Origin: Candidatus Heimdallarchaeota archaeon
Lineage (GTDB): Archaea > Asgardarchaeota > Heimdallarchaeia > Hodarchaeales > Hodarchaeaceae
NCBI GenBank assembly: GCA_020353515.1
Contig: CP070695.1
Coordinates: forward strand, 928,299-992,298
Direction: 5' to 3'
DNA: 64,000 nucleotides
Program-made: the position numbers and the translations under genes
Notes under the pieces: generated by a model
The model's database searches: none
What the model was told of the DNA's origin: nothing
What the model saw: only the letters and a program-made list of their open reading frames with translations
Shown here: one piece after another, positions 1 through 64,000 of the stretch
How the letters are laid out: every line of letters begins with the position of its first letter
Position numbering within the stretch: position 1 is the stretch's first letter

Positions 1-1461
1 TTGAAAAAGCGTTCTCCACATCAAGAAACACGTGATTTATTAGTTCAATATCTTAAAGCTGATTATCAAACCCTTTGTTTCACACTATCCCGTCGAATGG
101 CTGAACTTGTTTCAATGTGGGTAAAACAAGATCTGAAACATCATAAACTGGATTATGAACAGGTGATGTCCTATCGTGCAGGTTACCGTCCCTTAGAACG
201 TCGTGAAATTGAAAATAAATTACGTAATCGTGAAATTCAGGCTGTTGTATCCACAAATGCTCTTGAAGTAGGGATAGATATTGGAAATTTGGACGCTGTT
301 TTATTATCAGGTTTCCCTGGAACTATAATTTCCACATGGCAGCAAATGGGCCGTGTTGGGAGAACACTACGACCTTCATTAGCAACTTTAGTTCTGTTTG
401 AAGATCCCCTGCAACAATTTCTTGGAAAACATCCTGATTACTTCCTCGAAAAAAACCCTGAGAATGCAATCATTGACCTACATAACCCCTATATACTGAA
501 AGGGCATATTCTTTGTGCTGCAGCAGAACTTCCTTTGACCTTAAACGAAATTCAACAGATCTGGGGAGATCAAGGGAAAATCATCGCTCAAGAATTAAGA
601 CAGGAAGAATTGGTCAAGATTGTCCCTGCAGGATTAACGAGCAGTTCCCCTAAAAGACCTGCATCCGTGATAAGTCTTAATACCGCATTTACAGATATTA
701 TTGAAGTTTTGATTCAAGGATCTCTTTTGGAAACCATGAGTATTCCTCAAGCTTATCGTGAAGCTCATGATGGAGCCATTCTCATCCACCAAGGGGAGAC
801 CTACTTGGTTGAAAAACTAGATCTCAAAAGAAAGAAGGCAATTGCGTCACCAATTGAAGTTGATTACTATACAGATGCATTGAGTACTTCAGAAGTTACA
901 GTATTAGAAACACTCTTATCGAAGGATATTGGATTTCCTCTTTTCTTTGGAGAAGTAAAAGTCACAGAAGAGTATCATTCCTTCCGAAAAAAGACGTATG
1001 ATGAAGTTCTTGAGATTTTACCGCTAAATTTACCCTCTCTTACATTCATAACAAAAGCTCTTTGGATTGAAATTCCCGATGAAATTGTCAATCGTATCCA
1101 ACACGATGCACTTGATTTTCCTGGTGGAATTCATGCAATGGAGCACGCCACTATTGCATTGTCTCCAATGTATGCAATGTGTGACCGATGGGATATTGGT
1201 GGGACTTCTTATCCCTGTTTTCCTGTTGACGGAAAAGCAAAGGTGTTTATTTATGATGGGTTTCCTGGAGGAATTGGGATTTCTGAACAACTTTTCAAAA
1301 AGTGTGATAGTCTTCTCAAAAACGTCTTGGATCACGTTAAGGAATGTGAATGTAAAGAAGGCTGTCCTAGCTGCGTGCAATCACCTAAATGCGGTAATGA
1401 AAACTTCCCATTGGATAAGAGTGTCGCTATTCTTATGTTAGAAGAATTATTAAAAAAATAG
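1..1461 (+). CDS. Superfamily-2 DEAD/DEAH-type helicase, C-terminal part (RecA2 domain plus DUF1998/MZB zinc-binding domain; MrfA/YprA/Hrq1-like); the 5' end lies outside the window
   Basis: The ORF is open at the window start. It has helicase motif V-like STNALEVGIDIG and motif VI QQMGRVGR. The C-terminal Cys cluster CECKEGCPSCVQSPKCGN is typical of DUF1998. Confidence 0.85.
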   Translation: MKKRSPHQETRDLLVQYLKADYQTLCFTLSRRMAELVSMWVKQDLKHHKLDYEQVMSYRAGYRPLERREIENKLRNREIQAVVSTNALEVGIDIGNLDAVLLSGFPGTIISTWQQMGRVGRTLRPSLATLVLFEDPLQQFLGKHPDYFLEKNPENAIIDLHNPYILKGHILCAAAELPLTLNEIQQIWGDQGKIIAQELRQEELVKIVPAGLTSSSPKRPASVISLNTAFTDIIEVLIQGSLLETMSIPQAYREAHDGAILIHQGETYLVEKLDLKRKKAIASPIEVDYYTDALSTSEVTVLETLLSKDIGFPLFFGEVKVTEEYHSFRKKTYDEVLEILPLNLPSLTFITKALWIEIPDEIVNRIQHDALDFPGGIHAMEHATIALSPMYAMCDRWDIGGTSYPCFPVDGKAKVFIYDGFPGGIGISEQLFKKCDSLLKNVLDHVKECECKEGCPSCVQSPKCGNENFPLDKSVAILMLEELLKK

Positions 1462-1532
1462 CAATATTTGTCAATATTTTTCTAATCCATTATAATATTA
1501 GTTGATAGTACTTACTCAAGGAACCATCAACT

Positions 1533-2171
1533 TTGATTGTTTATGCTGTCTTTGTTATCTCGAATGAAGGACGAATCCTCCTATCTGAGAATTTCCATTC
1601 CTTAGAGGGAATAACTGATGACGTTTTACTTGGAGAAGTAATTACAGCAATACAAGACTTATCTAGCGAGACAAAAAAAGCAAATACAGAGATTTCATCT
1701 GTTAAGATTAAGGGCCTATCTTATCATATTAGATCCTTTGGTCTTTTTCGGATAGTTTTAGTAACAGGAATTCCTAAGAATCCAGAAGAAATCATGCAGG
1801 TCTTAGGATTTCGATTCATCAATGAATATGGAAATGTTTTACTGCAAACAGATTATAATTTATCCATCTTTGATCAGTTTAAAGAAACTATCAAGGAATT
1901 TTTTCCAGATGAGAAAATTATTGATAAAATTACATTAATCAAACCCAGAATGAAATTGGGGGTGGGAGAAATTTTTAACTTACCTACTCATCTCCAAAAA
2001 ACAGCACTGGCATTGATTTCATTACAACAAGCTTCAATTGATGATATTATTCAAGAGAGTGGCGATACTCTTACTAATGTAGAATGGAACTTGACCAGTC
2101 TAGAAAGTATGGGATTTATTGGGAAAAAGCAAGTCAATGGTAAAATTATTTATTTCTCTTCAATTAAATGA
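1533..2171 (+). CDS. Longin/roadblock-like N-terminal domain + C-terminal winged-helix protein, paralog 1 of 3
   Basis: TTG start. The N-terminus is MIVYAVFVISNEGRILLSENF followed by GLSYHIRSFGLFRIVLVT, an alpha/beta pattern. The C-terminus LQKTALALISLQQASIDDIIQESG...NLTSLESMGFIGKK...IYF looks like a wHTH. It is clearly paralogous to 3128-3781 and 13641-14276. Confidence 0.6.
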   Translation: MIVYAVFVISNEGRILLSENFHSLEGITDDVLLGEVITAIQDLSSETKKANTEISSVKIKGLSYHIRSFGLFRIVLVTGIPKNPEEIMQVLGFRFINEYGNVLLQTDYNLSIFDQFKETIKEFFPDEKIIDKITLIKPRMKLGVGEIFNLPTHLQKTALALISLQQASIDDIIQESGDTLTNVEWNLTSLESMGFIGKKQVNGKIIYFSSIK

Positions 2172-2286
2172 ATCTTAATGATCTAGTTGATGATTATTTC
2201 CCCAAAAAATGCATACTATCAAGATATTATTAAATTAAAAAAAAGTTTGATTTTTAAGGGGATTGTAATCACAATGTCACAGTTGG

Positions 2287-3144
2287 GTGATCAATGTGTC
2301 ATTGAGAAGTTTAGCAATTTTGTCCCATAAAGGCGGTGTTGGCAAATCTAGTATAGCTGTGAACATTGCTGTTCATTTAGCTAAAATAGGCAAGAGGGTT
2401 TGCTTATTAGACAATGATTTTCATGGTCCAAGCATCATGACTTTTTTTCAAAGGGATCCAGAGGTTAACTGGCTGAATGAATATTTGCTTGGTAAAGAAA
2501 CCATGGATGATTGTTTACAAAATGTGTCTCCTACCCTTGGGTTATCAGGAAAATTATGGGTAGGGTATGCGGATCCTACTCCTGAATCAATTCAGAATCT
2601 TATCAGAATCGATCAGAAAACATCAATCAAAATGCTTCAAAACCTGATCAAGCTGAAGAAAGGGTTTAAAGAGAAGCCTTATGAGATTGAATACTTAATT
2701 GTTGACTGTTCTCCTGGAACAGGATATTCCACTGTCAACGTCATGCTTGCCACTGATTCAAGCCTTTTTATTGTGAAGTTAAGTAATGCGGATCTTTTTG
2801 GTACTTCTCAAATGATCGCTGGCCTCTATAAACAGCTAAAAAACAGATCTTTAGTCTTAGCGAACCTTATTCCTAAAGAAGCAATTCAGAGTGACACAAG
2901 AAAGCAAGACATCCAGAAATTAATTGAAAAAAGATTCACCGTAGACATTGGAGATAAAATAGTAGAGTTTCTAGGATGGATTCCGACAGATTTTGAACTC
3001 CAAAACATCGAATTCCAAGAGGCTGTTAAACATCTACAAGGACAGGAGTCATCACGTATAATCTACACTTTGGAACAACCAGAACATGTTTTTTCAACGA
3101 CTCTAATTGATCTGATCCCCACATTATTTGGAGAGGTGGGATAG
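2287..3144 (+). CDS. MinD/ParA/Mrp(NBP35)-superfamily P-loop ATPase with deviant Walker A; no Mrp-type CxxC Fe-S motif visible
   Basis: Deviant Walker A SHKGGVGKSS (nt 2329-2349 core), Mrp-like LLDNDFHGPS, and Walker B region YLIVDCSPGTG. GTG start. The stop TAG at 3142-3144 overlaps the next gene. Confidence 0.8.
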   Translation: MINVSLRSLAILSHKGGVGKSSIAVNIAVHLAKIGKRVCLLDNDFHGPSIMTFFQRDPEVNWLNEYLLGKETMDDCLQNVSPTLGLSGKLWVGYADPTPESIQNLIRIDQKTSIKMLQNLIKLKKGFKEKPYEIEYLIVDCSPGTGYSTVNVMLATDSSLFIVKLSNADLFGTSQMIAGLYKQLKNRSLVLANLIPKEAIQSDTRKQDIQKLIEKRFTVDIGDKIVEFLGWIPTDFELQNIEFQEAVKHLQGQESSRIIYTLEQPEHVFSTTLIDLIPTLFGEVG

Positions 3145-3781
3145 TACGATCATATACGCGGTATATGTATTAACGGAAGATGGTAAAACACTCATTTCAG
3201 AGCATTTTCAATCGACTGAAGATATTCCAAATGAAGTTTTACTTGGGGGACTATTTACCGCGCTCCAAAGCATGGCTAAAGATATGGCTAAACAAGACAC
3301 CGAGATGAAAAGTGTCGAGATAGAAGGGCTCTCCTATCATATCAGATCGTTTGGTTTAATTCGTATCGTGTTAGTAACGAATGTACCAAAGACTCCCGAA
3401 GATATTATTCAAACCTTGGGATTACGCTTTATAAATGAATATGGAGATATCTTAACGCAAGCAGAATTTAATTCCAGTGTTTTCAGTCCTTTTAAAGATA
3501 CTATACAGGATATTATGAAACAATTAGTAGGTTATGACGAATCAAAATCAATAAAACCTAGTAAACGATTGAATACTGGGGAAATCTTCTCGTTACCACA
3601 CCACTTACAGGCAACAGCTTTAGCATTAGTAACATTAGAAGAGGGAACAGTTTCTGATATTGCTCTAGAAAGTGGCGAAGAAACAGAGATTATTGAAAAG
3701 AACCTCGCAACTCTGAAAGAGAAGGGATTCATTGGTACAAAAATGCGAAAGAAAAAAACCGTCTATTTCTGTACAATTTAA
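3128..3781 (+). CDS. Longin/roadblock-like + winged-helix protein, paralog 2 of 3
   Basis: STIIYAVYVLTEDGKTLISEHF, IEGLSYHIRSFGLIRIVLVT, RFINEYG and a C-terminal wHTH LQATALALVTLEEGTVSDIALESG...LKEKGFIG...VYF. The TTG start overlaps the upstream ATPase stop by 17 nt. GGAGAGGTGGG precedes the conserved core. Confidence 0.6.
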   Translation: MERWDSTIIYAVYVLTEDGKTLISEHFQSTEDIPNEVLLGGLFTALQSMAKDMAKQDTEMKSVEIEGLSYHIRSFGLIRIVLVTNVPKTPEDIIQTLGLRFINEYGDILTQAEFNSSVFSPFKDTIQDIMKQLVGYDESKSIKPSKRLNTGEIFSLPHHLQATALALVTLEEGTVSDIALESGEETEIIEKNLATLKEKGFIGTKMRKKKTVYFCTI

Positions 3782-4005
3782 GCCATTTATCTGATTTAAA
3801 AAGGGCTTAGCTCAATATTTGAATTCCTTTATTGTAATTTCATAGACATTTGAAAAGCTATAAAAAGAAGAAAACTTAACGTATTTGAGAGGGTTTATGC
3901 AATTAGCTTTGGTGGGAATTAATAAGAGATTAATAAGGGCGGAGTAGACATAAAATGAGCCTAAAGACACTTTCAGGTATATTAAACGATTTTTTTCTAA
4001 ACGTT

Positions 4006-4010
4006 AGGAG
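4006..4010 (+). promoter_or_regulatory. Shine-Dalgarno-like AGGAG 9 nt upstream of the ATG at 4020
   Basis: The sequence is acgttAGGAGttcggattcATG. Confidence 0.35.
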
Positions 4011-4019
4011 TTCGGATTC

Positions 4020-7000
4020 ATGAGAAAAGTCAGAAGAGGATTATTAATACTCTTGCTATTAATTTATAATATTAATTATTTTCAGGGGTTTCTATCCCAA
4101 AGTCTCAACGACCAAGAGCTTAATGAGGAGTTACAACCCCTTAAACGAACAATACCTAGACTGACTTCACAAGACTCAAACCAAATAACATCGGAAGAAC
4201 TCAAAAATATTGTTGAAGAAAGCTTAAAAGGGTTTGTTGGAGGTTTCTTAGAAAATAAAGGTCAAAAAAATGAAGCTGTATATTATTACGCTGAAAGTTC
4301 ACAGATGGGTGTTGGATTTAGTATAAGTGAGATAAGATTCATTATTTCAATTACAGATGATCTAGAAAAAGATAATCCTCAAGAAGAACTTTTAACTGGG
4401 AAAAAACCAACCTATACCTCTTTCACTTTAGAGCTTCTGGGGAGTAATGAAGTGATTCCTATTGCACAAGATCCAACAGGAAGTTTTAGTAATTTCTTTT
4501 ATGGATCAGATGAAATAAGATGGGCTATCAGTAGTCCATATTATGACAAAATAGTATATTATAACATCTACGAGAAAATTGACTTAGTTTATATGCTGAA
4601 GAAGGGCCAACTAAAATATGAGTTCTTTGTTCACCCAGGGGGAAATGTTAAAGATATCAGACTTCATTGGACTGGTCCTATCTCGCTGGAGCTGCTTAAC
4701 GCTGGAATTAATATAAAAGTGCACTGTGATGACATGACCGATTCCTTGTCAGAAGTCAGTTTTATTGATACAAAACCGATATTTTTCCAGTCTTTTGAAC
4801 GCAAGAATCCCATCTTAGGATCATTTGAATTTTTGGGACCGACCACCTATGGATTCTCATTACCTTGGTATGATTTAACAGAAATCTTAATCATTGATCC
4901 AACATTAAGCTATTCCACGTATGTGAGTGGAAACAATCATGATATAGGAAAAGGAATAACTATTGATGGAGCGGGCAATGCATATGTCACGGGATATACT
5001 TTTTCTTCTAATTTTCCAACAAAAAATGCGTATGATGCTACTGGGGGTGGTAATCCGTATGATAGGGATGTATTTGTGTTCAAGCTAAACAGCACGGGGA
5101 ATGGTTTAATCTATTCCACTTATGTGAGTGGAAATAATGATGATTATGGGATAGGAATCGCTATTGATGGGATGGGTAATGCATATGTCGGGGGTGATAC
5201 TCTCTCAACTGATTTCCCAACAGTAAATCCGTATAATGCTACTGGGGGTGGTAATCAGAGTTATAGGGACGTATTTGTATTCAAGTTAAATAGTACAGGA
5301 AACGGTCTGGATTATTCTACCTATGTGGTTGGAAATAATGATGATTTTTTTAAGAAAATAGCTATTGATAGTTTAGGTAATGCGTATGTCACGGGGCATA
5401 CATTCTCTACCAATTTTCCCGCAATTAATGCGTATAATGCTACTGGTGACGGTAACCCGAGTTATAGGGACGCATTTGTGTTCAAGCTAAACAGCACGGG
5501 GAATGGTTTATTGTATTCCACGTATGTAGGTGGTAGTAACAATGATTGGGTCAATGGAATCGCTATTGATGAGGTGGGTACTGCATATGTCACAGGAACC
5601 ACTTATTCTACCGATTTTCCAACTGTAAATGCTTATAATGCTACTGGGGATGGCAAGGTAGGAACCGCTGATGCTTTTGTGTTTAAGTTAAACAACACAG
5701 GGACTAGTTTATTTTATTCCACCTATGTGAGTGGGAGTAATTATGATACTGGTGTTGGAATCGCTATTGATGGGGTGGGTAATGCATATATCACGGGGGA
5801 AACTACTTCTACTGATTTTCCAACAATGAATGCTTATAATGCAAGCCATAGTGGTGCATTTAATGATATTATTGTATTCAAATTAAACGGCACGGGGAAC
5901 GGTTTGGTGTACTCTACGTATGTGGGTGGAAATAACGATGACCGTGGTCTGGATATAACTATTGATAGTTCTGGTAATGCATATATCACGGGATACAGTT
6001 ATTCTACGGATTTCCCAACAGTCAATGCTTATAATGATACTGGTGATGGTAGCACATCCTACTCTGATGTTATAGTATTCGAGTTGAACAGTACTGGTAA
6101 TGGTTTAACGTATGCAACCTATGTTAGTGGAAGTAATAGTGATTGGGGCCACAGTATAGCTATTGATAGTTCGGGTAGTGTGTATATCACTGGTCAGACT
6201 TATTCTACCGATTTTCCAACCGTAAATGCCTATAATTCGACTGGTGACAGGAATATAACTACCTTGGATGTGATTGTGATGAAACTAAAATTTTATCATG
6301 ATCCTATCTACATTGACAATAATGCAGATTTTACAACTCTAGGCTTTCCAGGAGATGGTACTCTTAGTAACCCCTATCGTATTGAAGGTTATAAGTTTGT
6401 CAACTCAACCACAACCCTGATCCACATTAAAGACACGACCTCTTACTTAACAATTCGAGATAATTGGTTGGATGGTATTAGTGGAACCAATGATGGCATC
6501 TTTCTAGAGAATGTTATTAATGGAGTAATCGAATACAACACGATTCTTAATTCTTATTGTGGTATTAACCTCTACTCCAGCTCCAATAACAATATTTCCC
6601 ACAATACTGTCTTCAACAACTCATTGGTTGGTGTATCTATTAATTCAAGTAGTAATTTTAATACTCTGTTCAACAATTTTGTCTACAATAATTCTAATCA
6701 TGGGATCATTGTGTTCTATTCCTCACACAGTAATATTTTAGCAAATAATACCATCACTAAAATCACTCTATATCATGGCATTTCAGTTGGTTATACGAGT
6801 TATGATAATACTCTTGCGAATAATACCATTTATAATATCCCCAACGTTGGTATTTACCTAGAATCAGCCAGTTTCAACATTATAACAGGAAACATCATCC
6901 ATCAGAATGGTAAACATGGAATTGCCCTCTATCCATCGAGTAACAATAATACAGTCTATAGAAACACAATCTACAATCATACAATATGGTCCACCCCCTG

Positions 7001-10000
7001 TGGCATTTATCTTCAAGCTGCTAACTATAATACCATTTTCTGTAATAACATCAGTGATAATGGATATGGAATCTTCTTTAATACAAATTCTGACGAGAAT
7101 ATAGCCTACTTGAATAATTTTGAAGGTAATACCAACTGGGAAGCATATGACATTGGTGCGGGGACTATTTTCCACCACAATGGGATTGGAAATTATTGGG
7201 GAAGTGCTTACGCTGGGTCTGATGACGACAATGATGGCTTAGGGGATTTACCATTTAGTTCAGGGATATTTGGCAATCAAGATCCTTATCCATTGATGTT
7301 TAAGGTAGAGTGTATTGAAGGTAATCGGACTGTGAACATTGAAATCTACCAAGATATGACCATTGTACTGATGGGAGATTTGACTGTTGCATCTTCTGGA
7401 AATTTAACTCTTCAGAATGTTATGGTTACGACGAGGGGAAGTTCTTATCCACAGAACATTAATGATGTCGATTCAGGTAATATTATTCTAATGGAAAATT
7501 GTACATTTTACTATATTAATATCACACTTTCAACTAATTTAACGATTTCATCACCGAATTATTTAACCTTTCATAATGTTACTCTTTGGATGAAATGTTC
7601 TTTCGTTGGCCAATTCCGAATTGAGGTTGAGAATGGAGGAGAACTAACCATTGAAACAAGCTCTACAATAACTGCTTTCAATCCTACTTACGCTTGGTAC
7701 CTCAAAGCCAATCCTGGTAGCACTCTTAGATTAACAAACAGTACATTCTGTTATGCAGGATACGATTGGGGTACTCCTTCTGGGATTTGGGTTAACACTA
7801 ATGGAACACAGATTCTCAACTGTACCATTCGAAATAACTTCATTGGATTATATTTTTTTCAAGCTACCAGTTCTCTGTGTGCCAAAAATCTCATATACGA
7901 TAATACATACGATGGCATCTGGTTTTATTCCTCCAGTTATAATACCATTGTTAACAATACCATCTATGATAACAACCGAATTGGTATTAACCTTGTTTTG
8001 TCTAGTAACAGTAATAATATTAAAAACAATAAAATCTACAATAATTTTGGTTACGGAATTGACCTAGAGACCTCCAGCACTGATAACAATGTGAGTTGGA
8101 ATAAGTTCATTGGTAATAATGTTGGGGGGGCTCAAGTTAAAGATTACCCTACAGGTAATAGTTTCACATACAACTACTGGGATGACTGGACTAGTCCCGA
8201 TACTAATCATGATGGAATTGTTGATAATGTCTACTACATTGATGGTGCTGCTGGTAATACAGATCCCTACCCCTTAATATATCCCTACACACCTCACGCA
8301 ATAATTTTCATTGATAATGAAACCGATTTTGTCACTTTAGGTTTTCCAGGCCTGGGAACAATCTCCAATCCGTATATCATTGAGGAATACTTCATTAGTG
8401 ATATCGCGACAAGTCTAATACATATTGAAAACGTAACAGCTTATTTCATCATTCGCAGTAATCTGTTGATCGGAAAAACTGGAGGGAATTGTGTCAATAT
8501 TGTCAACACTACACATGGATTGATTATTGATAACATAATTCAGAACACTAATGTCGGTATAAACGTGTTTGAATCTTCCGACAATACTATTTCTAACAAC
8601 ATTGTGACTAATAATAATTTCGGAGTAATATTAACTAATAGTTCCTCTTTAAATACAATATACAACAATATGATTTTCAATAACTCTGTATATGGCGTAA
8701 TAGTTTCATTTTCCAGTGATAACAATAATGTTTCTAGTAATCTCCTCTACAACAACACATATTCAGGTATTTCTCTACTGTACTGTATTTATAATAAAAT
8801 CTTTAATAATACTATCTTCAATCAATTCGAGGCCTCTCCATTAGGGAACAGCATTACATTAAGCCTCTATGCAAACAATAATACAATTTCGAACAATACA
8901 ATTTATAATAACTCGAATGACGGTATCTGGGCGAATTCTACATCTTTCAATATTATCATTTACAATTCAATATTCAATAATACTAATTGTGGAATCTATC
9001 TCGCTTATTCTAATAATATCAATCTCACTAGCAATTTTATCTTTAATAACTCCAATGACGGTATATATTCTGGAACAAGTAGTTACTGTAATATTTCTCA
9101 GAATAAAGTCTATACTAATAGCTTTGATGGTATTAGGTTGCAAAATACAGCCTATACTACTGTAAACAACAATACAATTATAGGTAACTCAGAATATGGT
9201 ATAAATCTAGATTCTGCTACACATGATAATATCATAATTTGGAACGACTTCATTAACAATAATCCCATAGGAGGAGAGTCTCAGGCATATGACGTAGGAT
9301 CGCTCAACAATTTCACCTATAACTATTGGAATGACTGGACAACCCCAGATATCGATTCAAATGGTATTGTAGATGATCCTTATCTCATTGATGGAGGCAA
9401 CTTCGATCCATTTCCGTTAACTCTTTCCTTCTCTCAACCCCACCAACTTTTAATTCCGCTTATCATCTCTCCAATTGGAGGAACAATACTTAATGGAATA
9501 GTAACTATTAGATGGAATGAAGCAACTGATTCCTTAGATCATCAAGTTACATATACTATATATTATTCTGAGGACGCAGGTACCACCTGGGTGCTAATAA
9601 GATCAGTTACAGTAACTTCTATTAGTTGGGATACTCGAATTCGTAGAAATGGTACCGATTATCTGATTAGAGTAAATGCTACTTGTTCTGAAGGTTTAAT
9701 GACTTTTGATGTCTTAGACACAACGTTAACCATTCAAAATCCACCTATTGAAGAACCAATTGTCATTATAAGGAACGCGGACTTTGAATCCTTGGGGTTC
9801 CAGGGAGCCGGAACAGAGGACAATCCGTATGTAATAGAAGGATACTACTTTGCTGATGATTCTATGGTCTTAATTGATATTCAACATACTGATGTCCACT
9901 TCATTGTCCGTAACAATTATCTGAATGGTATCAGTGGTGAATTCACTGGTGCCAATTTCTTCAATGTTACTTATGGAGTTATTGAGGATAATATCATCTA

Positions 10001-11336
10001 TAACTGCCATGATGCAATATTTATTGATGACTCCCAAAACTGTGGAGTTTTCAATAACCTTATTTATTCTAATTCTGAAAATGGGATTTTCTTACACGCC
10101 TCTAATTACATCAATATTTTAGCTAACACAATTCGTTTCAATGGAGCTAATGGGATTTTTCTACTCAACTCTAACGATAGCACGATTTCGGATAACATTA
10201 TTTATGGGAACGGGGACACAGGTACAGGAAGCGGGATCGGTGCGAGTCTCCAAGCTTCCAATCGAGGGAATGGCATCTTCCTCGATCCTGCAGACAACAA
10301 TAAAATTACAAATAATACTATTCATAGTAATCTCGAAGATGGAATTTATTTATTCGAGTCAGATGAGACTCTTATCTCCAATAATACTATCAATGATAAT
10401 GGGGGTAATGGAATCACTCTCGAAGATTCAGATGAGAATACCATTTCGGATAATATTATTTATGGAAACGGGGACACGGGAACTGGAAAGGGGATCGGTG
10501 CGAGTCTTCAAGCTTCCAATCGAGGGAATGGTATCTTCCTCGATCCAGCAGACGACAATATCATTAGTAATAACGAAATTTATGAGAATGAGGTAAATGG
10601 GATCTATATCTTGGAAACAAAAACCACCCAGATTTTTAGCAACTGGATCTTTGGAAACGGATGGAACGGTATTTTTCTAGAATTGTCAAATCTAAATAAA
10701 ATTTTTGACAATTTCATTGGTGGACTTGCTTTTATTAGTATGAACGGAATAGGTGCATCAGTTGGTACAATAGTAAAGCAAGAAGCCTCTAATCGTGGGA
10801 ATGGAATCTTTCTTGAGGTTTCCAGTGAAAACAACATTTCTAAAAATGATATCTCGAACAATACAAACTATGGAGTGATTCTTGATGAGGATTCCAGCGA
10901 TAATATGATCCAATGGAATGATTTCTTTGGTAATAACCCTAATGGGACTTCCCAGGCGTTTGATGATGGATTAAATAACGAATTCTCCTACAATTACTGG
11001 GATGATCATGATAATTCAGATACGAATGGTGATGGCGTAGCTGATAGTCATTACAAAATTAATGGGGATGCGAAAAACTTTGATCAGTCTCCAATGGCCA
11101 CACCTGATGGAGAATTGATACCATCTCCTCCTTCGCCTCCAGATCCGTTATTGTTACTCCTATTTTTCCTCCTAATCCTTAGTTTTGGTGGAATGGCTCT
11201 TTCTTATGTCTATCGTAAGCGTTTGAGATTATGGATCAAAAAAAGGACTCGGAAACGTACTATACAAGAGTATGAATCCCTGATCGAAAAAGCGGAAGAA
11301 CTTGCTCGAGCTTGGGAAAGAGACATTAAGGATTAA
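4020..11336 (+). CDS. Giant (2438 aa) membrane-anchored cell-surface protein: N-terminal signal/anchor, 7 SBBP-type beta-propeller repeats, 4 NosD/PbH1 right-handed beta-helix modules, one Fn3/Ig-like insert, C-terminal TM helix and a basic cytoplasmic tail
   Basis: The N-terminus is MRKVRRGLLILLLLIY. Seven repeats have the form YSTYVxGxNxDxGxxIAIDxxGNAYxTGxTxSTDFPTxNAY. There are many NxxIxxN PbH1-type turns. Four module ends have the form YNYW(D/N)DW..PD..(D/N)GI(V/A)D..Y.IDG...(D)P(Y/F)PL. The C-terminus is PSPPSPPDPLLLLLFFLLILSFGGMALSYVYRKRLRLWIKKRTRKR. Confidence 0.8.
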   Translation: MRKVRRGLLILLLLIYNINYFQGFLSQSLNDQELNEELQPLKRTIPRLTSQDSNQITSEELKNIVEESLKGFVGGFLENKGQKNEAVYYYAESSQMGVGFSISEIRFIISITDDLEKDNPQEELLTGKKPTYTSFTLELLGSNEVIPIAQDPTGSFSNFFYGSDEIRWAISSPYYDKIVYYNIYEKIDLVYMLKKGQLKYEFFVHPGGNVKDIRLHWTGPISLELLNAGINIKVHCDDMTDSLSEVSFIDTKPIFFQSFERKNPILGSFEFLGPTTYGFSLPWYDLTEILIIDPTLSYSTYVSGNNHDIGKGITIDGAGNAYVTGYTFSSNFPTKNAYDATGGGNPYDRDVFVFKLNSTGNGLIYSTYVSGNNDDYGIGIAIDGMGNAYVGGDTLSTDFPTVNPYNATGGGNQSYRDVFVFKLNSTGNGLDYSTYVVGNNDDFFKKIAIDSLGNAYVTGHTFSTNFPAINAYNATGDGNPSYRDAFVFKLNSTGNGLLYSTYVGGSNNDWVNGIAIDEVGTAYVTGTTYSTDFPTVNAYNATGDGKVGTADAFVFKLNNTGTSLFYSTYVSGSNYDTGVGIAIDGVGNAYITGETTSTDFPTMNAYNASHSGAFNDIIVFKLNGTGNGLVYSTYVGGNNDDRGLDITIDSSGNAYITGYSYSTDFPTVNAYNDTGDGSTSYSDVIVFELNSTGNGLTYATYVSGSNSDWGHSIAIDSSGSVYITGQTYSTDFPTVNAYNSTGDRNITTLDVIVMKLKFYHDPIYIDNNADFTTLGFPGDGTLSNPYRIEGYKFVNSTTTLIHIKDTTSYLTIRDNWLDGISGTNDGIFLENVINGVIEYNTILNSYCGINLYSSSNNNISHNTVFNNSLVGVSINSSSNFNTLFNNFVYNNSNHGIIVFYSSHSNILANNTITKITLYHGISVGYTSYDNTLANNTIYNIPNVGIYLESASFNIITGNIIHQNGKHGIALYPSSNNNTVYRNTIYNHTIWSTPCGIYLQAANYNTIFCNNISDNGYGIFFNTNSDENIAYLNNFEGNTNWEAYDIGAGTIFHHNGIGNYWGSAYAGSDDDNDGLGDLPFSSGIFGNQDPYPLMFKVECIEGNRTVNIEIYQDMTIVLMGDLTVASSGNLTLQNVMVTTRGSSYPQNINDVDSGNIILMENCTFYYINITLSTNLTISSPNYLTFHNVTLWMKCSFVGQFRIEVENGGELTIETSSTITAFNPTYAWYLKANPGSTLRLTNSTFCYAGYDWGTPSGIWVNTNGTQILNCTIRNNFIGLYFFQATSSLCAKNLIYDNTYDGIWFYSSSYNTIVNNTIYDNNRIGINLVLSSNSNNIKNNKIYNNFGYGIDLETSSTDNNVSWNKFIGNNVGGAQVKDYPTGNSFTYNYWDDWTSPDTNHDGIVDNVYYIDGAAGNTDPYPLIYPYTPHAIIFIDNETDFVTLGFPGLGTISNPYIIEEYFISDIATSLIHIENVTAYFIIRSNLLIGKTGGNCVNIVNTTHGLIIDNIIQNTNVGINVFESSDNTISNNIVTNNNFGVILTNSSSLNTIYNNMIFNNSVYGVIVSFSSDNNNVSSNLLYNNTYSGISLLYCIYNKIFNNTIFNQFEASPLGNSITLSLYANNNTISNNTIYNNSNDGIWANSTSFNIIIYNSIFNNTNCGIYLAYSNNINLTSNFIFNNSNDGIYSGTSSYCNISQNKVYTNSFDGIRLQNTAYTTVNNNTIIGNSEYGINLDSATHDNIIIWNDFINNNPIGGESQAYDVGSLNNFTYNYWNDWTTPDIDSNGIVDDPYLIDGGNFDPFPLTLSFSQPHQLLIPLIISPIGGTILNGIVTIRWNEATDSLDHQVTYTIYYSEDAGTTWVLIRSVTVTSISWDTRIRRNGTDYLIRVNATCSEGLMTFDVLDTTLTIQNPPIEEPIVIIRNADFESLGFQGAGTEDNPYVIEGYYFADDSMVLIDIQHTDVHFIVRNNYLNGISGEFTGANFFNVTYGVIEDNIIYNCHDAIFIDDSQNCGVFNNLIYSNSENGIFLHASNYINILANTIRFNGANGIFLLNSNDSTISDNIIYGNGDTGTGSGIGASLQASNRGNGIFLDPADNNKITNNTIHSNLEDGIYLFESDETLISNNTINDNGGNGITLEDSDENTISDNIIYGNGDTGTGKGIGASLQASNRGNGIFLDPADDNIISNNEIYENEVNGIYILETKTTQIFSNWIFGNGWNGIFLELSNLNKIFDNFIGGLAFISMNGIGASVGTIVKQEASNRGNGIFLEVSSENNISKNDISNNTNYGVILDEDSSDNMIQWNDFFGNNPNGTSQAFDDGLNNEFSYNYWDDHDNSDTNGDGVADSHYKINGDAKNFDQSPMATPDGELIPSPPSPPDPLLLLLFFLLILSFGGMALSYVYRKRLRLWIKKRTRKRTIQEYESLIEKAEELARAWERDIKD
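4905..6290 (+). repeat. Seven tandem ~60-aa SBBP-type beta-propeller repeats (coding), also partly repeated at the DNA level
   Basis: The motifs SYSTYVSG, IYSTYVSG, DYSTYVVG, LYSTYVGG, FYSTYVSG, VYSTYVGG and TYATYVSG are each followed by (I/V)xIDxxGxxY(V/I)(T/G)G and (D/N)FP(T/A)xN(A/P)Y. The DNA block gtgttcaagctaaacagcacggggaatggttta recurs near 5080 and 5480. Confidence 0.75.
10185..10301 (+). repeat. Intragenic direct repeat, copy 1 (117 nt) inside the giant surface-protein gene
   Basis: Encodes ISDNIIYGNGDTGTGSGIGASLQASNRGNGIFLDPADNN. By eye it has about 11 mismatches in 117 nt against copy 2, with an offset of 258 nt (86 codons). Confidence 0.8.
10443..10559 (+). repeat. Intragenic direct repeat, copy 2 (117 nt)
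   Basis: Encodes ISDNIIYGNGDTGTGKGIGASLQASNRGNGIFLDPADDN. A third, degenerate copy (GIGASVGTIVKQEASNRGNGIFLEVSSEN) follows near 10750-10850. Confidence 0.8.
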
Positions 11337-11531
11337 ATAGTTTTCACGAAAAGTTCGAATTGAAGTGGGATTCATCCCTCTTTTTCACCAATTTCTTTTC
11401 TTGGTATAAAAACAGAATCATGATATTCATTTTTCCTTATTCAAAAAAAATCACTTTTAATTAGTTAATGAATCAGACATTTTCCAGAATAGGAAAATTA
11501 TTAATTGGTATCGTTGTTAAGTATATGAAGT

Positions 11532-13421
11532 TTGAGGTTCTTTTTTTTGCCTACTCAAAAAATACATGACCAGACAGATGTACAATCACAAGTTTCCACG
11601 CTTAAGGCTGCGAAGGATCTTCTTTTCTTAGGTAAGTTCATTGATGCTTTACAAAATATAGACCAATTAGAAAAAATAGATTCTAAAGAAGATTCTTTAA
11701 AGATAGAGAGCCAGATTTATAAAAGTCTTATCTTGACTCGTCTTGGGAATAATGTTGAGGGATTGAAACTTGCTGAAAAGGCATTGAAAGAGACTGTTCG
11801 AATTAAAAATCAATCTTTAGAGATCGCTGCTTATATTTCAAAGATTACTGCTCTTCTAGACACCGGAGACTTTGATAACAGCCTAGAAGCAATAGAAGAA
11901 GCTGAAAGATTACAGATATCAATCAATAAAATAGGAGAACATGATTTCATAGCAAGAAATGCAACCTTAAATTATCTAAAAGGTAAAGCCTTTAGAAAAA
12001 AGGGCGATCTAAATCGAGCTATCAAACATTTAGAGCACAGTTTGACTATTCAACAAGATTTAGGAAATAAATTCGAGATTGCTGATGCTCAAAATGATCT
12101 GGGAATCATTCACGCGACAAAGGGAAATTTAGATATGGCTCTCATTTCCCTTGACCAAAGTCTCATGGTATTTCAGGAATTAGATTTAAGACAACAAATT
12201 ATTAAGTCTACGAATAATCTTGGTATGATTTATGGTATAAAGAGAGATCATAACAGGGCTTTAGATTATTATCAGAGGAGCTTAGCTCTAAGTGAAGAGA
12301 TTGAAAATAAGCATTTTACTGCAGCTCTGTCCCTGAATATTGGTTTAATTCATCGTCAAAAAGGAGATCTTACCTCTGCATTAGAATTCTTTGAGAAAGC
12401 AAAAATTGTGTTTGAAGAACTTGAACACGAAAGAGAATTAGCAACCTGTTTCAATAATATTGGAGCTGCTTATAATATTTTAGGGGAATTTAACCAAGCA
12501 TTAAGCTTTTTACAAGAAGGATTAAAGTTAGCAGAAAAATTTGGAGATAAGAGGGAAATCTCGACGAGTCTTCAGAATATTGCCAATGTACACGAAATAC
12601 GGGGTGATTTTGATACAGCAATAACTTATTACAAGAAAAGTTTAGAAATTTCTGAAGAAATAGGGAGTAATTATGATATCGCAGATTTACTCTATAATCT
12701 GATTGTTGTATCCATTTCTGCTGGATTTAGTGAAAATGCGAACTTCTATTTAGAAAAATTGTCTGACATCAACAATGAAGAGAAAGACGATTTAATTAAT
12801 CAAAAATACCGATTATCAAAAGCGATTGTATTGAGAACAAGTGAAAGGTTAATTAAAAGAGCTGAAGCTCAACAATTATTCCAAGATCTCGCTCAGGAAG
12901 AAATTCTCGATATAGAGCTTACCATTTCAGCCTTACTAAACTTGTGTGAGCTATTGATCTTGGAATTAAAGACCTCTGGAAGCGAAGAAGTGTTAAAAGA
13001 GGTTAAAATAATATTAGAACGACTTTTCGAGATGGCTGAAGAGCAACATTCTTATTTATGGCTTACTGAAATCTATTTGCTTCAAGCAAAAACATCCCTC
13101 CTTGAGCTGAACATCAGTAAAGCTCAAGATTTAATAAACCAAGCAATGGTTATTGCGGAAATGAAAGGATTAAATCAGCTCGAGAAAACGATCTCTTTGG
13201 AACATGACTTGATTTTTTCTCAACTTAATAAATGGAATAAAATTATTGAACAGAAACCTTCTGTGAGCGAGGTTCTAGAGTTAACCCAGTTTGAACAGTT
13301 TCTTGAACGAATGGTCTTTAAAAAAATCTATTGTAGAGAAGAAGAAATTCAAGAATATGCAGAGAAAGCCCAAATGTTAGTAGAAAAGTGGGAGAGAGGA
13401 GTAAGCGTTAAGGATGTGTAA
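11532..13421 (+). CDS. Tetratricopeptide (TPR) repeat protein, 629 aa, apparently cytosolic
   Basis: About 34-40-aa repeats recur, of the type A..N.LG.IY...GD...AL.Y...SL.I.EE.G (for example NNLGMIYGIKRDHNRALDYYQRSLALSEEI and NNIGAAYNILGEFNQALSFLQEGLKLAEKF). TTG start. No TM segment. Confidence 0.75.
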   Translation: MRFFFLPTQKIHDQTDVQSQVSTLKAAKDLLFLGKFIDALQNIDQLEKIDSKEDSLKIESQIYKSLILTRLGNNVEGLKLAEKALKETVRIKNQSLEIAAYISKITALLDTGDFDNSLEAIEEAERLQISINKIGEHDFIARNATLNYLKGKAFRKKGDLNRAIKHLEHSLTIQQDLGNKFEIADAQNDLGIIHATKGNLDMALISLDQSLMVFQELDLRQQIIKSTNNLGMIYGIKRDHNRALDYYQRSLALSEEIENKHFTAALSLNIGLIHRQKGDLTSALEFFEKAKIVFEELEHERELATCFNNIGAAYNILGEFNQALSFLQEGLKLAEKFGDKREISTSLQNIANVHEIRGDFDTAITYYKKSLEISEEIGSNYDIADLLYNLIVVSISAGFSENANFYLEKLSDINNEEKDDLINQKYRLSKAIVLRTSERLIKRAEAQQLFQDLAQEEILDIELTISALLNLCELLILELKTSGSEEVLKEVKIILERLFEMAEEQHSYLWLTEIYLLQAKTSLLELNISKAQDLINQAMVIAEMKGLNQLEKTISLEHDLIFSQLNKWNKIIEQKPSVSEVLELTQFEQFLERMVFKKIYCREEEIQEYAEKAQMLVEKWERGVSVKDV

Positions 13422-13640
13422 TTCCACCCATCAGATGTATATGACAATTTAATGGCTATTTCTTTTCCCAAATTATTTTCATTACACAAAATAAATCTAA
13501 TCTGATTAATAAAGCAATATTTAAATTATTCAGCTTCCATCATATACAGGATTAATAATTAGTAAAACAGAGTTATCAATGCAATCAAGTGTTTAAACCA
13601 GTTTATTTGGCTAATAAAAGCTTGGTTTAGGTGAAATAGC

Positions 13641-14276
13641 ACGATTGTTTATGCAATTTATGTTATATCTGATGATGGTCGGACTATTTTATCAGAAAGT
13701 TTCCAGTCCAGTGAAGATTTTCCAGATGCCATCTTACTCGGGGGACTGCTTACTGCTCTTCAAAATCTGACTATTGAGATGACTCAAGCCGATTCTGAGA
13801 TGCAGAGTATTGAAATTGAAGGTCTCTCATATCACATCAGATCATTTGGTTTTTTTCGACTCGTTCTTGTGACTGATGTTCCTAAAACTCCAGAGGACAT
13901 CATTCAAATGGTAGGTTTCCGTTTTATTAAACAGTATGGCGAAGTACTAATGGACTGGGACTCTAATCTAAGCATCTTTGCTCCTTTTCAAGACACCATT
14001 CGTGAAATTATTCAGACTGAGACGAGTACCGATGAATCCAAATCAATTATGCCCAGTAAGAGGCTATCTACAGGGGAAATTTTCCAACTTCCCTCTCGTC
14101 TTCAAAAGACTGCTTTGGCACTGGTTTCTTTAGAACAGGGTACAGTAAACGAAATTTCGGAGGAAAGTGGCGAAAAAAAGCATGTAGTGAGAAGAAATCT
14201 GAACTCTCTACATGAAATGGGATTTATTGGAAAAAAACAAAAGAAGAGAGCAATAACATATTTTTGTTCAATTTAA
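13641..14276 (+). CDS. Longin/roadblock-like + winged-helix protein, paralog 3 of 3. The conserved N-terminus lies upstream of the first ATG, so the gene needs a non-canonical start (ACG 13641 / ATT 13644) or is 5'-truncated
   Basis: The ORF track starts at ATG 13779, but the same frame is open from 13635. That stretch encodes TIVYAIYVISDDGRTILSESFQSSEDFPDAILLGGLLTALQNL, which is homologous to the N-termini of paralogs 1 and 2. AGGTGA at 13629-13634 sits just upstream. There is no in-frame ATG, GTG or TTG between the TGA at 13632-13634 and 13779. Confidence 0.55.
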   Translation, partial: TIVYAIYVISDDGRTILSESFQSSEDFPDAILLGGLLTALQNLTIEMTQADSEMQSIEIEGLSYHIRSFGFFRLVLVTDVPKTPEDIIQMVGFRFIKQYGEVLMDWDSNLSIFAPFQDTIREIIQTETSTDESKSIMPSKRLSTGEIFQLPSRLQKTALALVSLEQGTVNEISEESGEKKHVVRRNLNSLHEMGFIGKKQKKRAITYFCSI

Positions 14277-14335
14277 ACTCATTGTTGACTGAATCCAGAC
14301 ATTTTTATCCGTATTTTTCAGTAAATGATCTATGA

Positions 14336-17300
14336 CTAAATTTGACCTCCACACATACTGCAAAATTTAGCTCCAGGAATAATAACTACTCCACAATTGT
14401 GGCAAAATTTTCTTACTTCAGGTGTTCTCTCAGAAGTTGAAGGATAATATCTTGTGGGGTAAGTTTCCATCACTGAATAAGGCGAGGTTCTATAGCTAGT
14501 TCTCTTTCGAATGAGAATTGCAGCACCACTAATGATTGCAACAGCTAAAACTCCGAAGATAAGAAGAAAGATAGGATCTATATTTATTGATGTACTGACC
14601 AAAAAGAAAACTATTTCAATGTCATAATTCCCTTGAGTATCACGGACGAAGATTAGAAGAACGAATAGTTGATTATTTATCTCCAGCTGATACCCCTCAA
14701 AATCAGGTATCGGGATTGGGTTAGTAGGGACGGTAAATGTCCCAATGTTTTCACTTGAATTTGTAGATGACTGGGGAATTTCAAAATGATCTAAAACTGT
14801 TCGATCAGCATACCAAAAATAAAGGTGAATAAATTGCAGATGCATTATAAATTCATCACTATTGTCATCTTGTCCGATTAACCTTAGTTCAATAGTATCC
14901 CCAGGATTCCAAGTAGGTATATCTGATACAAGTTCAATCTCACGATAATAACTTAGTGGATTCCCCCCAATCGTGCTTCTTACGTCAAGTGATGGAACAG
15001 GATCTGGGATAAAGAAGCTCCCTCTCTCGATTTTCAATAAAATCGAATCATTTGATCTTATTTTACTCCAGACTTGGATGTCGAAGGAATAATAACCAGT
15101 AGAGTAATTTTCAGGAATAGACCAAGAAAGAGTCTGCTGGGTACCAGAGTTATTTAATAATTCGGTTTCTAAGATAATTTCTTTCATTGCCTTAAGAGGT
15201 GGAATTATCACCTCTAGCGTATCTTCAAACTGACTAGAAATTAACAAGATAGATTGAACTGAACTAGATTCTGAATGAGTTAATGTAAAATTTATTCCTT
15301 GATCGATAATCGAATCGTATGAGTCTTCCTCCGCCCAAGATGGGATAAGGACATTTGAAGAAGCAGAGAAATCTATTTGGATGTCTTTTACCTCAGGGAG
15401 AATAACTATATCAAAAATATCGAATTCTTTTAGAATCATTGTTCCGTTCTTGATTGAAACAGAGATTCGTTGATTTTGATTTTCTCCTAAATCAACTACC
15501 AAACGATGATGTTGTAATGTTGTATTGTAGAGAAATGAGTTTTCGAGAGGTGAACTACCATTAGAAAAAGAGAGTACAATAGAAAGGGGTGATTGATCAG
15601 AATAGTAAGCTGATATTTCTAACTGGTGACTTGGGGTTATTTGTGAATTGACAACCAATCCAGTTTCAGGTTTTAACCAATTAAATACGTTTTTTGTAAA
15701 ATTTTGACCATCATTTGTTGAAAGAAATGAAGAAGAAAACCAATATTCGCTTCCCAAAATTAATACCTTGCCTTTACTGACAGGTTCATAGGCTGCTGCC
15801 ACTAAATTAGATTGGTTATCGATCCATGCCTGGTACTTAAGATTGGAGGCATCTTGATCCACTTTAAAGGCTGTTCCCTGTTTAAAAGGCATGAGATCGA
15901 CTTTTTCAAAAAATGGATTCCCTATCTCCCATATTATTTCTTTCTCAGGATCAAGAGGAATTGGATCACGATTTCTACCATCATCTACGTAATCTACAAG
16001 ATCTAGCCGATCAAAAAAATCTAAAGGAATTCCAAGTGTTTTTACTACTCGAGAATAGGGATCTGGATTGAAGTATGGGAATACAGAGGTGATAAGAAGA
16101 ATTGATCCGTTTTGATTGTGAAATTTAGAAATATAATTTAATTCCCTCTCAGAAATAGGATATTCTAAATCAGTAAGAACCAAAATATCGTTTTGAGACA
16201 TATTTTGCCAGGTCAAGGCTGTTTCATATTGATTCATGTCAAACTTTAAATTCGAAACCATGAATTCATCCAATTCCCGATAGTTGAAAAATGCTGAATC
16301 ATCTTTGCCAGTATAAAATGTATCCCAGTATAATTTAGATTTGGGATTAGTTATCGTAAGACTGATTGGAATTGAGTAAGTAGTGTCAAGAAATGTATAA
16401 TCAAGACTTCCTTGGTAATTTCCTGGAATACTATCTAATGGGATCGAGATATTCAAATATTTCTCAAAATAACCAGCGGTGGATTGCACATGATTTGTAC
16501 TATTAAAAATGATAAATTTTTTAATTGAATCTGAAATGTTCCAACTGATAGTACCTCCTATTCCAGTTAGAAAGGACAACTTGATCTGGGTTTGATCTCC
16601 TGGAAATGTGATTCGTTCAGCAAATTCAATAGGTTTATCACTCCTCGCTTTAGGTAGAGAAGATATTAAATCAAAACCTCCAATCTGTTCTGATTGTTCT
16701 AAAATAGTAGAAGCCATTCCAACATTGATTAATCCACTTCCTTGGGTATACTGAGATTCTTGTAAATCAACAGCTGTTTCCTGAAGAGCTGCACGAATCG
16801 CGGAAGGAGTTATTTGGGGATATTGATGTTTTAATAGCGCAACTGCTCCACTGACGACAGGTGTTGCCATACTTGTACCTGAAAGCGAGATATAATCCCC
16901 TAATTCAACACCTACGATTGATTCGTACGCGAGTTCTAATACACCTTCAGGGGCTAAAGGAGCATATATTTGGGTACCTGGAGCAACAACGTCAGGATCA
17001 ACTTTGTAATCATACGATGGACCACGACTCGAATATGACGCGACATTGGAACTTCCATTTGTAGCACCCACTGTAATAACCTTTTTTGATGAAGCTGGGG
17101 AGCCAATGGAAGCCAATTTATCATCAGAGCCTTCATTACCTGCTGCAACAACCACTACAATTCCAGCATCCACGGCTTTATCGACTGCAAGGGTTAATTC
17201 ATCTCCTGATCCCCAAGGAGAGGATCTTCCAAAACCAATGGAAATTGAGATAACATCAACTTCTTGATGGATTGCTTCATCAATTGCTGCAAGCATTACA

Positions 17301-18028
17301 TCTTGGGTAGACTGACCAGCCATATCTGCAGCTTTTAAATTGAGTAAATTTGCATTATAGGCTATTCCTTTATATAATCCAGCCCCAGCAGCTATCCCAG
17401 CCACATGGGTACCATGTCCATGAAAATCTTGAGGGTCTTCTTCATTTTCAATAAAGGACTCTTCATATACAATTCGTCCTGAAAAGTCATGATTTGGAAG
17501 ATTTGAGCTAATACCAGAATCTATAATAGCAATTGTTACATTTGTACCATCAATCCCGTGATTCCATAATCTAGTAGCATTAATAATCTCTGAGGGGGGA
17601 ATATAACCAGATATTTGCTGTTCACTCTTGATTTGGGATTGAAATTGTTCTATAGAAGGAAGTACTTTGATTTCACGAGAAATGTGTAAGCGAGAAAATA
17701 ATTTGGGGTGTATTTTTTTGATTTGATGAAGTATTTTACTCGAGTAGGTGACGTAACCTACTGGAAAATTACGATAATAGTGTATTTTGGATGGGTTGAA
17801 TTGAGTTAAATCTCGAGTAATAGTGTTTTTCTCAGATGGATGATAAGAAAACAACAACTTAATTGATGAGGAATCTTGAACAATATTCTGGGGAAATATC
17901 TGAAAATCTTGGATACCAGTCTCATTTGAGGTTTGATGAGGCATAATATCGAAGGGTAGAATTACTGTAATACATAATAGACTAATTAAAACGAGTTGTA
18001 AGTTTCTCAAGGAAATCATTATTATCAA
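14336..18028 (-). CDS. Subtilisin-like serine protease (peptidase S8), 1230 aa, with a signal peptide, large C-terminal extracellular extension, TM helix and cytoplasmic zinc-ribbon tail
   Basis: The catalytic triad contexts are AIIDSGI (Asp), HGHGTHVAGI (His) and SGTSMATPVVSG (Ser). The N-terminus is hydrophobic: LVLISLLCITVILPF. The TM helix is PIFLLIFGVLAVAIISGAAILI. The tail ends KFCHNCGVVIIPGAKFCSMCGGQI. Confidence 0.85.
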   Translation of the reverse strand: MIIMISLRNLQLVLISLLCITVILPFDIMPHQTSNETGIQDFQIFPQNIVQDSSSIKLLFSYHPSEKNTITRDLTQFNPSKIHYYRNFPVGYVTYSSKILHQIKKIHPKLFSRLHISREIKVLPSIEQFQSQIKSEQQISGYIPPSEIINATRLWNHGIDGTNVTIAIIDSGISSNLPNHDFSGRIVYEESFIENEEDPQDFHGHGTHVAGIAAGAGLYKGIAYNANLLNLKAADMAGQSTQDVMLAAIDEAIHQEVDVISISIGFGRSSPWGSGDELTLAVDKAVDAGIVVVVAAGNEGSDDKLASIGSPASSKKVITVGATNGSSNVASYSSRGPSYDYKVDPDVVAPGTQIYAPLAPEGVLELAYESIVGVELGDYISLSGTSMATPVVSGAVALLKHQYPQITPSAIRAALQETAVDLQESQYTQGSGLINVGMASTILEQSEQIGGFDLISSLPKARSDKPIEFAERITFPGDQTQIKLSFLTGIGGTISWNISDSIKKFIIFNSTNHVQSTAGYFEKYLNISIPLDSIPGNYQGSLDYTFLDTTYSIPISLTITNPKSKLYWDTFYTGKDDSAFFNYRELDEFMVSNLKFDMNQYETALTWQNMSQNDILVLTDLEYPISERELNYISKFHNQNGSILLITSVFPYFNPDPYSRVVKTLGIPLDFFDRLDLVDYVDDGRNRDPIPLDPEKEIIWEIGNPFFEKVDLMPFKQGTAFKVDQDASNLKYQAWIDNQSNLVAAAYEPVSKGKVLILGSEYWFSSSFLSTNDGQNFTKNVFNWLKPETGLVVNSQITPSHQLEISAYYSDQSPLSIVLSFSNGSSPLENSFLYNTTLQHHRLVVDLGENQNQRISVSIKNGTMILKEFDIFDIVILPEVKDIQIDFSASSNVLIPSWAEEDSYDSIIDQGINFTLTHSESSSVQSILLISSQFEDTLEVIIPPLKAMKEIILETELLNNSGTQQTLSWSIPENYSTGYYSFDIQVWSKIRSNDSILLKIERGSFFIPDPVPSLDVRSTIGGNPLSYYREIELVSDIPTWNPGDTIELRLIGQDDNSDEFIMHLQFIHLYFWYADRTVLDHFEIPQSSTNSSENIGTFTVPTNPIPIPDFEGYQLEINNQLFVLLIFVRDTQGNYDIEIVFFLVSTSINIDPIFLLIFGVLAVAIISGAAILIRKRTSYRTSPYSVMETYPTRYYPSTSERTPEVRKFCHNCGVVIIPGAKFCSMCGGQI

Positions 18029-18207
18029 GCCTTATGAAAATCAATCGTAACGCGATATATAATGTTATTTTTACGTCAACAAGAAGATATAAGAAAGGGG
18101 TTAATTTGATAATTACTTAGGGTTTAATCCGTATTAGTCAATATTCTTAGCTTCTCTATAACATAATTACTCTGTAAAAAGAAATGGTTGTTTAAAAATA
18201 ATTATAT

Positions 18208-19305
18208 TTGGAGCATTCTATCATGATTGACGAAAAAGACTTCTTAGATCTTTATATTCCAGGACCAGTTAATGTGTCAAAAGCCTGTAGAGAGAAATTA
18301 GCTTTACCTATGATTGCCCATCGCAGTGAGACTATGGGAGAATTACACCAAGATATTGCTTCTTATCTGCAAAAAATGCTTTTTACAGATAATCAAATCA
18401 TATTATCTACGTCTTCCTCCACAGGATTAATGGAAGCCGCCATTCGAAACTGCGTACATGAAAAAGGTGTGTTAAATGTCCTTAATGGAGCATTTGCCGA
18501 ACGTTGGCACGCTATAGCGCAGATGAATGGAAAAAAAGCTGATACTTTGAATGTAGATTGGGGTAAAGCTGTTTCACCTCAAGAATTGAATGAAAAATTA
18601 GATGAAAAAGAATACGATGCTGTTTGTATTACACAGAATGAAACCTCTACAGGTGTAACAACTCCAATTAAAGATTTATATAAGATCATTAAAGACCATG
18701 ATTGTTTATTACTTGTAGACGCTGTTTCATCTGCAGGAGGTGTCGAAACACGTGTTGACGATTGGGAAATTGATGTTTACCTTTTTGGATTACAGAAATG
18801 TATGGCTCTCCCTCCTGGTCTAGCTGTTGCCTCAGTGTCAGATACAGCGCTGAAGATGGCTGAGACAGTACCAAATAGAGGATGGTATTTCGATTTCCTT
18901 TATCTTAAAAAGTACCATGACAGGAATGGTATGCAGCCTGCGACTCCTGTAACTCCCATATACTACGCGCTTCAATATCAACTTCATAAAATAGTAGATA
19001 TAGAAGGAATTGAGAATCGTTGGGCAAGACATTCGGAAATGGGAGAATATACCCGAAACTGGGTAAAAAACAAAAAACTTACATTATTCGCTGATAAAGC
19101 TGTTGCATCAAACACTGTAACATGTGTGAATAGTCTTGGTGTAAATGTAACACAATTGAAAGCGGATCTTATGAAACAAGGATATTTGTTTGCTACAGGT
19201 TATGGAAAATTCAAAGAAAAGAATTTCCGAATAGCACATATGGGGGACCGAAACTTGAATGAATTGAAAACATATTTACAAACAATTGACGAGTTAATTT
19301 CCTAA
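18208..19305 (+). CDS. Class V PLP-dependent aminotransferase (serine/alanine-glyoxylate or phosphoserine aminotransferase family)
   Basis: YIPGPVNVS...HRS, NETSTGV, VDAVSSAGG, and the PLP-lysine context FGLQKCMALPPGL. The start could be the TTG at 18208 or the ATG at 18223. Confidence 0.8.
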   Translation: MEHSIMIDEKDFLDLYIPGPVNVSKACREKLALPMIAHRSETMGELHQDIASYLQKMLFTDNQIILSTSSSTGLMEAAIRNCVHEKGVLNVLNGAFAERWHAIAQMNGKKADTLNVDWGKAVSPQELNEKLDEKEYDAVCITQNETSTGVTTPIKDLYKIIKDHDCLLLVDAVSSAGGVETRVDDWEIDVYLFGLQKCMALPPGLAVASVSDTALKMAETVPNRGWYFDFLYLKKYHDRNGMQPATPVTPIYYALQYQLHKIVDIEGIENRWARHSEMGEYTRNWVKNKKLTLFADKAVASNTVTCVNSLGVNVTQLKADLMKQGYLFATGYGKFKEKNFRIAHMGDRNLNELKTYLQTIDELIS

Positions 19306-19454
19306 TCATTCGGAAGAAAACCGCTAGATTACAACAAAAGGTGAAAACTTAAAATAGTACACTAATTATATCGTGTAGATACTGTTATCCTAACACAAGT
19401 GTTTAAGAAGATTAACTCATTTTTTACCCAGTTAGGTTTAGTGAGGGCTATAAT

Positions 19455-21782
19455 TTGGCCGAGATGTATGACGCAATTATCTTGGGGAAAGTAAATCCGT
19501 TTCGATCTACTTCAGTTGGTGATCCTTGGCAAGCCGAAGTGATTGATGTCCCAGAGATAAATCGTAAGGCTAGTCGTGTTGTCCTTGAAACTCTAGATGA
19601 AGTAAGATCCACAGGACGATCTGGGATGTGCATGATCTTAGGGGATGCTGGAGTTGGTAAGACCCATATTTTAGCGCGTTTAAGAAGAATTGCTAAGGAA
19701 AGTGACTATTTATTCATCAGTATCCGACCTTTAGGAGATTTACAAAGAATTTATGGTCATATATTGCAAGAAATCATGATAAGTTTGCGTAAAAAGGGAG
19801 TAGAAGAAGAATATAGTCCTCTTGAACGATTTATTGGTGAAATTGTATCGAGAGCTCTCAGTGATGGCCTTCCAGACAATCCTATGGCAAGTAGTTTAGC
19901 TGACTCATTTAGTCAGGATCCAATGAAAATTTTCACATTTAAACCTGAGAAATTCTATTCTACTAATTTAAGGAAAATGGCTATTAATTATCTTGCCAAT
20001 ATTCATCCTGATGTAGATATTCAATTTCTTGAAGTGTTATTCCACACACTGAATCCTACTATAAGATCCACAGCATTTAAATGGTTATCTGGGATTGAAG
20101 TATCAGAAGAAGATCTAAAACGCTTAGAAGTTCCTAATTCTATTAATACAGAAAGTCGTGCTCTATCCATACTTCAAACTATTTCAGCACTTGCTAGAAA
20201 ACCAATTTTATTAAGCTTTGACCAATTAGAATCGATTTACATCCGTTTTAAGAGAGATAATGGTATTCAACTCTTATTTGATTCATTAACCAACCTATAC
20301 AATCAGTGCCCACATCTTCTTGTCTTAGCAATGGTACAGTCCGTTGTTTGGAAAGAATCTATTCAAAATGACATTCCAGAATATTCACGACAAAGAATTG
20401 ACTACATTACAACACTTGAACGGTTAGATTCTAAAACAGCAGGATTACTTGCAATAGCAAGACTTGATACTCTTTTTCGTGACTCAGGTATCTCACCTCC
20501 ATTTCCAACGTATCCATTCTCTGAGGAATACATAACAATTGCAAATAAAAATACTAATGGAAATCCACGTCTTTTTCTACGTCATCTAAGAGATAGATTA
20601 AATGAATTTAAAGATCGAGGACATATACGAAAACTAACGATTTCTGATATTGAATCAGAAGCGAAAGAAGAAGCTGTAGCTGTGGCTGGAGTCCCACCAA
20701 TGACTCCTGATAAAATCGTCACTCCAACTGAACTCCCAGAAATCACTACTAAAGAAGAAAGTACTAAACCAATTATCGATCTGAAACCTGAAGAGATTGA
20801 TGCGCTTTCAGAATTATTTTCAGATCTTGAAAAACCCATGACACAACCAACGTCTAGCGTGACAGCTACGCCCACGTTTATTGAACCTTCAGAGACTGTC
20901 CCAATTTCCCCAGTAGTTTCTACTTCTAGCGAGATTATAGGCTTTTTAGAAAAAAAATGGGCTCAATACGCCCGTGAGTTTGAACACGAGATTTTCGCAT
21001 TCCCACATCCTGTTCGCCGTGATTTTCTAAAAGGAGTTTTATATGATATTCTGAACACTTCTATTGACCGTCATCAACCCGTGTATGGATTAACAATTCT
21101 TAATGTCAGGATTGATCGACAGCTCATTGAAAAGGATACGAAAGGACTGGATCTTGTCTTTACTTATCAAACTCCTAGAGGTCCGACATCTGTAGGGATT
21201 GAGATAAATAATTCCGAACATTCTGCTACTGTCTTCCAAAGTCTCAGGCGATTGAAAAAATTGGTTCGGGGTAACATCCGCTATGCATTCATTCTTCGTG
21301 ATGAAGAGCTATCCTTACAACGAACAGCAACAAAAACTCTTGATCTCGCTGAATCTCTAACCGAACATGGAGGACTATATTATATCGACTTTATGTCAAA
21401 CCAAGCGCTTTTGGCAACCAAAAAATTAATAGAAATGGCTTCAGCTGGAGATCTGGCTGTTGGAACTCATATTGTAACCAGAAATGAAGTATTAACATTT
21501 GTTTTCGAAGAATGTCTCAATCGGATAATAATTTTTCAAACCATTTTTGGACATCTTAGTACTATTGAAAGTGGCCCTCGTGCAGTAGCTACTGAACGAA
21601 TTTCAGAATCCTCAGAAGCTATTGAAGCTATTATTTCTATTTTGAAATTTAATCCAGCTATGACAACTGATCGACTCTGTTTGTTGTTGAATCGAAATGA
21701 AAATGAAATAGTCCCCGTCCTGAAAATGCTTGCCATTCGTGGAATGATTTCATTTGATGGGAAGAATATCCATTTACTCTAA
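19455..21782 (+). CDS. Large P-loop NTPase (AAA_16/AAA_22/ORC- or BrxD-like layout) with a Pro/Thr/Glu-rich linker, an uncharacterised C-terminal domain and a terminal winged helix
   Basis: Walker A is ILGDAGVGKTHILARL. A Walker-B-like PILLSFDQLES follows. The low-complexity linker is VPPMTPDKIVTPTELPEITTKEESTKP...TSSVTATPTFIEPSETVPISPVVSTSS. The C-terminus AIISILKFNPAMTTDRLCLLLNRNENEIVPVLKMLAIRGMISF is wHTH-like. An alternative ATG start lies at 19464. Confidence 0.55.
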   Translation: MAEMYDAIILGKVNPFRSTSVGDPWQAEVIDVPEINRKASRVVLETLDEVRSTGRSGMCMILGDAGVGKTHILARLRRIAKESDYLFISIRPLGDLQRIYGHILQEIMISLRKKGVEEEYSPLERFIGEIVSRALSDGLPDNPMASSLADSFSQDPMKIFTFKPEKFYSTNLRKMAINYLANIHPDVDIQFLEVLFHTLNPTIRSTAFKWLSGIEVSEEDLKRLEVPNSINTESRALSILQTISALARKPILLSFDQLESIYIRFKRDNGIQLLFDSLTNLYNQCPHLLVLAMVQSVVWKESIQNDIPEYSRQRIDYITTLERLDSKTAGLLAIARLDTLFRDSGISPPFPTYPFSEEYITIANKNTNGNPRLFLRHLRDRLNEFKDRGHIRKLTISDIESEAKEEAVAVAGVPPMTPDKIVTPTELPEITTKEESTKPIIDLKPEEIDALSELFSDLEKPMTQPTSSVTATPTFIEPSETVPISPVVSTSSEIIGFLEKKWAQYAREFEHEIFAFPHPVRRDFLKGVLYDILNTSIDRHQPVYGLTILNVRIDRQLIEKDTKGLDLVFTYQTPRGPTSVGIEINNSEHSATVFQSLRRLKKLVRGNIRYAFILRDEELSLQRTATKTLDLAESLTEHGGLYYIDFMSNQALLATKKLIEMASAGDLAVGTHIVTRNEVLTFVFEECLNRIIIFQTIFGHLSTIESGPRAVATERISESSEAIEAIISILKFNPAMTTDRLCLLLNRNENEIVPVLKMLAIRGMISFDGKNIHLL

Positions 21783-21807
21783 CGAAATTACTTATTCTCA
21801 AGAAAAT

Positions 21808-22272
21808 TTACGCAAAATTTAGGGGCCATGGTTTTAAAGTCCATTGTTGCCGAGGACCACTTCCCTGTAAATAGACATACCCCTTTTCTGATATTATTTC
21901 TAGACAGGAGAGGATTTCTTCAATTTCATCCCTTCCAAGTGATGTTACCTTTGCTAGTTCCTCAATGCTTTGTGACTCATCAATGAGAGCCTCGATCGTT
22001 GATAAGAATTGTTGAATGTATTTAACCCGGAAGTTTTTTGAGGGTGGATCAGAATCTTCTTTTTTCCTAATAATTCTCCAATTTCCTGTGTTAGATACAA
22101 TTTTCCCATAATGAGTTAAATAGGACAACATCCGAGCCACTTCAGAAGCATCTGATGTACAGGAACCAATGGCTTTCGCAATTTGCCAAGAAGAAAGTGC
22201 ATCTTCTTTTTCTAAAGCTTCTATGACACTTAAGAAATATTTGAAAGGAAATTTTGTCTGATCAAGAATCAC
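21808..22272 (-). CDS. Small protein with two winged-helix-like segments (putative DNA-binding)
   Basis: SVIEALEKEDALSSWQIAKAIG...VARMLSYLTHYGKIV and STIEALIDESQSIEELAKVTSLGRDEIEEILSCLEIISEKGYV. Convergent with the ATPase gene. Confidence 0.4.
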   Translation of the reverse strand: MILDQTKFPFKYFLSVIEALEKEDALSSWQIAKAIGSCTSDASEVARMLSYLTHYGKIVSNTGNWRIIRKKEDSDPPSKNFRVKYIQQFLSTIEALIDESQSIEELAKVTSLGRDEIEEILSCLEIISEKGYVYLQGSGPRQQWTLKPWPLNFA

Positions 22273-22284
22273 TTGTTTTCAAAC

Positions 22285-23109
22285 CTAACTGTTTTCTTTG
22301 TTTTCAGGTATTGAAGGTCTGTAACCCTCCAGATCCAGTGTAACAAAAGAATAGCCTAAAGAATGTAGCTTTTCCACAATCTGATTTATAGTGTCTTTCT
22401 CTAAAAGAGTGGTAAAATCTTTTGAATCAATTTCTATACGTACAATTGTGTTGTGATCACGAAGTCTTAATTGCCGAGAAAAACCTAATTCACGTAAGAA
22501 CTTTTCCCCTTCCTCCACTCTGGTTAGTTTTTCTAATGTTATCTTCTCTCCATATGGAATACGAGAAGCAAGACACGCCATTGCTGGTTTATTAGCTATA
22601 GGCAGGTTATTATGCATTGCAATTTGTCTAACTTCCTCCTTGGTTATATTTCCTTGTAATAATGGACTATGTATGCCCAATTGTTTTAGAGCTTTCAATC
22701 CAGGTCTATGACCAATTATATCTGATGCATTGGTACCATCAACAACAATGTCGAATCCTTTTTGACTGCAGTACTCCAATAAACGAGAAAAAATAAATAA
22801 TTTACAGTGAAAACAACGATCTGGAGGATTATCCCAAAGGTGTTTCTTAATATTAACTTTTAGTATGTCATGAGGGATTTTCAAATACTCACTAATGGCT
22901 TGCGCTTCTTCAATCTCATAGTCAGATATCCATTCTGAAATTACAGTAATCAACAATATATCTTTGCATACCTTTTGAGTGAGATGGGCAACTACAGTAG
23001 AATCAACTCCTCCTGAAAAGGCAATAATAACTGATTTACCCTTCAAAGAAACCATACTATCATGGATTTTCTTTTTTAAATCCTTGTCCATGAATATTTC
23101 ACTACTCAA
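22285..23109 (-). CDS. larE: PP-loop ATP pyrophosphatase of the LarE family (ATP-dependent sulfur transferase-like)
   Basis: PP-loop AFSGGVDSTVVAHL. The conserved Cys context is PAMACLASRIPYGEKIT. Size is about 270 aa. Confidence 0.7.
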   Translation of the reverse strand: MSSEIFMDKDLKKKIHDSMVSLKGKSVIIAFSGGVDSTVVAHLTQKVCKDILLITVISEWISDYEIEEAQAISEYLKIPHDILKVNIKKHLWDNPPDRCFHCKLFIFSRLLEYCSQKGFDIVVDGTNASDIIGHRPGLKALKQLGIHSPLLQGNITKEEVRQIAMHNNLPIANKPAMACLASRIPYGEKITLEKLTRVEEGEKFLRELGFSRQLRLRDHNTIVRIEIDSKDFTTLLEKDTINQIVEKLHSLGYSFVTLDLEGYRPSIPENKENS

Positions 23110-24176
23110 TTAGTATTAACCTTTGAAACACCGGAAACTACCTGTGCAATATGCGTTTGAGCACCAACTTGTTGAAGTGCTCGACTTACACTTTCTTCAT
23201 GACCAGGACAGAAAGCAATCATACACCCACCATTGCCTGATCCTGTAATTTTGCAACCTAAGGCACCAGCTTTCAAGGCTGCTTCAATCATTTTGTCAAT
23301 TTTTGGAGTACTTATCCTTATGTAATCTCGAAGCGACGTATGGTGTTGATTCATTAAATAACCAATATATTTTTCATCCCTAACATTAGAAGGCTTTTTT
23401 AACTCTGAATGAGCTTTTTTCGTTATTTCAAAGTTCATAACAGCAGCTATGAGTGCATTGAGGGAGAATTCATCTAATAAACCTTCAACTGGCTTTATCT
23501 CTTTAACATCCTCAATTGTTAATTCTCGTACCTTTGATACTCCCATATATTTCAATCCCCGCTTTACTCCATTCTTAATGGTAGCCAAAGTCGTCAAAGT
23601 ATCTTTCCTTTCTAAAGAATTTCCTATTACTATTCCAGGAAATCTCGATAAGAGAGGAGTACATTTGATTGGGTCAAATTCTTCAAAATTTATGTAACCA
23701 TGAGCAATGACCATATGATCCTGCATACCTCCTGGTTCATTAAATTCCAAAACTTCAGCTCGATGGGCAAATTTGGTGATTTCCATTGGGGTTAAAGGAT
23801 TATTAAAAAGCTCAGCAAGAAAGGAGATCCAAATTACGCATAATGCGCTTGAAGAGGATAAACCCGCCTGCATTGGGATATCGCTTGTAATTCTAGCTGA
23901 AGCACCTTCATCATCAGGGATGATGCCATTTTCTTGCAGAACTTTCACTCCAGATCGCAAATAATCTCGAGATGACTGATATGTGACATTAATTGCAGAA
24001 AAAACTTGTCTATCTTGAATATCTGGTAAATCGATATTAAATTTAGTTGAATTTGCTTTCCTCCCCTTTATGGTCATATACAAATCTACTGCAGCAGGAA
24101 TTACTGGAAGTCCAAGATAATCCTGATGTTCTCCAAATAATACAATCCTTCCAGGAGCCTTAATGGTCAAATCCAT
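23106..24176 (-). CDS. GHMP-family sugar kinase, galactokinase-like
   Basis: The galactokinase-type N-terminal signature is APGRIVLFGEHQDYLGLPVIPAAV. The GHMP motif is PMQAGLSSSSAL and the C-terminal motif is KITGSGNGGCMIAF. There is a 4-nt ATGA-type overlap with the downstream LarE-like gene. Confidence 0.75.
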   Translation of the reverse strand: MDLTIKAPGRIVLFGEHQDYLGLPVIPAAVDLYMTIKGRKANSTKFNIDLPDIQDRQVFSAINVTYQSSRDYLRSGVKVLQENGIIPDDEGASARITSDIPMQAGLSSSSALCVIWISFLAELFNNPLTPMEITKFAHRAEVLEFNEPGGMQDHMVIAHGYINFEEFDPIKCTPLLSRFPGIVIGNSLERKDTLTTLATIKNGVKRGLKYMGVSKVRELTIEDVKEIKPVEGLLDEFSLNALIAAVMNFEITKKAHSELKKPSNVRDEKYIGYLMNQHHTSLRDYIRISTPKIDKMIEAALKAGALGCKITGSGNGGCMIAFCPGHEESVSRALQQVGAQTHIAQVVSGVSKVNTN

Positions 24177-24272
24177 CTAAATTCTCACAGTATTAGGAAC
24201 TTTAAATCTTATTTAAAATTATAGGTTTCCTATAAATTCAAAGTACCCCTCATCCCTCTATCTCACAAAATT

Positions 24273-24317
24273 TGAATAAAGTCGGCTGGATCCGAGAGAA
24301 GATGAATAAAGTCGGCT
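24273..24317. repeat. Perfect 15-bp direct repeat TGAATAAAGTCGGCT x2 with a 30-bp period in a divergent intergenic region; possible operator
   Basis: The copies lie at 24273-24287 and 24303-24317, between the GHMP kinase start (24176, minus) and the first Mrr-like gene (24498, plus). Confidence 0.6.
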
Positions 24318-24497
24318 TATTTACCGAATTAATCCTGTTTTATTTTAAAAATCTAAGTCAGTATTTAATTTGTAGTACTTAGGTTCTTATCCTAGGAAGA
24401 ATATTTATTTAAACTGGAAATCCATATTTCTATGTACCATATATAGGAATATAAGGAAGGATTCTTTGTCATTGAAAAACTATTTTGAGATTGCAAC

Positions 24498-24881
24498 ATG
24501 ACCAATGACTTCATTAACCAACCATTAAACGATCTAGTTTCAAAGGTATTTGAGAGCTTGGGATTTGTCACCCTCCATCCAATGCAGGTATTAAAACATC
24601 CTCTGGCTGATTCTCGCTTATCCTTTGTATTAAAGCGTGTCAATTCAAAATCAGAGTATATTGGAGTTATTGTTAGGGATTGGAAGCGAGTGGTGGGAGT
24701 AGGCCAAATTCATAAAGCAGAAGAACTTATTCAAGCATGTCCTGAACTATCTCAAGTATTAATTGTGTCTTCAATGGGATTTTCTTTCAGTGCTTCACGC
24801 CTCGCAGAGAAAGTAGGTTTAGGTTTGATCTCAAGGGGAGAATTAGTATCTCTTTTACAAAGAGGTATTGAAGCTTTATGA
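24498..24881 (+). CDS. Small stand-alone restriction-endonuclease-fold (Mrr_cat-like) protein, tandem paralog A
   Basis: VFESLGFVT...HPLADS...YIGVIVRDWKR...VLIVSSMGFSFSASRLAEK..GLISRGELVSLL fits the Mrr catalytic-domain layout (D ... D/E-x-K, then a C-terminal 'L I . . . E L' strand-helix). Confidence 0.55.
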   Translation: MTNDFINQPLNDLVSKVFESLGFVTLHPMQVLKHPLADSRLSFVLKRVNSKSEYIGVIVRDWKRVVGVGQIHKAEELIQACPELSQVLIVSSMGFSFSASRLAEKVGLGLISRGELVSLLQRGIEAL

Positions 24882-25195
24882 AAATGTTGATACACTAATA
24901 TTGACCGATAAGATTATCTATAAACGAAAATGGTCTGATTTTTACAGAGATTGTTATTCTACTTATTACTGAAAGAAATCAAAAAAAATTTCATTTAAAA
25001 TCATGAATTCAACTGTACCTATTTATGTCGGCATCGAGGGGGAATTACTGTTTTAGGCCGTTGTGTTTTCTTTTTTATTTCGTCAAATTATTGTTATTCA
25101 TGTATTCACTCAATTTATCTTATTTAGGTATTATGGGTAATTAAATACTCTAATTACTTGTTTATCCTAAATATAATTTATACAGGGATTGAATC

Positions 25196-25570
25196 ATGTA
25201 TCCTAAATCACTAATTAATCTAGTGGCCACAGTGTTTGAAACTATAGGTTTTGTTACACATCATCCTATGCAGATGCTTAAACATCCCCTAGCGGATTCA
25301 ATGTTATCTTACGTACTAACACGACCAGATTCAAGATCAGAGTATATCGGAGTGATAGTTCGGGATTGGAAGCGAATTGTGGGTTTAGGCCAAATTCATA
25401 AGACAATGGAACTTCTCCAAGTCTGCCCTAAACTTAATCAGGTGATTATCGTCTCTTCTATGGGATTCTCGTCTGAAGCTAAGCATATTGCTGAAAAAAG
25501 AGAGAATATTAACCTTATTTCGAAAAGAGAATTGATTTCTTTAATGCTAAAGCAACTTGAAATTTTATAA
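25196..25570 (+). CDS. Small stand-alone restriction-endonuclease-fold (Mrr_cat-like) protein, tandem paralog B
   Basis: It has the same blocks as paralog A: VFETIGFVT, HPLADS, EYIGVIVRDWKR, IIVSSMGFS and LISKRELISL. The two are clearly paralogous by eye. Confidence 0.55.
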   Translation: MYPKSLINLVATVFETIGFVTHHPMQMLKHPLADSMLSYVLTRPDSRSEYIGVIVRDWKRIVGLGQIHKTMELLQVCPKLNQVIIVSSMGFSSEAKHIAEKRENINLISKRELISLMLKQLEIL

Positions 25571-26905
25571 GTCAGTTTTTGAGATGGGGGGTGATATTTC
25601 TTCAATTACTTCTTGGGTTTCTTGAATATGTTTACTTGAATGAACAAACGAAAGTGCTCCAATACCATGCATCCCACTGATGTGTCTATTCAATAATGCT
25701 AATTGGAGTAGGGCCTCCCGTTTTTTATCAGTCAATTGAACTATTTCATTTGGATTTAGATTTTCAATATACTTTTTTAATACATGGAGAGTAAGGAAGG
25801 ATTTAAAACCAGTAGCTACAAAACCAAGCTCTCGTTCAGTAAAGAATGTATTCATTTTAGTCATAAAAGTTGTACCATTTTGATTCGTACGATCATAATC
25901 ACGATTAGACTTTTTCAGAATTTCTAAAGTCTTTAGTCCAGCAGCCATACTAAGTGGATGTGCTGAAAAAGTACCTCCTCCAGTCCAAACTCGATATTTC
26001 GACTGAGGGTTCGCTTGTTCCATAATCTCCTCTCTTCCTCCTACAACTCCTATTGATAAACCGCCACCTACAATTTTACCCATCGTAGTAAGATCTGGAA
26101 TGACTTTTAGTTCATTTTGAAACAATCCGTAAGAAAATCTATATCCAGTGATTATTTCATCAAATATCAATAGGATATTAAGTTTTTCAGTTATTTCTCT
26201 AAGCATCTTTAAGAACTCTAGTTTGACAGGAAATCCTCCTCCACCACCTAGAACAGGTTCTATGATTACTCCTGCTAATTGGTTGGCTTTTTCTTTAATA
26301 AATTCCTCGACTGCTTCATTATTCACATCAAATGAAATAATTCCAGCCTTATCTTCTGGAAGAATCCCAGGGCCTTCTTTCCCAAGAAATGGTGCCTTAA
26401 CGTTATATAAAAGGGTATCTGCATACCCATGCCAACCCATTCTCGCCTTTGCTATCAAAGATCTACCCGTAAACGCTCGAGCTAAACGAGTGGCATACAT
26501 GGTAGCCTCTGTTCCACTAGAACTGAATCGTACTTCTTCGATGCTTGGATTATCATTAACGAGAGTGTCTGCTAGCTCAACTTGTTCTGTGGTTACAGTA
26601 CCAAAATGCCAGCCATGCTTCAATTTATCAATGATAGTCTGATATACATCAGGGTGGTTATGACCAAGAAGCATTGAGTAATGTCCTTGCCAATAGTCAA
26701 TATATTCGTGATCGTCTACATCCATTAAATAAGCATCGTGGCCTGATTTAATAAATACTGGAAAACCACCAATTGATGGAAGGCCTAAATTCCGAATATT
26801 ATGAGAAACTCCCCCTGGAATCCTTTTTATGGATTTATGCCACAATTCACGAGATTGAGGCCTTGTTTGGATAAAATTATTAAGTTCTTCTTTATAAAAA
26901 TTCAT
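25565..26905 (-). CDS. Class III PLP aminotransferase, glutamate-1-semialdehyde 2,1-aminomutase (HemL)-like
   Basis: IPGGVSH, SSSGTEATMYATRLARAFTGR, IFDEIITGYR, and the PLP-lysine context TMGKIVGGGLSIG. Confidence 0.75.
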   Translation of the reverse strand: MNFYKEELNNFIQTRPQSRELWHKSIKRIPGGVSHNIRNLGLPSIGGFPVFIKSGHDAYLMDVDDHEYIDYWQGHYSMLLGHNHPDVYQTIIDKLKHGWHFGTVTTEQVELADTLVNDNPSIEEVRFSSSGTEATMYATRLARAFTGRSLIAKARMGWHGYADTLLYNVKAPFLGKEGPGILPEDKAGIISFDVNNEAVEEFIKEKANQLAGVIIEPVLGGGGGFPVKLEFLKMLREITEKLNILLIFDEIITGYRFSYGLFQNELKVIPDLTTMGKIVGGGLSIGVVGGREEIMEQANPQSKYRVWTGGGTFSAHPLSMAAGLKTLEILKKSNRDYDRTNQNGTTFMTKMNTFFTERELGFVATGFKSFLTLHVLKKYIENLNPNEIVQLTDKKREALLQLALLNRHISGMHGIGALSFVHSSKHIQETQEVIEEISPPISKTDL

Positions 26906-26993
26906 AAAGAACCCTCAAAAATCGGGAGAAAGATACAAATTTTTGAACTTTTACCTTGATAAAAAGAAAGAGAGAAGAAAAAAAAGAAATGCT

Positions 26994-28436
26994 CTATAAT
27001 AGCTTGAAAAACTCTTTTTGTTCAAGTTCCCTAACCTTAGGAAGTAAATTGTAGAACACAATCTGTTCGAGGTCATCTCGAAATGTCCCAAAATCCTCAT
27101 CATCCATGAAAGGATCTTGTAATTTGGATCGAACTTTTAATGCTGGTTCTTCTCCTCTTAAATTCCAAAATATTCGTAATCGATTTTCTGTTAGATAATA
27201 AATAGGATCAGAGAACTCAACGTTTTTACTAACAACGTCAGTAGGCCATCTAGTAAAAATCAAGTACACTCCAATAAATAACAGTAAAGGAATTATGACA
27301 AACCGAGTTATTTCATGTGATAATAAAAGTCTATCAGAAGAACTAGTGAAAGAAATCACTGCTATTAATAACGAGATAACTAAGATTAAAAAACCAAATA
27401 AAACTGCAAACCAATCATTAAATGCACCTTTAGGTTTGAAACTGTGCCAAAAATTAGGAATTTCAAATCGTGGTTTTTGATCTCTTGTCACCGCATTTTT
27501 CTGCTTCAACTTGTTATGAGTCAGTGTTTCAGCGTAATAATGAAAGTTGTCGTATCTAACTTTTTCCAATTGCCATTTATTTTCTTTTTTACGAATATAA
27601 ATGAAGAAAGGTGCCCAATCCATTGCATGGGTAGCATTGGTGAATGCTGGAGGTTCCCATTTCCAGAAAAACAGTGCAACAACCGCTCCTACAAAAAACA
27701 GAATACTAATCCAAGAAATCTTAAGCATGTACTCTAAATTAAGGGTAGTTGAAACGCCATCAACAAACTCTTGACCTACTGGAAGTTCATGCCATGTTTC
27801 TGCACCTGGGTTTAGTTCTTTATCTTGAGAGCCTTTACTAATATAGATCTCCCCTAAAAGCGCCCAAAACACAATTCCAAATATTATAAAGAGCTGTCCA
27901 TTACTAAAGTAGTACCTTCCTTTCGTTAATCCTTTGATTGCCGAATATAATTCTCTAGCTCCTAATAGAAAGAAAATAGCACCAATGAGTACAACGGATA
28001 TTATAGCAGACTGAAATGAGAGGTAAGAGTATACGAGAGTCCCCATCAGCCCAAGTACGAATAAGGGGAGAACTGTCAGCCAGAGAGAAATGAAAAATCG
28101 TTGTTTGGTCCAAACATAGATCCACTGAATGCATCGTTGATCACTTTGCTCGGTACTTTCTAGGACTCTAAAATATGAACCTCCCCAAGCTTTAGATTTG
28201 CGCTCTCCTCGTAATTCAATACCTGATAATTGCATTTCAGGCTTAAACTGTTCAACTAGCGAAATATCTCTTTCTGTAACATCCACGGCATCTAAGGGCA
28301 TCATAAAGCCTTTTCTACGCAATCCAGCTATTTCAATTTGTCTTTTCAGCGATTTAGTCTGCCATTTCTCTTCAACAGTTTCTTCAACTGCAGTTTTCAA
28401 ATCTACAAGCTTACCCTGTAAGACAATTTCTGTCAT
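26994..28436 (-). CDS. Polytopic membrane protein of unknown function (480 aa)
   Basis: A long ORF with multiple hydrophobic helices, for example FFISLWLTVLPLFVLGLMGTLVY, VVLIGAIFFLLGA and FAVLFGFLILVISLLIAVISF. Confidence 0.6.
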   Translation of the reverse strand: MTEIVLQGKLVDLKTAVEETVEEKWQTKSLKRQIEIAGLRRKGFMMPLDAVDVTERDISLVEQFKPEMQLSGIELRGERKSKAWGGSYFRVLESTEQSDQRCIQWIYVWTKQRFFISLWLTVLPLFVLGLMGTLVYSYLSFQSAIISVVLIGAIFFLLGARELYSAIKGLTKGRYYFSNGQLFIIFGIVFWALLGEIYISKGSQDKELNPGAETWHELPVGQEFVDGVSTTLNLEYMLKISWISILFFVGAVVALFFWKWEPPAFTNATHAMDWAPFFIYIRKKENKWQLEKVRYDNFHYYAETLTHNKLKQKNAVTRDQKPRFEIPNFWHSFKPKGAFNDWFAVLFGFLILVISLLIAVISFTSSSDRLLLSHEITRFVIIPLLLFIGVYLIFTRWPTDVVSKNVEFSDPIYYLTENRLRIFWNLRGEEPALKVRSKLQDPFMDDEDFGTFRDDLEQIVFYNLLPKVRELEQKEFFKLL

Positions 28437-28464
28437 ATTTCCACCGACAATATAAATTGAATAA

Positions 28465-28498
28465 TCAATACACGTTTTATAATAGATACATGTATTGA
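28465..28498. promoter_or_regulatory. Imperfect inverted repeat TCAATACACG-N14-CATGTATTGA (9 of 10 positions complementary) in a divergent intergenic region; candidate operator
   Basis: The left arm is 28465-28474 and the right arm is 28489-28498. It lies between the membrane-protein start (28436, minus) and the amidohydrolase start (28679, plus). Confidence 0.3.
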
Positions 28499-28678
28499 CT
28501 ATAGCTTTAAAAATTTGTTTTTTTTAAATTAGTGATATTGAACTTTTACATTCAAGATTTTCCTTAAGATTTTATCCGTCCTGAAGGTGAGAAATCACTC
28601 TAGATACAATCATCCTCGATGAGTAATGAAATCAAACTTCTTATCTTGGATTTTAGGTTAAAAATTTAGTAATAGTAG

Positions 28679-29974
28679 ATGGTAATTACAATGGATTTGT
28701 TAATACAAGACGTAATGATTATTCCTGAACCTGATACAACACGGATTTTCCGAGCAAACATTGTCATCGAGGACAATATCATAAGTACCATTGCACCTAA
28801 TGCCAAAATACCTGATCCCGAGTTTATATTAAAAGGAAAATCTCTTGTTGCCCTTCCCCCTCCAATCAACAGTCATACTCACCTTCCAATGACCTTATTA
28901 CGAGGATATTCTGATAATAAAACATTAATGGATTGGCTCCAGACCATCTGGGAAATAGAAGGAAAATTCGACGCGAAATGGATTGAATTAGGAACCCGAT
29001 TAGCCTGTCTTGAAATGATGAAAGCTGGAACTGGGGGGGCTGCAGATTTTTATTTCCATGAAAGCAAGATAGGTAATGTATTAGAGGAAGCAGGGATTAG
29101 AGGATGGCTTGGTGCTGGAATCTTACCAAGTGCATTTGTTGATCAGGGAGGGTATGAATTTCAATTAGATGAGTTAAAAAGAGCAATTGAATTGGCAAAA
29201 GGATCTTCTCTCCTCAAAGCATCGATTGCTCCTCACAGTCAAATCACTGTTCCTGAAGAAATTATTCTAAAAGCTGCAGATCTAGCTGAATCTTATCAAA
29301 TCCCTCTTATGATCCATGCTTCCGAAACACGGAAAGAAGTCATGGATTCAGAGGATAAATATGGGGTCCCTCCTGTAGAGAGACTTGATCAGATCGGATT
29401 TTTTAGAGAGGGAACGAAGGAGATCATTGCACATTGTACTTGGATTACCCAAAGAGAAGTTGAAATATTAGGAAAACATCAAGCTACCGTGGGTTGGTGT
29501 CCTGTATCTGCTCAGAAATTAGCTTATGGAGGAGTGACTCCCGTACCTGAACTACGCACTGCAGGCGCTCACGTTGCTCTTGGTACAGATGGTACTGCTT
29601 CCAATAACACCTTAGACTTATGGCGCGAGATGCGAGAAGCTTCTAATGTCATTTCAGCCTCACGATGGGATCCAGCACTATATTCAGCTGAACAGGTGCT
29701 GGAAGATACATGCTGGTCTTTCAGACGAAATTTTCATTCAGAATCCTTAATTAAAGTGGGTAATCAAGCAGATCTTGTTATTTTGAACTTTCAGGCTCCT
29801 CATCTTCAACCATTGCACAATATCATTTCAAACATAGTTTACGCAGCCAATGGAAGTGATGTCCATTCCTTAATAGTGAATGGTAAATTATTAATGAATA
29901 ATCGTCAAATTTCAACTCTGAATGAGACAAAAATCTTAGAGGAAACGGAAGATAAAATCGAAGAGCTTCTTTAG
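28679..29974 (+). CDS. Amidohydrolase-superfamily deaminase, 5-methylthioadenosine/S-adenosylhomocysteine deaminase (MtaD/ATZ-TRZ)-like
   Basis: The metal-binding motif is PPPINSHTHLPMTLLRGYSDNKTLMDWL. Also HASET and GTDGTASNN. The true start is probably the ATG at 28690 (MDLLIQDV). Confidence 0.75.
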   Translation: MVITMDLLIQDVMIIPEPDTTRIFRANIVIEDNIISTIAPNAKIPDPEFILKGKSLVALPPPINSHTHLPMTLLRGYSDNKTLMDWLQTIWEIEGKFDAKWIELGTRLACLEMMKAGTGGAADFYFHESKIGNVLEEAGIRGWLGAGILPSAFVDQGGYEFQLDELKRAIELAKGSSLLKASIAPHSQITVPEEIILKAADLAESYQIPLMIHASETRKEVMDSEDKYGVPPVERLDQIGFFREGTKEIIAHCTWITQREVEILGKHQATVGWCPVSAQKLAYGGVTPVPELRTAGAHVALGTDGTASNNTLDLWREMREASNVISASRWDPALYSAEQVLEDTCWSFRRNFHSESLIKVGNQADLVILNFQAPHLQPLHNIISNIVYAANGSDVHSLIVNGKLLMNNRQISTLNETKILEETEDKIEELL

Positions 29975-30045
29975 TTTCGAAAGAATCAACAATCAATAAT
30001 AAAGAGTTATTAACATGCAACAGTGATTTGAGGAGTTGATCAGAA

Positions 30046-31320
30046 ATGTACAATATGCTCGAGATCAGGTTTGTGGATATTCATGGAACACTGAAAGCAA
30101 TGAATATCCCAATTGATGTCGATAAAATTAGTAATGCAACTACCGATCCAGTCTTCTCGGAAGGAATTAATATTGATGGGAGTTCCGTTGCAGGTTTCAC
30201 TGCTTTAGAGAATTCAGATTTGCACTTACTACCTGTTTCAGATAGCTTATTTGAATTACCTTACACAGATGAACCTAAATTAGCAGTCATGTGTGAAATT
30301 CACCAGGATAGTACCATTTTTGCTGGGGATACCCGCTCACAACTACGAAAAGTGATTGAGAAACACTTAACGAACAAAGGATTATCCCTTAAAGTTGGGC
30401 CAGAACCTGAATTTTACCTATTCAAAGATAATGCCCCTGTAGATCAAGGCCAATATGCAGATATTTTTCCAAATGCTGTTGTTGAAGGGATGGTTAAGCG
30501 ATTCTCTCAATACTTGACAAAAGCCCTAATAGAACCAAAAGTTCACCATCATGAAGTTGGACCAGGTCAGTATGAAATTGAAATCGGTTATGAAGATGCT
30601 CTTCGCATAGCTGACATCATTGTTACTTATAAAGCAACCATTAGAGCACTAGCTGCAAAATCAGGCCATACAGCCACATTTATGCCTAAACCATATGCTC
30701 AATTAGCAGGAAATGGGATGCATTGTCATCTTTCATTATGGGAAGGTTCGAAAAACCTTTTTTCAGATTCAACAAAAAATACGATATCAGCTACAGCAGA
30801 ACATTTTATGGCTGGGATCCTAGAACATGCTCTTGCAATGACAGTGTTGGTAGCACCCACTGTTAATTCCTATAAAAGATTGGTTCCAGGATATGAAGCT
30901 CCTGTTTATGTTGCATGGGGACCCCTTAATCGTAGTACGTTAATCCGTGTTCCAATGATCAATAATCCTAAACTTGCACGATTCGAATATCGTTGTCCTG
31001 ATCCCAGCTGTAATCCTTATCTTGCTCTTATTTCCATTGTTACTGCAGGAATGGATGGAATCAAACGTGAACTCGAACTTCCCCCACCAGTTAAAAGGAA
31101 CATATACAAATTATCAGAAAAGGAAAGAAAAGAATTAAATATCAAAACTCTTCCAGGGAACCTTTTTGAGGCTCTTTCTTATCTTGAGAAAGACAAACTT
31201 ATCTGTGATGCTCTTGGAGAGCATATCTGTGAGAAATTTTTTCAATTAAAGAAAGAAGAATGGCTTCAATATTCAACACAAGTCACTGATTGGGATTGGA
31301 AAAACTATCTTCAAATCTAA
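30046..31320 (+). CDS. Glutamine synthetase family protein (GS type I-like, short form, 424 aa)
   Basis: FMPKPYAQLAGNGMHCHLSLW, NSYKRLVPGYEAPVYVAWGPLNRSTLIRVP, EYRCPDPSCNPYLA. Confidence 0.8.
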   Translation: MYNMLEIRFVDIHGTLKAMNIPIDVDKISNATTDPVFSEGINIDGSSVAGFTALENSDLHLLPVSDSLFELPYTDEPKLAVMCEIHQDSTIFAGDTRSQLRKVIEKHLTNKGLSLKVGPEPEFYLFKDNAPVDQGQYADIFPNAVVEGMVKRFSQYLTKALIEPKVHHHEVGPGQYEIEIGYEDALRIADIIVTYKATIRALAAKSGHTATFMPKPYAQLAGNGMHCHLSLWEGSKNLFSDSTKNTISATAEHFMAGILEHALAMTVLVAPTVNSYKRLVPGYEAPVYVAWGPLNRSTLIRVPMINNPKLARFEYRCPDPSCNPYLALISIVTAGMDGIKRELELPPPVKRNIYKLSEKERKELNIKTLPGNLFEALSYLEKDKLICDALGEHICEKFFQLKKEEWLQYSTQVTDWDWKNYLQI

Positions 31321-31321
31321 A

Positions 31322-32632
31322 TTAACAGTCTAAATAGTGAGATATCTCCCATGGGGTAATTTCTTGTTTTTCAAAACTATATTCGTTAGAAAACTCCATC
31401 CACTCACTCATTCGGGCTTCATAATATTCCTGATGAAGAGCTGATCCAAGTATCTTCTTTGCAAGGGTACTGGCTTTAAATTTCATTAAAGCATCTTTAA
31501 GAGATCTTGGTAATAATTCCACTCCTTTCTCTTCAAGTTGTTTTAAACTTAGAGTATCTGCATCAAAATTTGCTTCTTCAGGGGGTTCGAGGTTCCTTCT
31601 GACTCCCTCCAAACCCGCTTTAAGGAGAAATGCCAAGGTAAAGTAAATATTTGTAGCTGCATCGGCTGCTCGATATTCCAGACGACCAGCTTCGTAACCA
31701 GGTACACGAATAAGAGCAGTACGATTAGCTATCCCCCAAGTCTTATAGACTGGAGCTTCTTTACCAGGAACTAAACGCCTATAGGAATTGATAATAGGAT
31801 TTGTTATTGCAGTGATTTCACCTGCAAAATGTAGTTGACCTGCAATAAAATGAAGAGCAAACTCTGATAATTCATTTCCACTCCCTTTGAACATTTCTTC
31901 ACTTGATGTATTGACAATTTGATGGATATGCATTCCGTTTCCTGCTTCAGTAATGAAGGGTTTGGGCATAAAAGAGATTATCCATTCGCTTTGATTTAGT
32001 GCTACCATTTTAGCAATTTGTTTGAAGTACTGTACACTATCAGCTGCTCGAACAGCAGGTAATGAATCAAATTCGATTTCATGTTGACCTGGTCCAACTT
32101 CTGAATGAAATGTCTTATATGGGATGTCTACTTGTTCTAGTGTTTGTACAATCATTTTCCTTAGGAAATACCCTTTATCTCGAGGAGGGAGAACCATATA
32201 AGTTGCAGAATCCGCAGGTTTAAAATCAGAAGTCAATATGTAAAATTCCATTTCTGGTCTCGCAAAGTACGTTGCTTGAAACTCATCATATAATTCCTTG
32301 CTAGCCTCGGCTAATATACCACGAGGATCAGCAGCTATACGCTCATGAGTTTCATCAGTACTTCGTAAATCACAGAATACGCAAGCTGTATTTTCCTGCC
32401 AAGGTACCAATGTTACAGTTGAAGGATCAGGAACAATAATCATATCTGATTGTTTTGTTCGTAAAAATCCAATACTACTTCCATCGACTCCAACTTGATC
32501 AACTTTAGAAAAAGAACGTTTAGAAATTTCAACTCCTTTCAGATGACCATCGGCTCCCGTGAATTGAAGTAGAAGATATTTCGCTCCTATTTGATCCATC
32601 TTCTGAATAACAGCTTTTCTAATATCAAACAT
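31322..32632 (-). CDS. Glutamine synthetase family protein (second GS-like paralog, 436 aa)
   Basis: FMPKPFITEAGNGMHIHQIV, NSYRRLVPGKEAPVYKTWGIANRTALIRVP, EYRAADAATNIYF. It is convergent with the other GS-like gene, with 1 nt between the stop codons. Confidence 0.8.
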   Translation of the reverse strand: MFDIRKAVIQKMDQIGAKYLLLQFTGADGHLKGVEISKRSFSKVDQVGVDGSSIGFLRTKQSDMIIVPDPSTVTLVPWQENTACVFCDLRSTDETHERIAADPRGILAEASKELYDEFQATYFARPEMEFYILTSDFKPADSATYMVLPPRDKGYFLRKMIVQTLEQVDIPYKTFHSEVGPGQHEIEFDSLPAVRAADSVQYFKQIAKMVALNQSEWIISFMPKPFITEAGNGMHIHQIVNTSSEEMFKGSGNELSEFALHFIAGQLHFAGEITAITNPIINSYRRLVPGKEAPVYKTWGIANRTALIRVPGYEAGRLEYRAADAATNIYFTLAFLLKAGLEGVRRNLEPPEEANFDADTLSLKQLEEKGVELLPRSLKDALMKFKASTLAKKILGSALHQEYYEARMSEWMEFSNEYSFEKQEITPWEISHYLDC

Positions 32633-32644
32633 TATACTAATCTC

Positions 32645-33097
32645 TTAGGTATCAACTTCTTCCTTTTCTAGTAAAAGGCGGGTTATCTTTGTAGCAGAAC
32701 CACCTACAAGACCTCCAAGAAAACCGAATAATCCACAAATGACGCTTGATAGAAAGATGATCATTAAGGAACCTGGGGGTAGAGACGCTCCTAATACATC
32801 TCCTATCGCAGCTAGAAAATAATCTAACGTTTCTAACAATCCTGGTACTGTTAAGATCATTGTTAAAATTGACATAAAGCGGCCAACTAGTGTTCCTAAA
32901 CCAGTAAACAAGCTAGCTCGGGCGGATCCAATAATAATACCTCCTATTACTCCCAATATTAATGGACTTAACCAAAAAGGTAAGAATGAAGCAATAGAGA
33001 TATCTAAGATAAACACACCAATTAGACCAACTACAAATGCGACTGAACGTCGATTGTCTAGAATTGTATATAGATATTTAAAGGAGGTTTCACTCAT
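32645..33097 (-). CDS. Small Gly-rich integral membrane protein (150 aa)
   Basis: There are four hydrophobic segments, for example VVGLIGVFILDISIASFLPFWL and LILGVIGGIIIGS. Gaps to its neighbours are tight (10-12 nt): the acylase gene upstream and the GS-like gene downstream. Confidence 0.55.
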   Translation of the reverse strand: MSETSFKYLYTILDNRRSVAFVVGLIGVFILDISIASFLPFWLSPLILGVIGGIIIGSARASLFTGLGTLVGRFMSILTMILTVPGLLETLDYFLAAIGDVLGASLPPGSLMIIFLSSVICGLFGFLGGLVGGSATKITRLLLEKEEVDT

Positions 33098-33107
33098 TTT
33101 TTTCCCT

Positions 33108-35693
33108 TCATTTTGGTTTTAGAATTACCTTAGCTTCCCGATTGGCTATCGGGAATTGTTCCACTGAATTATATTCGATCAACATCAGATGGTATTGCCC
33201 TTCCATCCACAAATTAAGTGCCTGGTCAGCATAATGAGGATTGGATGGATTTCCACTGACACCTGCGGGAATTACACTCCAACTATTAGAAATATTGTTA
33301 AAATCGACAACCATTCGTTCACTGGGGCCTACTCGTGGTGCACGACCTCCAGCAAGCAAAGGAGTATAACTAGAACCGTCGTGGGGGTAGTTCCCAGCAC
33401 TAAAAGCTGGAATACCACCTAAATGATTGAAATGCATTCTATGATACTCACCCCATTTCCATTCTGAAACATCTGAACCCAATATTTCTTCTAGGTCCTC
33501 AATTGCTTTCAAGAATCCTTTGACGATTATATCGTCTCGTTTTTCCACTAATGGAGTTGTGACATTGTCGAACCATTTAGATTCTGGAAAGTTGCGAACT
33601 AAGAATTCTAACGTGTTATCCTGAGGTTTAGTGACATCTATTTCAGCTTCATCATAATCATCTTGCCAAACAAATTCCCTGAATCGCGATAATGTTGCAT
33701 CGAAGATTGTTGGCCCCACCAGCTCTTTTTTCATTAGGTAACGATCATCACTATTATTCCAGGTTTTTAATTTGGCTAAAGCAATAGTTGCGGTGTCTGA
33801 AAGAGTTTCTCCAGATTGGTCAAAAGCATCTAGAAAGTAGGGAGTAAAAGCCTCAGCACTAATGTCAAAGATTCCCCAATCTCCACATTGCAGTTTTTTC
33901 ATAAAATCAACATCAATTGTCCCAGGTTGAGCTTCATTTAGGAAACGATTAATGCATCTGGCGCGATACCCTGGGTCTTGGGTACTACTAATATAGTATG
34001 GATAGTCGGGTCCAGTTGATTTTTGGTTTGCCGAAGCAAGATAGTTCTGGGGAGGATTTAGATCATAAGGAAGTTCATTAAAAGGAATATAATCCCAGTC
34101 TTTGTCAAGATTGGAATCCGACCCATTTTGAATAAATCGTCCTTGGTAAGCTTGAGTAAAGTTTCTTTTTATTATTCTACCTGTGGGTCTCAAAGCAATA
34201 TTTCCTTCAGTATCTGCAAAAACTACATTGATTGTGGGACTGGAAAACCATTGCATTGATTCGTTAAATGTCTTCCAATTTGTAGCTGTATTTACACCAT
34301 ACATTGCTTTAATCTCATAAGTAGGACTTTCAGTAGTAATCCAACGCATGGCAATGAGCTTTCTTCCCATCTCCTCTGCCATTACTACTCCGTCTTCGGT
34401 ATATCGAATCGTTTCAGTGTGATTATTAAGGCCCTTTACTGGAATAGTTATGATTCTTTCTTCTGGAGACTTCCATTTGTTTTCAGATCCACTCCAGTAT
34501 TGAGAGGAGGAGTCATCCCAGATATATTCGTACCAATCAAGTGCATCACTTGATACATAGGTTATCCCCCACGCTACATGTGTATTGAATCCAACGATAA
34601 CTATTGGAGTGCCTGTTAAAGTATATCCGTATATATTCATCTTAGGTTTAGACACAACTAGATGCGCTTCATACCATATATGTGGAAGTGTTATTTCTAA
34701 GTGCATATCATTTGCCAGCATGGGCATACCTGTTACGGTTTTTGAACCATTTACAGCCCAATTATTTGAACCTACTCCAGATTCCTTAAGAAATCGTACA
34801 CTATCGGGAATACGATTTAGGATCTTATTAATCGCTGAAACACGAGCTTCAATATCATCATCTGTACTATGAATAGGCTCTAGATTCATCTTCATTTCAT
34901 TAGAAGGAAGAGAATAGTTTCCGTATTTTGGAATGACTGGGACTTGATAGTATGACTGATTAAGTGGGAAAATCTCATCCATAGCGGTCAAATTACCATT
35001 GAATAATTTATCTCGCAATATGGTAGCTTGTAAATCATATGTAGAATAAGTTCCACTGAGACCCATTAAAAGATTGTAAACAAAAGTCTTAAGGGGGGTC
35101 CATGGTGAGGGTTTAAACCCTAATAGTTGAAATTCTATTGGTAATGTCTTTGTATTTGTTCGATGATTGATTTCGTAATTGGCTCCCTCACAATAACTAT
35201 CCAGAATGTTTAACATTTCATCTAAGGTATTATCATTCTTGAATGTATCTAACATTTCTTGAGCTGTTTTTTCTATCCCAATTGTTTGATAAAAAATGTC
35301 ATCTTCAAGAGAGGAATTACCTAATATCTCTGCTGTTCGTCCCATACCAGTTCGAGCAATCATTTCCATTTGAAACATCCTGTCAGTTGCATGGCAATAC
35401 CCTAATGCAAAAGCAGCATCCTTGTGAGTTTCTGCATAAATATGGGGGATTCCCCAATTGTCTCTGATAATGGTAACAGTATTATCAATACCTTCAAGTG
35501 TAATTGTGTCAGAAACATAATCTGATCCTTTTGATGCACCAAAAATCCCTCCAGGAGACACAATCGGTCCGAGAGCGAACATTCCCATTATTGGGGTCGA
35601 AAGAATTAGTACTAAGAGCAAAACCCCTCCAATTGAAATTGTAAGAAGTGCTCCCTGTTTATATAAATCACGAGGAAGTGACATTTTAATCAC
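33108..35693 (-). CDS. Penicillin/AHL acylase family Ntn-hydrolase (peptidase S45), N-terminally membrane-anchored
   Basis: The autoprocessing/nucleophile site is GVGSNNWAVNGSKTVTG. The N-terminal TM helix is ALLTISIGGVLLLVLILSTPIMGMFAL. Its length of about 860 aa is typical of the family. Confidence 0.85.
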   Translation of the reverse strand: MIKMSLPRDLYKQGALLTISIGGVLLLVLILSTPIMGMFALGPIVSPGGIFGASKGSDYVSDTITLEGIDNTVTIIRDNWGIPHIYAETHKDAAFALGYCHATDRMFQMEMIARTGMGRTAEILGNSSLEDDIFYQTIGIEKTAQEMLDTFKNDNTLDEMLNILDSYCEGANYEINHRTNTKTLPIEFQLLGFKPSPWTPLKTFVYNLLMGLSGTYSTYDLQATILRDKLFNGNLTAMDEIFPLNQSYYQVPVIPKYGNYSLPSNEMKMNLEPIHSTDDDIEARVSAINKILNRIPDSVRFLKESGVGSNNWAVNGSKTVTGMPMLANDMHLEITLPHIWYEAHLVVSKPKMNIYGYTLTGTPIVIVGFNTHVAWGITYVSSDALDWYEYIWDDSSSQYWSGSENKWKSPEERIITIPVKGLNNHTETIRYTEDGVVMAEEMGRKLIAMRWITTESPTYEIKAMYGVNTATNWKTFNESMQWFSSPTINVVFADTEGNIALRPTGRIIKRNFTQAYQGRFIQNGSDSNLDKDWDYIPFNELPYDLNPPQNYLASANQKSTGPDYPYYISSTQDPGYRARCINRFLNEAQPGTIDVDFMKKLQCGDWGIFDISAEAFTPYFLDAFDQSGETLSDTATIALAKLKTWNNSDDRYLMKKELVGPTIFDATLSRFREFVWQDDYDEAEIDVTKPQDNTLEFLVRNFPESKWFDNVTTPLVEKRDDIIVKGFLKAIEDLEEILGSDVSEWKWGEYHRMHFNHLGGIPAFSAGNYPHDGSSYTPLLAGGRAPRVGPSERMVVDFNNISNSWSVIPAGVSGNPSNPHYADQALNLWMEGQYHLMLIEYNSVEQFPIANREAKVILKPK

Positions 35694-35855
35694 AGAGTCT
35701 TAATTAGATATTACAGGGTCTTTATTGTATATTTGAAAGGTTTGAGATGATGGCCAATTGAGGAATAAAAGAGTTTTTGAAGTATCACTAAACCCTTTCA
35801 ATAGTATAGAAGATTAAATGCTTTATACTAGCAAGATGGATTATCTACCCTTTAT

Positions 35856-36344
35856 ATGCAAAAAAGACGGACTAAAAGACAAATGATGCCTGAAGATTTG
35901 CCTGATGATCATAATTTAGGATTATTTTTCGGGATTATAGAACATAACAAATTAAATCCAACAATTCTTTGGTCAGGGTCTACATGGCATTCAGAAGTTC
36001 AAACTTGGAATTTACTCTTGAAGATTCTTGCAACTAAAGATCCAGTGGATCTTGAGGAAGTAGACTGGAATTTTTTACCTTTAATATGGGATGAAGTAGA
36101 AATTTTTGCATTGACTAAAGCTTTTCGAATTCGTGGAATTGGTTCAGCATACTTGGTTGTTTTCCATCAATCGGCAGAGAAATTAACCCAATTTATTCTC
36201 ATGAAGGAGGAAGAGATATCAGAAACATTTAATGAAATATTAACGTCTTCTACTTTTTTTTCGATCCAACGCTTAACAAATGAACAACTAAAACAAATTC
36301 GTATCAAATGTCAACTATATTACGAAGTTCTGTCACAGCTTTAA
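35856..36344 (+). CDS. Hypothetical protein (162 aa)
   Basis: An ATG-initiated ORF in an otherwise empty interval. No motif recognised. Confidence 0.4.
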   Translation: MQKRRTKRQMMPEDLPDDHNLGLFFGIIEHNKLNPTILWSGSTWHSEVQTWNLLLKILATKDPVDLEEVDWNFLPLIWDEVEIFALTKAFRIRGIGSAYLVVFHQSAEKLTQFILMKEEEISETFNEILTSSTFFSIQRLTNEQLKQIRIKCQLYYEVLSQL

Positions 36345-36397
36345 ACTCTAGTTAGCTATTTGTCTCTTCTTACGATGATTTGGTGCAAATATTTAAC

Positions 36398-37150
36398 TCA
36401 TTGATTTAATAAATCTTGCATCCCAGCAATAGCTGTTTTTATTGATTCTACATGACCTGCTTTTTTATTCATGATCAAATCCCCAGTGTCAAAATCACCA
36501 ATAGCTGCCATTATTGCTCCCGTTTTCCATCCTCTGATGCTTCCCAAAATGAAGAGAGTTGAGACTTCCATCTCTGTAATAAGAGTCTGTCCCCGTTTCC
36601 ATGTCTCCCATCTTTCAATAATATCTTTCTTTGCAGGTATCATTTCAGGTTCTTCACTCCAAAAGGCATCTTTTGAATGAACAATACCTTCATGAAAACG
36701 ATCTTGAAGATTGAGATCATATGCCCCCTGTCGTAAAGCGAAAATAACATCGGGATGAGCAACTGCAGGAAACTCTGGAGGTAGGTACTGCTTAGTAGTC
36801 CCTTCATCACGAATTGCACCAATAGCGGAGACAATATCTCCTAGTTTAACTTGGGGATTCAATATACCAGAAGTCCCCACACGAATGACAGTCGTGATTT
36901 GACATCTTCCGAATTCCTCCAATCCAACAGCAGTAGAAGGCCCCCCAATCCCCATGCTTGCTACAATAACTGGGTTTTCATCGATGTATGCTAGGAATGT
37001 TCGATATTCACGGTTGAATGTAAGCTCTTGGGGATCTTGCAAGTGTTGAGCGATGGCTTCTGTTCGTGCTGGGTCACCAACTATGAACATATGCCGAGCT
37101 CCCTTTAAATCTTCTTTTGATAAGTTAATATGATAATGTTTCATAACCAA
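36398..37150 (-). CDS. Nucleoside phosphorylase family 1 (uridine phosphorylase/PNP-UDP_1)
   Basis: FIVGDPARTEAIA, SMGIGGPSTAVGLEE, IRVGTSG, EMEVSTLF. Confidence 0.8.
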   Translation of the reverse strand: MVMKHYHINLSKEDLKGARHMFIVGDPARTEAIAQHLQDPQELTFNREYRTFLAYIDENPVIVASMGIGGPSTAVGLEEFGRCQITTVIRVGTSGILNPQVKLGDIVSAIGAIRDEGTTKQYLPPEFPAVAHPDVIFALRQGAYDLNLQDRFHEGIVHSKDAFWSEEPEMIPAKKDIIERWETWKRGQTLITEMEVSTLFILGSIRGWKTGAIMAAIGDFDTGDLIMNKKAGHVESIKTAIAGMQDLLNQ

Positions 37151-37168
37151 ACCTCAAATTTCTAAGTG

Positions 37169-37522
37169 CTAGAGAGGTTCCCAAACAAATCCAGATTTCA
37201 TTTTTCCATCAATTTCTCTAACAGGTTTCCACACAGCTCTAAGTTTCATTCCTAACTCAATATCATCTGTGTCAATATCTAACTGGCCCGTATATCGTAC
37301 TTCTCCAAGATCAACTATACCTAATAGGAGCGAGGATTTCTGAATACCTGATGGAGGAGCCTTCAAAATTGTATAAGTAACTAGAGAACCAATAGAGGGC
37401 AGCTCCACCTCTTGAAAATCCTGATGTTTGCACTCAAGACATCGTCCATGTTTTGGATAATGAACTTTGCCACAATTCAGACATTTATATCCTTTTGGTG
37501 TTCTTTCAGCCATTAAAATCAC
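37169..37522 (-). CDS. DUF35 Zn-ribbon + OB-fold protein (thiolase-associated scaffold family)
   Basis: The rubredoxin-like motif is CLNCGKVHYPKHGRCLECKH, followed by an OB-like beta-rich segment. It sits 2 nt downstream of the thiolase-fold gene. Confidence 0.8.
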   Translation of the reverse strand: MILMAERTPKGYKCLNCGKVHYPKHGRCLECKHQDFQEVELPSIGSLVTYTILKAPPSGIQKSSLLLGIVDLGEVRYTGQLDIDTDDIELGMKLRAVWKPVREIDGKMKSGFVWEPL

Positions 37523-37524
37523 CT

Positions 37525-38706
37525 TTAAACTATCGAGAGGATAGTGACAACAACATTATTACCAAATCCACCAAAATTAACTGCATATGCATGTGTAGGA
37601 TTATTAGGAATTTGTCGTTCTCCTGCTTCACCTCTAAGTTGCCATACTAATTCACAGAGTTGAGCAACTCCAGTTGCACCAACAGGATGACCACGGGCTT
37701 TCAAACCCCCTGAAGGATTGACTGGAAATCGGCCATTAATTTCTGTTTCACCCTCACGAATCGCAAGATGAGCTGTTCCTCGTTCGTAAAATCCTGCTGA
37801 CTCCAATTCGGCAATTTCTAATATTTCAAAAGCATTGTGCACTTCTGCGAAGTCTATGTCCTCTTTCTTCAATTTAGCCATCGTAAATGCCTGGTCAGAA
37901 GCATCGCTAACAGCTCTAAGAAAAGTTGGATCTTCACGTTCATGAACAGCCATAGTATCCATACCTTGTCCTGTTCCACTGAATTTAATTTGTTGGTTTT
38001 CTGAAAATTCTTTTGCCTTATCAAGTGAACACATTATAATAGAAGCTGCTCCATCAGTAACAGGACACATATCATATAGATGCAAGGGATCTGCTATCAT
38101 AGGATTGTTCAATTTAGCTTCACGAGATGTCAATATGCCTTCCAGGGTAATCTTTTGCTGTATATGAGCATAAGGATTCATTAAACCATTATTATGATTT
38201 TTAATAGCAATTCTAGCAAGATCTTCTGATGTGACCCCATATTTTTTGAAGTAAATTCGAGCAAGCATTGCACCGAGAGAAGGAAATGTAATACCGTAAA
38301 TATATTCGGCCTCTGGGTGTGACATGGTAGCAATGAAGTCAGTAACTACTGGTCCTGGAGCCACACGCATTTTTTCCCCACCAGTGACCATAACACAGTC
38401 GTGAATTCCTGAAGCAATGGCCATATACCCTATACGAGCTGCTGTTCCCCCTGATGCTGGACCATTCTCAATAGAAGCACCAACAGCTGGGAATAGATTC
38501 AGGTAGTCGATTAAAGCGGAACCTAATGCGGTTTGGTTATTAATTCGTCCAGCTCCCATGTTGGCAACAAATACTGCATCAATTTCATCTGTTCCTGCAT
38601 CGTTAATTGCGTCTAGTGAAGATTCCGCCATCAATTCAACGAGGGACCCATCATAACGTCCCCACTGACTCCCCATACCTACTCCAATAATGACAACATC
38701 ACGCAT
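37525..38706 (-). CDS. Thiolase-superfamily (SCP-x/archaeal thiolase-like) protein in which the nucleophilic Cys position is Pro
   Basis: Thiolase blocks: MRDVVIIGVG, IENGPASGGTAARIGYMAIASG...VTGGEKM, VNPSGGLKARGHPVGATG. The N-x-C-x-S-G nucleophile motif reads N-G-P-A-S-G (Pro83, codon CCA, plus-strand tgg at 38458-38460). Confidence 0.75.
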   Translation of the reverse strand: MRDVVIIGVGMGSQWGRYDGSLVELMAESSLDAINDAGTDEIDAVFVANMGAGRINNQTALGSALIDYLNLFPAVGASIENGPASGGTAARIGYMAIASGIHDCVMVTGGEKMRVAPGPVVTDFIATMSHPEAEYIYGITFPSLGAMLARIYFKKYGVTSEDLARIAIKNHNNGLMNPYAHIQQKITLEGILTSREAKLNNPMIADPLHLYDMCPVTDGAASIIMCSLDKAKEFSENQQIKFSGTGQGMDTMAVHEREDPTFLRAVSDASDQAFTMAKLKKEDIDFAEVHNAFEILEIAELESAGFYERGTAHLAIREGETEINGRFPVNPSGGLKARGHPVGATGVAQLCELVWQLRGEAGERQIPNNPTHAYAVNFGGFGNNVVVTILSIV

Positions 38707-39424
38707 TTAACCATTCTTCCTTCTTTTTGCGTGTGATTTGAAATATGACATCTTCAGGGAGAATTATATATTTTTTACACATTTCTATCAAATCCTCAGG
38801 TACAGGACGTTCTCCAAAGAGACGTTCTGGGATAACATAACTTTCCCAATTTTCTTTTGTTAGACAATATGAGGGGACCCCACCTAGTTCATGTTCTACT
38901 TCGAGACGTGGCTCGAGCCGTAGTTCTTCCATCCATCGTCGGAACCCAATCGGAGACTCTGCTACAATGTAAACTTCTTCATTTCCCAAAAGAAAATGAT
39001 TTTCCATCTTAGCCACAAATAAATGAGCGCCAACACGAAGACCTCTTTTGAATGTCATTGTGTGAAGGCTCATTCCAATTTTAGGATTAACAGTCAAACG
39101 GCTGTTGACAAGGCCTAATACCTCACCAGTATTCCCATCTTGCCCAAGAATAACATATTCATCATGAACTCTGTAATTAGTATAAGCTAATAGTTCCCCT
39201 AATATCCGAGCACCTACAATATCATAATATTGATAGTCTGTGAGTCTTACAATATCATAGAATAATGGAATAACTTGTTTTACCTCATCCCGTGAGATTT
39301 GGCGAACTACCATCTTGGTACCGTCAACTAAATTGATATACTTTGGTGGATAAGGTGTATTTTCTGGGTTTATCTTATTTTGTGGAGGACGTAACATTTC
39401 TTCATCTATTGACATCGTTCTCAT
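38699..39424 (-). CDS. Hypothetical protein, possibly GNAT-fold acyltransferase-like (241 aa)
   Basis: An 8-nt overlap with the thiolase-fold gene implies one operon. There is a weak GNAT-like pattern: EVLGLVNSRL ... KRGLRVGAHLF. Confidence 0.35.
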   Translation of the reverse strand: MRTMSIDEEMLRPPQNKINPENTPYPPKYINLVDGTKMVVRQISRDEVKQVIPLFYDIVRLTDYQYYDIVGARILGELLAYTNYRVHDEYVILGQDGNTGEVLGLVNSRLTVNPKIGMSLHTMTFKRGLRVGAHLFVAKMENHFLLGNEEVYIVAESPIGFRRWMEELRLEPRLEVEHELGGVPSYCLTKENWESYVIPERLFGERPVPEDLIEMCKKYIILPEDVIFQITRKKKEEWLNA

Positions 39425-39606
39425 CTCTCTTAGTATTTTTAACGGTATTTTAGTCGAAAAAATTCAGGAAACAAAACTTTTTCTAGCATTTATATCAGAG
39501 TTGTTCTTAATAAGTAATTTTGCTAAGTTTGACTCAGACTCTGAAGATTGGATGAAATAGGTTATTATTCCTCTTAAACGAGAAAATTACACCCTCTTAT
39601 CTCAGG

Positions 39607-40881
39607 ATGAAAGATAGAATGGATCTACTAATTAAAAATGCTTATACACGAGATGGAAAATTAGTAAACATCTTAGTTGAATACGGAATGATAAGAGAGA
39701 TTACAGGTAAAAAATTGAAAGAAGCTGACCAGACTATTGATGCCAAGGGTTCCTTAGTGACCGAAAGTCTCATTAGCCCTCACAATCATTTAGATAAGGT
39801 TTTAATTGGTGATATTATTGAACCCAATGAATCAGGGACACTTTGGGAAGCTATTCAAAAAACATGGGAAGTTAAAAGGAATTATACAGCGGAGGAAATT
39901 TATCAACGAGCGAGTCAGGTTATTGATCATCAAATAAAATACGGGGTAACGCACTTCCGAACACATGTAGATGTTGATTCTATTGGAAAGCTTACACCCC
40001 TTAAAGGCCTCCTTGCAGTAAAAGAAGCCTATAGGAATATTATTGAGCTTCAAGTTGTTGCTTTTCCTCAAGAAGGAATTTTGAAAGATGAAGGGACTGA
40101 GGATTTATTGTATTCTGCCATGGAAACTGGTGCGAACCTAATTGGTGGTATGCCTCATAATGAGTTCACTCCTCAAGATTCCCGACACCATATTGACATT
40201 TTGTTTGATATTGCAAAACAATTTAATGTCGATATTGATTCTCATACAGACGAAACTGATGATCCCAACTCTCGAACCCTACAGTACCTTGCATCTAGCA
40301 CAATTAAACGAGATTATCGTGAAAGGGTTTCTGTAGATCATATTTGTTCTCTAGCTGCTCAGAATGACTATTATGCAAGTCGTATTATTGAATTAGTCAA
40401 GTTAGCAGAGATTAACGTTATAACAAATCCAGGAACAAATATGGTTTTGCAAGGTAGATTAGATAATTATCCAAAACGAGTTGGAATTACAAGAGTGAAA
40501 CAATTAGTTGAGGCAGGAGTAAATGTCACTGCAGGCCAAGATTGCATAAATGATCCGTATTATCCCTTTGGGAAAGGAGATATGCTCGAGGTGGCCTTAC
40601 TACTTGGTCATGCCGCCAAACTGACTACTAATAATGAAATCAACAGCTTATATGACATGATTACTTATAATGCCGCTAAAACGATGGGGATTTCTGACCA
40701 TAGGTTAGTTGAGGATACACCAGCTAATCTTGTCATTTTACATGGTGTGAAGACTGTAAACGAGGCAATACGAAAAACACCTCCCGCACGTACAACCATT
40801 AGAAAAGGGAAAATTATATCAAAAACTTCTCTCACAGAAGAGCAATATTATGAGGTAGAAAAGCCTAAAACAAAGAATTAA
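39607..40881 (+). CDS. Amidohydrolase-superfamily deaminase, cytosine deaminase (CodA)-like
   Basis: SPHNHLDK (HxH-type metal site), RTHVDV, HTDETDD, GQDCINDPYYPFG. Confidence 0.7.
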   Translation: MKDRMDLLIKNAYTRDGKLVNILVEYGMIREITGKKLKEADQTIDAKGSLVTESLISPHNHLDKVLIGDIIEPNESGTLWEAIQKTWEVKRNYTAEEIYQRASQVIDHQIKYGVTHFRTHVDVDSIGKLTPLKGLLAVKEAYRNIIELQVVAFPQEGILKDEGTEDLLYSAMETGANLIGGMPHNEFTPQDSRHHIDILFDIAKQFNVDIDSHTDETDDPNSRTLQYLASSTIKRDYRERVSVDHICSLAAQNDYYASRIIELVKLAEINVITNPGTNMVLQGRLDNYPKRVGITRVKQLVEAGVNVTAGQDCINDPYYPFGKGDMLEVALLLGHAAKLTTNNEINSLYDMITYNAAKTMGISDHRLVEDTPANLVILHGVKTVNEAIRKTPPARTTIRKGKIISKTSLTEEQYYEVEKPKTKN

Positions 40882-41371
40882 TTATAGATACTATCGTTAT
40901 TCCGATCCAAAGGACAATTAAACTAAGTTCTGGAAGAATTCCAACTCTTTTATAGGTCAGATCGGGCATTCTTAAGAAAACCAATTGTCGAATTTTATCC
41001 GCAATAGGATGAAGATAATAGCTCTTCCCCCAATCAGGTTGGCTTTTACGTGAAGCGATATTCCGTAAAGTATACCAATCCCATAAATCAGGTAAATTTG
41101 CGAAAAGCATTCCTAGCCAATACTCCCAAATACAGAGTCCGATAATTACAAATCCAATCAAATACACGAAAATATGCCAGGTAAGCCAAAAATTATCATG
41201 AATCCTTTCTGGAGGGTGGTAAGTAAATCTAGCTAGGGCATCTAAAAGAAAATGAGAGGAAAAAGCGATAACAACTACTAGAATCGCAGAAAACCAATTG
41301 GAGGGTGGAATTATTGCATAAATCGTGAATTGAACAATAATCCCTGCTATAAGATGTGTAGGAAGTTGCAT
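40865..41371 (-). CDS. Membrane protein, possibly YdjM/DUF457-type membrane-bound metal-dependent hydrolase
   Basis: MQLPTHLIAGII at the N-terminus and SHFLLDALARFTYH, plus 4-5 TM helices. Confidence 0.45.
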   Translation of the reverse strand: MQLPTHLIAGIIVQFTIYAIIPPSNWFSAILVVVIAFSSHFLLDALARFTYHPPERIHDNFWLTWHIFVYLIGFVIIGLCIWEYWLGMLFANLPDLWDWYTLRNIASRKSQPDWGKSYYLHPIADKIRQLVFLRMPDLTYKRVGILPELSLIVLWIGITIVSIINSLF

Positions 41372-41390
41372 TTTCGGACTACCACGGATT

Positions 41391-41999
41391 TTACGATTTG
41401 TGTGAGGATCTTTGATATAAGAACCATACTAAACTAATAATCCAAAAAACTAGAACTAATATTAATAATCCAAATTTAAGAGTAGCAAAAAAAGAAGCAA
41501 GGAAGGGGGAGAATGTAGGAAAGTTTGAGGGAGAAGACAGCATTAAAATGAGATTTAAATTCTCGATAGCGTCAAAGAGGGCAGCTATAAAGGGTACTAT
41601 TGTCATGTATAAGCCAACTAGTTGTATTTGCCCAGATAACAACTTTCGTACAATTAATAATGTAATTCCTGCAAGAAATGTCGAATAAGCCAGGAGGAAC
41701 CCATAATCTATGTAGGTTACTGTTAATTCTTGAGTAATTAGTTCTTCTGTCCATGTTCCGAATATTTGTTCTATTTGTTCCATTGTCCAAGCAAATTCTA
41801 ATTCCATTACTCCGTATGGGCTAGCAGCCTTCAATGCAGCCTCCACAGGACGCATTAATAGAAAAATGATTACTGAAGCGATAGCAGCCAATCCAGTCAG
41901 AATGATAACAATTTTTTGAGAGGGAGAGGTTTCTAGCTTTCGTATAAGAGGATTATTCATATTGTTCAACTCAATGATTATCACACTTAGGCTTAACAA
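41391..41999 (-). CDS. Integral membrane protein of unknown function (202 aa)
   Basis: Several hydrophobic helices. A 7-nt overlap with the upstream PhnN-like gene suggests co-transcription. Confidence 0.5.
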   Translation of the reverse strand: MLSLSVIIIELNNMNNPLIRKLETSPSQKIVIILTGLAAIASVIIFLLMRPVEAALKAASPYGVMELEFAWTMEQIEQIFGTWTEELITQELTVTYIDYGFLLAYSTFLAGITLLIVRKLLSGQIQLVGLYMTIVPFIAALFDAIENLNLILMLSSPSNFPTFSPFLASFFATLKFGLLILVLVFWIISLVWFLYQRSSHKS

Positions 42000-42655
42000 T
42001 CTATTTTTTTGGTGGATTGATATATCTTTTCTAAATATTCACTCATTTCATGAACCGCGGCATTAAGATCACCATTATTGTGAATAACTATATCTGGTAA
42101 AGGTATGTCAATCTTTTCATGCATACGGTTAATTCTCTCATGCAAAAGACTTGTATTTTCCCTCCCTCGTACTTTTAAACGAGTTTCAGCCACCTTATTC
42201 TCTACTTCAATCAAAATTATTTTAGATTGAGGGTATTTCTTCCGAGCTTCATAGAGAATACTACGAGAAACATTCACAAGAACTATTTCTCCTCGTTGAA
42301 GAGGCTCTTCAAGTGTCATTCGTGGGCATCCATACCAATTGTTATAGACATACCAAGATAAAGCAAATTCATTCTTTGCTTTTTTCTGTAGAAATTGTGT
42401 CTCGGATATATAGAGGGAATTTTCAGTTTCATCTGATGGTCTCGTAATATATCTCTGTACTATATTAACTGGAATCTGTTTTTCAAAGAGATTATTTGAA
42501 GCTAGTCGCATTATTGTATCTTTTCCACTACCTGATTTCCCTACTACAAAAACCAGCAAATCACTAGCAAGCTGAGATTTTATATTATCTGATTCCACTT
42601 TAGTAGACCACGAAACTTGATTTATGATTATTATAACATGATCTTGTTTTCTCAT
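41993..42655 (-). CDS. phnN: Ribose 1,5-bisphosphate phosphokinase (PhnN family)
   Basis: Block-by-block resemblance to E. coli PhnN as I recall it: VVGKSGSGKDTIM (P-loop), VQRYITRPSDETENSLYISETQF, FALSWYVYNNWYG, VLVNVSRSILYEARKKY, RLKVRGRENTS. Confidence 0.8.
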   Translation of the reverse strand: MRKQDHVIIIINQVSWSTKVESDNIKSQLASDLLVFVVGKSGSGKDTIMRLASNNLFEKQIPVNIVQRYITRPSDETENSLYISETQFLQKKAKNEFALSWYVYNNWYGCPRMTLEEPLQRGEIVLVNVSRSILYEARKKYPQSKIILIEVENKVAETRLKVRGRENTSLLHERINRMHEKIDIPLPDIVIHNNGDLNAAVHEMSEYLEKIYQSTKKIDC

Positions 42656-42818
42656 ATCAAATTTGGCATCTCTTAAAAACTATCAAAATCTCGTCCAATG
42701 TAATTTTGACAAAGGATTAATATTACAAAATTTACCCAAGAGACACATAAAATGTAAAGGTTCTAGAATAATACTCAGTATAAGGGTTGAAGGATGTTAA
42801 CAGAGGAAGGAATTCTTC

Positions 42819-43355
42819 ATGGCCAAATTTATTTTTAAAATTGTGTTGATTGGGGATGGGGCCGTAGGAAAGACATCCATCCGACGTAGATATATGGGTG
42901 AAGGGTTTCGAACAGACTTTCTAGCTACTATGGGAGCAGATTTTGCATATCTTAAGACCAATATTGATGGGAATGAAATTGAGTGGCAAATTTGGGATCT
43001 CGCGGGCCAACCAGCTTTTAGAAACGTTATGAAAGCTTATTTTAAGGGTACAATGGGTGCATTAGCAGTTTATGATGTTTCTCAACCTGATACATTAGAA
43101 AATATCGATTCCTGGACACAAGAGGCTCAATTTCATGCGAATACTTTTTCGGAACTTCCCATTGTGATAGTTGGGAATAAAATAGATTTACGAGAAGAGA
43201 TTCCCAATTGCACGAAGACAATCAATGGTTTTGTAAAAGCAAAATCTTTAAATGCAGAATTCATTGAAACATCAGCTAAAACGGGAGAGAATATTGAAGA
43301 TGCTTTTGCTAAACTTGCTCATCAAATTATGAAAAAAACAAATGAATTAATCTAA
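42819..43355 (+). CDS. Ras-superfamily small GTPase, Rab/Ras-like
   Basis: G1 is LIGDGAVGKTS, switch I is LATMGADF, G3 is WDLAGQ, G4 is GNKIDL and G5 is ETSAK. It is 178 aa with no C-terminal Cys. Confidence 0.85.
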   Translation: MAKFIFKIVLIGDGAVGKTSIRRRYMGEGFRTDFLATMGADFAYLKTNIDGNEIEWQIWDLAGQPAFRNVMKAYFKGTMGALAVYDVSQPDTLENIDSWTQEAQFHANTFSELPIVIVGNKIDLREEIPNCTKTINGFVKAKSLNAEFIETSAKTGENIEDAFAKLAHQIMKKTNELI

Positions 43356-43424
43356 GAATAATTTATGGGTGACAAACCTAAAGAAAAAAACCTAACTCCC
43401 TCCTTGATCTAAATCTTCTCTATT

Positions 43425-44105
43425 CTATAATCTAGTGAGAGCCCATATCCCACCAGCATCGCCAAGGAGAAATACTAATAGTCCTTGAATGGTGAGAAGT
43501 CCACATAGAATAATAACAACTGGAGCCCAGCTGATTAATTGCAATATTCTATCAATTGTAAACTCTGTGAACCATGTAATAACGAACAATATTGCGACAA
43601 TGATCACGATTAGTAAGATTACAAGCCATAGGGGGATATTAATAGCACCAAGTTCAATGTTTGAAAATCCACCACTAAGATCTGCGTAGAATAATAAAAT
43701 TCCCGCTAACGCTCCAAAGGCGATTGTGGCAACAATTGCTGCTATTGGGGTATCTTTTAATGGTTCTGCTAGCATTGAGGAGCCAGCTAGAAAAATTAAT
43801 AACACTGTTAACCAGTGAACCATCTCTACTGATACATCTGGATTTCCAAAGGGAAGTAAATCATCCAAGACCCACTCATAAATCGCCCAGAGATTCACTA
43901 ATCCTATTACGATACTTGTAGCTAAGGCTAAGTACTTCAGGATTGTAGATTCGTCATCTTTTGACTTTATTAGCTTGTTGATTCCGTAAGCAAGACCAAT
44001 AATGCCTGCAACAATAACGATAATGGGTAATAATAAATCTAAAATCTCTTCGAACATTTTTTCCACATCTTTGATTAAATTGTGCTCTAGATTCTGTTTT
44101 TCCAC
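43425..44105 (-). CDS. Integral membrane protein of unknown function (226 aa)
   Basis: Six or so hydrophobic helices. No recognised motif. Confidence 0.55.
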   Translation of the reverse strand: MEKQNLEHNLIKDVEKMFEEILDLLLPIIVIVAGIIGLAYGINKLIKSKDDESTILKYLALATSIVIGLVNLWAIYEWVLDDLLPFGNPDVSVEMVHWLTVLLIFLAGSSMLAEPLKDTPIAAIVATIAFGALAGILLFYADLSGGFSNIELGAINIPLWLVILLIVIIVAILFVITWFTEFTIDRILQLISWAPVVIILCGLLTIQGLLVFLLGDAGGIWALTRL

Positions 44106-44221
44106 TATAAATAATTAAGATTTGTATTGACTTCCATATCAAGAAAAATGAGTACTACTCCCTATTCTCTTGTTTCTTTTCATAAAAATGCAAAATACCG
44201 AATAAAAGTGAAAAATATGGT

Positions 44222-44863
44222 CTAAATTCCACCTGAGATAATTTTATTCATCACAATCTGAAAATATTCTTGAATTAGACTTTGATCATGGTTAATATGA
44301 ATTTGAAAAAGCTTGGCTAAGGTCACACATTTTAGAACGTTATGCAATAAAGAGAAATTCGGATCTGCAATTTCCCCCAGACGTCTAATACCAGCAAAGA
44401 AATGCCTTGAAATGTCATTATCATCTCTGGCTGGAATTTTGTGAATACATAATTGGATATACGAATCATATAGTTGATCAACAAGTTTTTCAAATTGTTG
44501 TGTATCAAAAACTTCGAGAATAGAAGAAATGGTAGTAATGAATAGAATGTCTTCTGTTGCAAGCCCCTCTCTGAGGAATACGTGAGTTTTTTCATGAAAA
44601 CGTAGCAGGACTAATTTTGGGTTAATTTGTAAGAAAATAGCTGCCTCTTCCAACACAACTTCATTGGGGGTAGGATCCGTTCCTTTTAAACTTAAATCGT
44701 ATAAAAAGTCTGAAAGATGCAGAAAAACATGTTCAGCTCCTTGGATTTCTATTTGAAGTCGATGAGTACGATCTGTAATGAGGTTCGGACGAATGAAGAA
44801 CTGTTGACACACTAGTTGTTTGATAACTTCATCCCTTTGAATTGGGTCTTTCTGCATGATCAA
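44222..44863 (-). CDS. Hypothetical protein (213 aa) downstream of the methyltransferase
   Basis: An ATG ORF on the same strand as the flanking genes. No motif recognised. Confidence 0.4.
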   Translation of the reverse strand: MIMQKDPIQRDEVIKQLVCQQFFIRPNLITDRTHRLQIEIQGAEHVFLHLSDFLYDLSLKGTDPTPNEVVLEEAAIFLQINPKLVLLRFHEKTHVFLREGLATEDILFITTISSILEVFDTQQFEKLVDQLYDSYIQLCIHKIPARDDNDISRHFFAGIRRLGEIADPNFSLLHNVLKCVTLAKLFQIHINHDQSLIQEYFQIVMNKIISGGI

Positions 44864-44985
44864 CCTTCTTTTACACCATTACATCTGAGGAGTTGGAATT
44901 ATTTTCAGATGAATAATAGATATCAGGATTGAAAACATTACTAGTGAATTTCTCCGAGAAAACTTCAATCAATTAAAAGAGTTAT

Positions 44986-47868
44986 TTATTGCAATCGGTT
45001 TGTAATTGATCTTGTATTGAATCTATATAAGCGTTTCATTGATTTTTCTGACAATTCAAGGTATTTTGCATAAAATTGATCAATCTCGGTACGAACCTTA
45101 GAATATCTCAACATTGAAGCTCGGTTTTCTTCGAGGATCAACTGATTCATAAGTTTCTTAATATGATTTTCTTCAGCTATTGCTTCAACTGGGATTCTAA
45201 CTTCTCGTAACCAGTATACATTTGTATCTAAAACCCCAAATCCCATATTAGTAATACCTTGGGCCTCCATCTGAGCCCATACTAAGCTACTATTAAGATA
45301 AGTAAAGATTAATGGTAATATTTCTGGTTGTTTGACTAGTATTCCATAGAAACGTTGATCAGGCATCAATCCAGCTTGGTTGTAAAAGCATCCTGATTTA
45401 TCATGATAGCTCTTTGTCCAGAGTAATGAAGGTGTAGGATATCTTCCTATTGAATACCAATAATCTCGTTGTTCAACACTACGAACTGAGGAGAATCCTA
45501 GAGTTTTTTCTCCAACTTTCTTTCCTTGCTTTATTGTTATCGTAGTATTTTCCCCCCATTTAATGTATGTCCACGCCTTAGACCCTTGTAGTTGAGTAGG
45601 GGAATCATGACAATAAAAAAGCCATAATTGGGGGATAAATGAAGGAGGAATAATGAATCCTTTAATGTGGTTAGGACTCTTAATTAAGGGTTCAAGATAT
45701 TTCTCTTCGATTAATCCCTCAAATCCAGAACGATTTCTCACATAAACTTTTCCATCAGTTCGTTTTTTCTCTAAACGTTGGAGGTGGAAGAAATCATTGG
45801 CACCAGTCTTGATTCCAAACCGTACATCTGCTAAGTTAGCGAGAGGAACACCTTTTTTTCCAAAATCTTGGATTATTTTTCTTTCCGAATGAGACATCCG
45901 TAGAAACGTCCCTGCCCACTTATGCGTTCTTTTAAGGAGTTCTTTTGGAATTTGTTCTGTTCGATAAAAATCATCTTCATAAGTATTTCTTGAAATGAGT
46001 CCTTTTTTCAATGAGGAGAGAGGAATCTGAGGAAAGTTTACTTGTGATTGAGTAAAGGTACCACTTGACAACTTAGCTTCATATGAGGTTTTTTCCGCTA
46101 TAAGAATGATTGAGTTTATCCCAAGATGCTGCCACAGCCGTTTCCCACTCCGATGGATAATATCAAAATTAATAATATGTTGGTTGGGATCTAATAAAAA
46201 CATCTGCAGAGTTCGACCATAATTCACCTCAAGCCAAGCATTACTAGTTAAGAAAGCTAGTACTCCTCCCTTTTCTAGAAGAGATAATCCCATAAGACAA
46301 AAATAAATGTAGAGATCACTTTTCCGATCAAAATGGATGGAATTACCCGATAGATCTTTTATCTGGCTTTGAATAAGATCTTTATATTCAGGAGCTTGTC
46401 CAATTCCAATATCTTCATGCCTGACCCATGGTGGATTCCCTAGAATGAGATCATATTTCTTTTCATAAATTTCCTTATGATTAAAGAAATCTCCTTCCAT
46501 GATATTATTGATGTCCCATCTAATTGGGAACTTTTTTCCTTTTACAGAGCTTTTGAAAGAAAAATTTGAGAATTCATGAATTCTGAAAAAGATTAAACGA
46601 ATTTTGGTTATCAAAACTGCAATTTCATCAGAGTCAATTGCGACAATCTCAACTATGGGGAAGTTTCTATTTGTTGCAATTGATCCAGAGGACGCTAAAC
46701 GAGTTAATAGACGAGATACACTCAAGAGAAATGTTCCTGTGCCACAAGCTGGATCTAAAACTCTTGATAAAGACTGATTTGATAATTGGGTTAGATCTAT
46801 TACCTTAGGCTCCTCTTTTCCTAATCCCCAATCCTGGTACACCCATTTGAAAAGGTTGTCAGATGAGATACCAGGTAATTTATTTGCGAGAAGACGATAT
46901 ACAGCTAAATAAGATATGAAATCAGCATGGGCTATGGAAGTATAATACTTTCCTTCTTTTTTCTTCTTAGAGGAAGATATAAACACATTTTCTGTTACAT
47001 CTGATAAAACTGATGGATTAATGGCAACTTCCTGTATAAAACCCGTAGGTTCGGTAAGAGAAAAAATATACCTTTCTTGAAGGTCTTGGATCATTTTCAT
47101 ATCTAATGAAAAAGTACTCAGACCAAATTTGTTGAAAAGTACCTCTATTATAGATATCTCCTCATTAATGACCACCTGTTGTGAGTCAAACTCCTTTAAC
47201 TTTCTAAAACACTCCTGTAATGAAATTTGTTTGAGATTATAGATATCACATTTTAAACAATCTAGGAAATTATCAATCAACGATAATTCAGAAAAAAATA
47301 AGAGAAGTGAAATATATAAAATTAGTTGGACTCTTAATTCAACATTAGAGGTTGTAATTTTCTCTTTCATAAATTTTAAAAAATCAGCTTCCAACGCAGG
47401 AACATCAAACATTTCCTGTAATAATTCTAAAGAAACTTTGTTTGATCTTCGAATTAATTCTTGAAAATATATAGGTATTCGTCCTCGGGGAAGGTGAATA
47501 ATTTTTAATGAACTAAATGAGACTTCAGAATTAGAATCGAAGTAGAAAAGTGAAATTCCTTTTAAAGAAGGATGAAGAACAAGTATTTGTTTGTATTCAG
47601 TCCTTAAGAGATCTAATTGTGCTATGGTCCCAACACACACTTTAACTATAGAATTAACTTTATACTCACCCTTTATTAGGAAGATGAGGAGATTTTTAGT
47701 TTTACCTAAGGTAAATATATCATTTACGGCCTCACAACTGATACCAGGCAGTTCACTTGGAGGTTTAATACATAAAAAATGGAGAAAAGGAAGCCATGCT
47801 TCTGGCTCCATATCTGGATTTTTACAATAGTTATACCAAAGCCTTTCCAGTTTGAATTGTTTATCCAA
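44986..47868 (-). CDS. Eco57I/type IIG-IIL-like gamma-class N6-adenine DNA methyltransferase with a C-terminal TaqI_C-like target-recognition region and a ~330-aa N-terminal domain of unclear function
   Basis: Motif I is VLDPACGTGTFLL. Motif IV is LILGNPPWVRHE. SDLYIYFCLMGLSLLEKGGVLAFLTSNAWL follows, and the TRD-type block is RFGIKTGANDFFHL. A candidate N-terminal D50 ... E68-Y-K70 is present. Confidence 0.8.
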   Translation of the reverse strand: MDKQFKLERLWYNYCKNPDMEPEAWLPFLHFLCIKPPSELPGISCEAVNDIFTLGKTKNLLIFLIKGEYKVNSIVKVCVGTIAQLDLLRTEYKQILVLHPSLKGISLFYFDSNSEVSFSSLKIIHLPRGRIPIYFQELIRRSNKVSLELLQEMFDVPALEADFLKFMKEKITTSNVELRVQLILYISLLLFFSELSLIDNFLDCLKCDIYNLKQISLQECFRKLKEFDSQQVVINEEISIIEVLFNKFGLSTFSLDMKMIQDLQERYIFSLTEPTGFIQEVAINPSVLSDVTENVFISSSKKKKEGKYYTSIAHADFISYLAVYRLLANKLPGISSDNLFKWVYQDWGLGKEEPKVIDLTQLSNQSLSRVLDPACGTGTFLLSVSRLLTRLASSGSIATNRNFPIVEIVAIDSDEIAVLITKIRLIFFRIHEFSNFSFKSSVKGKKFPIRWDINNIMEGDFFNHKEIYEKKYDLILGNPPWVRHEDIGIGQAPEYKDLIQSQIKDLSGNSIHFDRKSDLYIYFCLMGLSLLEKGGVLAFLTSNAWLEVNYGRTLQMFLLDPNQHIINFDIIHRSGKRLWQHLGINSIILIAEKTSYEAKLSSGTFTQSQVNFPQIPLSSLKKGLISRNTYEDDFYRTEQIPKELLKRTHKWAGTFLRMSHSERKIIQDFGKKGVPLANLADVRFGIKTGANDFFHLQRLEKKRTDGKVYVRNRSGFEGLIEEKYLEPLIKSPNHIKGFIIPPSFIPQLWLFYCHDSPTQLQGSKAWTYIKWGENTTITIKQGKKVGEKTLGFSSVRSVEQRDYWYSIGRYPTPSLLWTKSYHDKSGCFYNQAGLMPDQRFYGILVKQPEILPLIFTYLNSSLVWAQMEAQGITNMGFGVLDTNVYWLREVRIPVEAIAEENHIKKLMNQLILEENRASMLRYSKVRTEIDQFYAKYLELSEKSMKRLYRFNTRSITNRLQ

Positions 47869-47897
47869 ATCTCATTTCTACCTATAAATAAATCTTC

Positions 47898-48374
47898 TTA
47901 TCTTTTACGCATATTTACGACAATTAGGACAATACCTATGATTAAGAATGCTAAAACAATAAGAACTTGGAGGATTTCCCACCATACTACCCCAGAGAAA
48001 AATGTTCCTACAGCTTCACCAAAATTTTCACCCCAGTTCCCCATAAACTCTCCAAAATCTGATCCAATCTGTCCCATAGTCTCACCAAAACCGCCAAAAA
48101 AAGTACCAATAAAGTTACCAAAGTCACTGAAGATAACTGGCATGAAAATTGCAACTGCTATAATTATACTTAAGACAATAAAAACTACACCCACTATTAT
48201 TCCAGGTGCAGGTTCTGCTTCTTCACCAAAACACAGGTTATCGCCTCTTGCTACTACTCGTTTCGTTGGAACAAACTCAACCTGTTCCCCCTTGGGAATT
48301 GTCAATGCAGAACCACATTGACGACAGAATTTTGCGTTTGGTTCATTTGTATGTCCACATTTCATACAATCCAT
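47898..48374 (-). CDS. Zinc-ribbon membrane protein (N-terminal CxxC...CxxC, Gly/Phe-rich TM region)
   Basis: MDCMKCGHTNEPNAKFCRQCGSAL, then two TM helices and a GNFIGTFFGGFGETMGQIGSDFGEFMGNWGENFGEAVGTFF repeat-like segment. Confidence 0.6.
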   Translation of the reverse strand: MDCMKCGHTNEPNAKFCRQCGSALTIPKGEQVEFVPTKRVVARGDNLCFGEEAEPAPGIIVGVVFIVLSIIIAVAIFMPVIFSDFGNFIGTFFGGFGETMGQIGSDFGEFMGNWGENFGEAVGTFFSGVVWWEILQVLIVLAFLIIGIVLIVVNMRKR

Positions 48375-48377
48375 TTT

Positions 48378-48752
48378 TTAACCTCCTTCTTTTCCTTTTC
48401 TGGCGGCCTGTATTATCATGGCCAATCCTAGGACGAAGAATCCTAATACAAGCAGATATTCAATTCGAAAAATAGGAACCAATTGATCTAGATCAAAAAA
48501 TATTACTGCTAAAAAGAGTCCAATGCAGATGAAAATTATTCCACCAATCCAGGGATTTTCTTCACGCTGTTCACCAAAACAAAGAAAATCTTCATCTCTT
48601 TTTCGAGCATAATGTGGGGTTCGTGTTGGAGGAGGAACGTCCACAGGTGCTTTTGTAGGCAGTAATTGTTGACCACACTTAGGACAGAATGCAGCATCAT
48701 CTTCTACTTGAGCTCCACAATTATCACAATACATAAAGCTTAATCCTCTCAT
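48378..48752 (-). CDS. Zinc-ribbon membrane protein (paralogous architecture to 47898-48374)
   Basis: YCDNCGAQVEDDAAFCPKCGQQL. The shared block D(N/E)(L/F)LCFGE(E/Q) precedes two TM helices. A 3-nt gap separates it from the next gene. Confidence 0.6.
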   Translation of the reverse strand: MRGLSFMYCDNCGAQVEDDAAFCPKCGQQLLPTKAPVDVPPPTRTPHYARKRDEDFLCFGEQREENPWIGGIIFICIGLFLAVIFFDLDQLVPIFRIEYLLVLGFFVLGLAMIIQAARKGKEGG

Positions 48753-48864
48753 TTCTTAGTTTTTTTAGTTATAGAACAATATTTTTTCCGGATATTTTAA
48801 AAGGTTTGATACGCGGAAGGTTAAATTGTTGAATAATGTTTCTTAGGAGACGTGCTATTAGTTA

Positions 48865-49596
48865 ATGCCTTTTCCGTACAAGATAAGTATTAGTAATGGA
48901 TCAAATGAGCTAACGGAGTATCTTAATGTTGTCCATGAAGCCCAACAGACTTTTGATGATACAATTGTCTCTATATTTGAAAAATTTCTACAAGGCTTTG
49001 AACCATATATGAAGGAAGTTGCAAATCGTGAATTGGACATTAACTATAGTAATCCAATGCTCTATACTCGCAAAAATGAATATGTTTTGTACATGCTTCT
49101 CATAGAATATTCTAATCAGATAATGAAAGCTGCTTTTGATGCAGCTCCCAAGAAAATAGTTCTGCTCCCACGCTGTTTAACTGGGCCTAATTTTGATCTC
49201 CTAAGGATTAAACGAACTAAAATTGGATGGCATCGTATTTTAGGTTGTAATAACGGGAATGGTTTAGCATGGGAGCTTACTGAGCTCGGAAACCAGCATA
49301 ATTTTGAAGTTTTTATCACAATGGGTAATCGCTTTAAGGAACCAAATTTTCTACGAGTTTTTCGTAATCTTCGAAAGAAATATGGACATTTTGGTCTCCT
49401 TGCAGTGGCTTGTCTACCAGAACTAGCATTAGGTAGAACATATATCATGGAAGTGGGAATTCCAACCATTGCTGTTCCAATATTTTTTTCTGGTTGTGCT
49501 AAGTGGCATGGACCAACCCAAGCACTGCCAACAAAATTCCCATTTAAGTATCTCTTGGAATTATTAAATATTAATTTAAACTCGACAGAAGAATAA
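48865..49596 (+). CDS. Hypothetical protein, possibly DUF116-like
   Basis: LLPRCLTGP ... LLAVACLPELALGRTYIMEVGIPTIAVPIFFSGC loosely resembles the Cys-containing blocks I recall for DUF116. Recognition is weak. Confidence 0.35.
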   Translation: MPFPYKISISNGSNELTEYLNVVHEAQQTFDDTIVSIFEKFLQGFEPYMKEVANRELDINYSNPMLYTRKNEYVLYMLLIEYSNQIMKAAFDAAPKKIVLLPRCLTGPNFDLLRIKRTKIGWHRILGCNNGNGLAWELTELGNQHNFEVFITMGNRFKEPNFLRVFRNLRKKYGHFGLLAVACLPELALGRTYIMEVGIPTIAVPIFFSGCAKWHGPTQALPTKFPFKYLLELLNINLNSTEE

Positions 49597-49639
49597 AGGC
49601 ATGGAAATTACCAAGTAAAGAAGGTTTTTTGAATAAAGG

Positions 49640-51016
49640 TTATTCTCTTTTAGGTTCAGTACGATATTTCGGTAGCATTATGTATACGGTTGCTCCAACA
49701 ATCTTATCGTCTTCTATCCTATTTTCAGCCCATATTTTCCCATTATACCACTGAACAGCTTTGCGAGTTATCAAATGACCTAATCCTTTCTCAGATTTCG
49801 GTGATTTTTCCTTTGATATCGAAAATAAAGTTTTAACTTGATCTTCAGGTATTCCAGGGCCATCATCTTCAATGATGATTTGCCAACTATCTTCAATCGG
49901 CATATCTTTTATTGTAATAGAAAAGTAGACTTCGGGACGATTACGATGATGTTTTACAGCATTATGGAAGATATTAAGAAATAGATCATCAAGAAATTCA
50001 TTTCCGAGTATTTCAAATTTCTCGACGTCTGGGTCTAGATGGATCTTGTAATCAATTGAATTTTGGGGAAAACTATGTCTAACACCTTTAACATTATTTT
50101 CAATGATTACAACTAAATCCAACGGAGTAAGAAGAGATTCTTGAAACCTATCTATGGCTTTATATCGTCTAACTCTCTTAACTAAAGAATCAATATTCAT
50201 TAAGTTATTGAAAATCATATTTTGAGATTCTTTGTCAGTAATTCCATAATCTAACAGCATTTTGGACCCATGTACATACCCCTTGATATCATGAGTGATT
50301 ATATCCATTAAGAAAGCTGATTCTGCTTTTGCTTCTCGGATTAGTTGGGTATATACTTTTTTCCGACCTAATTCTCTCACTCCAACAAGAATAGCGGCAA
50401 TAGAAAAAGCTCGTCCAATATAAAATAACAATTTCAAAGTATCATCATCAAATGGCCAAAGGAAAAGTAAGACAGCATATAAAAAGAAGTGAAGGGATAT
50501 CCAAAAGGAAGCAATATTTTGAGTAGCTCTTAGATCCACAAACATTAAGTATGCTATTAGAATAGAGACGGGAACTATTGTTTCAACGCCGAACCACAAC
50601 ATCATACTTGTATTTGTGGGTTCTCCTAGTAATACAGGAGTTATTGGTAATGAAGTTGGGATAACAAAGCCAAAAAGGAAAGTTCCAATTGTAAAAAAAC
50701 ACCCAAAACCAAAAGAAATAAGTTTTGCACGCTTAACATCTGGATCAAATAAGATAAGGGTTCCATATAACATAAAACCCATTGTAATAGCGCCAGAAAG
50801 ATTAATATGAATAAAAAGCATGAAAATGGACGGTTCTAGAACAGAATACATCAGAGCTCCGATTAAACCCCCAACTCCGCACGCCATCATACCAATCCCC
50901 CATTCCAGTCTAGGACGTTCACTAGTTGCATACCAATCATATAAAAGTGTGAAAGCAGCGATAAACGCAATGAATGCGCTTGTAGCTGCACTTAAAGCGA
51001 TTGGGTCTATATCCAT
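49640..51016 (-). CDS. Membrane-bound sensor histidine kinase (about 7 TM helices + HisKA + HATPase_c)
   Basis: The H-box is ITHDIKGYVH, the N-box is NIFHNAVKH, G1 is IIEDDGPGIP and G2 is EKGLGHLI. There is no response regulator in the window. Confidence 0.8.
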   Translation of the reverse strand: MDIDPIALSAATSAFIAFIAAFTLLYDWYATSERPRLEWGIGMMACGVGGLIGALMYSVLEPSIFMLFIHINLSGAITMGFMLYGTLILFDPDVKRAKLISFGFGCFFTIGTFLFGFVIPTSLPITPVLLGEPTNTSMMLWFGVETIVPVSILIAYLMFVDLRATQNIASFWISLHFFLYAVLLFLWPFDDDTLKLLFYIGRAFSIAAILVGVRELGRKKVYTQLIREAKAESAFLMDIITHDIKGYVHGSKMLLDYGITDKESQNMIFNNLMNIDSLVKRVRRYKAIDRFQESLLTPLDLVVIIENNVKGVRHSFPQNSIDYKIHLDPDVEKFEILGNEFLDDLFLNIFHNAVKHHRNRPEVYFSITIKDMPIEDSWQIIIEDDGPGIPEDQVKTLFSISKEKSPKSEKGLGHLITRKAVQWYNGKIWAENRIEDDKIVGATVYIMLPKYRTEPKRE

Positions 51017-51246
51017 AGGTTCAGAAACCTTCCGAATATTTTTAAAGATGACAACTTCGCTTTTGAATTTTTTATTATCCTGAAGTACTTAAATTTCACT
51101 AGAGATTCTATAATGATTAACATTTCAAGTATGAAAACGTGCTAACACAATCAAAGTCATAAAATTAGTGTACATCACAGCTCTCTTGAATCTCTAAAAA
51201 GGTTCTTATACAAAATGAGTAATTTTGAATCAATTCGTGAAATAAG

Positions 51247-52029
51247 ATGAATAACAAAATCACCCTGCTTTCTCAAGAATTATCTACTCTTGTGAATCAA
51301 TTGAATGATAACCTTGAGAAAGTTATGGTTGTTCTTTTTGGTAGGTGCTCTGCTTTTTTCGATGGAAGGATTAAATCACATTTTACTGATGGGGATAGAG
51401 TTCTCATGATCAAAAAAGATCTAACCATCCTTTTACATGGATCCTCTGGAGTTAAACCTGTACAATGGCAATTAGCAGGAGCAGGAAAGGTCACATTCAA
51501 TGTAAAATCAGACATTCAACTTCAAATGGAAACCTATCGTCCCAAAACTGATGAGAGCTTTTTTATTAATTTCTCTGAAGTATATTTAGCTCTTTGCTAC
51601 AATATTTTTGAGTTTGATGAGGCTGCATCTATAATTGGTCACGAAAGGGATTTTGTTGAATATTTAATTAAAAATCCAGAGATTATCGAGCAAAATTTAC
51701 AGATTATTGACTCTGAAAAAGAAATTGATTTCGGATTCATTGATATTTGGGCAAAGGACCTTTCTAATAACTGTGTTATTATTGAAGTAAAAAGGACTAT
51801 GGCTACCCCTGCTGATGCTCACCAACTCAAACGGTATGTAGATTTCTTCCAAAAGAAGGGTGAGGAAGTTAGGGGGATCTTGGTTGCTACAGGGTTTCCA
51901 AAAAAAGTCAAAAATTACTTAAAAAGTTTTAATTTAGAGTCGTGTATAGTGCCTTGGCAAGATATTTTTCCTACAATTACACGGCCTTCTTCTGTTTCCC
52001 AAACAAAGAGATTAGATGATTTCTTTTAA
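51247..52029 (+). CDS. nucS: Endonuclease NucS/EndoMS (mismatch-specific PD-(D/E)xK nuclease)
   Basis: The N-domain is FGRCSAFFDGRIKSHFTDGDRVLMIKKDLTILLHGSSGVKPVQWQ. The C-terminal nuclease core is FGFIDIWAKD...VIIEVKR...AHQLKRYVDFF...VRGILVA. It ends with the PIP-like QTKRLDDFF. Confidence 0.8.
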   Translation: MNNKITLLSQELSTLVNQLNDNLEKVMVVLFGRCSAFFDGRIKSHFTDGDRVLMIKKDLTILLHGSSGVKPVQWQLAGAGKVTFNVKSDIQLQMETYRPKTDESFFINFSEVYLALCYNIFEFDEAASIIGHERDFVEYLIKNPEIIEQNLQIIDSEKEIDFGFIDIWAKDLSNNCVIIEVKRTMATPADAHQLKRYVDFFQKKGEEVRGILVATGFPKKVKNYLKSFNLESCIVPWQDIFPTITRPSSVSQTKRLDDFF

Positions 52030-52065
52030 GAAAAATTCTCTTAAAAATTTTTGAGGTGAATTGAA

Positions 52066-53034
52066 TTGGTTAAAAGTATAGTGATAGATTGTCATGCTGA
52101 CACATTATTAAAAAAATATCTTGAAGAAATGATGCCACTTTTGTTTGCCGAAAGGGGAATGAAATTTCATGCATCTAAAGATCTTTTAACACAAGGCGGA
52201 GTCGATATCCAAGTTTTTGCCATTTTTGTGCCACCAAAACTAGAAAAAATTGGTATAGAGGTATCATTAGAAATGATCACCCTCGCAAAAGAAATGGAAA
52301 AGGATGGGTTTATCCTTATTAAGTCTAAAAAAGATTTAAAAACAATTGAAAACAGTAAGAATGGAATTGGTATGGTTTTAAGTCTTGAAGGAACAGTCGC
52401 ACTTGAAAGAAATCTTCAACTTCTCCCAATTTTTTACGAATTAGGTATTCGCAATATTGGATTAAGCTGGAGCCGGAAAAATCTTTTCTGTGAAGGAACA
52501 GGTCTAACACAAGATAGCGATGAGGGAGAAGGAATATCTGTTCATGGTAAAGAACTACTTGAACAGATGGAATCTCTTGGTATCATCATTGATGTTTCAC
52601 ATCTAAATAAGAAGGGATTTGCTGATGTAGTGAAAGTAACTAGTGATCCTTTCATCGCCTCCCATTCAAATGCTTATCAGCTATGTCCAGTCAATCGAAA
52701 TTTAACAGATGAACAATTGATGGAAATTGCTAGCGCAGAGGGAGTTGTAGGTATTAATTTCTATCCACGATTTTTATCTCAAAATGATCCACAATCAGTT
52801 TCAATTAAAGATGTTATTCAGCACATAAAATATATTACTAACCTTTTAGGAGTTGATCACGTTGGATTGGGATCAGATTTTGATGGTATTGGAATTACTC
52901 CAAAAGGGTTAGAGACTGCCAGTAAAATAAAGAACATACCTCCCCTGTTAGAAGAAGAAGGTTTTAGCAATCAAGATATAGAGAAAATAATGGGTACTAA
53001 TTTTAAACGGGTATTCAACAGGGTTTGGAAGTAA
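52066..53034 (+). CDS. Membrane dipeptidase family (peptidase M19)
   Basis: VIDCHADTL, IIDVSHLN, ASHSNA, VGLGSDFDGI. TTG start. Confidence 0.85.
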   Translation: MVKSIVIDCHADTLLKKYLEEMMPLLFAERGMKFHASKDLLTQGGVDIQVFAIFVPPKLEKIGIEVSLEMITLAKEMEKDGFILIKSKKDLKTIENSKNGIGMVLSLEGTVALERNLQLLPIFYELGIRNIGLSWSRKNLFCEGTGLTQDSDEGEGISVHGKELLEQMESLGIIIDVSHLNKKGFADVVKVTSDPFIASHSNAYQLCPVNRNLTDEQLMEIASAEGVVGINFYPRFLSQNDPQSVSIKDVIQHIKYITNLLGVDHVGLGSDFDGIGITPKGLETASKIKNIPPLLEEEGFSNQDIEKIMGTNFKRVFNRVWK

Positions 53035-53062
53035 AAAGAACATCTAGAAATAAACTAGAATT

Positions 53063-53401
53063 CTAATCAAAATCGAAAATACTTCGGCCTTTATTGAATA
53101 ATTCGATATGACCACATCTCCTGCAGGTACACATAACCACTTTAAACGAGGTAAATCCCCATTTACTGTCTAGTCTGCCTGTATCCTTAGCGAAGTCTTG
53201 GCTTCCACATAAACTACAACGTATCACTAAATGTTCACCTGTGTTACGATGTCCGAATCCAATGGACTCTTGCCCTCTAGAAGGTGTTGCACGATGTTCA
53301 ACAATATTTGATGTATTTATTGATGTTCCACAAAATCGACAAAATTTTGCCTGACCCCCATTTTCTTGCCCACATGTCTCACAATAAACCATTTTAGTCA
53401 C
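53063..53401 (-). CDS. Small double zinc-ribbon protein (112 aa)
   Basis: CETCGQENGGQAKFCRFCG at the N-terminus, then CSLCGS...CTCRRCGH in the C-terminal half. Confidence 0.55.
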   Translation of the reverse strand: MTKMVYCETCGQENGGQAKFCRFCGTSINTSNIVEHRATPSRGQESIGFGHRNTGEHLVIRCSLCGSQDFAKDTGRLDSKWGFTSFKVVMCTCRRCGHIELFNKGRSIFDFD

Positions 53402-53612
53402 TCTTAAACAGAATTTAATCTCCTATGAAAAAATCTCCATTTGTTAAATTCAATTCAAAAGAAATTAAGGGTTTAAATAAGATTATGGATTTCGGAAGTT
53501 ACAAAATTGTATTTATCTGTCTGTTCGCTGAACTGAAAACTCTAATGAATTGAAGATCTTTTTTTGCTTTTAATGACGTATATTACCATTGATTTACAAT
53601 TCTATCAACGAT

Positions 53613-54812
53613 TCAAAGGGCTTGAACCTCATCCGAGGCTTCTTCGAAAAAGAAGAAGCATATAAAGATGCTAAAAAGGCCTATAAGTGTTCCACCAAGA
53701 AAATTTGGGCTAACTATATCATTAGCTGCAGCTAAGAATGCACCCATCATTGTGCCAATCAATAAGCCAAAATATTGAGACCCAATGTATAATCCCATTA
53801 TTTGGCCTCTTCCAGATTCGAGAGAATTTTCAGATATGAAAACTGGCGCTATAACAAACAAAATGGCATAAAATGGCAAACAGTATAATATGAAAATGAT
53901 AAGCGGATCCCTTAGTAGAAAAATAGATAGAGGGAATAGAGTGTATAGAAAGGTGGCAAGTAATACGAAAGGTTTTCTTTTGAACATATTTGCAGATTTT
54001 CCGACAAAATAAGTTACAAAAACACCAAATAGGGTTGCAATACTATTGGCTAATGCAATAAAACTAATGTTTTGGTTCAATTCATCTTGGATAAATATGG
54101 AGAAAAAATTCACGTATATAGAAGAAGATGAATTGATAAGAGCAATAAGAACTAAGAGTATTAGAATAGGTTTCATTGGTGGTTTTATTTCTGATGTAGA
54201 GGTTTGTCCTACATTTGAATGAGATATATTAGTTTGCGACCGATTTGTATAGGTTGTTTCTTTGAGTTTAAAAGCAGATACGAAAGTGAATAATGAAATG
54301 AACATTGCAATAGGAAACATTGCGCGAAAAGTTTCAATTGAATTTCCAGAAGCATTCAAAGCAAAAGCTAAAGATGCAAACACACTACCTACAAGAAAAC
54401 CAACACTAGCCATCATTCCAAGTCGTCCAAATTTTGCTGCTCGTTCATTCTCTTCGTAAAATGACATGAGTCTATTAAAAGCTGGAGTGAACCCAGAAAT
54501 TATGACATTAAATCCAATATAGAGAATGAAGAACAATAATTTATCCTGAATAAAAAAATAACATAAAAATGACACCGATAAAGTTCCAAGAGAGATTAAC
54601 ACTAGATTTTTCGATCCAAATTTATCACTAAGACGGCCAAAGAATCCTGTGGAGAAAATTAAGAAGAAGTATGGAATGGCAATAATTAAACCACTTCCTA
54701 TGAAATCCCTCTCAGAAAGGCCGAAGAAAAAATACCAGCTGATAAATGGTGCTGTAAGCGCCATTGGGAAGTGATAGAGTGCATATAAAACTTCTTCAAT
54801 TTTAAATGACAT
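53613..54812 (-). CDS. Major facilitator superfamily transporter
   Basis: About 12 hydrophobic helices, and the MFS loop motif GRLSDKFGSKN between TM2 and TM3. Confidence 0.75.
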   Translation of the reverse strand: MSFKIEEVLYALYHFPMALTAPFISWYFFFGLSERDFIGSGLIIAIPYFFLIFSTGFFGRLSDKFGSKNLVLISLGTLSVSFLCYFFIQDKLLFFILYIGFNVIISGFTPAFNRLMSFYEENERAAKFGRLGMMASVGFLVGSVFASLAFALNASGNSIETFRAMFPIAMFISLFTFVSAFKLKETTYTNRSQTNISHSNVGQTSTSEIKPPMKPILILLVLIALINSSSSIYVNFFSIFIQDELNQNISFIALANSIATLFGVFVTYFVGKSANMFKRKPFVLLATFLYTLFPLSIFLLRDPLIIFILYCLPFYAILFVIAPVFISENSLESGRGQIMGLYIGSQYFGLLIGTMMGAFLAAANDIVSPNFLGGTLIGLFSIFICFFFFEEASDEVQAL

Positions 54813-55019
54813 TCACTATGCTCCATATGGCAACAAAGACTTATTATTTAGATAGGTTTCGTTTAAACCAGAGTGATCAACAAATCAATCTAGAATAGAT
54901 GTGTATACCTCAAATTTAATTAAAAAATTTCAAGACCCAATGTAGATCTCACAACCAAACCATTTCCCTACCCAGAAGAAGAAATTCTAGTAAGCAATAA
55001 CCAATGTTTTGTGAGTTGA

Positions 55020-55526
55020 TTAAGAGGACTCCGTTATATGTAATACCCTTGATTCAATTTCATCAAATTCTATGTCTCCAGGGAATAACATTCGCGCTTC
55101 TTCAAGTAATCTCCTAGCCTCCCGAATCAGTTTAGCTTTTGCACTTACTTCAATCCAGACTATCCAGTCGATCTTTTCCATATGCAGCGGATATAATACG
55201 TTGAATTGTTTATAAAGGTTCTCTGCTTTTATGTAATAGCCAAAATCTTCTTCTCCCAATTTGAGATAGTTATCTGCTAACTTTCGAATTACCTCAATGT
55301 GTCTAGGAGGCGTACTCCGTGTTTCTGGTGTATTTAACCTCTCCTCGAGCAGTTTAACTTGTCCTTGTAAACTTGTTGTTGTTCGTCCTCTAACCACTGG
55401 CTTCCCAATTTCTGTCGTATCTTCTCGTTCGTCCAATCCCTTTTGAAATGAGAGTTCAGATTCTGTACGAACTTGTTTTACTTTTGATTTTCCGAACAAT
55501 TTTCTGAGAAAACCCATTAGTGACAC
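55020..55526 (-). CDS. Hypothetical protein (168 aa), helical, possibly TPR-like C-terminus
   Basis: A stand-alone ATG ORF. No firm motif. Confidence 0.4.
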   Translation of the reverse strand: MSLMGFLRKLFGKSKVKQVRTESELSFQKGLDEREDTTEIGKPVVRGRTTTSLQGQVKLLEERLNTPETRSTPPRHIEVIRKLADNYLKLGEEDFGYYIKAENLYKQFNVLYPLHMEKIDWIVWIEVSAKAKLIREARRLLEEARMLFPGDIEFDEIESRVLHITESS

Positions 55527-55700
55527 CTTTATCCATATAATCAGTCTTTAGAAAATGATTTGGAAAAATTTATTCGCGATTAAATTAATATTACTAATCC
55601 ACACCCCGTTTTTTAAACTTATGTGATTTTTATAATAGAAGTTAATCAATGCGCTATGTAAGTTTGTTCCAAATTTGAATCGAGAACTGTTGATTTTAGA

Positions 55701-56357
55701 ATGAAAAACAAGATAATGAGATTATTTGGTGTTCCAATATTAATAGTATTCATGAATTCAGGCTTTATTCTCTTTGCAGGAGAAGTATATACTTATCTCC
55801 ACACCCTGTTTCCAATAATTCTACTTAATGTGTTGATCAGTATAGATATTGTTATACGACCCACCTCAACAATAAAAGATGAATATAACCGATCAATCCT
55901 CATAATTTCATTTTTATCCTTACCAATTATACTCTTCTTACCTTATTTTGAATATAAGGTTATCCTATATCAAATTCTTACTCCTTCAATATTCAACTGG
56001 ACGATAATTGCGGGAAGTATATTATTACTTTTAGGTGGTACATTGCTATTAATTAGTCGAATGCAGCTTGGAAAATACGGAGGCCCAAGAATCGTAATTG
56101 AAAAAGAGCATCAGCTAATAACTAATGGAGTTTATAAATATATCCGTCATCCAATGTATTTAGGGTTTTTATTCATATTTTTTGGTTATTCTCTATCATT
56201 GGGAAGCCTTTTCATGACATTAGTGATTTGTTTCGTCTTCCTCCTTATATTTAAAAATCGAATCGATATTGAAGAAAGACTGTTACTTTCAGAATTTGGG
56301 GAAGAATATGCAAATTATATGAAACGGACTAAAAGACTGTTACCTTTTCTTTATTAA
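55701..56357 (+). CDS. Isoprenylcysteine carboxyl methyltransferase (ICMT)/phospholipid methyltransferase family membrane protein
   Basis: LITNGVYKYIRHPMYLGFLFIFFGYSL and EERLLLSEFGEEYANYMKRTKRLLPFLY. Multiple TM helices. Confidence 0.75.
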   Translation: MKNKIMRLFGVPILIVFMNSGFILFAGEVYTYLHTLFPIILLNVLISIDIVIRPTSTIKDEYNRSILIISFLSLPIILFLPYFEYKVILYQILTPSIFNWTIIAGSILLLLGGTLLLISRMQLGKYGGPRIVIEKEHQLITNGVYKYIRHPMYLGFLFIFFGYSLSLGSLFMTLVICFVFLLIFKNRIDIEERLLLSEFGEEYANYMKRTKRLLPFLY

Positions 56358-57603
56358 GCAGAACATTTTCAGGATCTTGATATTTCATCAGATCACTTGA
56401 CTTTCCAGTCTCTAATACCTCAGAAACAACGGAAAAAACCTTTCTTGGCAATTTTAGTCCTCTCCTTATCAATTCATTTTTCATCTCAGAAAGATCAGAG
56501 GACAAGAGTTCAATTACTTTAGCTGCTTTTGTGAAAGGTAATACTGATCTCCAATGTTTCTCGTCCACCCATTGATAATAATAAGCTAAGTTATGGAGGA
56601 TAGTACTTACTAAGAAATTTTTTTGAGGAACCCCTGGTGGAATATATCGGGGGACTCGATCTGGAATACCTACCTTTCGGCAATATTTGTGGCTCAATTT
56701 ACACACATTAATGACATCCTTATAGCTAGGGTTTGGATTCCCATACTTATTGTCGTTACTATAAAGATCTTGATACAAAGAAACTAAATCTGGAAAGTAT
56801 TTTTGAATAACATCAAAAAATTCTTGTTTATTTCTTCCAGGTTTGAGTGTCAAACCACCTGGTAGGACGAATTCGGCTTGAGCTTCTTTTGATTTTTGAA
56901 CTATTTGCTTAATATTCTCCTCTGAATCACCGATTCCAGGTAAGATAGGCATAAACACTATACCACCATGCAAGTTATTCTTCCTGACAGTTTTTAATGC
57001 CTGAAACCTTTGGGTTGATGATTGAGACCTAGGTTCGAATATTTTCTTTGTTTTCTCATCATTTAGTGATATTGAAAATGAAACATTAGCATAACTCAAT
57101 CGATTAATTTCGGTAAGTAAATCTAAATCCCGTAATACCAAAGTACTTTTGGTGAGAACCATTACTGGTACGCCAAAATCACGATTTTTCTCAAGTATTT
57201 TTCTGGTAATCTTGAATTTCTTCTCAGCTGGCTGATACACATCACAAACACCTCCACCAACAGCTATCGGAAAGATTGGTTTTCTTAATTGCTTTATCTT
57301 TGTTTTTTTGGCTGCTTGTGGAAGAAATCCCTCCAAATTATCCTTTCTTTTTCTAAACTCGGGATTCAATCCATTTTTAGTTAACTCTTTTTCATATTTT
57401 ATTGATGCATCCTCTTTAACCCTGATATGAGTACCAAAATTCTTGATACGATACCATTCCGCTTTTCCGTCACAATATGTGCAATTGTGTTCACATCCAC
57501 GATAAGGATTGACACTCCCAGATACCCAAAACCATGGGTCTGGATGAGAGTAGCGATTTAAAATTTTTGAACGACTCTCAACGGCTTGGTATCTAATTTC
57601 CAA
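56329..57603 (-). CDS. Radical SAM protein, SplB/COG1533 'DNA repair photolyase'-like
   Basis: The cluster motif is PYRGCEHNCTYCDG (CxxxCxxC) near the N-terminus. The 3' end overlaps the convergent ICMT-like gene by 29 nt. Confidence 0.75.
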   Translation of the reverse strand: MEIRYQAVESRSKILNRYSHPDPWFWVSGSVNPYRGCEHNCTYCDGKAEWYRIKNFGTHIRVKEDASIKYEKELTKNGLNPEFRKRKDNLEGFLPQAAKKTKIKQLRKPIFPIAVGGGVCDVYQPAEKKFKITRKILEKNRDFGVPVMVLTKSTLVLRDLDLLTEINRLSYANVSFSISLNDEKTKKIFEPRSQSSTQRFQALKTVRKNNLHGGIVFMPILPGIGDSEENIKQIVQKSKEAQAEFVLPGGLTLKPGRNKQEFFDVIQKYFPDLVSLYQDLYSNDNKYGNPNPSYKDVINVCKLSHKYCRKVGIPDRVPRYIPPGVPQKNFLVSTILHNLAYYYQWVDEKHWRSVLPFTKAAKVIELLSSDLSEMKNELIRRGLKLPRKVFSVVSEVLETGKSSDLMKYQDPENVLLNKEKVTVF

Positions 57604-57872
57604 AAATAAACACCGTAGATTAATAATTAGTCAAGGAGAAATAATCTAGGGGAATAAGGTCATAATATGCAATTTATGCGTTAATTTGTTTTCTTCTAAA
57701 TAAAATGATATTATTCTTCACTGACCTATAATTACAAGAAAACTCTCCAATCCTAGTGTTTCCCAATCACTTGTCTGAAAACGAAGGAAATAATATTTTT
57801 GGGGATGAAGAGTGTGTGAATGGAAAGAAATGTAATTAGAAATTATAATTTGTCAGGTTATGACAAAAGAGG

Positions 57873-58154
57873 TTATAAATTGATGAACCGTAAGAAAACG
57901 GACTGAGATGTAATAAGATAAAGACTTTCTCTTAGATCCTGTAGATTTGGTCTTTTTTCAACTAGATGGTATTTACGCAGTTGTCTCAATCCATATTGAA
58001 TTGTTCTTTCAGAATAAGGAAGTTCTTTCACTATATCCTTAACAGAAAGAGGAGATTTCTTCTCATCAAGTAATTGGAAAATAGCTTTTGCGCTGGGGGA
58101 AATCCTTATCTTTGCCTTTATTGCTGTATTGTCACCAGTAACGATATGTGACAT
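57873..58154 (-). CDS. Small winged-helix transcriptional regulator-like protein (93 aa)
   Basis: AIFQLLDEKKSPLSVKDIVKELPYSERTIQYGLRQLRKYHLVEKR shows an HTH + wing pattern. Confidence 0.5.
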   Translation of the reverse strand: MSHIVTGDNTAIKAKIRISPSAKAIFQLLDEKKSPLSVKDIVKELPYSERTIQYGLRQLRKYHLVEKRPNLQDLRESLYLITSQSVFLRFINL

Positions 58155-58254
58155 TTTTATAGCCTATTCCCGTAGTGTAATCACTTGAACTAATACATGC
58201 AAACTATTTATAAATCCACCTGCAAGTGCAATTGAATTGGAACACTGATGTGTT

Positions 58255-59442
58255 TTAATCTTTTTTCTTATTATCACTAGAACTTCGACGAAATGATTCT
58301 AAAATAATCTGGACTTCTTTTATGTATTGTTCTTTTTTTATTAGAATGTCAGAAAGCTCTTCCAACTCTGCTTTTAAAAAAATTAATTCCACTAAATTTT
58401 CGCTTGTATTTATCCCTGTTGCACGAATCCATTGCTTCAGTTTTTTGAATTCTGGAAATTGAGGAAAATTTAACCATGATCGAAAAATATGCAGCAGTTT
58501 TTTCTGTTCTCTATCGGTTATCTTTAGATCCAGACATACTGAAAGCCAATTCTCTTCTGAATACTCAATATTATCTGATAAAAAGAGTAATAATCCAAAT
58601 AATTTTACCCAGACATCCCGAGAAGGGATCTTTGAAAATTTTTTCAATATTTTCTCTGATTTAACACTATCAACATTTGATTTTGACAAAGGAAAATTAG
58701 GAAACAAAGCAGATAATACTTTAGCATCCCATAATAAGCGCAGACCCTTGGTAGGGTCTGGTAATAATAGTAACTTAAAGAACTCTTTCTGAAGCATAGT
58801 ATAGCTAAAAAATCTCGCTTTTTTCCCAATTGAAAGTGTAGCAGCTAATAAATTGGGATGGATCTTTAACTCAAATTGAGATACAAATCGTGCAAGTCGA
58901 ATAATACGTGTCCCATCTTCTGATATACGTGTATAAGCATCTCCTATTGTCTGTATGATTCCCTGCTTGAGATCTCTAAAACCATCATGCTTGTCGATAA
59001 ATCGTCGATTTCTAGGATCATAAGCAATAGCGTTGAAACTGAAATCACGCCGAGGTAAATCTTCTTCCAATGAATCTACAAAAACGATTTCTGGAGGACC
59101 AGATGAAGAATAAATCTCACGTCGGAAGGTACTTATATCAAAAACTGCATTTTTGTCAACAATTGCTAAAATCGTGCCGAATTCGCCCCCTATAGGCCTC
59201 GTTTTTATCCCCTTGGCGTTGAGAAATTTTTCAACTTCTTCAGGGCGAGCATCGGTTATAATATCGAAATCTATTGTTGGAGACCCAAGTAAACAATCAC
59301 GGATTGCTCCTCCCACGATGTACACTTCTTTATGTTGTGCCCATAAGATTTCAAAGACAAGTCGAAGTTCTGTAGGTATGGAATTACTAAGAATAGAAGT
59401 GTAATCGCTTAACTTTCTCATGGGTTCGGGGTTTTTCGACAT
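58255..59442 (-). CDS. Class II nucleotidyltransferase of the CCA-adding enzyme/poly(A) polymerase family (bacterial/eukaryotic type)
   Basis: Head-domain motifs: VYIVGGAIRDCLLG, IDFDIIT, LPRRDFSFNAIAY, ISEDGTRIIRLARF (EDxxR). Confidence 0.8.
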   Translation of the reverse strand: MSKNPEPMRKLSDYTSILSNSIPTELRLVFEILWAQHKEVYIVGGAIRDCLLGSPTIDFDIITDARPEEVEKFLNAKGIKTRPIGGEFGTILAIVDKNAVFDISTFRREIYSSSGPPEIVFVDSLEEDLPRRDFSFNAIAYDPRNRRFIDKHDGFRDLKQGIIQTIGDAYTRISEDGTRIIRLARFVSQFELKIHPNLLAATLSIGKKARFFSYTMLQKEFFKLLLLPDPTKGLRLLWDAKVLSALFPNFPLSKSNVDSVKSEKILKKFSKIPSRDVWVKLFGLLLFLSDNIEYSEENWLSVCLDLKITDREQKKLLHIFRSWLNFPQFPEFKKLKQWIRATGINTSENLVELIFLKAELEELSDILIKKEQYIKEVQIILESFRRSSSDNKKKD

Positions 59443-59465
59443 GATAATATCACAAAGTAGGCTAT

Positions 59466-60017
59466 TTAGATTTCATGATACGTGGGTAACGAAATATAAA
59501 TCGAAGGATAAAAGTCAGCTAAAGAATTCCTTAAGGAAATTCTTTGATCTTTTGCCTGATTAAGAGTTTTATAGATTCCTAATTGCAAAAGCTTTCGTCC
59601 TTCTAAATATAATTTAAAGAAGTTTAATTTCGAATCTCTAACAATAATTAACTGTAAGTCCTCATTGGGAATGATTCCACTAGTATTAATGAATGGGGAG
59701 CGAAAAAGAAGTTTGCGACCTGAATATATTTGATCGACTGTTAATATCATTATTGGTTGTTCATAAAGAGCATTAATAAAACTATAAACTCCGTAAATCC
59801 AACCAATTAAGGATGCAACAAAAATGGTGATTTCGAGAATTGAACCATAGAACATTGATTGACCTAATGAGATTATTAAAAGAATTAATAGCACACTAGA
59901 AAAACTTAATATCCCTGTCGAATAGATTAATCTTCTTAAACAAGGAGTCTCTCTTGGTAAAACGATTACTACTTTCTTTTCACGAATATTACGTAAGCGA
60001 AAAGCGATAATATTCAC
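59466..60017 (-). CDS. Membrane protein of unknown function (183 aa)
   Basis: Two central TM helices: GILSFSSVLLILLIISLG and ITIFVASLIGWIYGVY. Confidence 0.45.
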   Translation of the reverse strand: MNIIAFRLRNIREKKVVIVLPRETPCLRRLIYSTGILSFSSVLLILLIISLGQSMFYGSILEITIFVASLIGWIYGVYSFINALYEQPIMILTVDQIYSGRKLLFRSPFINTSGIIPNEDLQLIIVRDSKLNFFKLYLEGRKLLQLGIYKTLNQAKDQRISLRNSLADFYPSIYISLPTYHEI

Positions 60018-60025
60018 CTATCCAT

Positions 60026-60559
60026 CTAAAAACAAGTACAATATAAAGAATATAATGCTATCAATGTTTTTCCATCTTTAATTATTCCCTGATTGATATA
60101 TGAACGGATTTCATCAAATGAAAGGATTATTACTTTTGAGATCTCATCTGAGGAGATTGGGTTTCCAGTTTGTGAAATAATCCCAGTCCCTTTGTAAATG
60201 TACAGTACCTCAGATGAATATCCAATAGCGGGAACATATTTCAGAATGAATTCAAGGTTATTAACTTTGAACCCTGTTTCTTCGATGAACTCTCGTCGAA
60301 TACACTCTTCAGGATCTTCCCCTGAATTGATTTTTCCTGCTGGTATTTCGAGAGTTTCTTCGTGAACTGAGTATCGAAACTGTTTAACAAAAATTATCCG
60401 TCCATCTTCTAAGAGAGGTACTAAAGCAGCTGCATCAGGATGTTCCACCCGAATACGTTCTGTTACTCTCCCCGACGGAAGTTCCACCTCATCAAGATTG
60501 ACTGAAAAGGAACGTGCAGAAATTGTGGCAACAGTTCTTAATTTTCGCTCATTAATCAT
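60026..60559 (-). CDS. Nudix hydrolase (ADP-ribose pyrophosphatase-like)
   Basis: The complete Nudix box is GKINSGEDPEECIRREFIEETGF. Confidence 0.8.
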   Translation of the reverse strand: MINERKLRTVATISARSFSVNLDEVELPSGRVTERIRVEHPDAAALVPLLEDGRIIFVKQFRYSVHEETLEIPAGKINSGEDPEECIRREFIEETGFKVNNLEFILKYVPAIGYSSEVLYIYKGTGIISQTGNPISSDEISKVIILSFDEIRSYINQGIIKDGKTLIALYSLYCTCF

Positions 60560-60896
60560 CGTGTTTCACTGAATTAGCAATAATTTGTTTGCTAACATAA
60601 ATTATTTCTTCCAACAAAGTATTAAAACTTTTCCTTTCACTTTCAACACTTTCAGGGACCCCTTAATAAACTATATAAGGCAGAAAATGGAGAGAACCTT
60701 TGTGAGGACGATCATGACGAAAAGACAGATACTGATGGTGGGATAATGCATACATCGATACCAATGTCTTCAAGTCTACACGAGTTATTATCGAACAAAT
60801 ACTTTAAGTGATAAATAACAATCTCTAAAGTTAGTGAACGGATAATGACATAATAAAATGAAAATTTAAAGCGAGAACAGCCAAACATCAGAGTCA

Positions 60897-61253
60897 TTGC
60901 AGTTTATTTGGATGGTCAGTGGAATACTAGCAAGTGGTTTCGGAGTAATTAACTTCTTTGCAATGGCGATAATGTCAACAGGTGGGGAAGCTTATAGACA
61001 GACAGCTGAAATAGCTGCATTCTCAGGTATTTTCTGGCTATCTTTTGGAGTGGTAGCTGTCCTTGTTGGATTCGGTCTATTGAAATTAAAATATTATGCT
61101 TGGGTAGTCTTTGAAATTCAAACAGGTTTAGCAGCGTTGATTTTCTTATTTTATATCTTTTCAGGAGGATTATTCCTTGTGGCATCACTTGGATGCTTAT
61201 TCTTAATGGTTGTTGCATTTACTCTTCGAGATCAATTTAGAACACGAAACTAA
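60897..61253 (+). CDS. Small 4-TM membrane protein (118 aa)
   Basis: TTG start with four clear hydrophobic helices. There is a 4-nt convergent overlap with the ProRS stop. Confidence 0.45.
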   Translation: MQFIWMVSGILASGFGVINFFAMAIMSTGGEAYRQTAEIAAFSGIFWLSFGVVAVLVGFGLLKLKYYAWVVFEIQTGLAALIFLFYIFSGGLFLVASLGCLFLMVVAFTLRDQFRTRN

Positions 61254-62761
61254 TATTGTTTGCCAACATAGACATAGCAAGAGGCTGGTTTTCCACAGAT
61301 AAAACATTTTTCACCTTTCTTAGAGATAACACCTGCGTCTATCTCGCGCATGTCTCTTCCTCTAACTGTCGCTGCCAATTGGTCCTTTATTTCCACCGCA
61401 CAGGCTTCACCGTCAAGATCAATTGAACACCACGGAATTTTACACATTTTCTTGTCATTAATTCTTTCTTCTAGCTCATCCAAAGTATTAGCATCTGAAA
61501 TACTTTCATCAAATTTTGTTTGAGCTTTATTCCGAATATTCTCAGTAATAGCTTTTCCAATATCCGCCACAATGCTAACTAATTTATCAAACGAGACAAT
61601 TATTCTTTCTCTAGTATCTCGGCGGAAGATTGTAATGTCTTTTTTCTTGAACTCTTTATTACCTATTTCAAAACGTAGTGGCACCCCTTTCATTTCCCAG
61701 AAGTAATATTTGTCTCCAGGCCTGCTATCACTCATATCTATCTTTACTCGATAATCCTTTTTTCTCAAAACATCTGCGATCTCAATACAATATTCTTCCA
61801 GGTGTCTAATATCCTCTTTTTTGGGAATGGGGACAATAACAATCTGCTTCGGAGCAACATCAAATGGGAAAATCAACCCATTGTTATCTCCATGAACTGC
61901 TATCATGCCACCAAATATTCGAGATATTGCTGGACCATAACACGTTTGATAGGCTATTTTTTCCTCACCATTTTGGTCAGTATAAGTAATATTAAATGCT
62001 TTCGCAAAATTAGATCCTAGAAGATGAGTGGAAGGCAATTGCAGAAATTTACCATCAGGCATTAAGGTATCAGCAGCATAGGTATGAACTGCTCCAGCGA
62101 ATTTGTCCCATTCTGGCCGTTGGAAGTAGATAATCGGGATTCCAAAAATATCTGTCATCACATTGTATGCTATTTGCATATCTTCTCGAGTTTGCGCTAT
62201 TGCTTCTTCCATCGTCTGGAACACGTTATGAGACTCAATCCACCAAAATTCACGTGATCTTAGGAAGGGCCTTGTTGATTTCCCTTCATAACGAAAAACA
62301 CTTCCGCTTTGATATAGCTTTAGTGGTAGATCTCTCCAACTTCTTATCCACAGGGAGTATAATGGATACATTGCTGTTTCTGACGTTGGTCTAAGAATTA
62401 ATTTTTCCTCAAGTGTATCATTACCTGCTCTGTCTATCCAAAACACTTCAGGATTAAATCCTTCAACGTGATCCTTTTCAATCTGGAAATTAGACTCAGG
62501 AATCACCATTGGAAATATTGTTGGTTCGTGTCCAAATTTATCCAATTCCTTTTCATAAAAATCAAACATCCTTTTCATTGCTATAGTCGACCACTGTCTA
62601 CAAACAATAAAACCCTTAACATTATACCGTATATCTGCAAGCTCAGCTCGCTTTACGATTTCAGTAAACCACTCAGAGAAATTCTCCTCTTTATCTATGT
62701 TGAATGTCTCGACTTCTGAAACAGCTGATGTATTAGTATTCATAGATTCCTTTTTTGACAT
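61250..62761 (-). CDS. proS: Prolyl-tRNA synthetase, archaeal/eukaryote-type (with a C-terminal zinc-binding domain ending in Tyr)
   Basis: NFSEWFTEIVKRAELADIRYNVKGFIV, EKDHVEGFNPEVFWI, LRPTSET, FRYE...RPFLRSREF (class II motifs), and the C-terminus CFICGKPASCYVYVGKQY. Confidence 0.9.
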   Translation of the reverse strand: MSKKESMNTNTSAVSEVETFNIDKEENFSEWFTEIVKRAELADIRYNVKGFIVCRQWSTIAMKRMFDFYEKELDKFGHEPTIFPMVIPESNFQIEKDHVEGFNPEVFWIDRAGNDTLEEKLILRPTSETAMYPLYSLWIRSWRDLPLKLYQSGSVFRYEGKSTRPFLRSREFWWIESHNVFQTMEEAIAQTREDMQIAYNVMTDIFGIPIIYFQRPEWDKFAGAVHTYAADTLMPDGKFLQLPSTHLLGSNFAKAFNITYTDQNGEEKIAYQTCYGPAISRIFGGMIAVHGDNNGLIFPFDVAPKQIVIVPIPKKEDIRHLEEYCIEIADVLRKKDYRVKIDMSDSRPGDKYYFWEMKGVPLRFEIGNKEFKKKDITIFRRDTRERIIVSFDKLVSIVADIGKAITENIRNKAQTKFDESISDANTLDELEERINDKKMCKIPWCSIDLDGEACAVEIKDQLAATVRGRDMREIDAGVISKKGEKCFICGKPASCYVYVGKQY

Positions 62762-63065
62762 TGATTATCAACCTGTGTACCTTTCATAAGTGAAAAACAT
62801 TGGATTATATTTTACAAGAGATTTAGAATTAAATAAAGAACTTTTAAGAAGAGTTTGACTGATATCTTGACAAAAGGGTAATTTAATGCATAATATTCTA
62901 GTTTTAAAGCTAAGGAAGACGATCCATCCTATTGTAACTCTCCGTCTCACCTCTTTTAAGTCTCTCTTTTAAGGTTCTCAGTATGGTTTCTCAATACAGC
63001 TCCTTTCAATGAATCTGTGAAAATAATTAATAATTCATCACTTATATTAATTTATCAGATTTACA

Positions 63066-64000
63066 ATGCCCCTTCATGAATCACTTTCGGGTGTTCGTAT
63101 TCTGGACTTAACTAGCAACCTTCCTGGACCTTTTGCGACTCAAATCTTAGGGGATTTTGGAGCTGACGTCATTAAAGTAGAATCACCACAAGGTGACATA
63201 GTAAGGTACTATCCGCCTTTCATTGAAACAGAATCTGTTATTTTTCTATTACTCAATCGAAATAAACGATCTCTCTCTGTAAACCTAAAAACAAAGGAAG
63301 GATTGAAACTATTCTATGACCTAGTTAAAACAAGCGATGTTGTAATCGAGGGATTTCGTCCTGGAACCACGAAACGAATGAAAATAGATTTTAACACACT
63401 TAAATCCTTTAAACATAATCTAATATATTGTTCACTGATTGGCTACGATTCAAAAGACACTAGATCTGGACACGATTTGAATTATGTTGGAGAATCAGGA
63501 ATCCTTGATATAACTGGGCCAAAAGAAACACCAACACCAATAGGGGTTCCTATAGCTGATATTGGGGGTGGTTCTCTACCCACAGTCATCTCAATTTTAG
63601 CAGCACTAGTGAATCGTAAAACAAAACCCCAATATCTTTGTGTGAAAATGACAGAACAATTAATACCCTGGTTAGCAGTAGTAGCTTCTACTTACTTAGC
63701 TGGATTAGGAGAACCTCAAAGAGAAGATCATACTCTTTCAGGTTACAACCCTTTTTATCGACTATATAGAACAAAAGATGAAAATGATCGCTATGTATCA
63801 TTCGCACCATTAGAAACAAAATTTTGGCATAATTTTTGTACTGCGATTGAGCGAGAAGATCTGAAAGGAAAGCAATTTGATTTTGAAACTTGTGAAGAAG
63901 AACTCCCAAAAATCTTCGCTCAAAGAACCCAATCGGAATGGACTAAATGGTTTGCTGACAATGACGTCCCAGGGGCGCCTATATTATCAGTAGGAGAAAC
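63066..64000 (+). CDS. CoA-transferase family III (CaiB/BaiF / alpha-methylacyl-CoA racemase-like), 5' part; it continues beyond the window and is not in the supplied ORF track
   Basis: My own translation from the ATG at 63066 gives MPLHESLSGVRILDLTSNLPGPFATQILGDFGADVIKVESPQGD ... VIEGFRPGT ... SGHDLNYVGESG ... ADIGGGS. There is no stop through 64000. Confidence 0.8.
   Translation, partial: MPLHESLSGVRILDLTSNLPGPFATQILGDFGADVIKVESPQGDIVRYYPPFIETESVIFLLLNRNKRSLSVNLKTKEGLKLFYDLVKTSDVVIEGFRPGTTKRMKIDFNTLKSFKHNLIYCSLIGYDSKDTRSGHDLNYVGESGILDITGPKETPTPIGVPIADIGGGSLPTVISILAALVNRKTKPQYLCVKMTEQLIPWLAVVASTYLAGLGEPQREDHTLSGYNPFYRLYRTKDENDRYVSFAPLETKFWHNFCTAIEREDLKGKQFDFETCEEELPKIFAQRTQSEWTKWFADNDVPGAPILSVGE

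Follow-up and report, generated by a model that had tools for sequence, protein, structure and literature searches.

A conserved gene pair for a MinD/FlhG-like ATPase and a longin–winged-helix protein in Asgard archaea

The unit that is conserved around the genes described here is, as judged from gene neighbourhoods, a translationally coupled pair, in which the gene of a MinD/FlhG-like ATPase is followed by that of an adaptor of about 210 residues, made of a longin domain, a flexible linker with a conserved P-x-K-x-L peptide and a winged helix. This is smaller than the module first proposed for the region. In the window, which is the whole stretch of 64,000 nucleotides of Candidatus Heimdallarchaeota DNA that was analysed, the initial annotation had joined a MinD-type ATPase, three adaptor-like paralogs, a giant surface protein and a TPR protein in a single module, working through DNA-binding adaptors. 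The link with the ATPase comes out strongly conserved, but neither the membership of the surface and TPR proteins nor the DNA-binding label is supported in the form that it was given. All the open reading frames that had been set out were found, with the same coordinates and strands, and the features of the region are the following:

1533..2171, + strand: paralog 1, 212 aa, TTG start, longin and winged helix (ORF and family HMMs)
2237..2275, + strand: promoter-like block, with an A-run, a TATA-like ATTTTTAA (2250-2257) and the palindrome ATTGTAATCACAAT (2262-2275)
2287..3144, + strand: MinD/FlhG-like deviant-Walker-A ATPase (Pfam, AlphaFold2, Foldseek, family alignment)
3128..3781, + strand: paralog 2, cognate adaptor, probable start at ACG 3146-3148 (ortholog comparison)
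4020..11336, + strand: giant surface protein, 2438 aa, with DUF7948, SBBP repeats and several NosD/beta-helix blocks (Pfam)
11532..13421, + strand: TPR protein, 629 aa, TPR by Pfam and a family-specific C-terminal domain
13641..14276, + strand: paralog 3, second adaptor copy, starting at ACG or at the next codon, ATT
14336..18028, − strand: S8 protease, 1230 aa (Pfam), convergent neighbour

The three paralogs do share the motif blocks that had been noticed in them. Aligned end to end they are 50-59% identical, with about 90 invariant columns, including GLSYHIRSFG, VLVT, P(E/D)xI.Q..G.RFI..YG and GEIF.LP..LQ.TALAL, and a similarity of this extent cannot, on the alignment, be put down to chance. 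Paralog 2 is the cognate partner of the window ATPase, and paralog 3 is a tandem duplicate, since split from paralog 2 by the surface-protein/TPR cassette. Paralog 1, recognized by the family HMMs in both its N-domain (E = 2e-40) and its C-domain (E = 4e-26), appears to be a third copy, decayed or lost among relatives: it is intact in the window only, C-terminal remnants are found at the same position in two related loci (L002, L005) and nothing is found there in three others (L001, L003, L004).

The starts of these genes deserve some attention. Paralog 3 has no canonical start codon, as an in-frame TGA (13632-13634) lies two codons upstream of ACG 13641-13643, and the list of open reading frames had the internal ATG at 13779 as its sole start. 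A conserved ACG codon appears to open paralog 3 and its orthologs. The extent proposed for this gene (13641-14276) is right in its end and coordinates, with the correction that translation would begin at a non-canonical codon. Paralog 2 probably likewise begins at ACG. Its reported overlap with the stop of the ATPase gene holds only if TTG 3128 is taken as the start, but ortholog comparison favours ACG 3146, which falls one base past the stop codon (TAG, 3142-3144). With such starts in paralog 3, its orthologs and probably paralog 2, the genes are truncated by gene callers, and this would account for the many truncated database entries of the adaptor family.

The AlphaFold2 model of the adaptor (mean pLDDT 80.4) bears out the two-domain layout that had been read in the sequence. 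Its residues 9-134 are arranged as beta-beta-alpha-beta-beta-beta-alpha-alpha (strands 9-16, 21-26, 61-65, 68-74 and 78-84; helices 35-52, 91-109, 116-119 and 122-134), and residues 135-141 form a linker modelled with low confidence. The sheet is five-stranded, in the order expected of a longin domain, and no helix comes before beta1. A structural comparison of this kind had been suggested at the outset, and Foldseek places the N-domain with longins at probability 1.0, its best matches being Sec22b, sedlin, zeta-COP, sigma-adaptins and VAMP7, with highest target TM-scores of 0.67 to Sec22b (1ifq) and 0.67 to sedlin (2j3w), for a sequence identity of 11-18%. A roadblock/LC7 fold of the MglB kind was considered for this domain and set aside: the model opens with a strand at residue 9 and closes with two helices, and MglB was ranked under the longin structures by Foldseek. 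Of the earlier description as longin/roadblock-like we may then keep the first term but not the second, since MglB ranks lower and the N-terminal helix is missing; the fold of the N-domain is, as modelled, that of a longin. At the level of sequence, Pfam finds no match to the N-domain of the window paralogs, which do not reach the gathering scores of Longin, Fuz_longin_1 and Sybindin, and distant family members come near these thresholds while remaining below them (P0220, 24.8 bits for Fuz_longin_1 against a cut-off of 26.1; P0227, 20.2 bits for Sybindin against 25). A profile search of the PDB with the adaptor returned winged-helix proteins and spurious monooxygenases only, with no link to the N-domain.

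Longin and roadblock domains serve small GTPases as platforms (PMC10933270, PMC3521125), and the adaptors could be classical longin GAP/GEF platforms of that sort, the ATPase being merely co-regulated with them. Besides this general role of the fold, Arf/Ras-like genes lie three or four genes off in L035 and L038. However, the one constant neighbour is the ATPase, small GTPases not being conserved there, and the broad adaptor family has neither a conserved arginine nor any other invariant residue that could be catalytic, so that we find this explanation highly unlikely.

The C-terminal part of the adaptor (residues 150-216) is modelled, at a pLDDT of around 90, as three helices (158-170, 175-182 and 186-198), after which comes the beta-hairpin of the wing (202-207 and 210-216). 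Paralog 3 passes the Pfam cut-off for TrmB (27.1 bits against 25.6), with paralog 2 (21.9) and paralog 1 (13.6) below it. The helix-turn-helix first proposed for this region is thus borne out by model and profile, and the C-domain is predicted to be a winged helix of the TrmB/MarR-like kind. Its charge gives an ambiguous picture as to DNA binding. Among 61 diverse members the mean net charge of the domain is −2 and that of its third helix −1.5, and the exposed positions of this helix are mostly acidic and not conserved across the family; furthermore, scanning 1400-4100 and 11300-14400 for centromere-like or operator repeats found neither repeat arrays nor strong palindromes, with only short matches at chance level and one 14-nt palindrome near the ATPase start. 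A caveat is in order for the window's own clade, where the third helix and a lysine-rich wing have between them a charge of +1 to +9 and where, among the three window domains, that of paralog 3 is the most basic (net +4), so that a role in DNA binding may still apply there.

The partner of the adaptor carries the motifs KGGVGKS, LLDNDFHGPS and VDCSPGTG, and an alignment of 40 homologs keeps SHKGGVGKS, D.DFHGPS and D[CS]SPGTG, with Walker A, A' and B intact and invariant, as well as a conserved LIPxLFGE tail. It has the extra-lysine signature and the Walker A'/B aspartates of the MinD/ParA superfamily, and its Pfam matches to ParA, AAA_31 and CbiA exceed the cut-offs; its scores fall far below the curated, family-level cut-offs for ParA and Mrp. 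In Foldseek searches with its AlphaFold2 model (pLDDT 89.9), FleN/FlhG head the matches (target TM 0.80), with MinD and Soj next. The initial picture of a deviant-Walker-A protein flanked by paralogs 1 and 2 and devoid of a CxxC motif is confirmed by the translation, whose only cysteines are C39, C76 and C141. Two affiliations were tried and rejected, one with the Mrp/NBP35/ApbC group, which the missing CxxC and the scores speak against (MrpORP, 72 bits against a cut-off of 450; ApbC, 49 against 348), the other with archaeal MinD proper (TIGR01969, 43 bits against a cut-off of 202). The C-terminal helix of the ATPase (268-280) lacks basic residues and has a hydrophobic moment of only about 0.2; being hydrophobic more than amphipathic, it gives no support to membrane binding in the manner of MinD. 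The true start of the protein is probably GTG 2296, 5 nt past a Shine-Dalgarno-like GGGTGA. A promoter-like intergenic region separates paralog 1 from the ATPase gene; the block at 2237..2275 is kept among close orthologs, in an alignment of the window with L001-L005 and L015, and we may see in it a putative promoter or operator.

This setup could be that of a transcription factor with its anti-activator, the longin domain sensing a ligand or a protein, the winged helix binding operators and the ATPase modulating the factor, on the model of FleN and FleQ. In structure the ATPase is indeed matched best by FleN proteins, including FleQ-FleN complexes, matches to the full-length adaptor include CodY (a GAF domain with a winged helix), the TrmB match of paralog 3 is above threshold and the conserved palindrome comes after the TATA-like box, ahead of the ATPase start. 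Yet the exposed positions of the third helix vary across the family and are mostly acidic, the TM-scores to CodY are low (about 0.25), the conservation of the promoter block among close orthologs only may reflect their relatedness, and FleQ, an AAA+ enhancer-binding protein, is unrelated to the adaptor. On balance we regard this scenario as unlikely.

The conservation of the pair was followed in 45 full-length family genes, taken from the window and from 39 Asgard loci related to it (numbered L here); three of these genes had no sequence upstream, leaving 42 that were informative. In 33 of these 42 the ATPase gene lies directly upstream, ending no more than about 25 nt before the adaptor gene or overlapping it, so that the adjacency to a MinD-type ATPase, for which a neighbourhood survey had been recommended, does recur; the others are seven extra copies in or beside such clusters and two true solo copies, one without an adjacent ATPase (L008), the other among unrelated metabolic genes (L009). 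Pairing is kept even in L037-L039, whose adaptors are only 22-29% identical to paralog 2. The start and stop codons of the pair abut or overlap, and the ATPase gene contains a Shine-Dalgarno-like site at its 3' end. The pairwise distances of the two proteins are correlated (r = 0.953 for 25 pairs, paralogous ones included), a value reached in none of 2000 permutations. It is the almost constant place of the ATPase gene, directly upstream of the adaptor, that points to the two-gene pair as the conserved unit.

Several paralogous pairs can coexist in a genome or sample, as witnessed by L012 and L013 in one MAG, and L001, L029, L033 and L034 in one sample. In L033, two proteins combining AbrB and LRR carry the C-terminal module of the family (E = 3e-28 and 4e-24) beside two tandem ATPase paralogs. 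For P0171, a variant with membrane, MarR and winged-helix parts, the ATPase is absent upstream on its short contig. Domain architectures were taken from a representative profile search (376 cluster representatives); a metagenome scan with a narrower alignment (A2) gave 11 loci, and the C-terminal module, used by itself as a profile (A5), a single fragment of 101 aa. For both proteins, the homologs that have a name are all from Asgard genomes. As had been suspected, the fusion of longin and winged helix is not a described family: neither Pfam nor NCBIfam has an entry for it, all named homologs of the adaptor in databases are hypothetical proteins, and the pair was not found described in the literature on longin with wHTH, ParA or MinD in Asgard archaea, where it may have an asCOG number. 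The adaptor family thus appears uncharacterised and has so far been detected in Asgard archaea only. A search for defence systems with PADLOC gave weak generic matches only.

An ATPase gene followed by a small, coupled partner gene is the typical order of parAB and segAB operons, and we must weigh whether the pair is a partition or positioning cassette of the ParAB or archaeal SegAB kind, with the ATPase on the nucleoid and the adaptor on centromere-like sites, stimulating the ATPase. Gene order and start/stop coupling, with a small winged-helix partner, would fit, as would the presence of Soj/ParA structures among the top matches of the ATPase, the basic third helix and wing of the window clade (paralog 3 in particular) and the location of the pair, in Hodarchaeales, just downstream of a NurA-HerA-Mre11-Rad50-helicase operon. 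Outside this one clade, however, the pair has neighbours with no relation to DNA metabolism, FleN/FlhG and MinD outrank Soj, and the adaptor has no match to ParB or any other partition protein in Pfam or NCBIfam. The multiplicity of pairs, the acidic winged helix of the broad family and the lack of repeat arrays or strong palindromes around the window genes tell in the same direction, and there is little likelihood, in our opinion, that the pair serves partition.

The giant surface protein ends with a hydrophobic segment followed by a short basic tail; its gene and that of the TPR protein separate paralogs 2 and 3 in two loci only, the window and one close relative (L006). Paralogs 2 and 3 have adjoining orthologs in L001, L003, L004 and L005; the giant protein is absent there, and L004 keeps a remnant of 33 residues of the TPR protein C-terminus. 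This is at variance with the module membership initially given to the two proteins, which are rather a variable insert, outside the conserved core. One may nevertheless imagine that the TPR protein links the ATPase and adaptors to the giant surface protein, so that they position or regulate it. All these genes of the window lie on the same strand, and TPR relatives, 34-38% identical, are found beside paralogous pairs in L010, L012 and L026-L028, accompanied in the last three loci by a membrane-anchored beta-helix protein; SBBP-repeat surface proteins adjoin pairs in L035 and L036, and a motif, IQEY...EKA...WER..KD, is present both in the giant protein tail and at the C-terminus of the TPR protein. 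But this motif is found in the window and L006 only, the cassette is absent from most orthologous loci (L001, L003, L004, L005) and from most paralogous pairs, and, with TPR and large surface proteins being frequent in these genomes, chance alone would bring some of them next to a pair; a joint role of the full cluster seems decidedly unlikely. As first described, the S8 protease faces the cluster from the − strand (14336-18028). It has a zinc ribbon (1208-1227, Pfam) past a hydrophobic segment near its C-terminus, and its synteny (L001, L003-L007, L011, L017, L018, L031) is restricted to the Hodarchaeales clade.

The account that we prefer, and to which we give about an even chance, is that the adaptor is the adaptor or regulatory subunit of an ATP-driven switch of the MinD/ParA type, formed with the ATPase encoded upstream. 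Against it, adjacency and co-divergence would also be expected from co-regulation or from an operon inherited as a unit. We infer that the ATP-bound dimer of the ATPase would bind the adaptor, most likely via the linker and winged-helix module, chosen as the contact because it persists in proteins where something else, such as leucine-rich repeats, stands in for the N-domain. Peptides of MinE and ParB stimulate ATP hydrolysis in their own systems, and the lysine-bearing linker of the adaptor may act likewise. The longin domain, known elsewhere as a dimerising platform, would couple the switch to a client. More tentatively, and with considerable doubt on our part, Asgard archaea, Hodarchaeales in particular, might have longin adaptors switched by a MinD/FlhG-type ATPase instead of a small GTPase, with an expanded set of pairs that position or recruit membrane or surface assemblies, the TPR and beta-helix/SBBP proteins being candidate clients. 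If this were true, longin platforms would already have been coupled to a prokaryotic-type, nucleotide-driven localisation machine. Of the "eukaryotic signature" families of Asgard archaea, few have expanded as much as the longin and roadblock proteins, for which few partners or functions are known, and a longin family that has one fixed, coupled MinD/FlhG-like ATPase as its partner provides a defined pair open to experiment.

We can finally place this pair among known systems. With MinD-MinE, FlhG/FleN, ParA-ParB, McdA-McdB and SegA-SegB it shares an ATPase with KGGxxGK[ST] and intact Walker A' and B, and also the two-gene arrangement, the partner gene of the window being immediately downstream and translationally coupled. 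It would differ from MinD in that no clear membrane-targeting helix is seen in its ATPase, from ParA-ParB and SegA-SegB in that no centromere-like repeats are found in the stretches of the window that were scanned, and from all in the nature of the partner, as MinE, MinC, ParB, McdB and SegB are unlike a longin and winged-helix protein. CodY resembles the adaptor in its two-domain layout, but the N-domain of the latter is far closer to longin than to GAF, in keeping with the TM-score noted above. Among eukaryotic proteins, the likeness to Sec22b, VAMP7, sedlin/TRAPPC2 and the sigma- and zeta-adaptins is one of topology, as reflected in the best Foldseek matches, and the tandem adaptor genes of the window clade recall heteromeric longin pairs; the linked switch, however, is here a SIMIBI-class ATPase, not a small GTPase. 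Combining a longin domain with C-terminal winged helices, as the adaptor does, is a feature of NPRL2/NPRL3 of GATOR1 (PMC3521125), which are absent from the best 50 Foldseek matches listed and from the PDB profile search. A structural study also noted that operon context seldom ties Asgard longin and roadblock proteins to GTPases (PMC10933270). MglB structures are among the Foldseek matches of the adaptor, and one family member is a weak match to DUF742. The actinobacterial conservon associates a roadblock protein (CvnB), a DUF742 helix-turn-helix protein (CvnC) and a GTPase (CvnD). As in MglA-MglB and the conservon, a P-loop NTPase has a protein of the roadblock/longin superfamily and a helix-turn-helix module encoded beside it, but here the NTPase is MinD/FlhG-like, the fold is a longin without N-terminal helix and the two modules are fused in a single chain.

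A pair of adjacent genes, one coding for a MinD/FlhG-like deviant-Walker-A ATPase and the other for an adaptor that joins a longin domain to a winged helix, most likely follows the MinD/ParA-type plan of two genes, the first for an ATP-dimerising ATPase and the second, coupled to it, for a downstream partner, here of a new kind. G+C content of the window is about 35%, and homologs of its proteins are found in Asgard archaea only, mostly in MAGs labelled Hodarchaeales or Heimdallarchaeota. The genes that matter here are the following, each an ORF after the first.

1-1461, forward strand: Hrq1/MrfA-type helicase, 3′ end (Pfam Helicase_C, WHD_HRQ1, MZB); the window begins inside the gene
1533-2171, forward strand: paralog 1
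2287-3144, forward strand: deviant-Walker-A ATPase
3128-3781, forward strand: paralog 2, the cognate partner of the ATPase
4020-11336, forward strand: giant surface protein, 2438 aa
11532-13421, forward strand: TPR protein, 629 aa
ending at 14276, forward strand: paralog 3
14336-18028, reverse strand: S8 protease, 1230 aa, convergent

The three paralogous proteins that the initial annotation had recognised are real, since they align over their full length with 50-59% identity and about 90 invariant columns. The facing S8 protease carries a hydrophobic segment near its C-terminus, then a zinc ribbon (CHNCG...CSMCG), and its residues 744-788 give a weak match to the Pfam IFT52 GIFT domain.

Thirty-nine related loci carrying the family (L001-L039) were gathered from genome, metagenome and assembly collections, and all their stop-to-stop ORFs were scanned with HMMs of the N- and C-domains and with the ATPase sequence. 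The linkage to a MinD-type ATPase recurs in other genomes: among 45 full-length family genes of the window and these loci, 33 start at most about 25 nt from the end of a same-strand ATPase gene or overlap it, seven are extra copies within or next to such a cluster (paralog 1, paralog 3 and the paralog-3 orthologs), three lie on contigs without upstream sequence, and two, in L008 and L009, are truly solo, the latter being surrounded by unrelated metabolic genes. Pairing is kept in L037-L039, where adaptors are 22-29% identical to paralog 2 and ATPases 27-32% identical to that of the window. The two genes meet as TAA-ATG, as ATGA or as a stop, one base and a start, with a GGAGGTG-type Shine-Dalgarno-like site within the final stretch of the ATPase gene. 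Pairwise distances of ATPases and adaptors are correlated (r = 0.953 for 25 non-redundant pairs, including paralogous pairs of one MAG, L012 and L013; none of 2000 permutations was as high), which argues that the operon duplicates and diverges as a unit. It is highly improbable, beside this regular association with an ATPase, that the adaptor is a classical GTPase regulator, a role that a longin domain might otherwise bring to mind.

The surroundings of the pairs hold several other genes of note. L034 codes for a 165-aa longin-only protein (5348-5845, reverse strand), divergent from the ATPase gene, and small ORFs with the winged-helix module only lie near pairs in L014 (1993-2307) and L024 (10073-10333). 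Proteins some 640 aa long that carry a DUF7347/HTH_20 domain at the N-terminus converge on the adaptor gene in L013 (4779-6728), L035 (7485-9404) and L036 (7512-9455), all on the reverse strand; these three loci belong to one paralogous subgroup of pairs. Two pairs are followed, at a distance of three to four genes, by Ras/Arf-like small GTPase genes (L035 10881-11360, L038 7776-8708), which are not conserved elsewhere.

The ATPase belongs to the MinD/ParA superfamily. Its structure model (pLDDT 89.9) is closest in Foldseek to FleN/FlhG (target TM 0.80), then to MinD and Soj; its Walker motifs, invariant across 40 homologs, and the absence of a CxxC agree with what had been read from the window, and a conserved LIPxLFGE tail ends the protein. 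Curated thresholds do not place it in MinD proper, ParA or Mrp. The family is greatly expanded in these archaea, and its 120 best named matches all come from Asgard genomes. Translation probably starts at GTG 2296 rather than at GTG 2287, which a GGGTGA Shine-Dalgarno-like site (2285-2290) overlaps, so that the product would begin MSLRSL, like its orthologs.

For paralog 2, an AlphaFold2 model that drew on 37 homologs (mean pLDDT 80.4) predicts an N-domain made of strands 9-16 and 21-26, helix 35-52, strands 61-65, 68-74 and 78-84, and helices 91-109 and 116-134, followed by a disordered linker, then three helices and a beta-hairpin. In the roadblock fold the helix comes first. The modelled topology is that of a longin, and Foldseek against the PDB puts Sec22b, sedlin, VAMP7, sigma-adaptins and zeta-COP on top (probability 1.0, target TM-scores up to 0.67), with MglB below; of the original longin/roadblock-like label, the first half therefore stands and the second does not. 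No Pfam or NCBIfam model matched the N-domain of the paralogs in sequence, and distant members reach only near-threshold scores for Longin, Fuz_longin_1, Sybindin and Robl_LC7, the adaptor being, on its predicted structure, a longin below sequence thresholds. The C-terminal winged helix has been confirmed not only by the modelled helices and hairpin, but by a Pfam match to TrmB-type winged helices (above cut-off for paralog 3, below it for paralogs 1 and 2) and, in a PDB profile search, by matches to those of TFE, MecI, MarR and ArsR.

That this winged helix binds DNA, as had been supposed, is possible for some members of the family but is not supported as a trait of the family as a whole. In the clade of the window, charges of +1 to +9 are found over the third helix and the lysine-rich wing taken together, and the net charge for paralog 3 is +4. 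Across 61 diverse members, however, the domain is acidic (mean net charge -2, third helix -1.5) and the exposed positions of the third helix are not conserved. We found no repeat arrays near the genes, which makes it unlikely that the pair is a partition cassette; the sole candidate site, a palindrome of 14 nt that lies after a TATA-like box and ahead of the ATPase start, is conserved in close orthologs only. A transcription factor held by an anti-activator ATPase, as in FleN-FleQ, would suit the modelled kinship of the ATPase with FleN, and is unlikely to the same degree in view of the acidic character of the family at large.

The linker and winged-helix module, marked by a conserved P-x-K-x-L in the linker and by an LP..LQ.TA start, is also attached to other N-terminal domains, as a representative search revealed.

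P0150: AbrB, leucine-rich repeats, family module
P0131, P0171: polytopic membrane domain, MarR-like winged helix, family module
other proteins of the representative search: further N-terminal domains without assignment, family module

In L033 two AbrB(MazE-like)-LRR proteins ending in the family winged-helix module adjoin two tandem ATPase paralogs (the four genes lie at 21-1238, 4555-5751, 6001-6852 and 7035-7889). On this evidence the constant partner of the ATPase would be the C-terminal module, with the N-domain as a variable part facing the client, as judged from two architectures, since on the 3.3-kb contig of one membrane-type variant no ATPase gene lies upstream. We may picture an ATP-bound ATPase dimer that would bind the linker and winged-helix module, a lysine of the linker perhaps triggering ATP hydrolysis, while the longin domain would link the ATPase switch to its client. 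Longin domains are dimerising platforms in other systems and often form mixed dimers, and the tandem paralogs 2 and 3 could do likewise. Each of the four rival readings weighed in this text has specific evidence against it.

The last of these, the initial proposal that six genes form a module tied to the surface protein, is quite improbable. Paralog-2 and paralog-3 orthologs lie side by side in L001, L003, L004 and L005, the cassette of giant and TPR proteins separating them only in the window and in L006, a locus of a close relative; paralog 1 is intact in the window only, with C-terminal remnants in L002 (3139-3309) and L005 (1695-1868); and helicase and S8 genes remain as neighbours within one Hodarchaeales clade only, other loci having unrelated neighbours. 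The six genes do not, therefore, make up a conserved unit. In L004 (8713-8811) a 33-residue remnant of the TPR C-terminus lies between the two orthologs, which favours loss of the cassette in that locus over recent insertion in the window. Together with the remnants of paralog 1 and a piece of paralog 3 in L015 (2016-2177), it shows turnover within the cluster. TPR proteins of the same family, recognised by a common C-terminal domain ELTQF..(F/L)ER....K(K/I)(L/Y)Y...EE that ends W-E-(R/K) in the window, L004, L006, L010 and L012, do adjoin paralogous pairs in L010, L012 and L026-L028, in the last three with a membrane-anchored beta-helix protein, and SBBP-repeat surface proteins adjoin pairs in L035 and L036; we take this recurrence as a lead, not a result. 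In the window and L006 only, the giant protein has, beyond its last hydrophobic segment, a tail (window 11259-11333, TIQEYESLIEKAEELARAWERDIKD) similar to the very end of the TPR protein (13344-13418, EIQEYAEKAQMLVEKWERGVSVKDV), and the common motif could serve in docking or pairing. Among the Hodarchaeales clade a NurA-HerA-Mre11-Rad50-Hrq1/MrfA-type helicase gene string stands immediately upstream of the pair (window 1-1461, L001 200-8766, L031 1-6881).

The family N-terminus reads M-I-(I/V)-Y-A. Most loci have ATG as the codon for the M position, a few have TTG or CTG, and eleven genes from a single Hodarchaeales clade carry ACG there.

ACG, window: 13641-13643 (paralog 3), 3146-3148 (paralog 2)
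ACG, related loci: L001:10019; L002:4289; L003:8001, 8862; L004:8019, 8985; L005:4012; L006:4723; L015:1011
CTG at the same position: L001:10705, L012:8013

All five genes of the paralog-3 group have an in-frame TGA, within an AGGTGA Shine-Dalgarno-like site, two codons upstream, so that an ATG, GTG or TTG start is impossible without losing the first 46 conserved residues. Because of this start position and the upstream TGA, many database entries of the family (e.g. P0012, P0016, P0072) have been truncated by gene callers to 165-169 aa.

We found no description in the literature of a longin and winged-helix family coupled to a MinD-like ATPase, the asCOG tables lying outside that search. The same join of a longin domain to winged helices is seen in the eukaryotic NPRL2 and NPRL3 (PMC3521125), with no specific similarity to the adaptor in the PDB profile search or among the 50 best Foldseek matches listed. 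Surveys of Asgard archaea describe numerous families of longin and roadblock proteins, along with many lineage-specific fusions (bioRxiv 10.1101/2020.10.19.343400; PMC10933270).

Follow-up and report, generated by a model that had tools for sequence, protein, structure and literature searches.

A cysteine-less thiolase-fold protein encoded with a predicted GNAT-fold protein and a DUF35 protein in a Heimdallarchaeota genome, and its possible part in anaerobic N-heterocycle breakdown

Results

The window analysed here is a stretch of 64,000 nucleotides from Candidatus Heimdallarchaeota archaeon (contig CP070695.1). It contains three closely packed genes for a predicted GNAT-fold protein, a thiolase-fold protein and a DUF35 protein (Table 1), which we call the trio. 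The ORF coordinates agree with an earlier note on this DNA: the first two genes overlap by 8 nt and the second and third are separated by 2 nt. Since a uridine-phosphorylase-like gene follows on the same strand after only 18 nt, the operon probably comprises four genes with this one as the last. Its product scores 206 bits against TIGR01718 (cut-off 280), and the gene recurs at 4 of 13 related loci in Asgard archaea. The divergent cytosine-deaminase-like (CodA-like) gene reaches 368 bits against the PRK07572 cytosine deaminase model, under the cut-off of 438, and has weak matches to N-ethylammeline chlorohydrolase. It adjoins the trio in 13/13 Asgard loci and in Moorella naiadis, and within the genus the two are present or absent together without exception (both in 14 genomes, neither in 7). 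The PhnN-like gene, present in 10 of the 13 Asgard loci, scores 138 bits with TIGR02322 (cut-off 156). The CodA-, Udp- and PhnN-like genes are thus all under their equivalog cut-offs, which counts against the explanation favoured below. No HMG-CoA synthase gene lies beside the trio, in agreement with the earlier note, and PF08540 has no match anywhere in the genome; the sole TIGR00748 match in the genome (184 bits against a cut-off of 353) is located away from the trio.

Table 1. Genes and sequence features at the trio locus (positions within the window)
Feature	Position	Strand	Remarks
GNAT-fold subunit (predicted), 241 aa	38699..39424	-	first gene of the trio; family without a Pfam model
Thiolase-fold subunit, 393 aa	37525..38706	-	Pfam thiolase domains; both catalytic Cys missing
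Pro83 codon CCA	38458..38460	-	occupies the site of the nucleophilic Cys
H290-N291-A292-F293	37828..37839	-	aligned on HDCF of SCP2/archaeal thiolases and YDHF/YDCY of Ltp2/Sal
GHPVGATG (339-346)	37669..37692	-	thiolase His loop, kept; invariant in the family
DUF35 subunit, 117 aa	37169..37522	-	zinc ribbon + OB fold (PF12172 + PF01796)
Uridine-phosphorylase-like gene	36398..37150	-	PF01048; 18 nt downstream of the DUF35 gene
Cytosine-deaminase-like amidohydrolase	39607..40881	+	Amidohydro_3; divergent from the trio, 182-nt spacer
PhnN-like ribose-1,5-bisphosphokinase homologue	41993..42655	-	TIGR02322; context only

The 393-aa protein matches the Pfam families Thiolase_N, Thiolase_C and Thiolase_C_1 (PF00108, PF02803, PF22691) and scores 418.9 bits with NF004720 of NCBIfam, where the cut-off is 420. 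Together with an AF2 model of pLDDT 89.6 these domains place it in the alpha-beta-alpha-beta-alpha fold of thiolases, and the structure closest to the model is 6ESQ_A (Z 59.7; 383 residues superpose with an rmsd of 1.6 Å and 42% identity). On the minus strand, the codons GAG AAT GGT CCA GCA TCA GGG specify E80-N81-G82-P83-A84-S85-G86, and alignment to the solved structures 7YVY and 6ESQ puts Pro83 on the nucleophilic Cys, as the earlier note had read it. HNAF (290-293) aligns on HDCF of 6ESQ, and the second catalytic Cys is gone; the C-terminal loop NFGGFGN (NFGGFGNN in the family) holds no Cys, so that the CxG Cys is missing too, another point on which the note was right. Of the 118 closest homologues with sequence at the nucleophile site, 115 have ENGPASG with Pro there, and in other genomes the thiolase-like partner linked to a member of the 241-aa family shows ENGPASG in 76/76 cases. 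This conservation argues against chance and against a sequencing error in the Pro codon, an error the note had allowed for. At the HDCF position the family has either HDAF or HNAF. The invariant Cys214 (DxCPV) was considered as a relocated catalytic residue and rejected, because a canonical paralogue, L002, has a Cys there too.

Because both catalytic Cys are lost, neither thiolysis nor Claisen condensation is expected of the thiolase-like subunit, and judged by its sequence the protein is not a thiolase. Database names ('acetyl-CoA acetyltransferase') and the degree of identity to the 6ESQ thiolase would make it an ordinary acetoacetyl-CoA thiolase for entry into the mevalonate pathway. This assignment can hardly be right: the family-wide absence of the nucleophilic and the acid/base Cys contradicts it, no HMG-CoA synthase is adjacent, and the canonical, Cys-bearing thiolase L002 is encoded elsewhere in the genome. 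The earlier note had doubted a conventional thiolase for the same reason and had proposed to look for a separate Cys thiolase next to an HMG-CoA synthase; such a thiolase exists in L002, but not beside an HMG-CoA synthase.

Other parts of the active site are kept. H290 (the His of HDxF), N330 (the Asn of NPSGG) and H340 (the His of GHP), which belong to the oxyanion holes and stabilise the enolate, are invariant. Across 69 sequences from many phyla, 112 of the 393 positions are at least 97% identical, and the conserved positions cluster in ENGPASG, E-H-x-AF, N-x-SGGLK, GHPxGATG and NFGGFGNN, that is on the remnants of the active site.

The 241-aa protein has no match in Pfam, NCBIfam or the PDB sequences. 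Its AF2 model (pLDDT 88, pTM 0.86) retrieves GNAT structures with Foldseek at E 3e-7 (8OSP, PatZ, PA3270, FdhC) and reaches Z 12.9 to 3GYA with VIA-align, where 185 chains score Z 8 or higher among 48,161 representatives searched; all 50 VIA-align matches listed have the GNAT fold. A GNAT fold is thus predicted for this protein, in line with the earlier description of the first gene as GNAT-like and not an HMG-CoA synthase. In 24 diverse members the family shows 51 invariant columns, among them H121-T122, E156-S157 and H178 as candidate catalytic residues. Strand 4 and helix 3 are joined by the loop K-R-G-L-R-V-G-A, which lies at the expected place; in sequence it appears to be a near-variant of the Q/R-x-x-G-x-G/A pyrophosphate-binding loop of GNAT proteins. 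The model resembles ordinary N-acetyltransferases, and malonyl-CoA decarboxylase and the CurA GNAT are absent among the 100 fold matches listed for it; the invariant H121-T122 and E156-S157 might correspond to the His/Ser-Thr pair with which those two enzymes catalyse.

Such a well conserved GNAT family, with its invariant polar residues, would also suit a complex in which the GNAT subunit does all the chemistry, such as the N-acylation of an amine or ureide derived from the ring, while the thiolase-like protein is a pseudoenzyme whose tasks are confined to binding CoA or acyl-CoA and holding the assembly in order. Non-catalytic paralogues are known in related condensing-enzyme systems, and the loss of both Cys points the same way. 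Against this stands the pattern of conservation in the thiolase-like subunit, which peaks on the active-site remnants including the new N81, G82 and P83 and both His; such strictness is unusual for a dead site, though ligand binding could explain it. We consider a pure scaffold, which the earlier note had offered as one option, a poor fit and rather improbable, also in the version with N-acylation.

The third protein matches zf-ChsH2 (PF12172) and OB_ChsH2_C (PF01796), which together make up DUF35, and its translation contains the four Cys of a zinc ribbon (C14, C17, C28, C31). DUF35 joins thiolase and HMG-CoA synthase in the archaeal complex. The DUF35 gene comes next after the thiolase-like gene in all loci with a long enough flank, and operon structure and analogy to other DUF35 systems suggest that the three proteins form one heteromeric enzyme. 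Very probably, this is a real multi-subunit enzyme other than a thiolase.

The 241-aa family is found in at least 559 species genomes of bacteria and archaea, and the order GNAT, thiolase-like, DUF35 is fixed in every locus with sufficient flank. We found no paper in the literature that describes the trio. An AllFGH-like N-acylurea phosphorylase, traced by its AllG, is encoded in all 17 trio genomes tested. In the Asgard sample AllG occurs in 8/8 genomes with the trio versus 7/193 without, and in the sample of the Moorella phylum in 4/4 versus 22/147. Genes for a specific cyclase-family hydrolase and for xanthine-dehydrogenase-family (XDH) proteins usually accompany the trio. About 22 bacterial loci form an operon on one strand in the order trio-AllH-AllF-AllG-(249 aa)-cyclase-XDH subunit; in genomes with an isolated trio, AllG and the same cyclase are encoded in 5/5, the cyclase adjoining AllG in 4 of them. 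In Moorella naiadis the row consists of XDH subunits, a xanthine/uracil permease, PucR, the trio, the CodA-like gene and a cytosine/uracil permease. At around half of the bacterial loci the genes next to the trio are uninformative. In the Heimdallarchaeota genome itself, the genes for XDH, AllF and AllG lie at 3.716-3.723 Mb, and AllH is encoded at 3.528 Mb. The cyclase gene maps to 4.258 Mb, and its product shares 71% identity with the bacterial cyclases; a carbamate kinase is encoded too. The earlier note mentioned neither the constancy of the module across hundreds of species of bacteria and archaea nor its ties to the AllFGH-like, cyclase-family and xanthine-dehydrogenase-family genes and to the pyrimidine genes of the window.

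These associations make a functional link between the trio and the AllFGH-like/cyclase pathway likely. Several genomes, three of the same genus included, have AllG and the cyclase without the trio, and hence the trio is an add-on and not a core step.

Discussion

The best matches to the thiolase-like protein in sequence and structure are the acetoacetyl-CoA thiolase from the archaeal thiolase/HMG-CoA synthase/DUF35 complex of Methanothermococcus thermolithotrophicus (6ESQ/6ET9) and the Pyrococcus furiosus thiolase PFC_04095 (7YVY). In phmmer searches the thiolase-like protein finds 6ESQ at E 1.8e-76 and 7YVY at E 1.4e-84. It shares its length and its His/Asn loops (EVH, NPSGGLK, GHxxGATG) with both; as in the 6ESQ complex, a stand-alone DUF35 is encoded beside the thiolase and three genes make up one unit. 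However, the trio protein differs from these thiolases by its Pro and by HNAF in place of HDCF. The third partner is a predicted GNAT-fold protein instead of an HMG-CoA synthase, and the context is probably N-heterocycle catabolism rather than isoprenoid synthesis. The acyltransferases PhlABC and MucABC (5M3K, 9VBO) likewise combine a thiolase fold and DUF35 with a third subunit, and chains of the PhlC/MucC type give Z 51-53 with the trio model. Here too there are differences: Cys88, the catalytic Cys of PhlC (compare entry 9SKM, titled C88S), has no counterpart in the trio, the third subunit in these systems, PhlA in PhlABC, is KAS-III/HMGS-like and not a GNAT protein, and both systems act in secondary-metabolite biosynthesis. 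ST0096 from Sulfolobus tokodaii (4YZO; Z 54.0, 37% identity) is an archaeal-type thiolase fold without the nucleophilic Cys (NTSGSGG), but it has Ser where the trio protein has Pro, and its HDCF equivalent differs as well.

Steroid side-chain aldolases offer another comparison, and the earlier note had drawn it with Ltp2. In Ltp2-ChsH2(DUF35) and Sal-Shy(DUF35) (6OK1, 9MYR; PMC12329534) an SCP2-type fold without nucleophilic Cys is paired with an obligatory DUF35 partner, and C-C chemistry proceeds through an acyl-CoA enolate with no covalent intermediate. The chemistry that we propose for the trio would share this feature. By analogy, the trio might be an aldolase-type lyase for retro-aldol or aldol reactions on a small 3-hydroxyacyl-CoA, with DUF35 as obligatory partner and the GNAT subunit supplying or removing the acyl-CoA. 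Both aldolases are clear structural relatives (Z 48.3 for Ltp2, 47.3 for Sal), and the enolate-stabilising residues are retained. However, both aldolases depend on a catalytic Tyr, found in the motif YDHF of Ltp2 and YDCY of Sal (PMC12329534), whereas the trio has His at the Tyr position and Ala, neither His nor Cys, at the third; this equivalence is transitive, through HDCF of 6ESQ. In addition, the model is nearer to true thiolases such as 6ESQ than to Ltp2 or Sal, the DUF35 is a free protein and not a domain of a MaoC hydratase, no hydratase was seen in the window or in 80 trio loci, and the steroid context is missing. The Ltp2-type analogy thus did not hold up, and we regard an aldolase as quite improbable.

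TbSLP from Trypanosoma brucei (5AB4-5AB7) shares with the trio protein the thiolase fold without nucleophilic Cys. In contrast to the trio it is eukaryotic, has YDCF and lacks a DUF35 or GNAT partner. As cited in PMC12329534, malonyl-CoA is bound by TbSLP and undergoes slow decarboxylation there (kcat 0.005 per s). The function of TbSLP is debated. This activity is a precedent for the chemistry proposed below.

AllFGH, the oxamic transcarbamylase of E. coli, is not homologous to the trio but is its constant genomic companion; E. coli has AllFGH and lacks the trio. The E. coli enzyme is an oxalurate phosphorylase that converts an N-acylurea and phosphate to an amide and carbamoyl phosphate, with oxamate left as a dead end (PMC11326118). 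Taken as a whole, the explanation that we favour, with somewhat less than even confidence, is a CoA-dependent trio complex in the anaerobic breakdown of an N-heterocycle. An XDH-family hydroxylase, the specific cyclase-family metal hydrolase and the AllFGH-like enzyme would degrade the ring without oxygen, and the AllFGH-like phosphorolysis would yield carbamoyl phosphate and hence ATP. The substrate would most likely be uracil or cytosine, via barbiturate and ureidomalonate, because of the CodA-like and uridine-phosphorylase-like genes in the window and the uracil/cytosine permeases and PucR in Moorella. Breakdown of an N-heterocycle also agrees with two Actinomycetota loci that have a gene for an AtzD/TrzD ring-opening amidohydrolase within the operon. 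Pyrimidine as the ring degraded, a suggestion that comes from these neighbours, seems to us an even bet.

The same complex could serve another ring, that of an s-triazine, of a compound similar to cyanuric acid or, via oxalurate, of a purine. The AtzD-like gene of L051 passes the NCBIfam cyanuric acid amidohydrolase model (461 bits, cut-off 360), and the weak chlorohydrolase matches of the CodA-like gene bring s-triazine hydrolases among its relatives. PucR belongs to a regulator family of purine catabolism, and the best-known roles of XDH-family enzymes and of AllFGH lie in the catabolism of purines and allantoin (PMC11326118). We think a different ring rather unlikely, since the AtzD family occurs in just 1 of 5 trio genomes tested, the contexts in the window and in Moorella favour uridine, cytosine and uracil, and, from their chemistry, the products of s-triazines and oxalurate would lack the beta-carboxy or beta-keto skeleton for a thiolase fold. 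The cyanuric-acid-hydrolase match of the AtzD-type gene is equally compatible with barbiturate and with the ring of an s-triazine.

For the pyrimidine route, the following course of events within the trio can be imagined. The DUF35 zinc-ribbon/OB protein is expected to join the thiolase-fold and GNAT-fold proteins. Working in reverse, the GNAT subunit would take the malonyl group off the nitrogen in malonamate or ureidomalonate and load it onto CoA; to our knowledge there is no precedent for a GNAT protein acting in this N-to-S direction. His290, Asn330 and His340 and the CoA tunnel are kept and would polarise the thioester and stabilise an enolate, so that non-covalent enolate chemistry is most likely in the thiolase-like subunit. 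The Cys-less site would then decarboxylate malonyl-CoA to acetyl-CoA and CO2, and this exergonic step would pull the uphill malonyl transfer. Reportedly, the first of the two steps in the 6ESQ complex is likewise pulled by an exergonic second one. This specific conversion of malonyl groups to acetyl-CoA is a conjecture that we put forward with little confidence. We are just as hesitant about the wider proposal that the trio is a new channelling enzyme at the end of an oxygen-independent 'oxidative' pyrimidine pathway consisting of XDH-type hydroxylation, ring opening, AllFGH-like phosphorolysis and the trio. If it is true, energy would be conserved twice per pyrimidine ring and both folds would have found a new catalytic use.

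Whatever its reaction, the thiolase-like protein of this widespread family is routinely misnamed acetyl-CoA acetyltransferase, and metabolic reconstructions that use the name are wrong here. Counts of thiolase/DUF35 pairs in Asgard archaea have been read as indications that fatty acids are synthesised (bioRxiv 10.1101/2024.07.05.601840) and are affected by the same misnaming; in this genome two of the three such pairs lack the nucleophilic Cys. Among Cys-less thiolase folds the trio would be a fourth active-site solution (H-D/N-A-F + Pro), and among DUF35-scaffolded complexes it would have the first GNAT partner. The strict association of the trio with AllFGH-like genes outlines an anaerobic route for N-heterocycles that is testable and probably conserves energy, and cultured carriers of the trio exist in Moorella and Neomoorella. 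The Heimdallarchaeota genome also encodes a hydantoinase/dihydropyrimidinase homologue that scores above its cut-off, from which a reductive pyrimidine route may be present as well.

Gene layout and the proline codon

The locus has three minus-strand genes for proteins of 241, 393 and 117 aa, hereafter the trio; the first two genes overlap by 8 nt and the last two are separated by 2 nt. The earlier note had described this same layout, and it agrees exactly with the ORF listing. Pfam finds thiolase domains in the 393-aa protein, which scores 418.9 bits against NCBIfam NF004720 (cut-off 420), and the 117-aa protein is, by Pfam, a DUF35 zinc ribbon plus OB fold with four cysteines in its translation. 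The 241-aa protein has no match among Pfam, NCBIfam and PDB sequences. A sequencing error or a pseudogene would be a trivial explanation for Pro83, which replaces the nucleophilic cysteine of the thiolase-like protein. However, the CCA codon is clean, the ORFs are intact and the proline is kept family-wide, which rules out both, and the replacement proposed before is genuine.

Features of the trio locus and related loci. Bare positions are those of the window; G000:C1 is the contig of the source genome, L002, L003, L004 and L086 are loci on it, and L021 is a Neomoorella stamsii locus; XDH, xanthine-dehydrogenase family.
Feature	Position	Strand	Remark
GNAT-fold gene, 241 aa	38699-39424	-	ORF listing
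Thiolase-like gene, 393 aa	37525-38706	-	ORF listing
Pro83 codon CCA	38458-38460	-	read as GAG AAT GGT CCA GCA TCA GGG
DUF35 gene, 117 aa	37169-37522	-	ORF listing
Fourth co-directional ORF	36398-37150	-	18 nt past DUF35 gene
Penicillin-amidase family, 861 aa	33108-35693	-	PF01804, 596 bits
PhnN-like kinase, then two membrane proteins	40865-42655	-	
Ras/Rab-like GTPase (PF00071)	42819-43355	+	153 bits
Ras/Rab-like GTPase (PF00071)	L086:13816-14358	+	51 bits
EutA-like protein	L086:792-2243	+	462 bits
Acyl-CoA dehydrogenase	L086:8082-9338	+	best match AcrC, 248 bits, under cut-off
XDH 2Fe-2S and Mo subunits, acyl-CoA dehydrogenase, AllF-like, AllG-like	3.716-3.723 Mb		
AllH-like gene	C1:3528305-3528631 (3.528 Mb)		
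Cyclase	4.258 Mb		71% identical to bacterial copies
Cyclase-family second copy	G000:C1:804442-804815		two frames, in-frame TGA
Carbamate kinase	G000:C1:4829553-4830518 (4.830 Mb)		369 bits, above cut-off
Hydantoinase/dihydropyrimidinase homologue	G000:C1:4824146-4825495		398.5 bits, above cut-off
Second XDH-family gene set	G000:C1:4790597-4794290		
Cys-bearing thiolase, 389 aa	L002:434-3860 (G000:C1:3917535-3920961)		EAACSSS, HDCF
Third thiolase-like gene, 422 aa	L003:707-2655 (G000:C1:1706660-1708608)		PRK06365 best NCBIfam, 322 bits, under cut-off
HMG-CoA-synthase-like ORF, 576 aa	L004:985-2715 (G000:C1:482705-484435)	-	TIGR00748, 184 bits (cut-off 353)
CoA-transferase A and B, BKACE, cyclase-family gene, type-II thiolase	L021:560-6869		just upstream of trio

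A thiolase fold without its catalytic cysteines

Alignment by phmmer places Pro83 on the nucleophilic cysteine of the solved thiolases from Pyrococcus furiosus (7YVY) and Methanothermococcus thermolithotrophicus (6ESQ) and HNAF (290-293) on the HDCF motif of 6ESQ; against the solved structures NPSGGLK and GHPVGATG are retained. The C-terminal loop, NFGGFGNN, has no cysteine. Among the best 120 homologues, proline occupies the nucleophile site in 115 of the 118 that cover it and alanine the position of the HDCF cysteine in 119 of 120. In other genomes 76 thiolase-like genes are linked to a member of the 241-aa family, and every one of them encodes ENGPASG together with HDAF or HNAF. In 69 full-length sequences drawn from many phyla, identity reaches 97% or more at 112 of the 393 positions, and the blocks without variation are what were the loops of the active site. 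H290, N330 and H340, the enolate-stabilising set of thiolases, are retained in the family. The protein is a thiolase fold without either cysteine and with the enolate machinery present, and its homologues are systematically misnamed acetyl-CoA acetyltransferase.

Cys214 (D-x-C-P-V) is invariant in the family and was considered as a shifted nucleophile. We reject this because the canonical Cys-bearing thiolase of the same genome has a cysteine at the equivalent position, as does the third thiolase-like paralogue; 6ESQ and 7YVY have serine there. In our reading Cys214 is a position of the pantetheine tunnel. Together with the structure alignments, this bears out the earlier suggestion that the nucleophile is missing and not merely displaced.

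The AlphaFold2 model (pLDDT 89.6) superimposes on 6ESQ_A with Z 59.7 (rmsd 1.6 A over 383 residues, 42% identity), followed by 7YVY (Z 56.3), SCP2 thiolases (about 54.8), BbsB (54.2), ST0096 (4YZO; 54.0), PhlC (53), the Trypanosoma brucei SCP2-thiolase-like protein TbSLP (49.6) and the Cys-less aldolases Ltp2 (48.3) and Sal (47.3). An analogy to Ltp2-type aldolases had been proposed. These enzymes are defined by the catalytic tyrosine of YDHF (Ltp2) or YDCY (Sal), at the HDCF position (PMC12329534), whereas the trio family has histidine and alanine in the equivalent motif. In this structure-guided comparison the analogy therefore fails on the defining residue.

A separate Cys-bearing thiolase beside an HMG-CoA synthase had also been considered, and half of this holds. 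The thiolase exists, but no HMG-CoA synthase flanks it; on one side is a Zn alcohol dehydrogenase and on the other a 403-aa protein in which DUF35 is fused to a short-chain dehydrogenase. This arrangement looks like the ketothiolase/DUF35/ketoacyl-CoA-reductase complex that has been proposed for fatty-acid synthesis in archaea (bioRxiv 10.1101/2024.07.05.601840), in a fused form. The third thiolase-like protein also lacks the nucleophilic cysteine (DNGGNTGG), has the motif HDAF and is followed by a 222-aa DUF35 protein; hence two of the three thiolase/DUF35 pairs of this genome cannot be thiolases. The sole HMG-CoA-synthase-like match in the genome is a 576-aa ORF without a Pfam match, which has a Cys-rich C-terminal extension. 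Since this extension carries a CPKCG zinc-ribbon-like motif, the ORF may be a fusion of HMG-CoA synthase and DUF35.

The first gene and the distribution of the trio

The 241-aa protein had been called GNAT-like, and its predicted fold (pLDDT 88, pTM 0.86) supports this. Foldseek finds the GNAT fold (E 3e-7 to 8OSP, PatZ, PA3270 and FdhC), and so does VIA-align against 48,161 chains (Z 12.9; 185 chains at Z of at least 8), where all 50 of the matches listed have it. The family has 51 invariant columns across 24 diverse members and stands apart by sequence: of 1.84 billion cluster representatives, only 210 match at E of 1e-3 or below, and most of these are fragments. A search of the ESM Atlas gave only unnamed or generic acetyltransferase clusters, and we found no informative fusion; the sole longer protein (449 aa) has no Pfam match.

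At least 559 species genomes have a confirmed member of the family. Among archaea these include Hodarchaeales/Heimdall-type Asgard and Undinarchaeota, and among bacteria Moorella, Neomoorella, Bipolaricaulota, Acidimicrobiia, Verrucomicrobiota, Elusimicrobiota, Riflebacteria and others. In every locus with enough flank (80 loci fetched) the order on one strand is GNAT, thiolase-like, DUF35. Of 201 Asgard genomes sampled, 8 have the family; all of these belong to the source archaeon's genus, and none of the other 58 genera in the sample has it.

Genomic partners of the trio

Some 22 bacterial loci continue after the trio, on its strand, with AllH-like, AllF/FdrA-like and AllG-like genes, sometimes a 249-aa protein without Pfam match, and then a PF04199 cyclase-family hydrolase and XDH-family subunits. 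The functions given here for neighbours of the trio are family-model assignments, several of them under equivalog cut-offs. About 32 further loci have unrelated neighbours only. In five of five such lone-trio genomes, taken from distant lineages, an AllG-like gene occurs elsewhere, as does the same subfamily of cyclase (57-74% identical); in four of them the two genes are about 400-600 bp from each other, and in the fifth, an Undinarchaeota genome, they are on different contigs. AllG is present in 8/8 trio and 7/193 non-trio genomes of the Asgard sample, and in 4/4 trio genomes (all within 6-10 kb) and 22/147 non-trio genomes of a sample of 151 from Moorella's phylum; the genomes are related and hence not independent, and we attach no P value. 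By these base rates the trio is always accompanied by an AllFGH-like system, which is not always accompanied by the trio.

In the source genome the partner genes are scattered. A 177-aa ORF after AllG was rejected as AllH (BLASTP E 0.74). The distance between AllG and the cyclase gene is 9-33 kb in related genomes. Among 21 genomes of the genus, a CodA-like gene tracks the trio exactly (both in 14, neither in 7). For AllG the counts are both 13, trio only 1, AllG only 3 and neither 4, and for the cyclase 12, 2, 3 and 4. The trio is genomically coupled to an AllFGH-like family, a metal hydrolase and a Mo hydroxylase.

The context is of pyrimidine type in the window and in Moorella. Near the trio, the window has genes related to those for cytosine deaminase, uridine phosphorylase and PhnN, none of which reaches its equivalog cut-off; the latter two hint at handling of the ribose moiety. 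In Moorella naiadis the trio stands in a continuous row of genes, with XDH subunits, a xanthine/uracil permease and PucR on one side and, on the other, a CodA-like amidohydrolase that shares its cluster with the Asgard one, and a cytosine/uracil permease. The hydantoinase/dihydropyrimidinase homologue passes its cut-off, so the source genome may have a reductive pyrimidine route.

An AtzD/TrzD ring-opening amidohydrolase lies within the trio operon at two Actinomycetota loci. As a core partner it was rejected (one of five trio genomes, neither of two Moorella-group species tested). The Neomoorella stamsii genes upstream of the trio may form a separate phloroglucinol-type cluster, and therefore we give them no weight; the BKACE there scores 395 bits to 3,5-dioxohexanoate:acetyl-CoA acetone transferase, under the cut-off of 430.

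A possible function

AllFGH enzymes split N-acylureas by phosphorolysis into amide and carbamoyl phosphate (PMC11326118). In the route we propose, uracil (from cytosine or uridine) would be hydroxylated to barbiturate (malonylurea), the ring would be opened to ureidomalonate, and the carbamoyl group would leave as carbamoyl phosphate, with malonamate remaining. With CoA, the trio would then turn a malonyl amide or ureide into acetyl-CoA and CO2, with acyl transfer from N to S on the GNAT subunit and decarboxylation at the Cys-less thiolase site. We put this last conversion forward as a tentative hypothesis, possible but on balance improbable. The thiolase fold can act without a nucleophile on substrates of the beta-carboxy thioester type, and TbSLP slowly decarboxylates malonyl-CoA (PMC12329534). 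A purine or s-triazine route would instead be expected to yield oxamate or biuret, which lack the beta-carboxy carbon skeleton.

A literature search on DUF35, thiolase and GNAT found no paper, and searches on anaerobic barbiturate/ureidomalonate and on barbiturase, ureidomalonase and malonamate found nothing describing the trio system. Among the DUF35-scaffolded thiolase-fold complexes, which the trio would join as a new variant, both a GNAT protein as third partner and an active site of the Pro / H-D/N-A-F kind are new.

Further observations

Of 13 related Asgard loci, 10 also have the PhnN-like kinase next to the trio; the two multi-pass membrane proteins after it have no Pfam match. The hydantoinase homologue is about 4 kb from the carbamate kinase and the second XDH-family set about 30 kb from this pair, and the stretch may be a second N-heterocycle catabolic region. 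The second cyclase-family copy covers the C-terminal part only and is probably a pseudogene. Directly upstream of AllF/AllG lies the acyl-CoA dehydrogenase whose best match is the acryloyl-CoA reductase AcrC, and the EutA-like gene is near. One of the two Ras/Rab-like small GTPases, which are typical of Asgard archaea, adjoins the AllF/AllG cluster. The penicillin-amidase family protein has an N-terminal hydrophobic segment.
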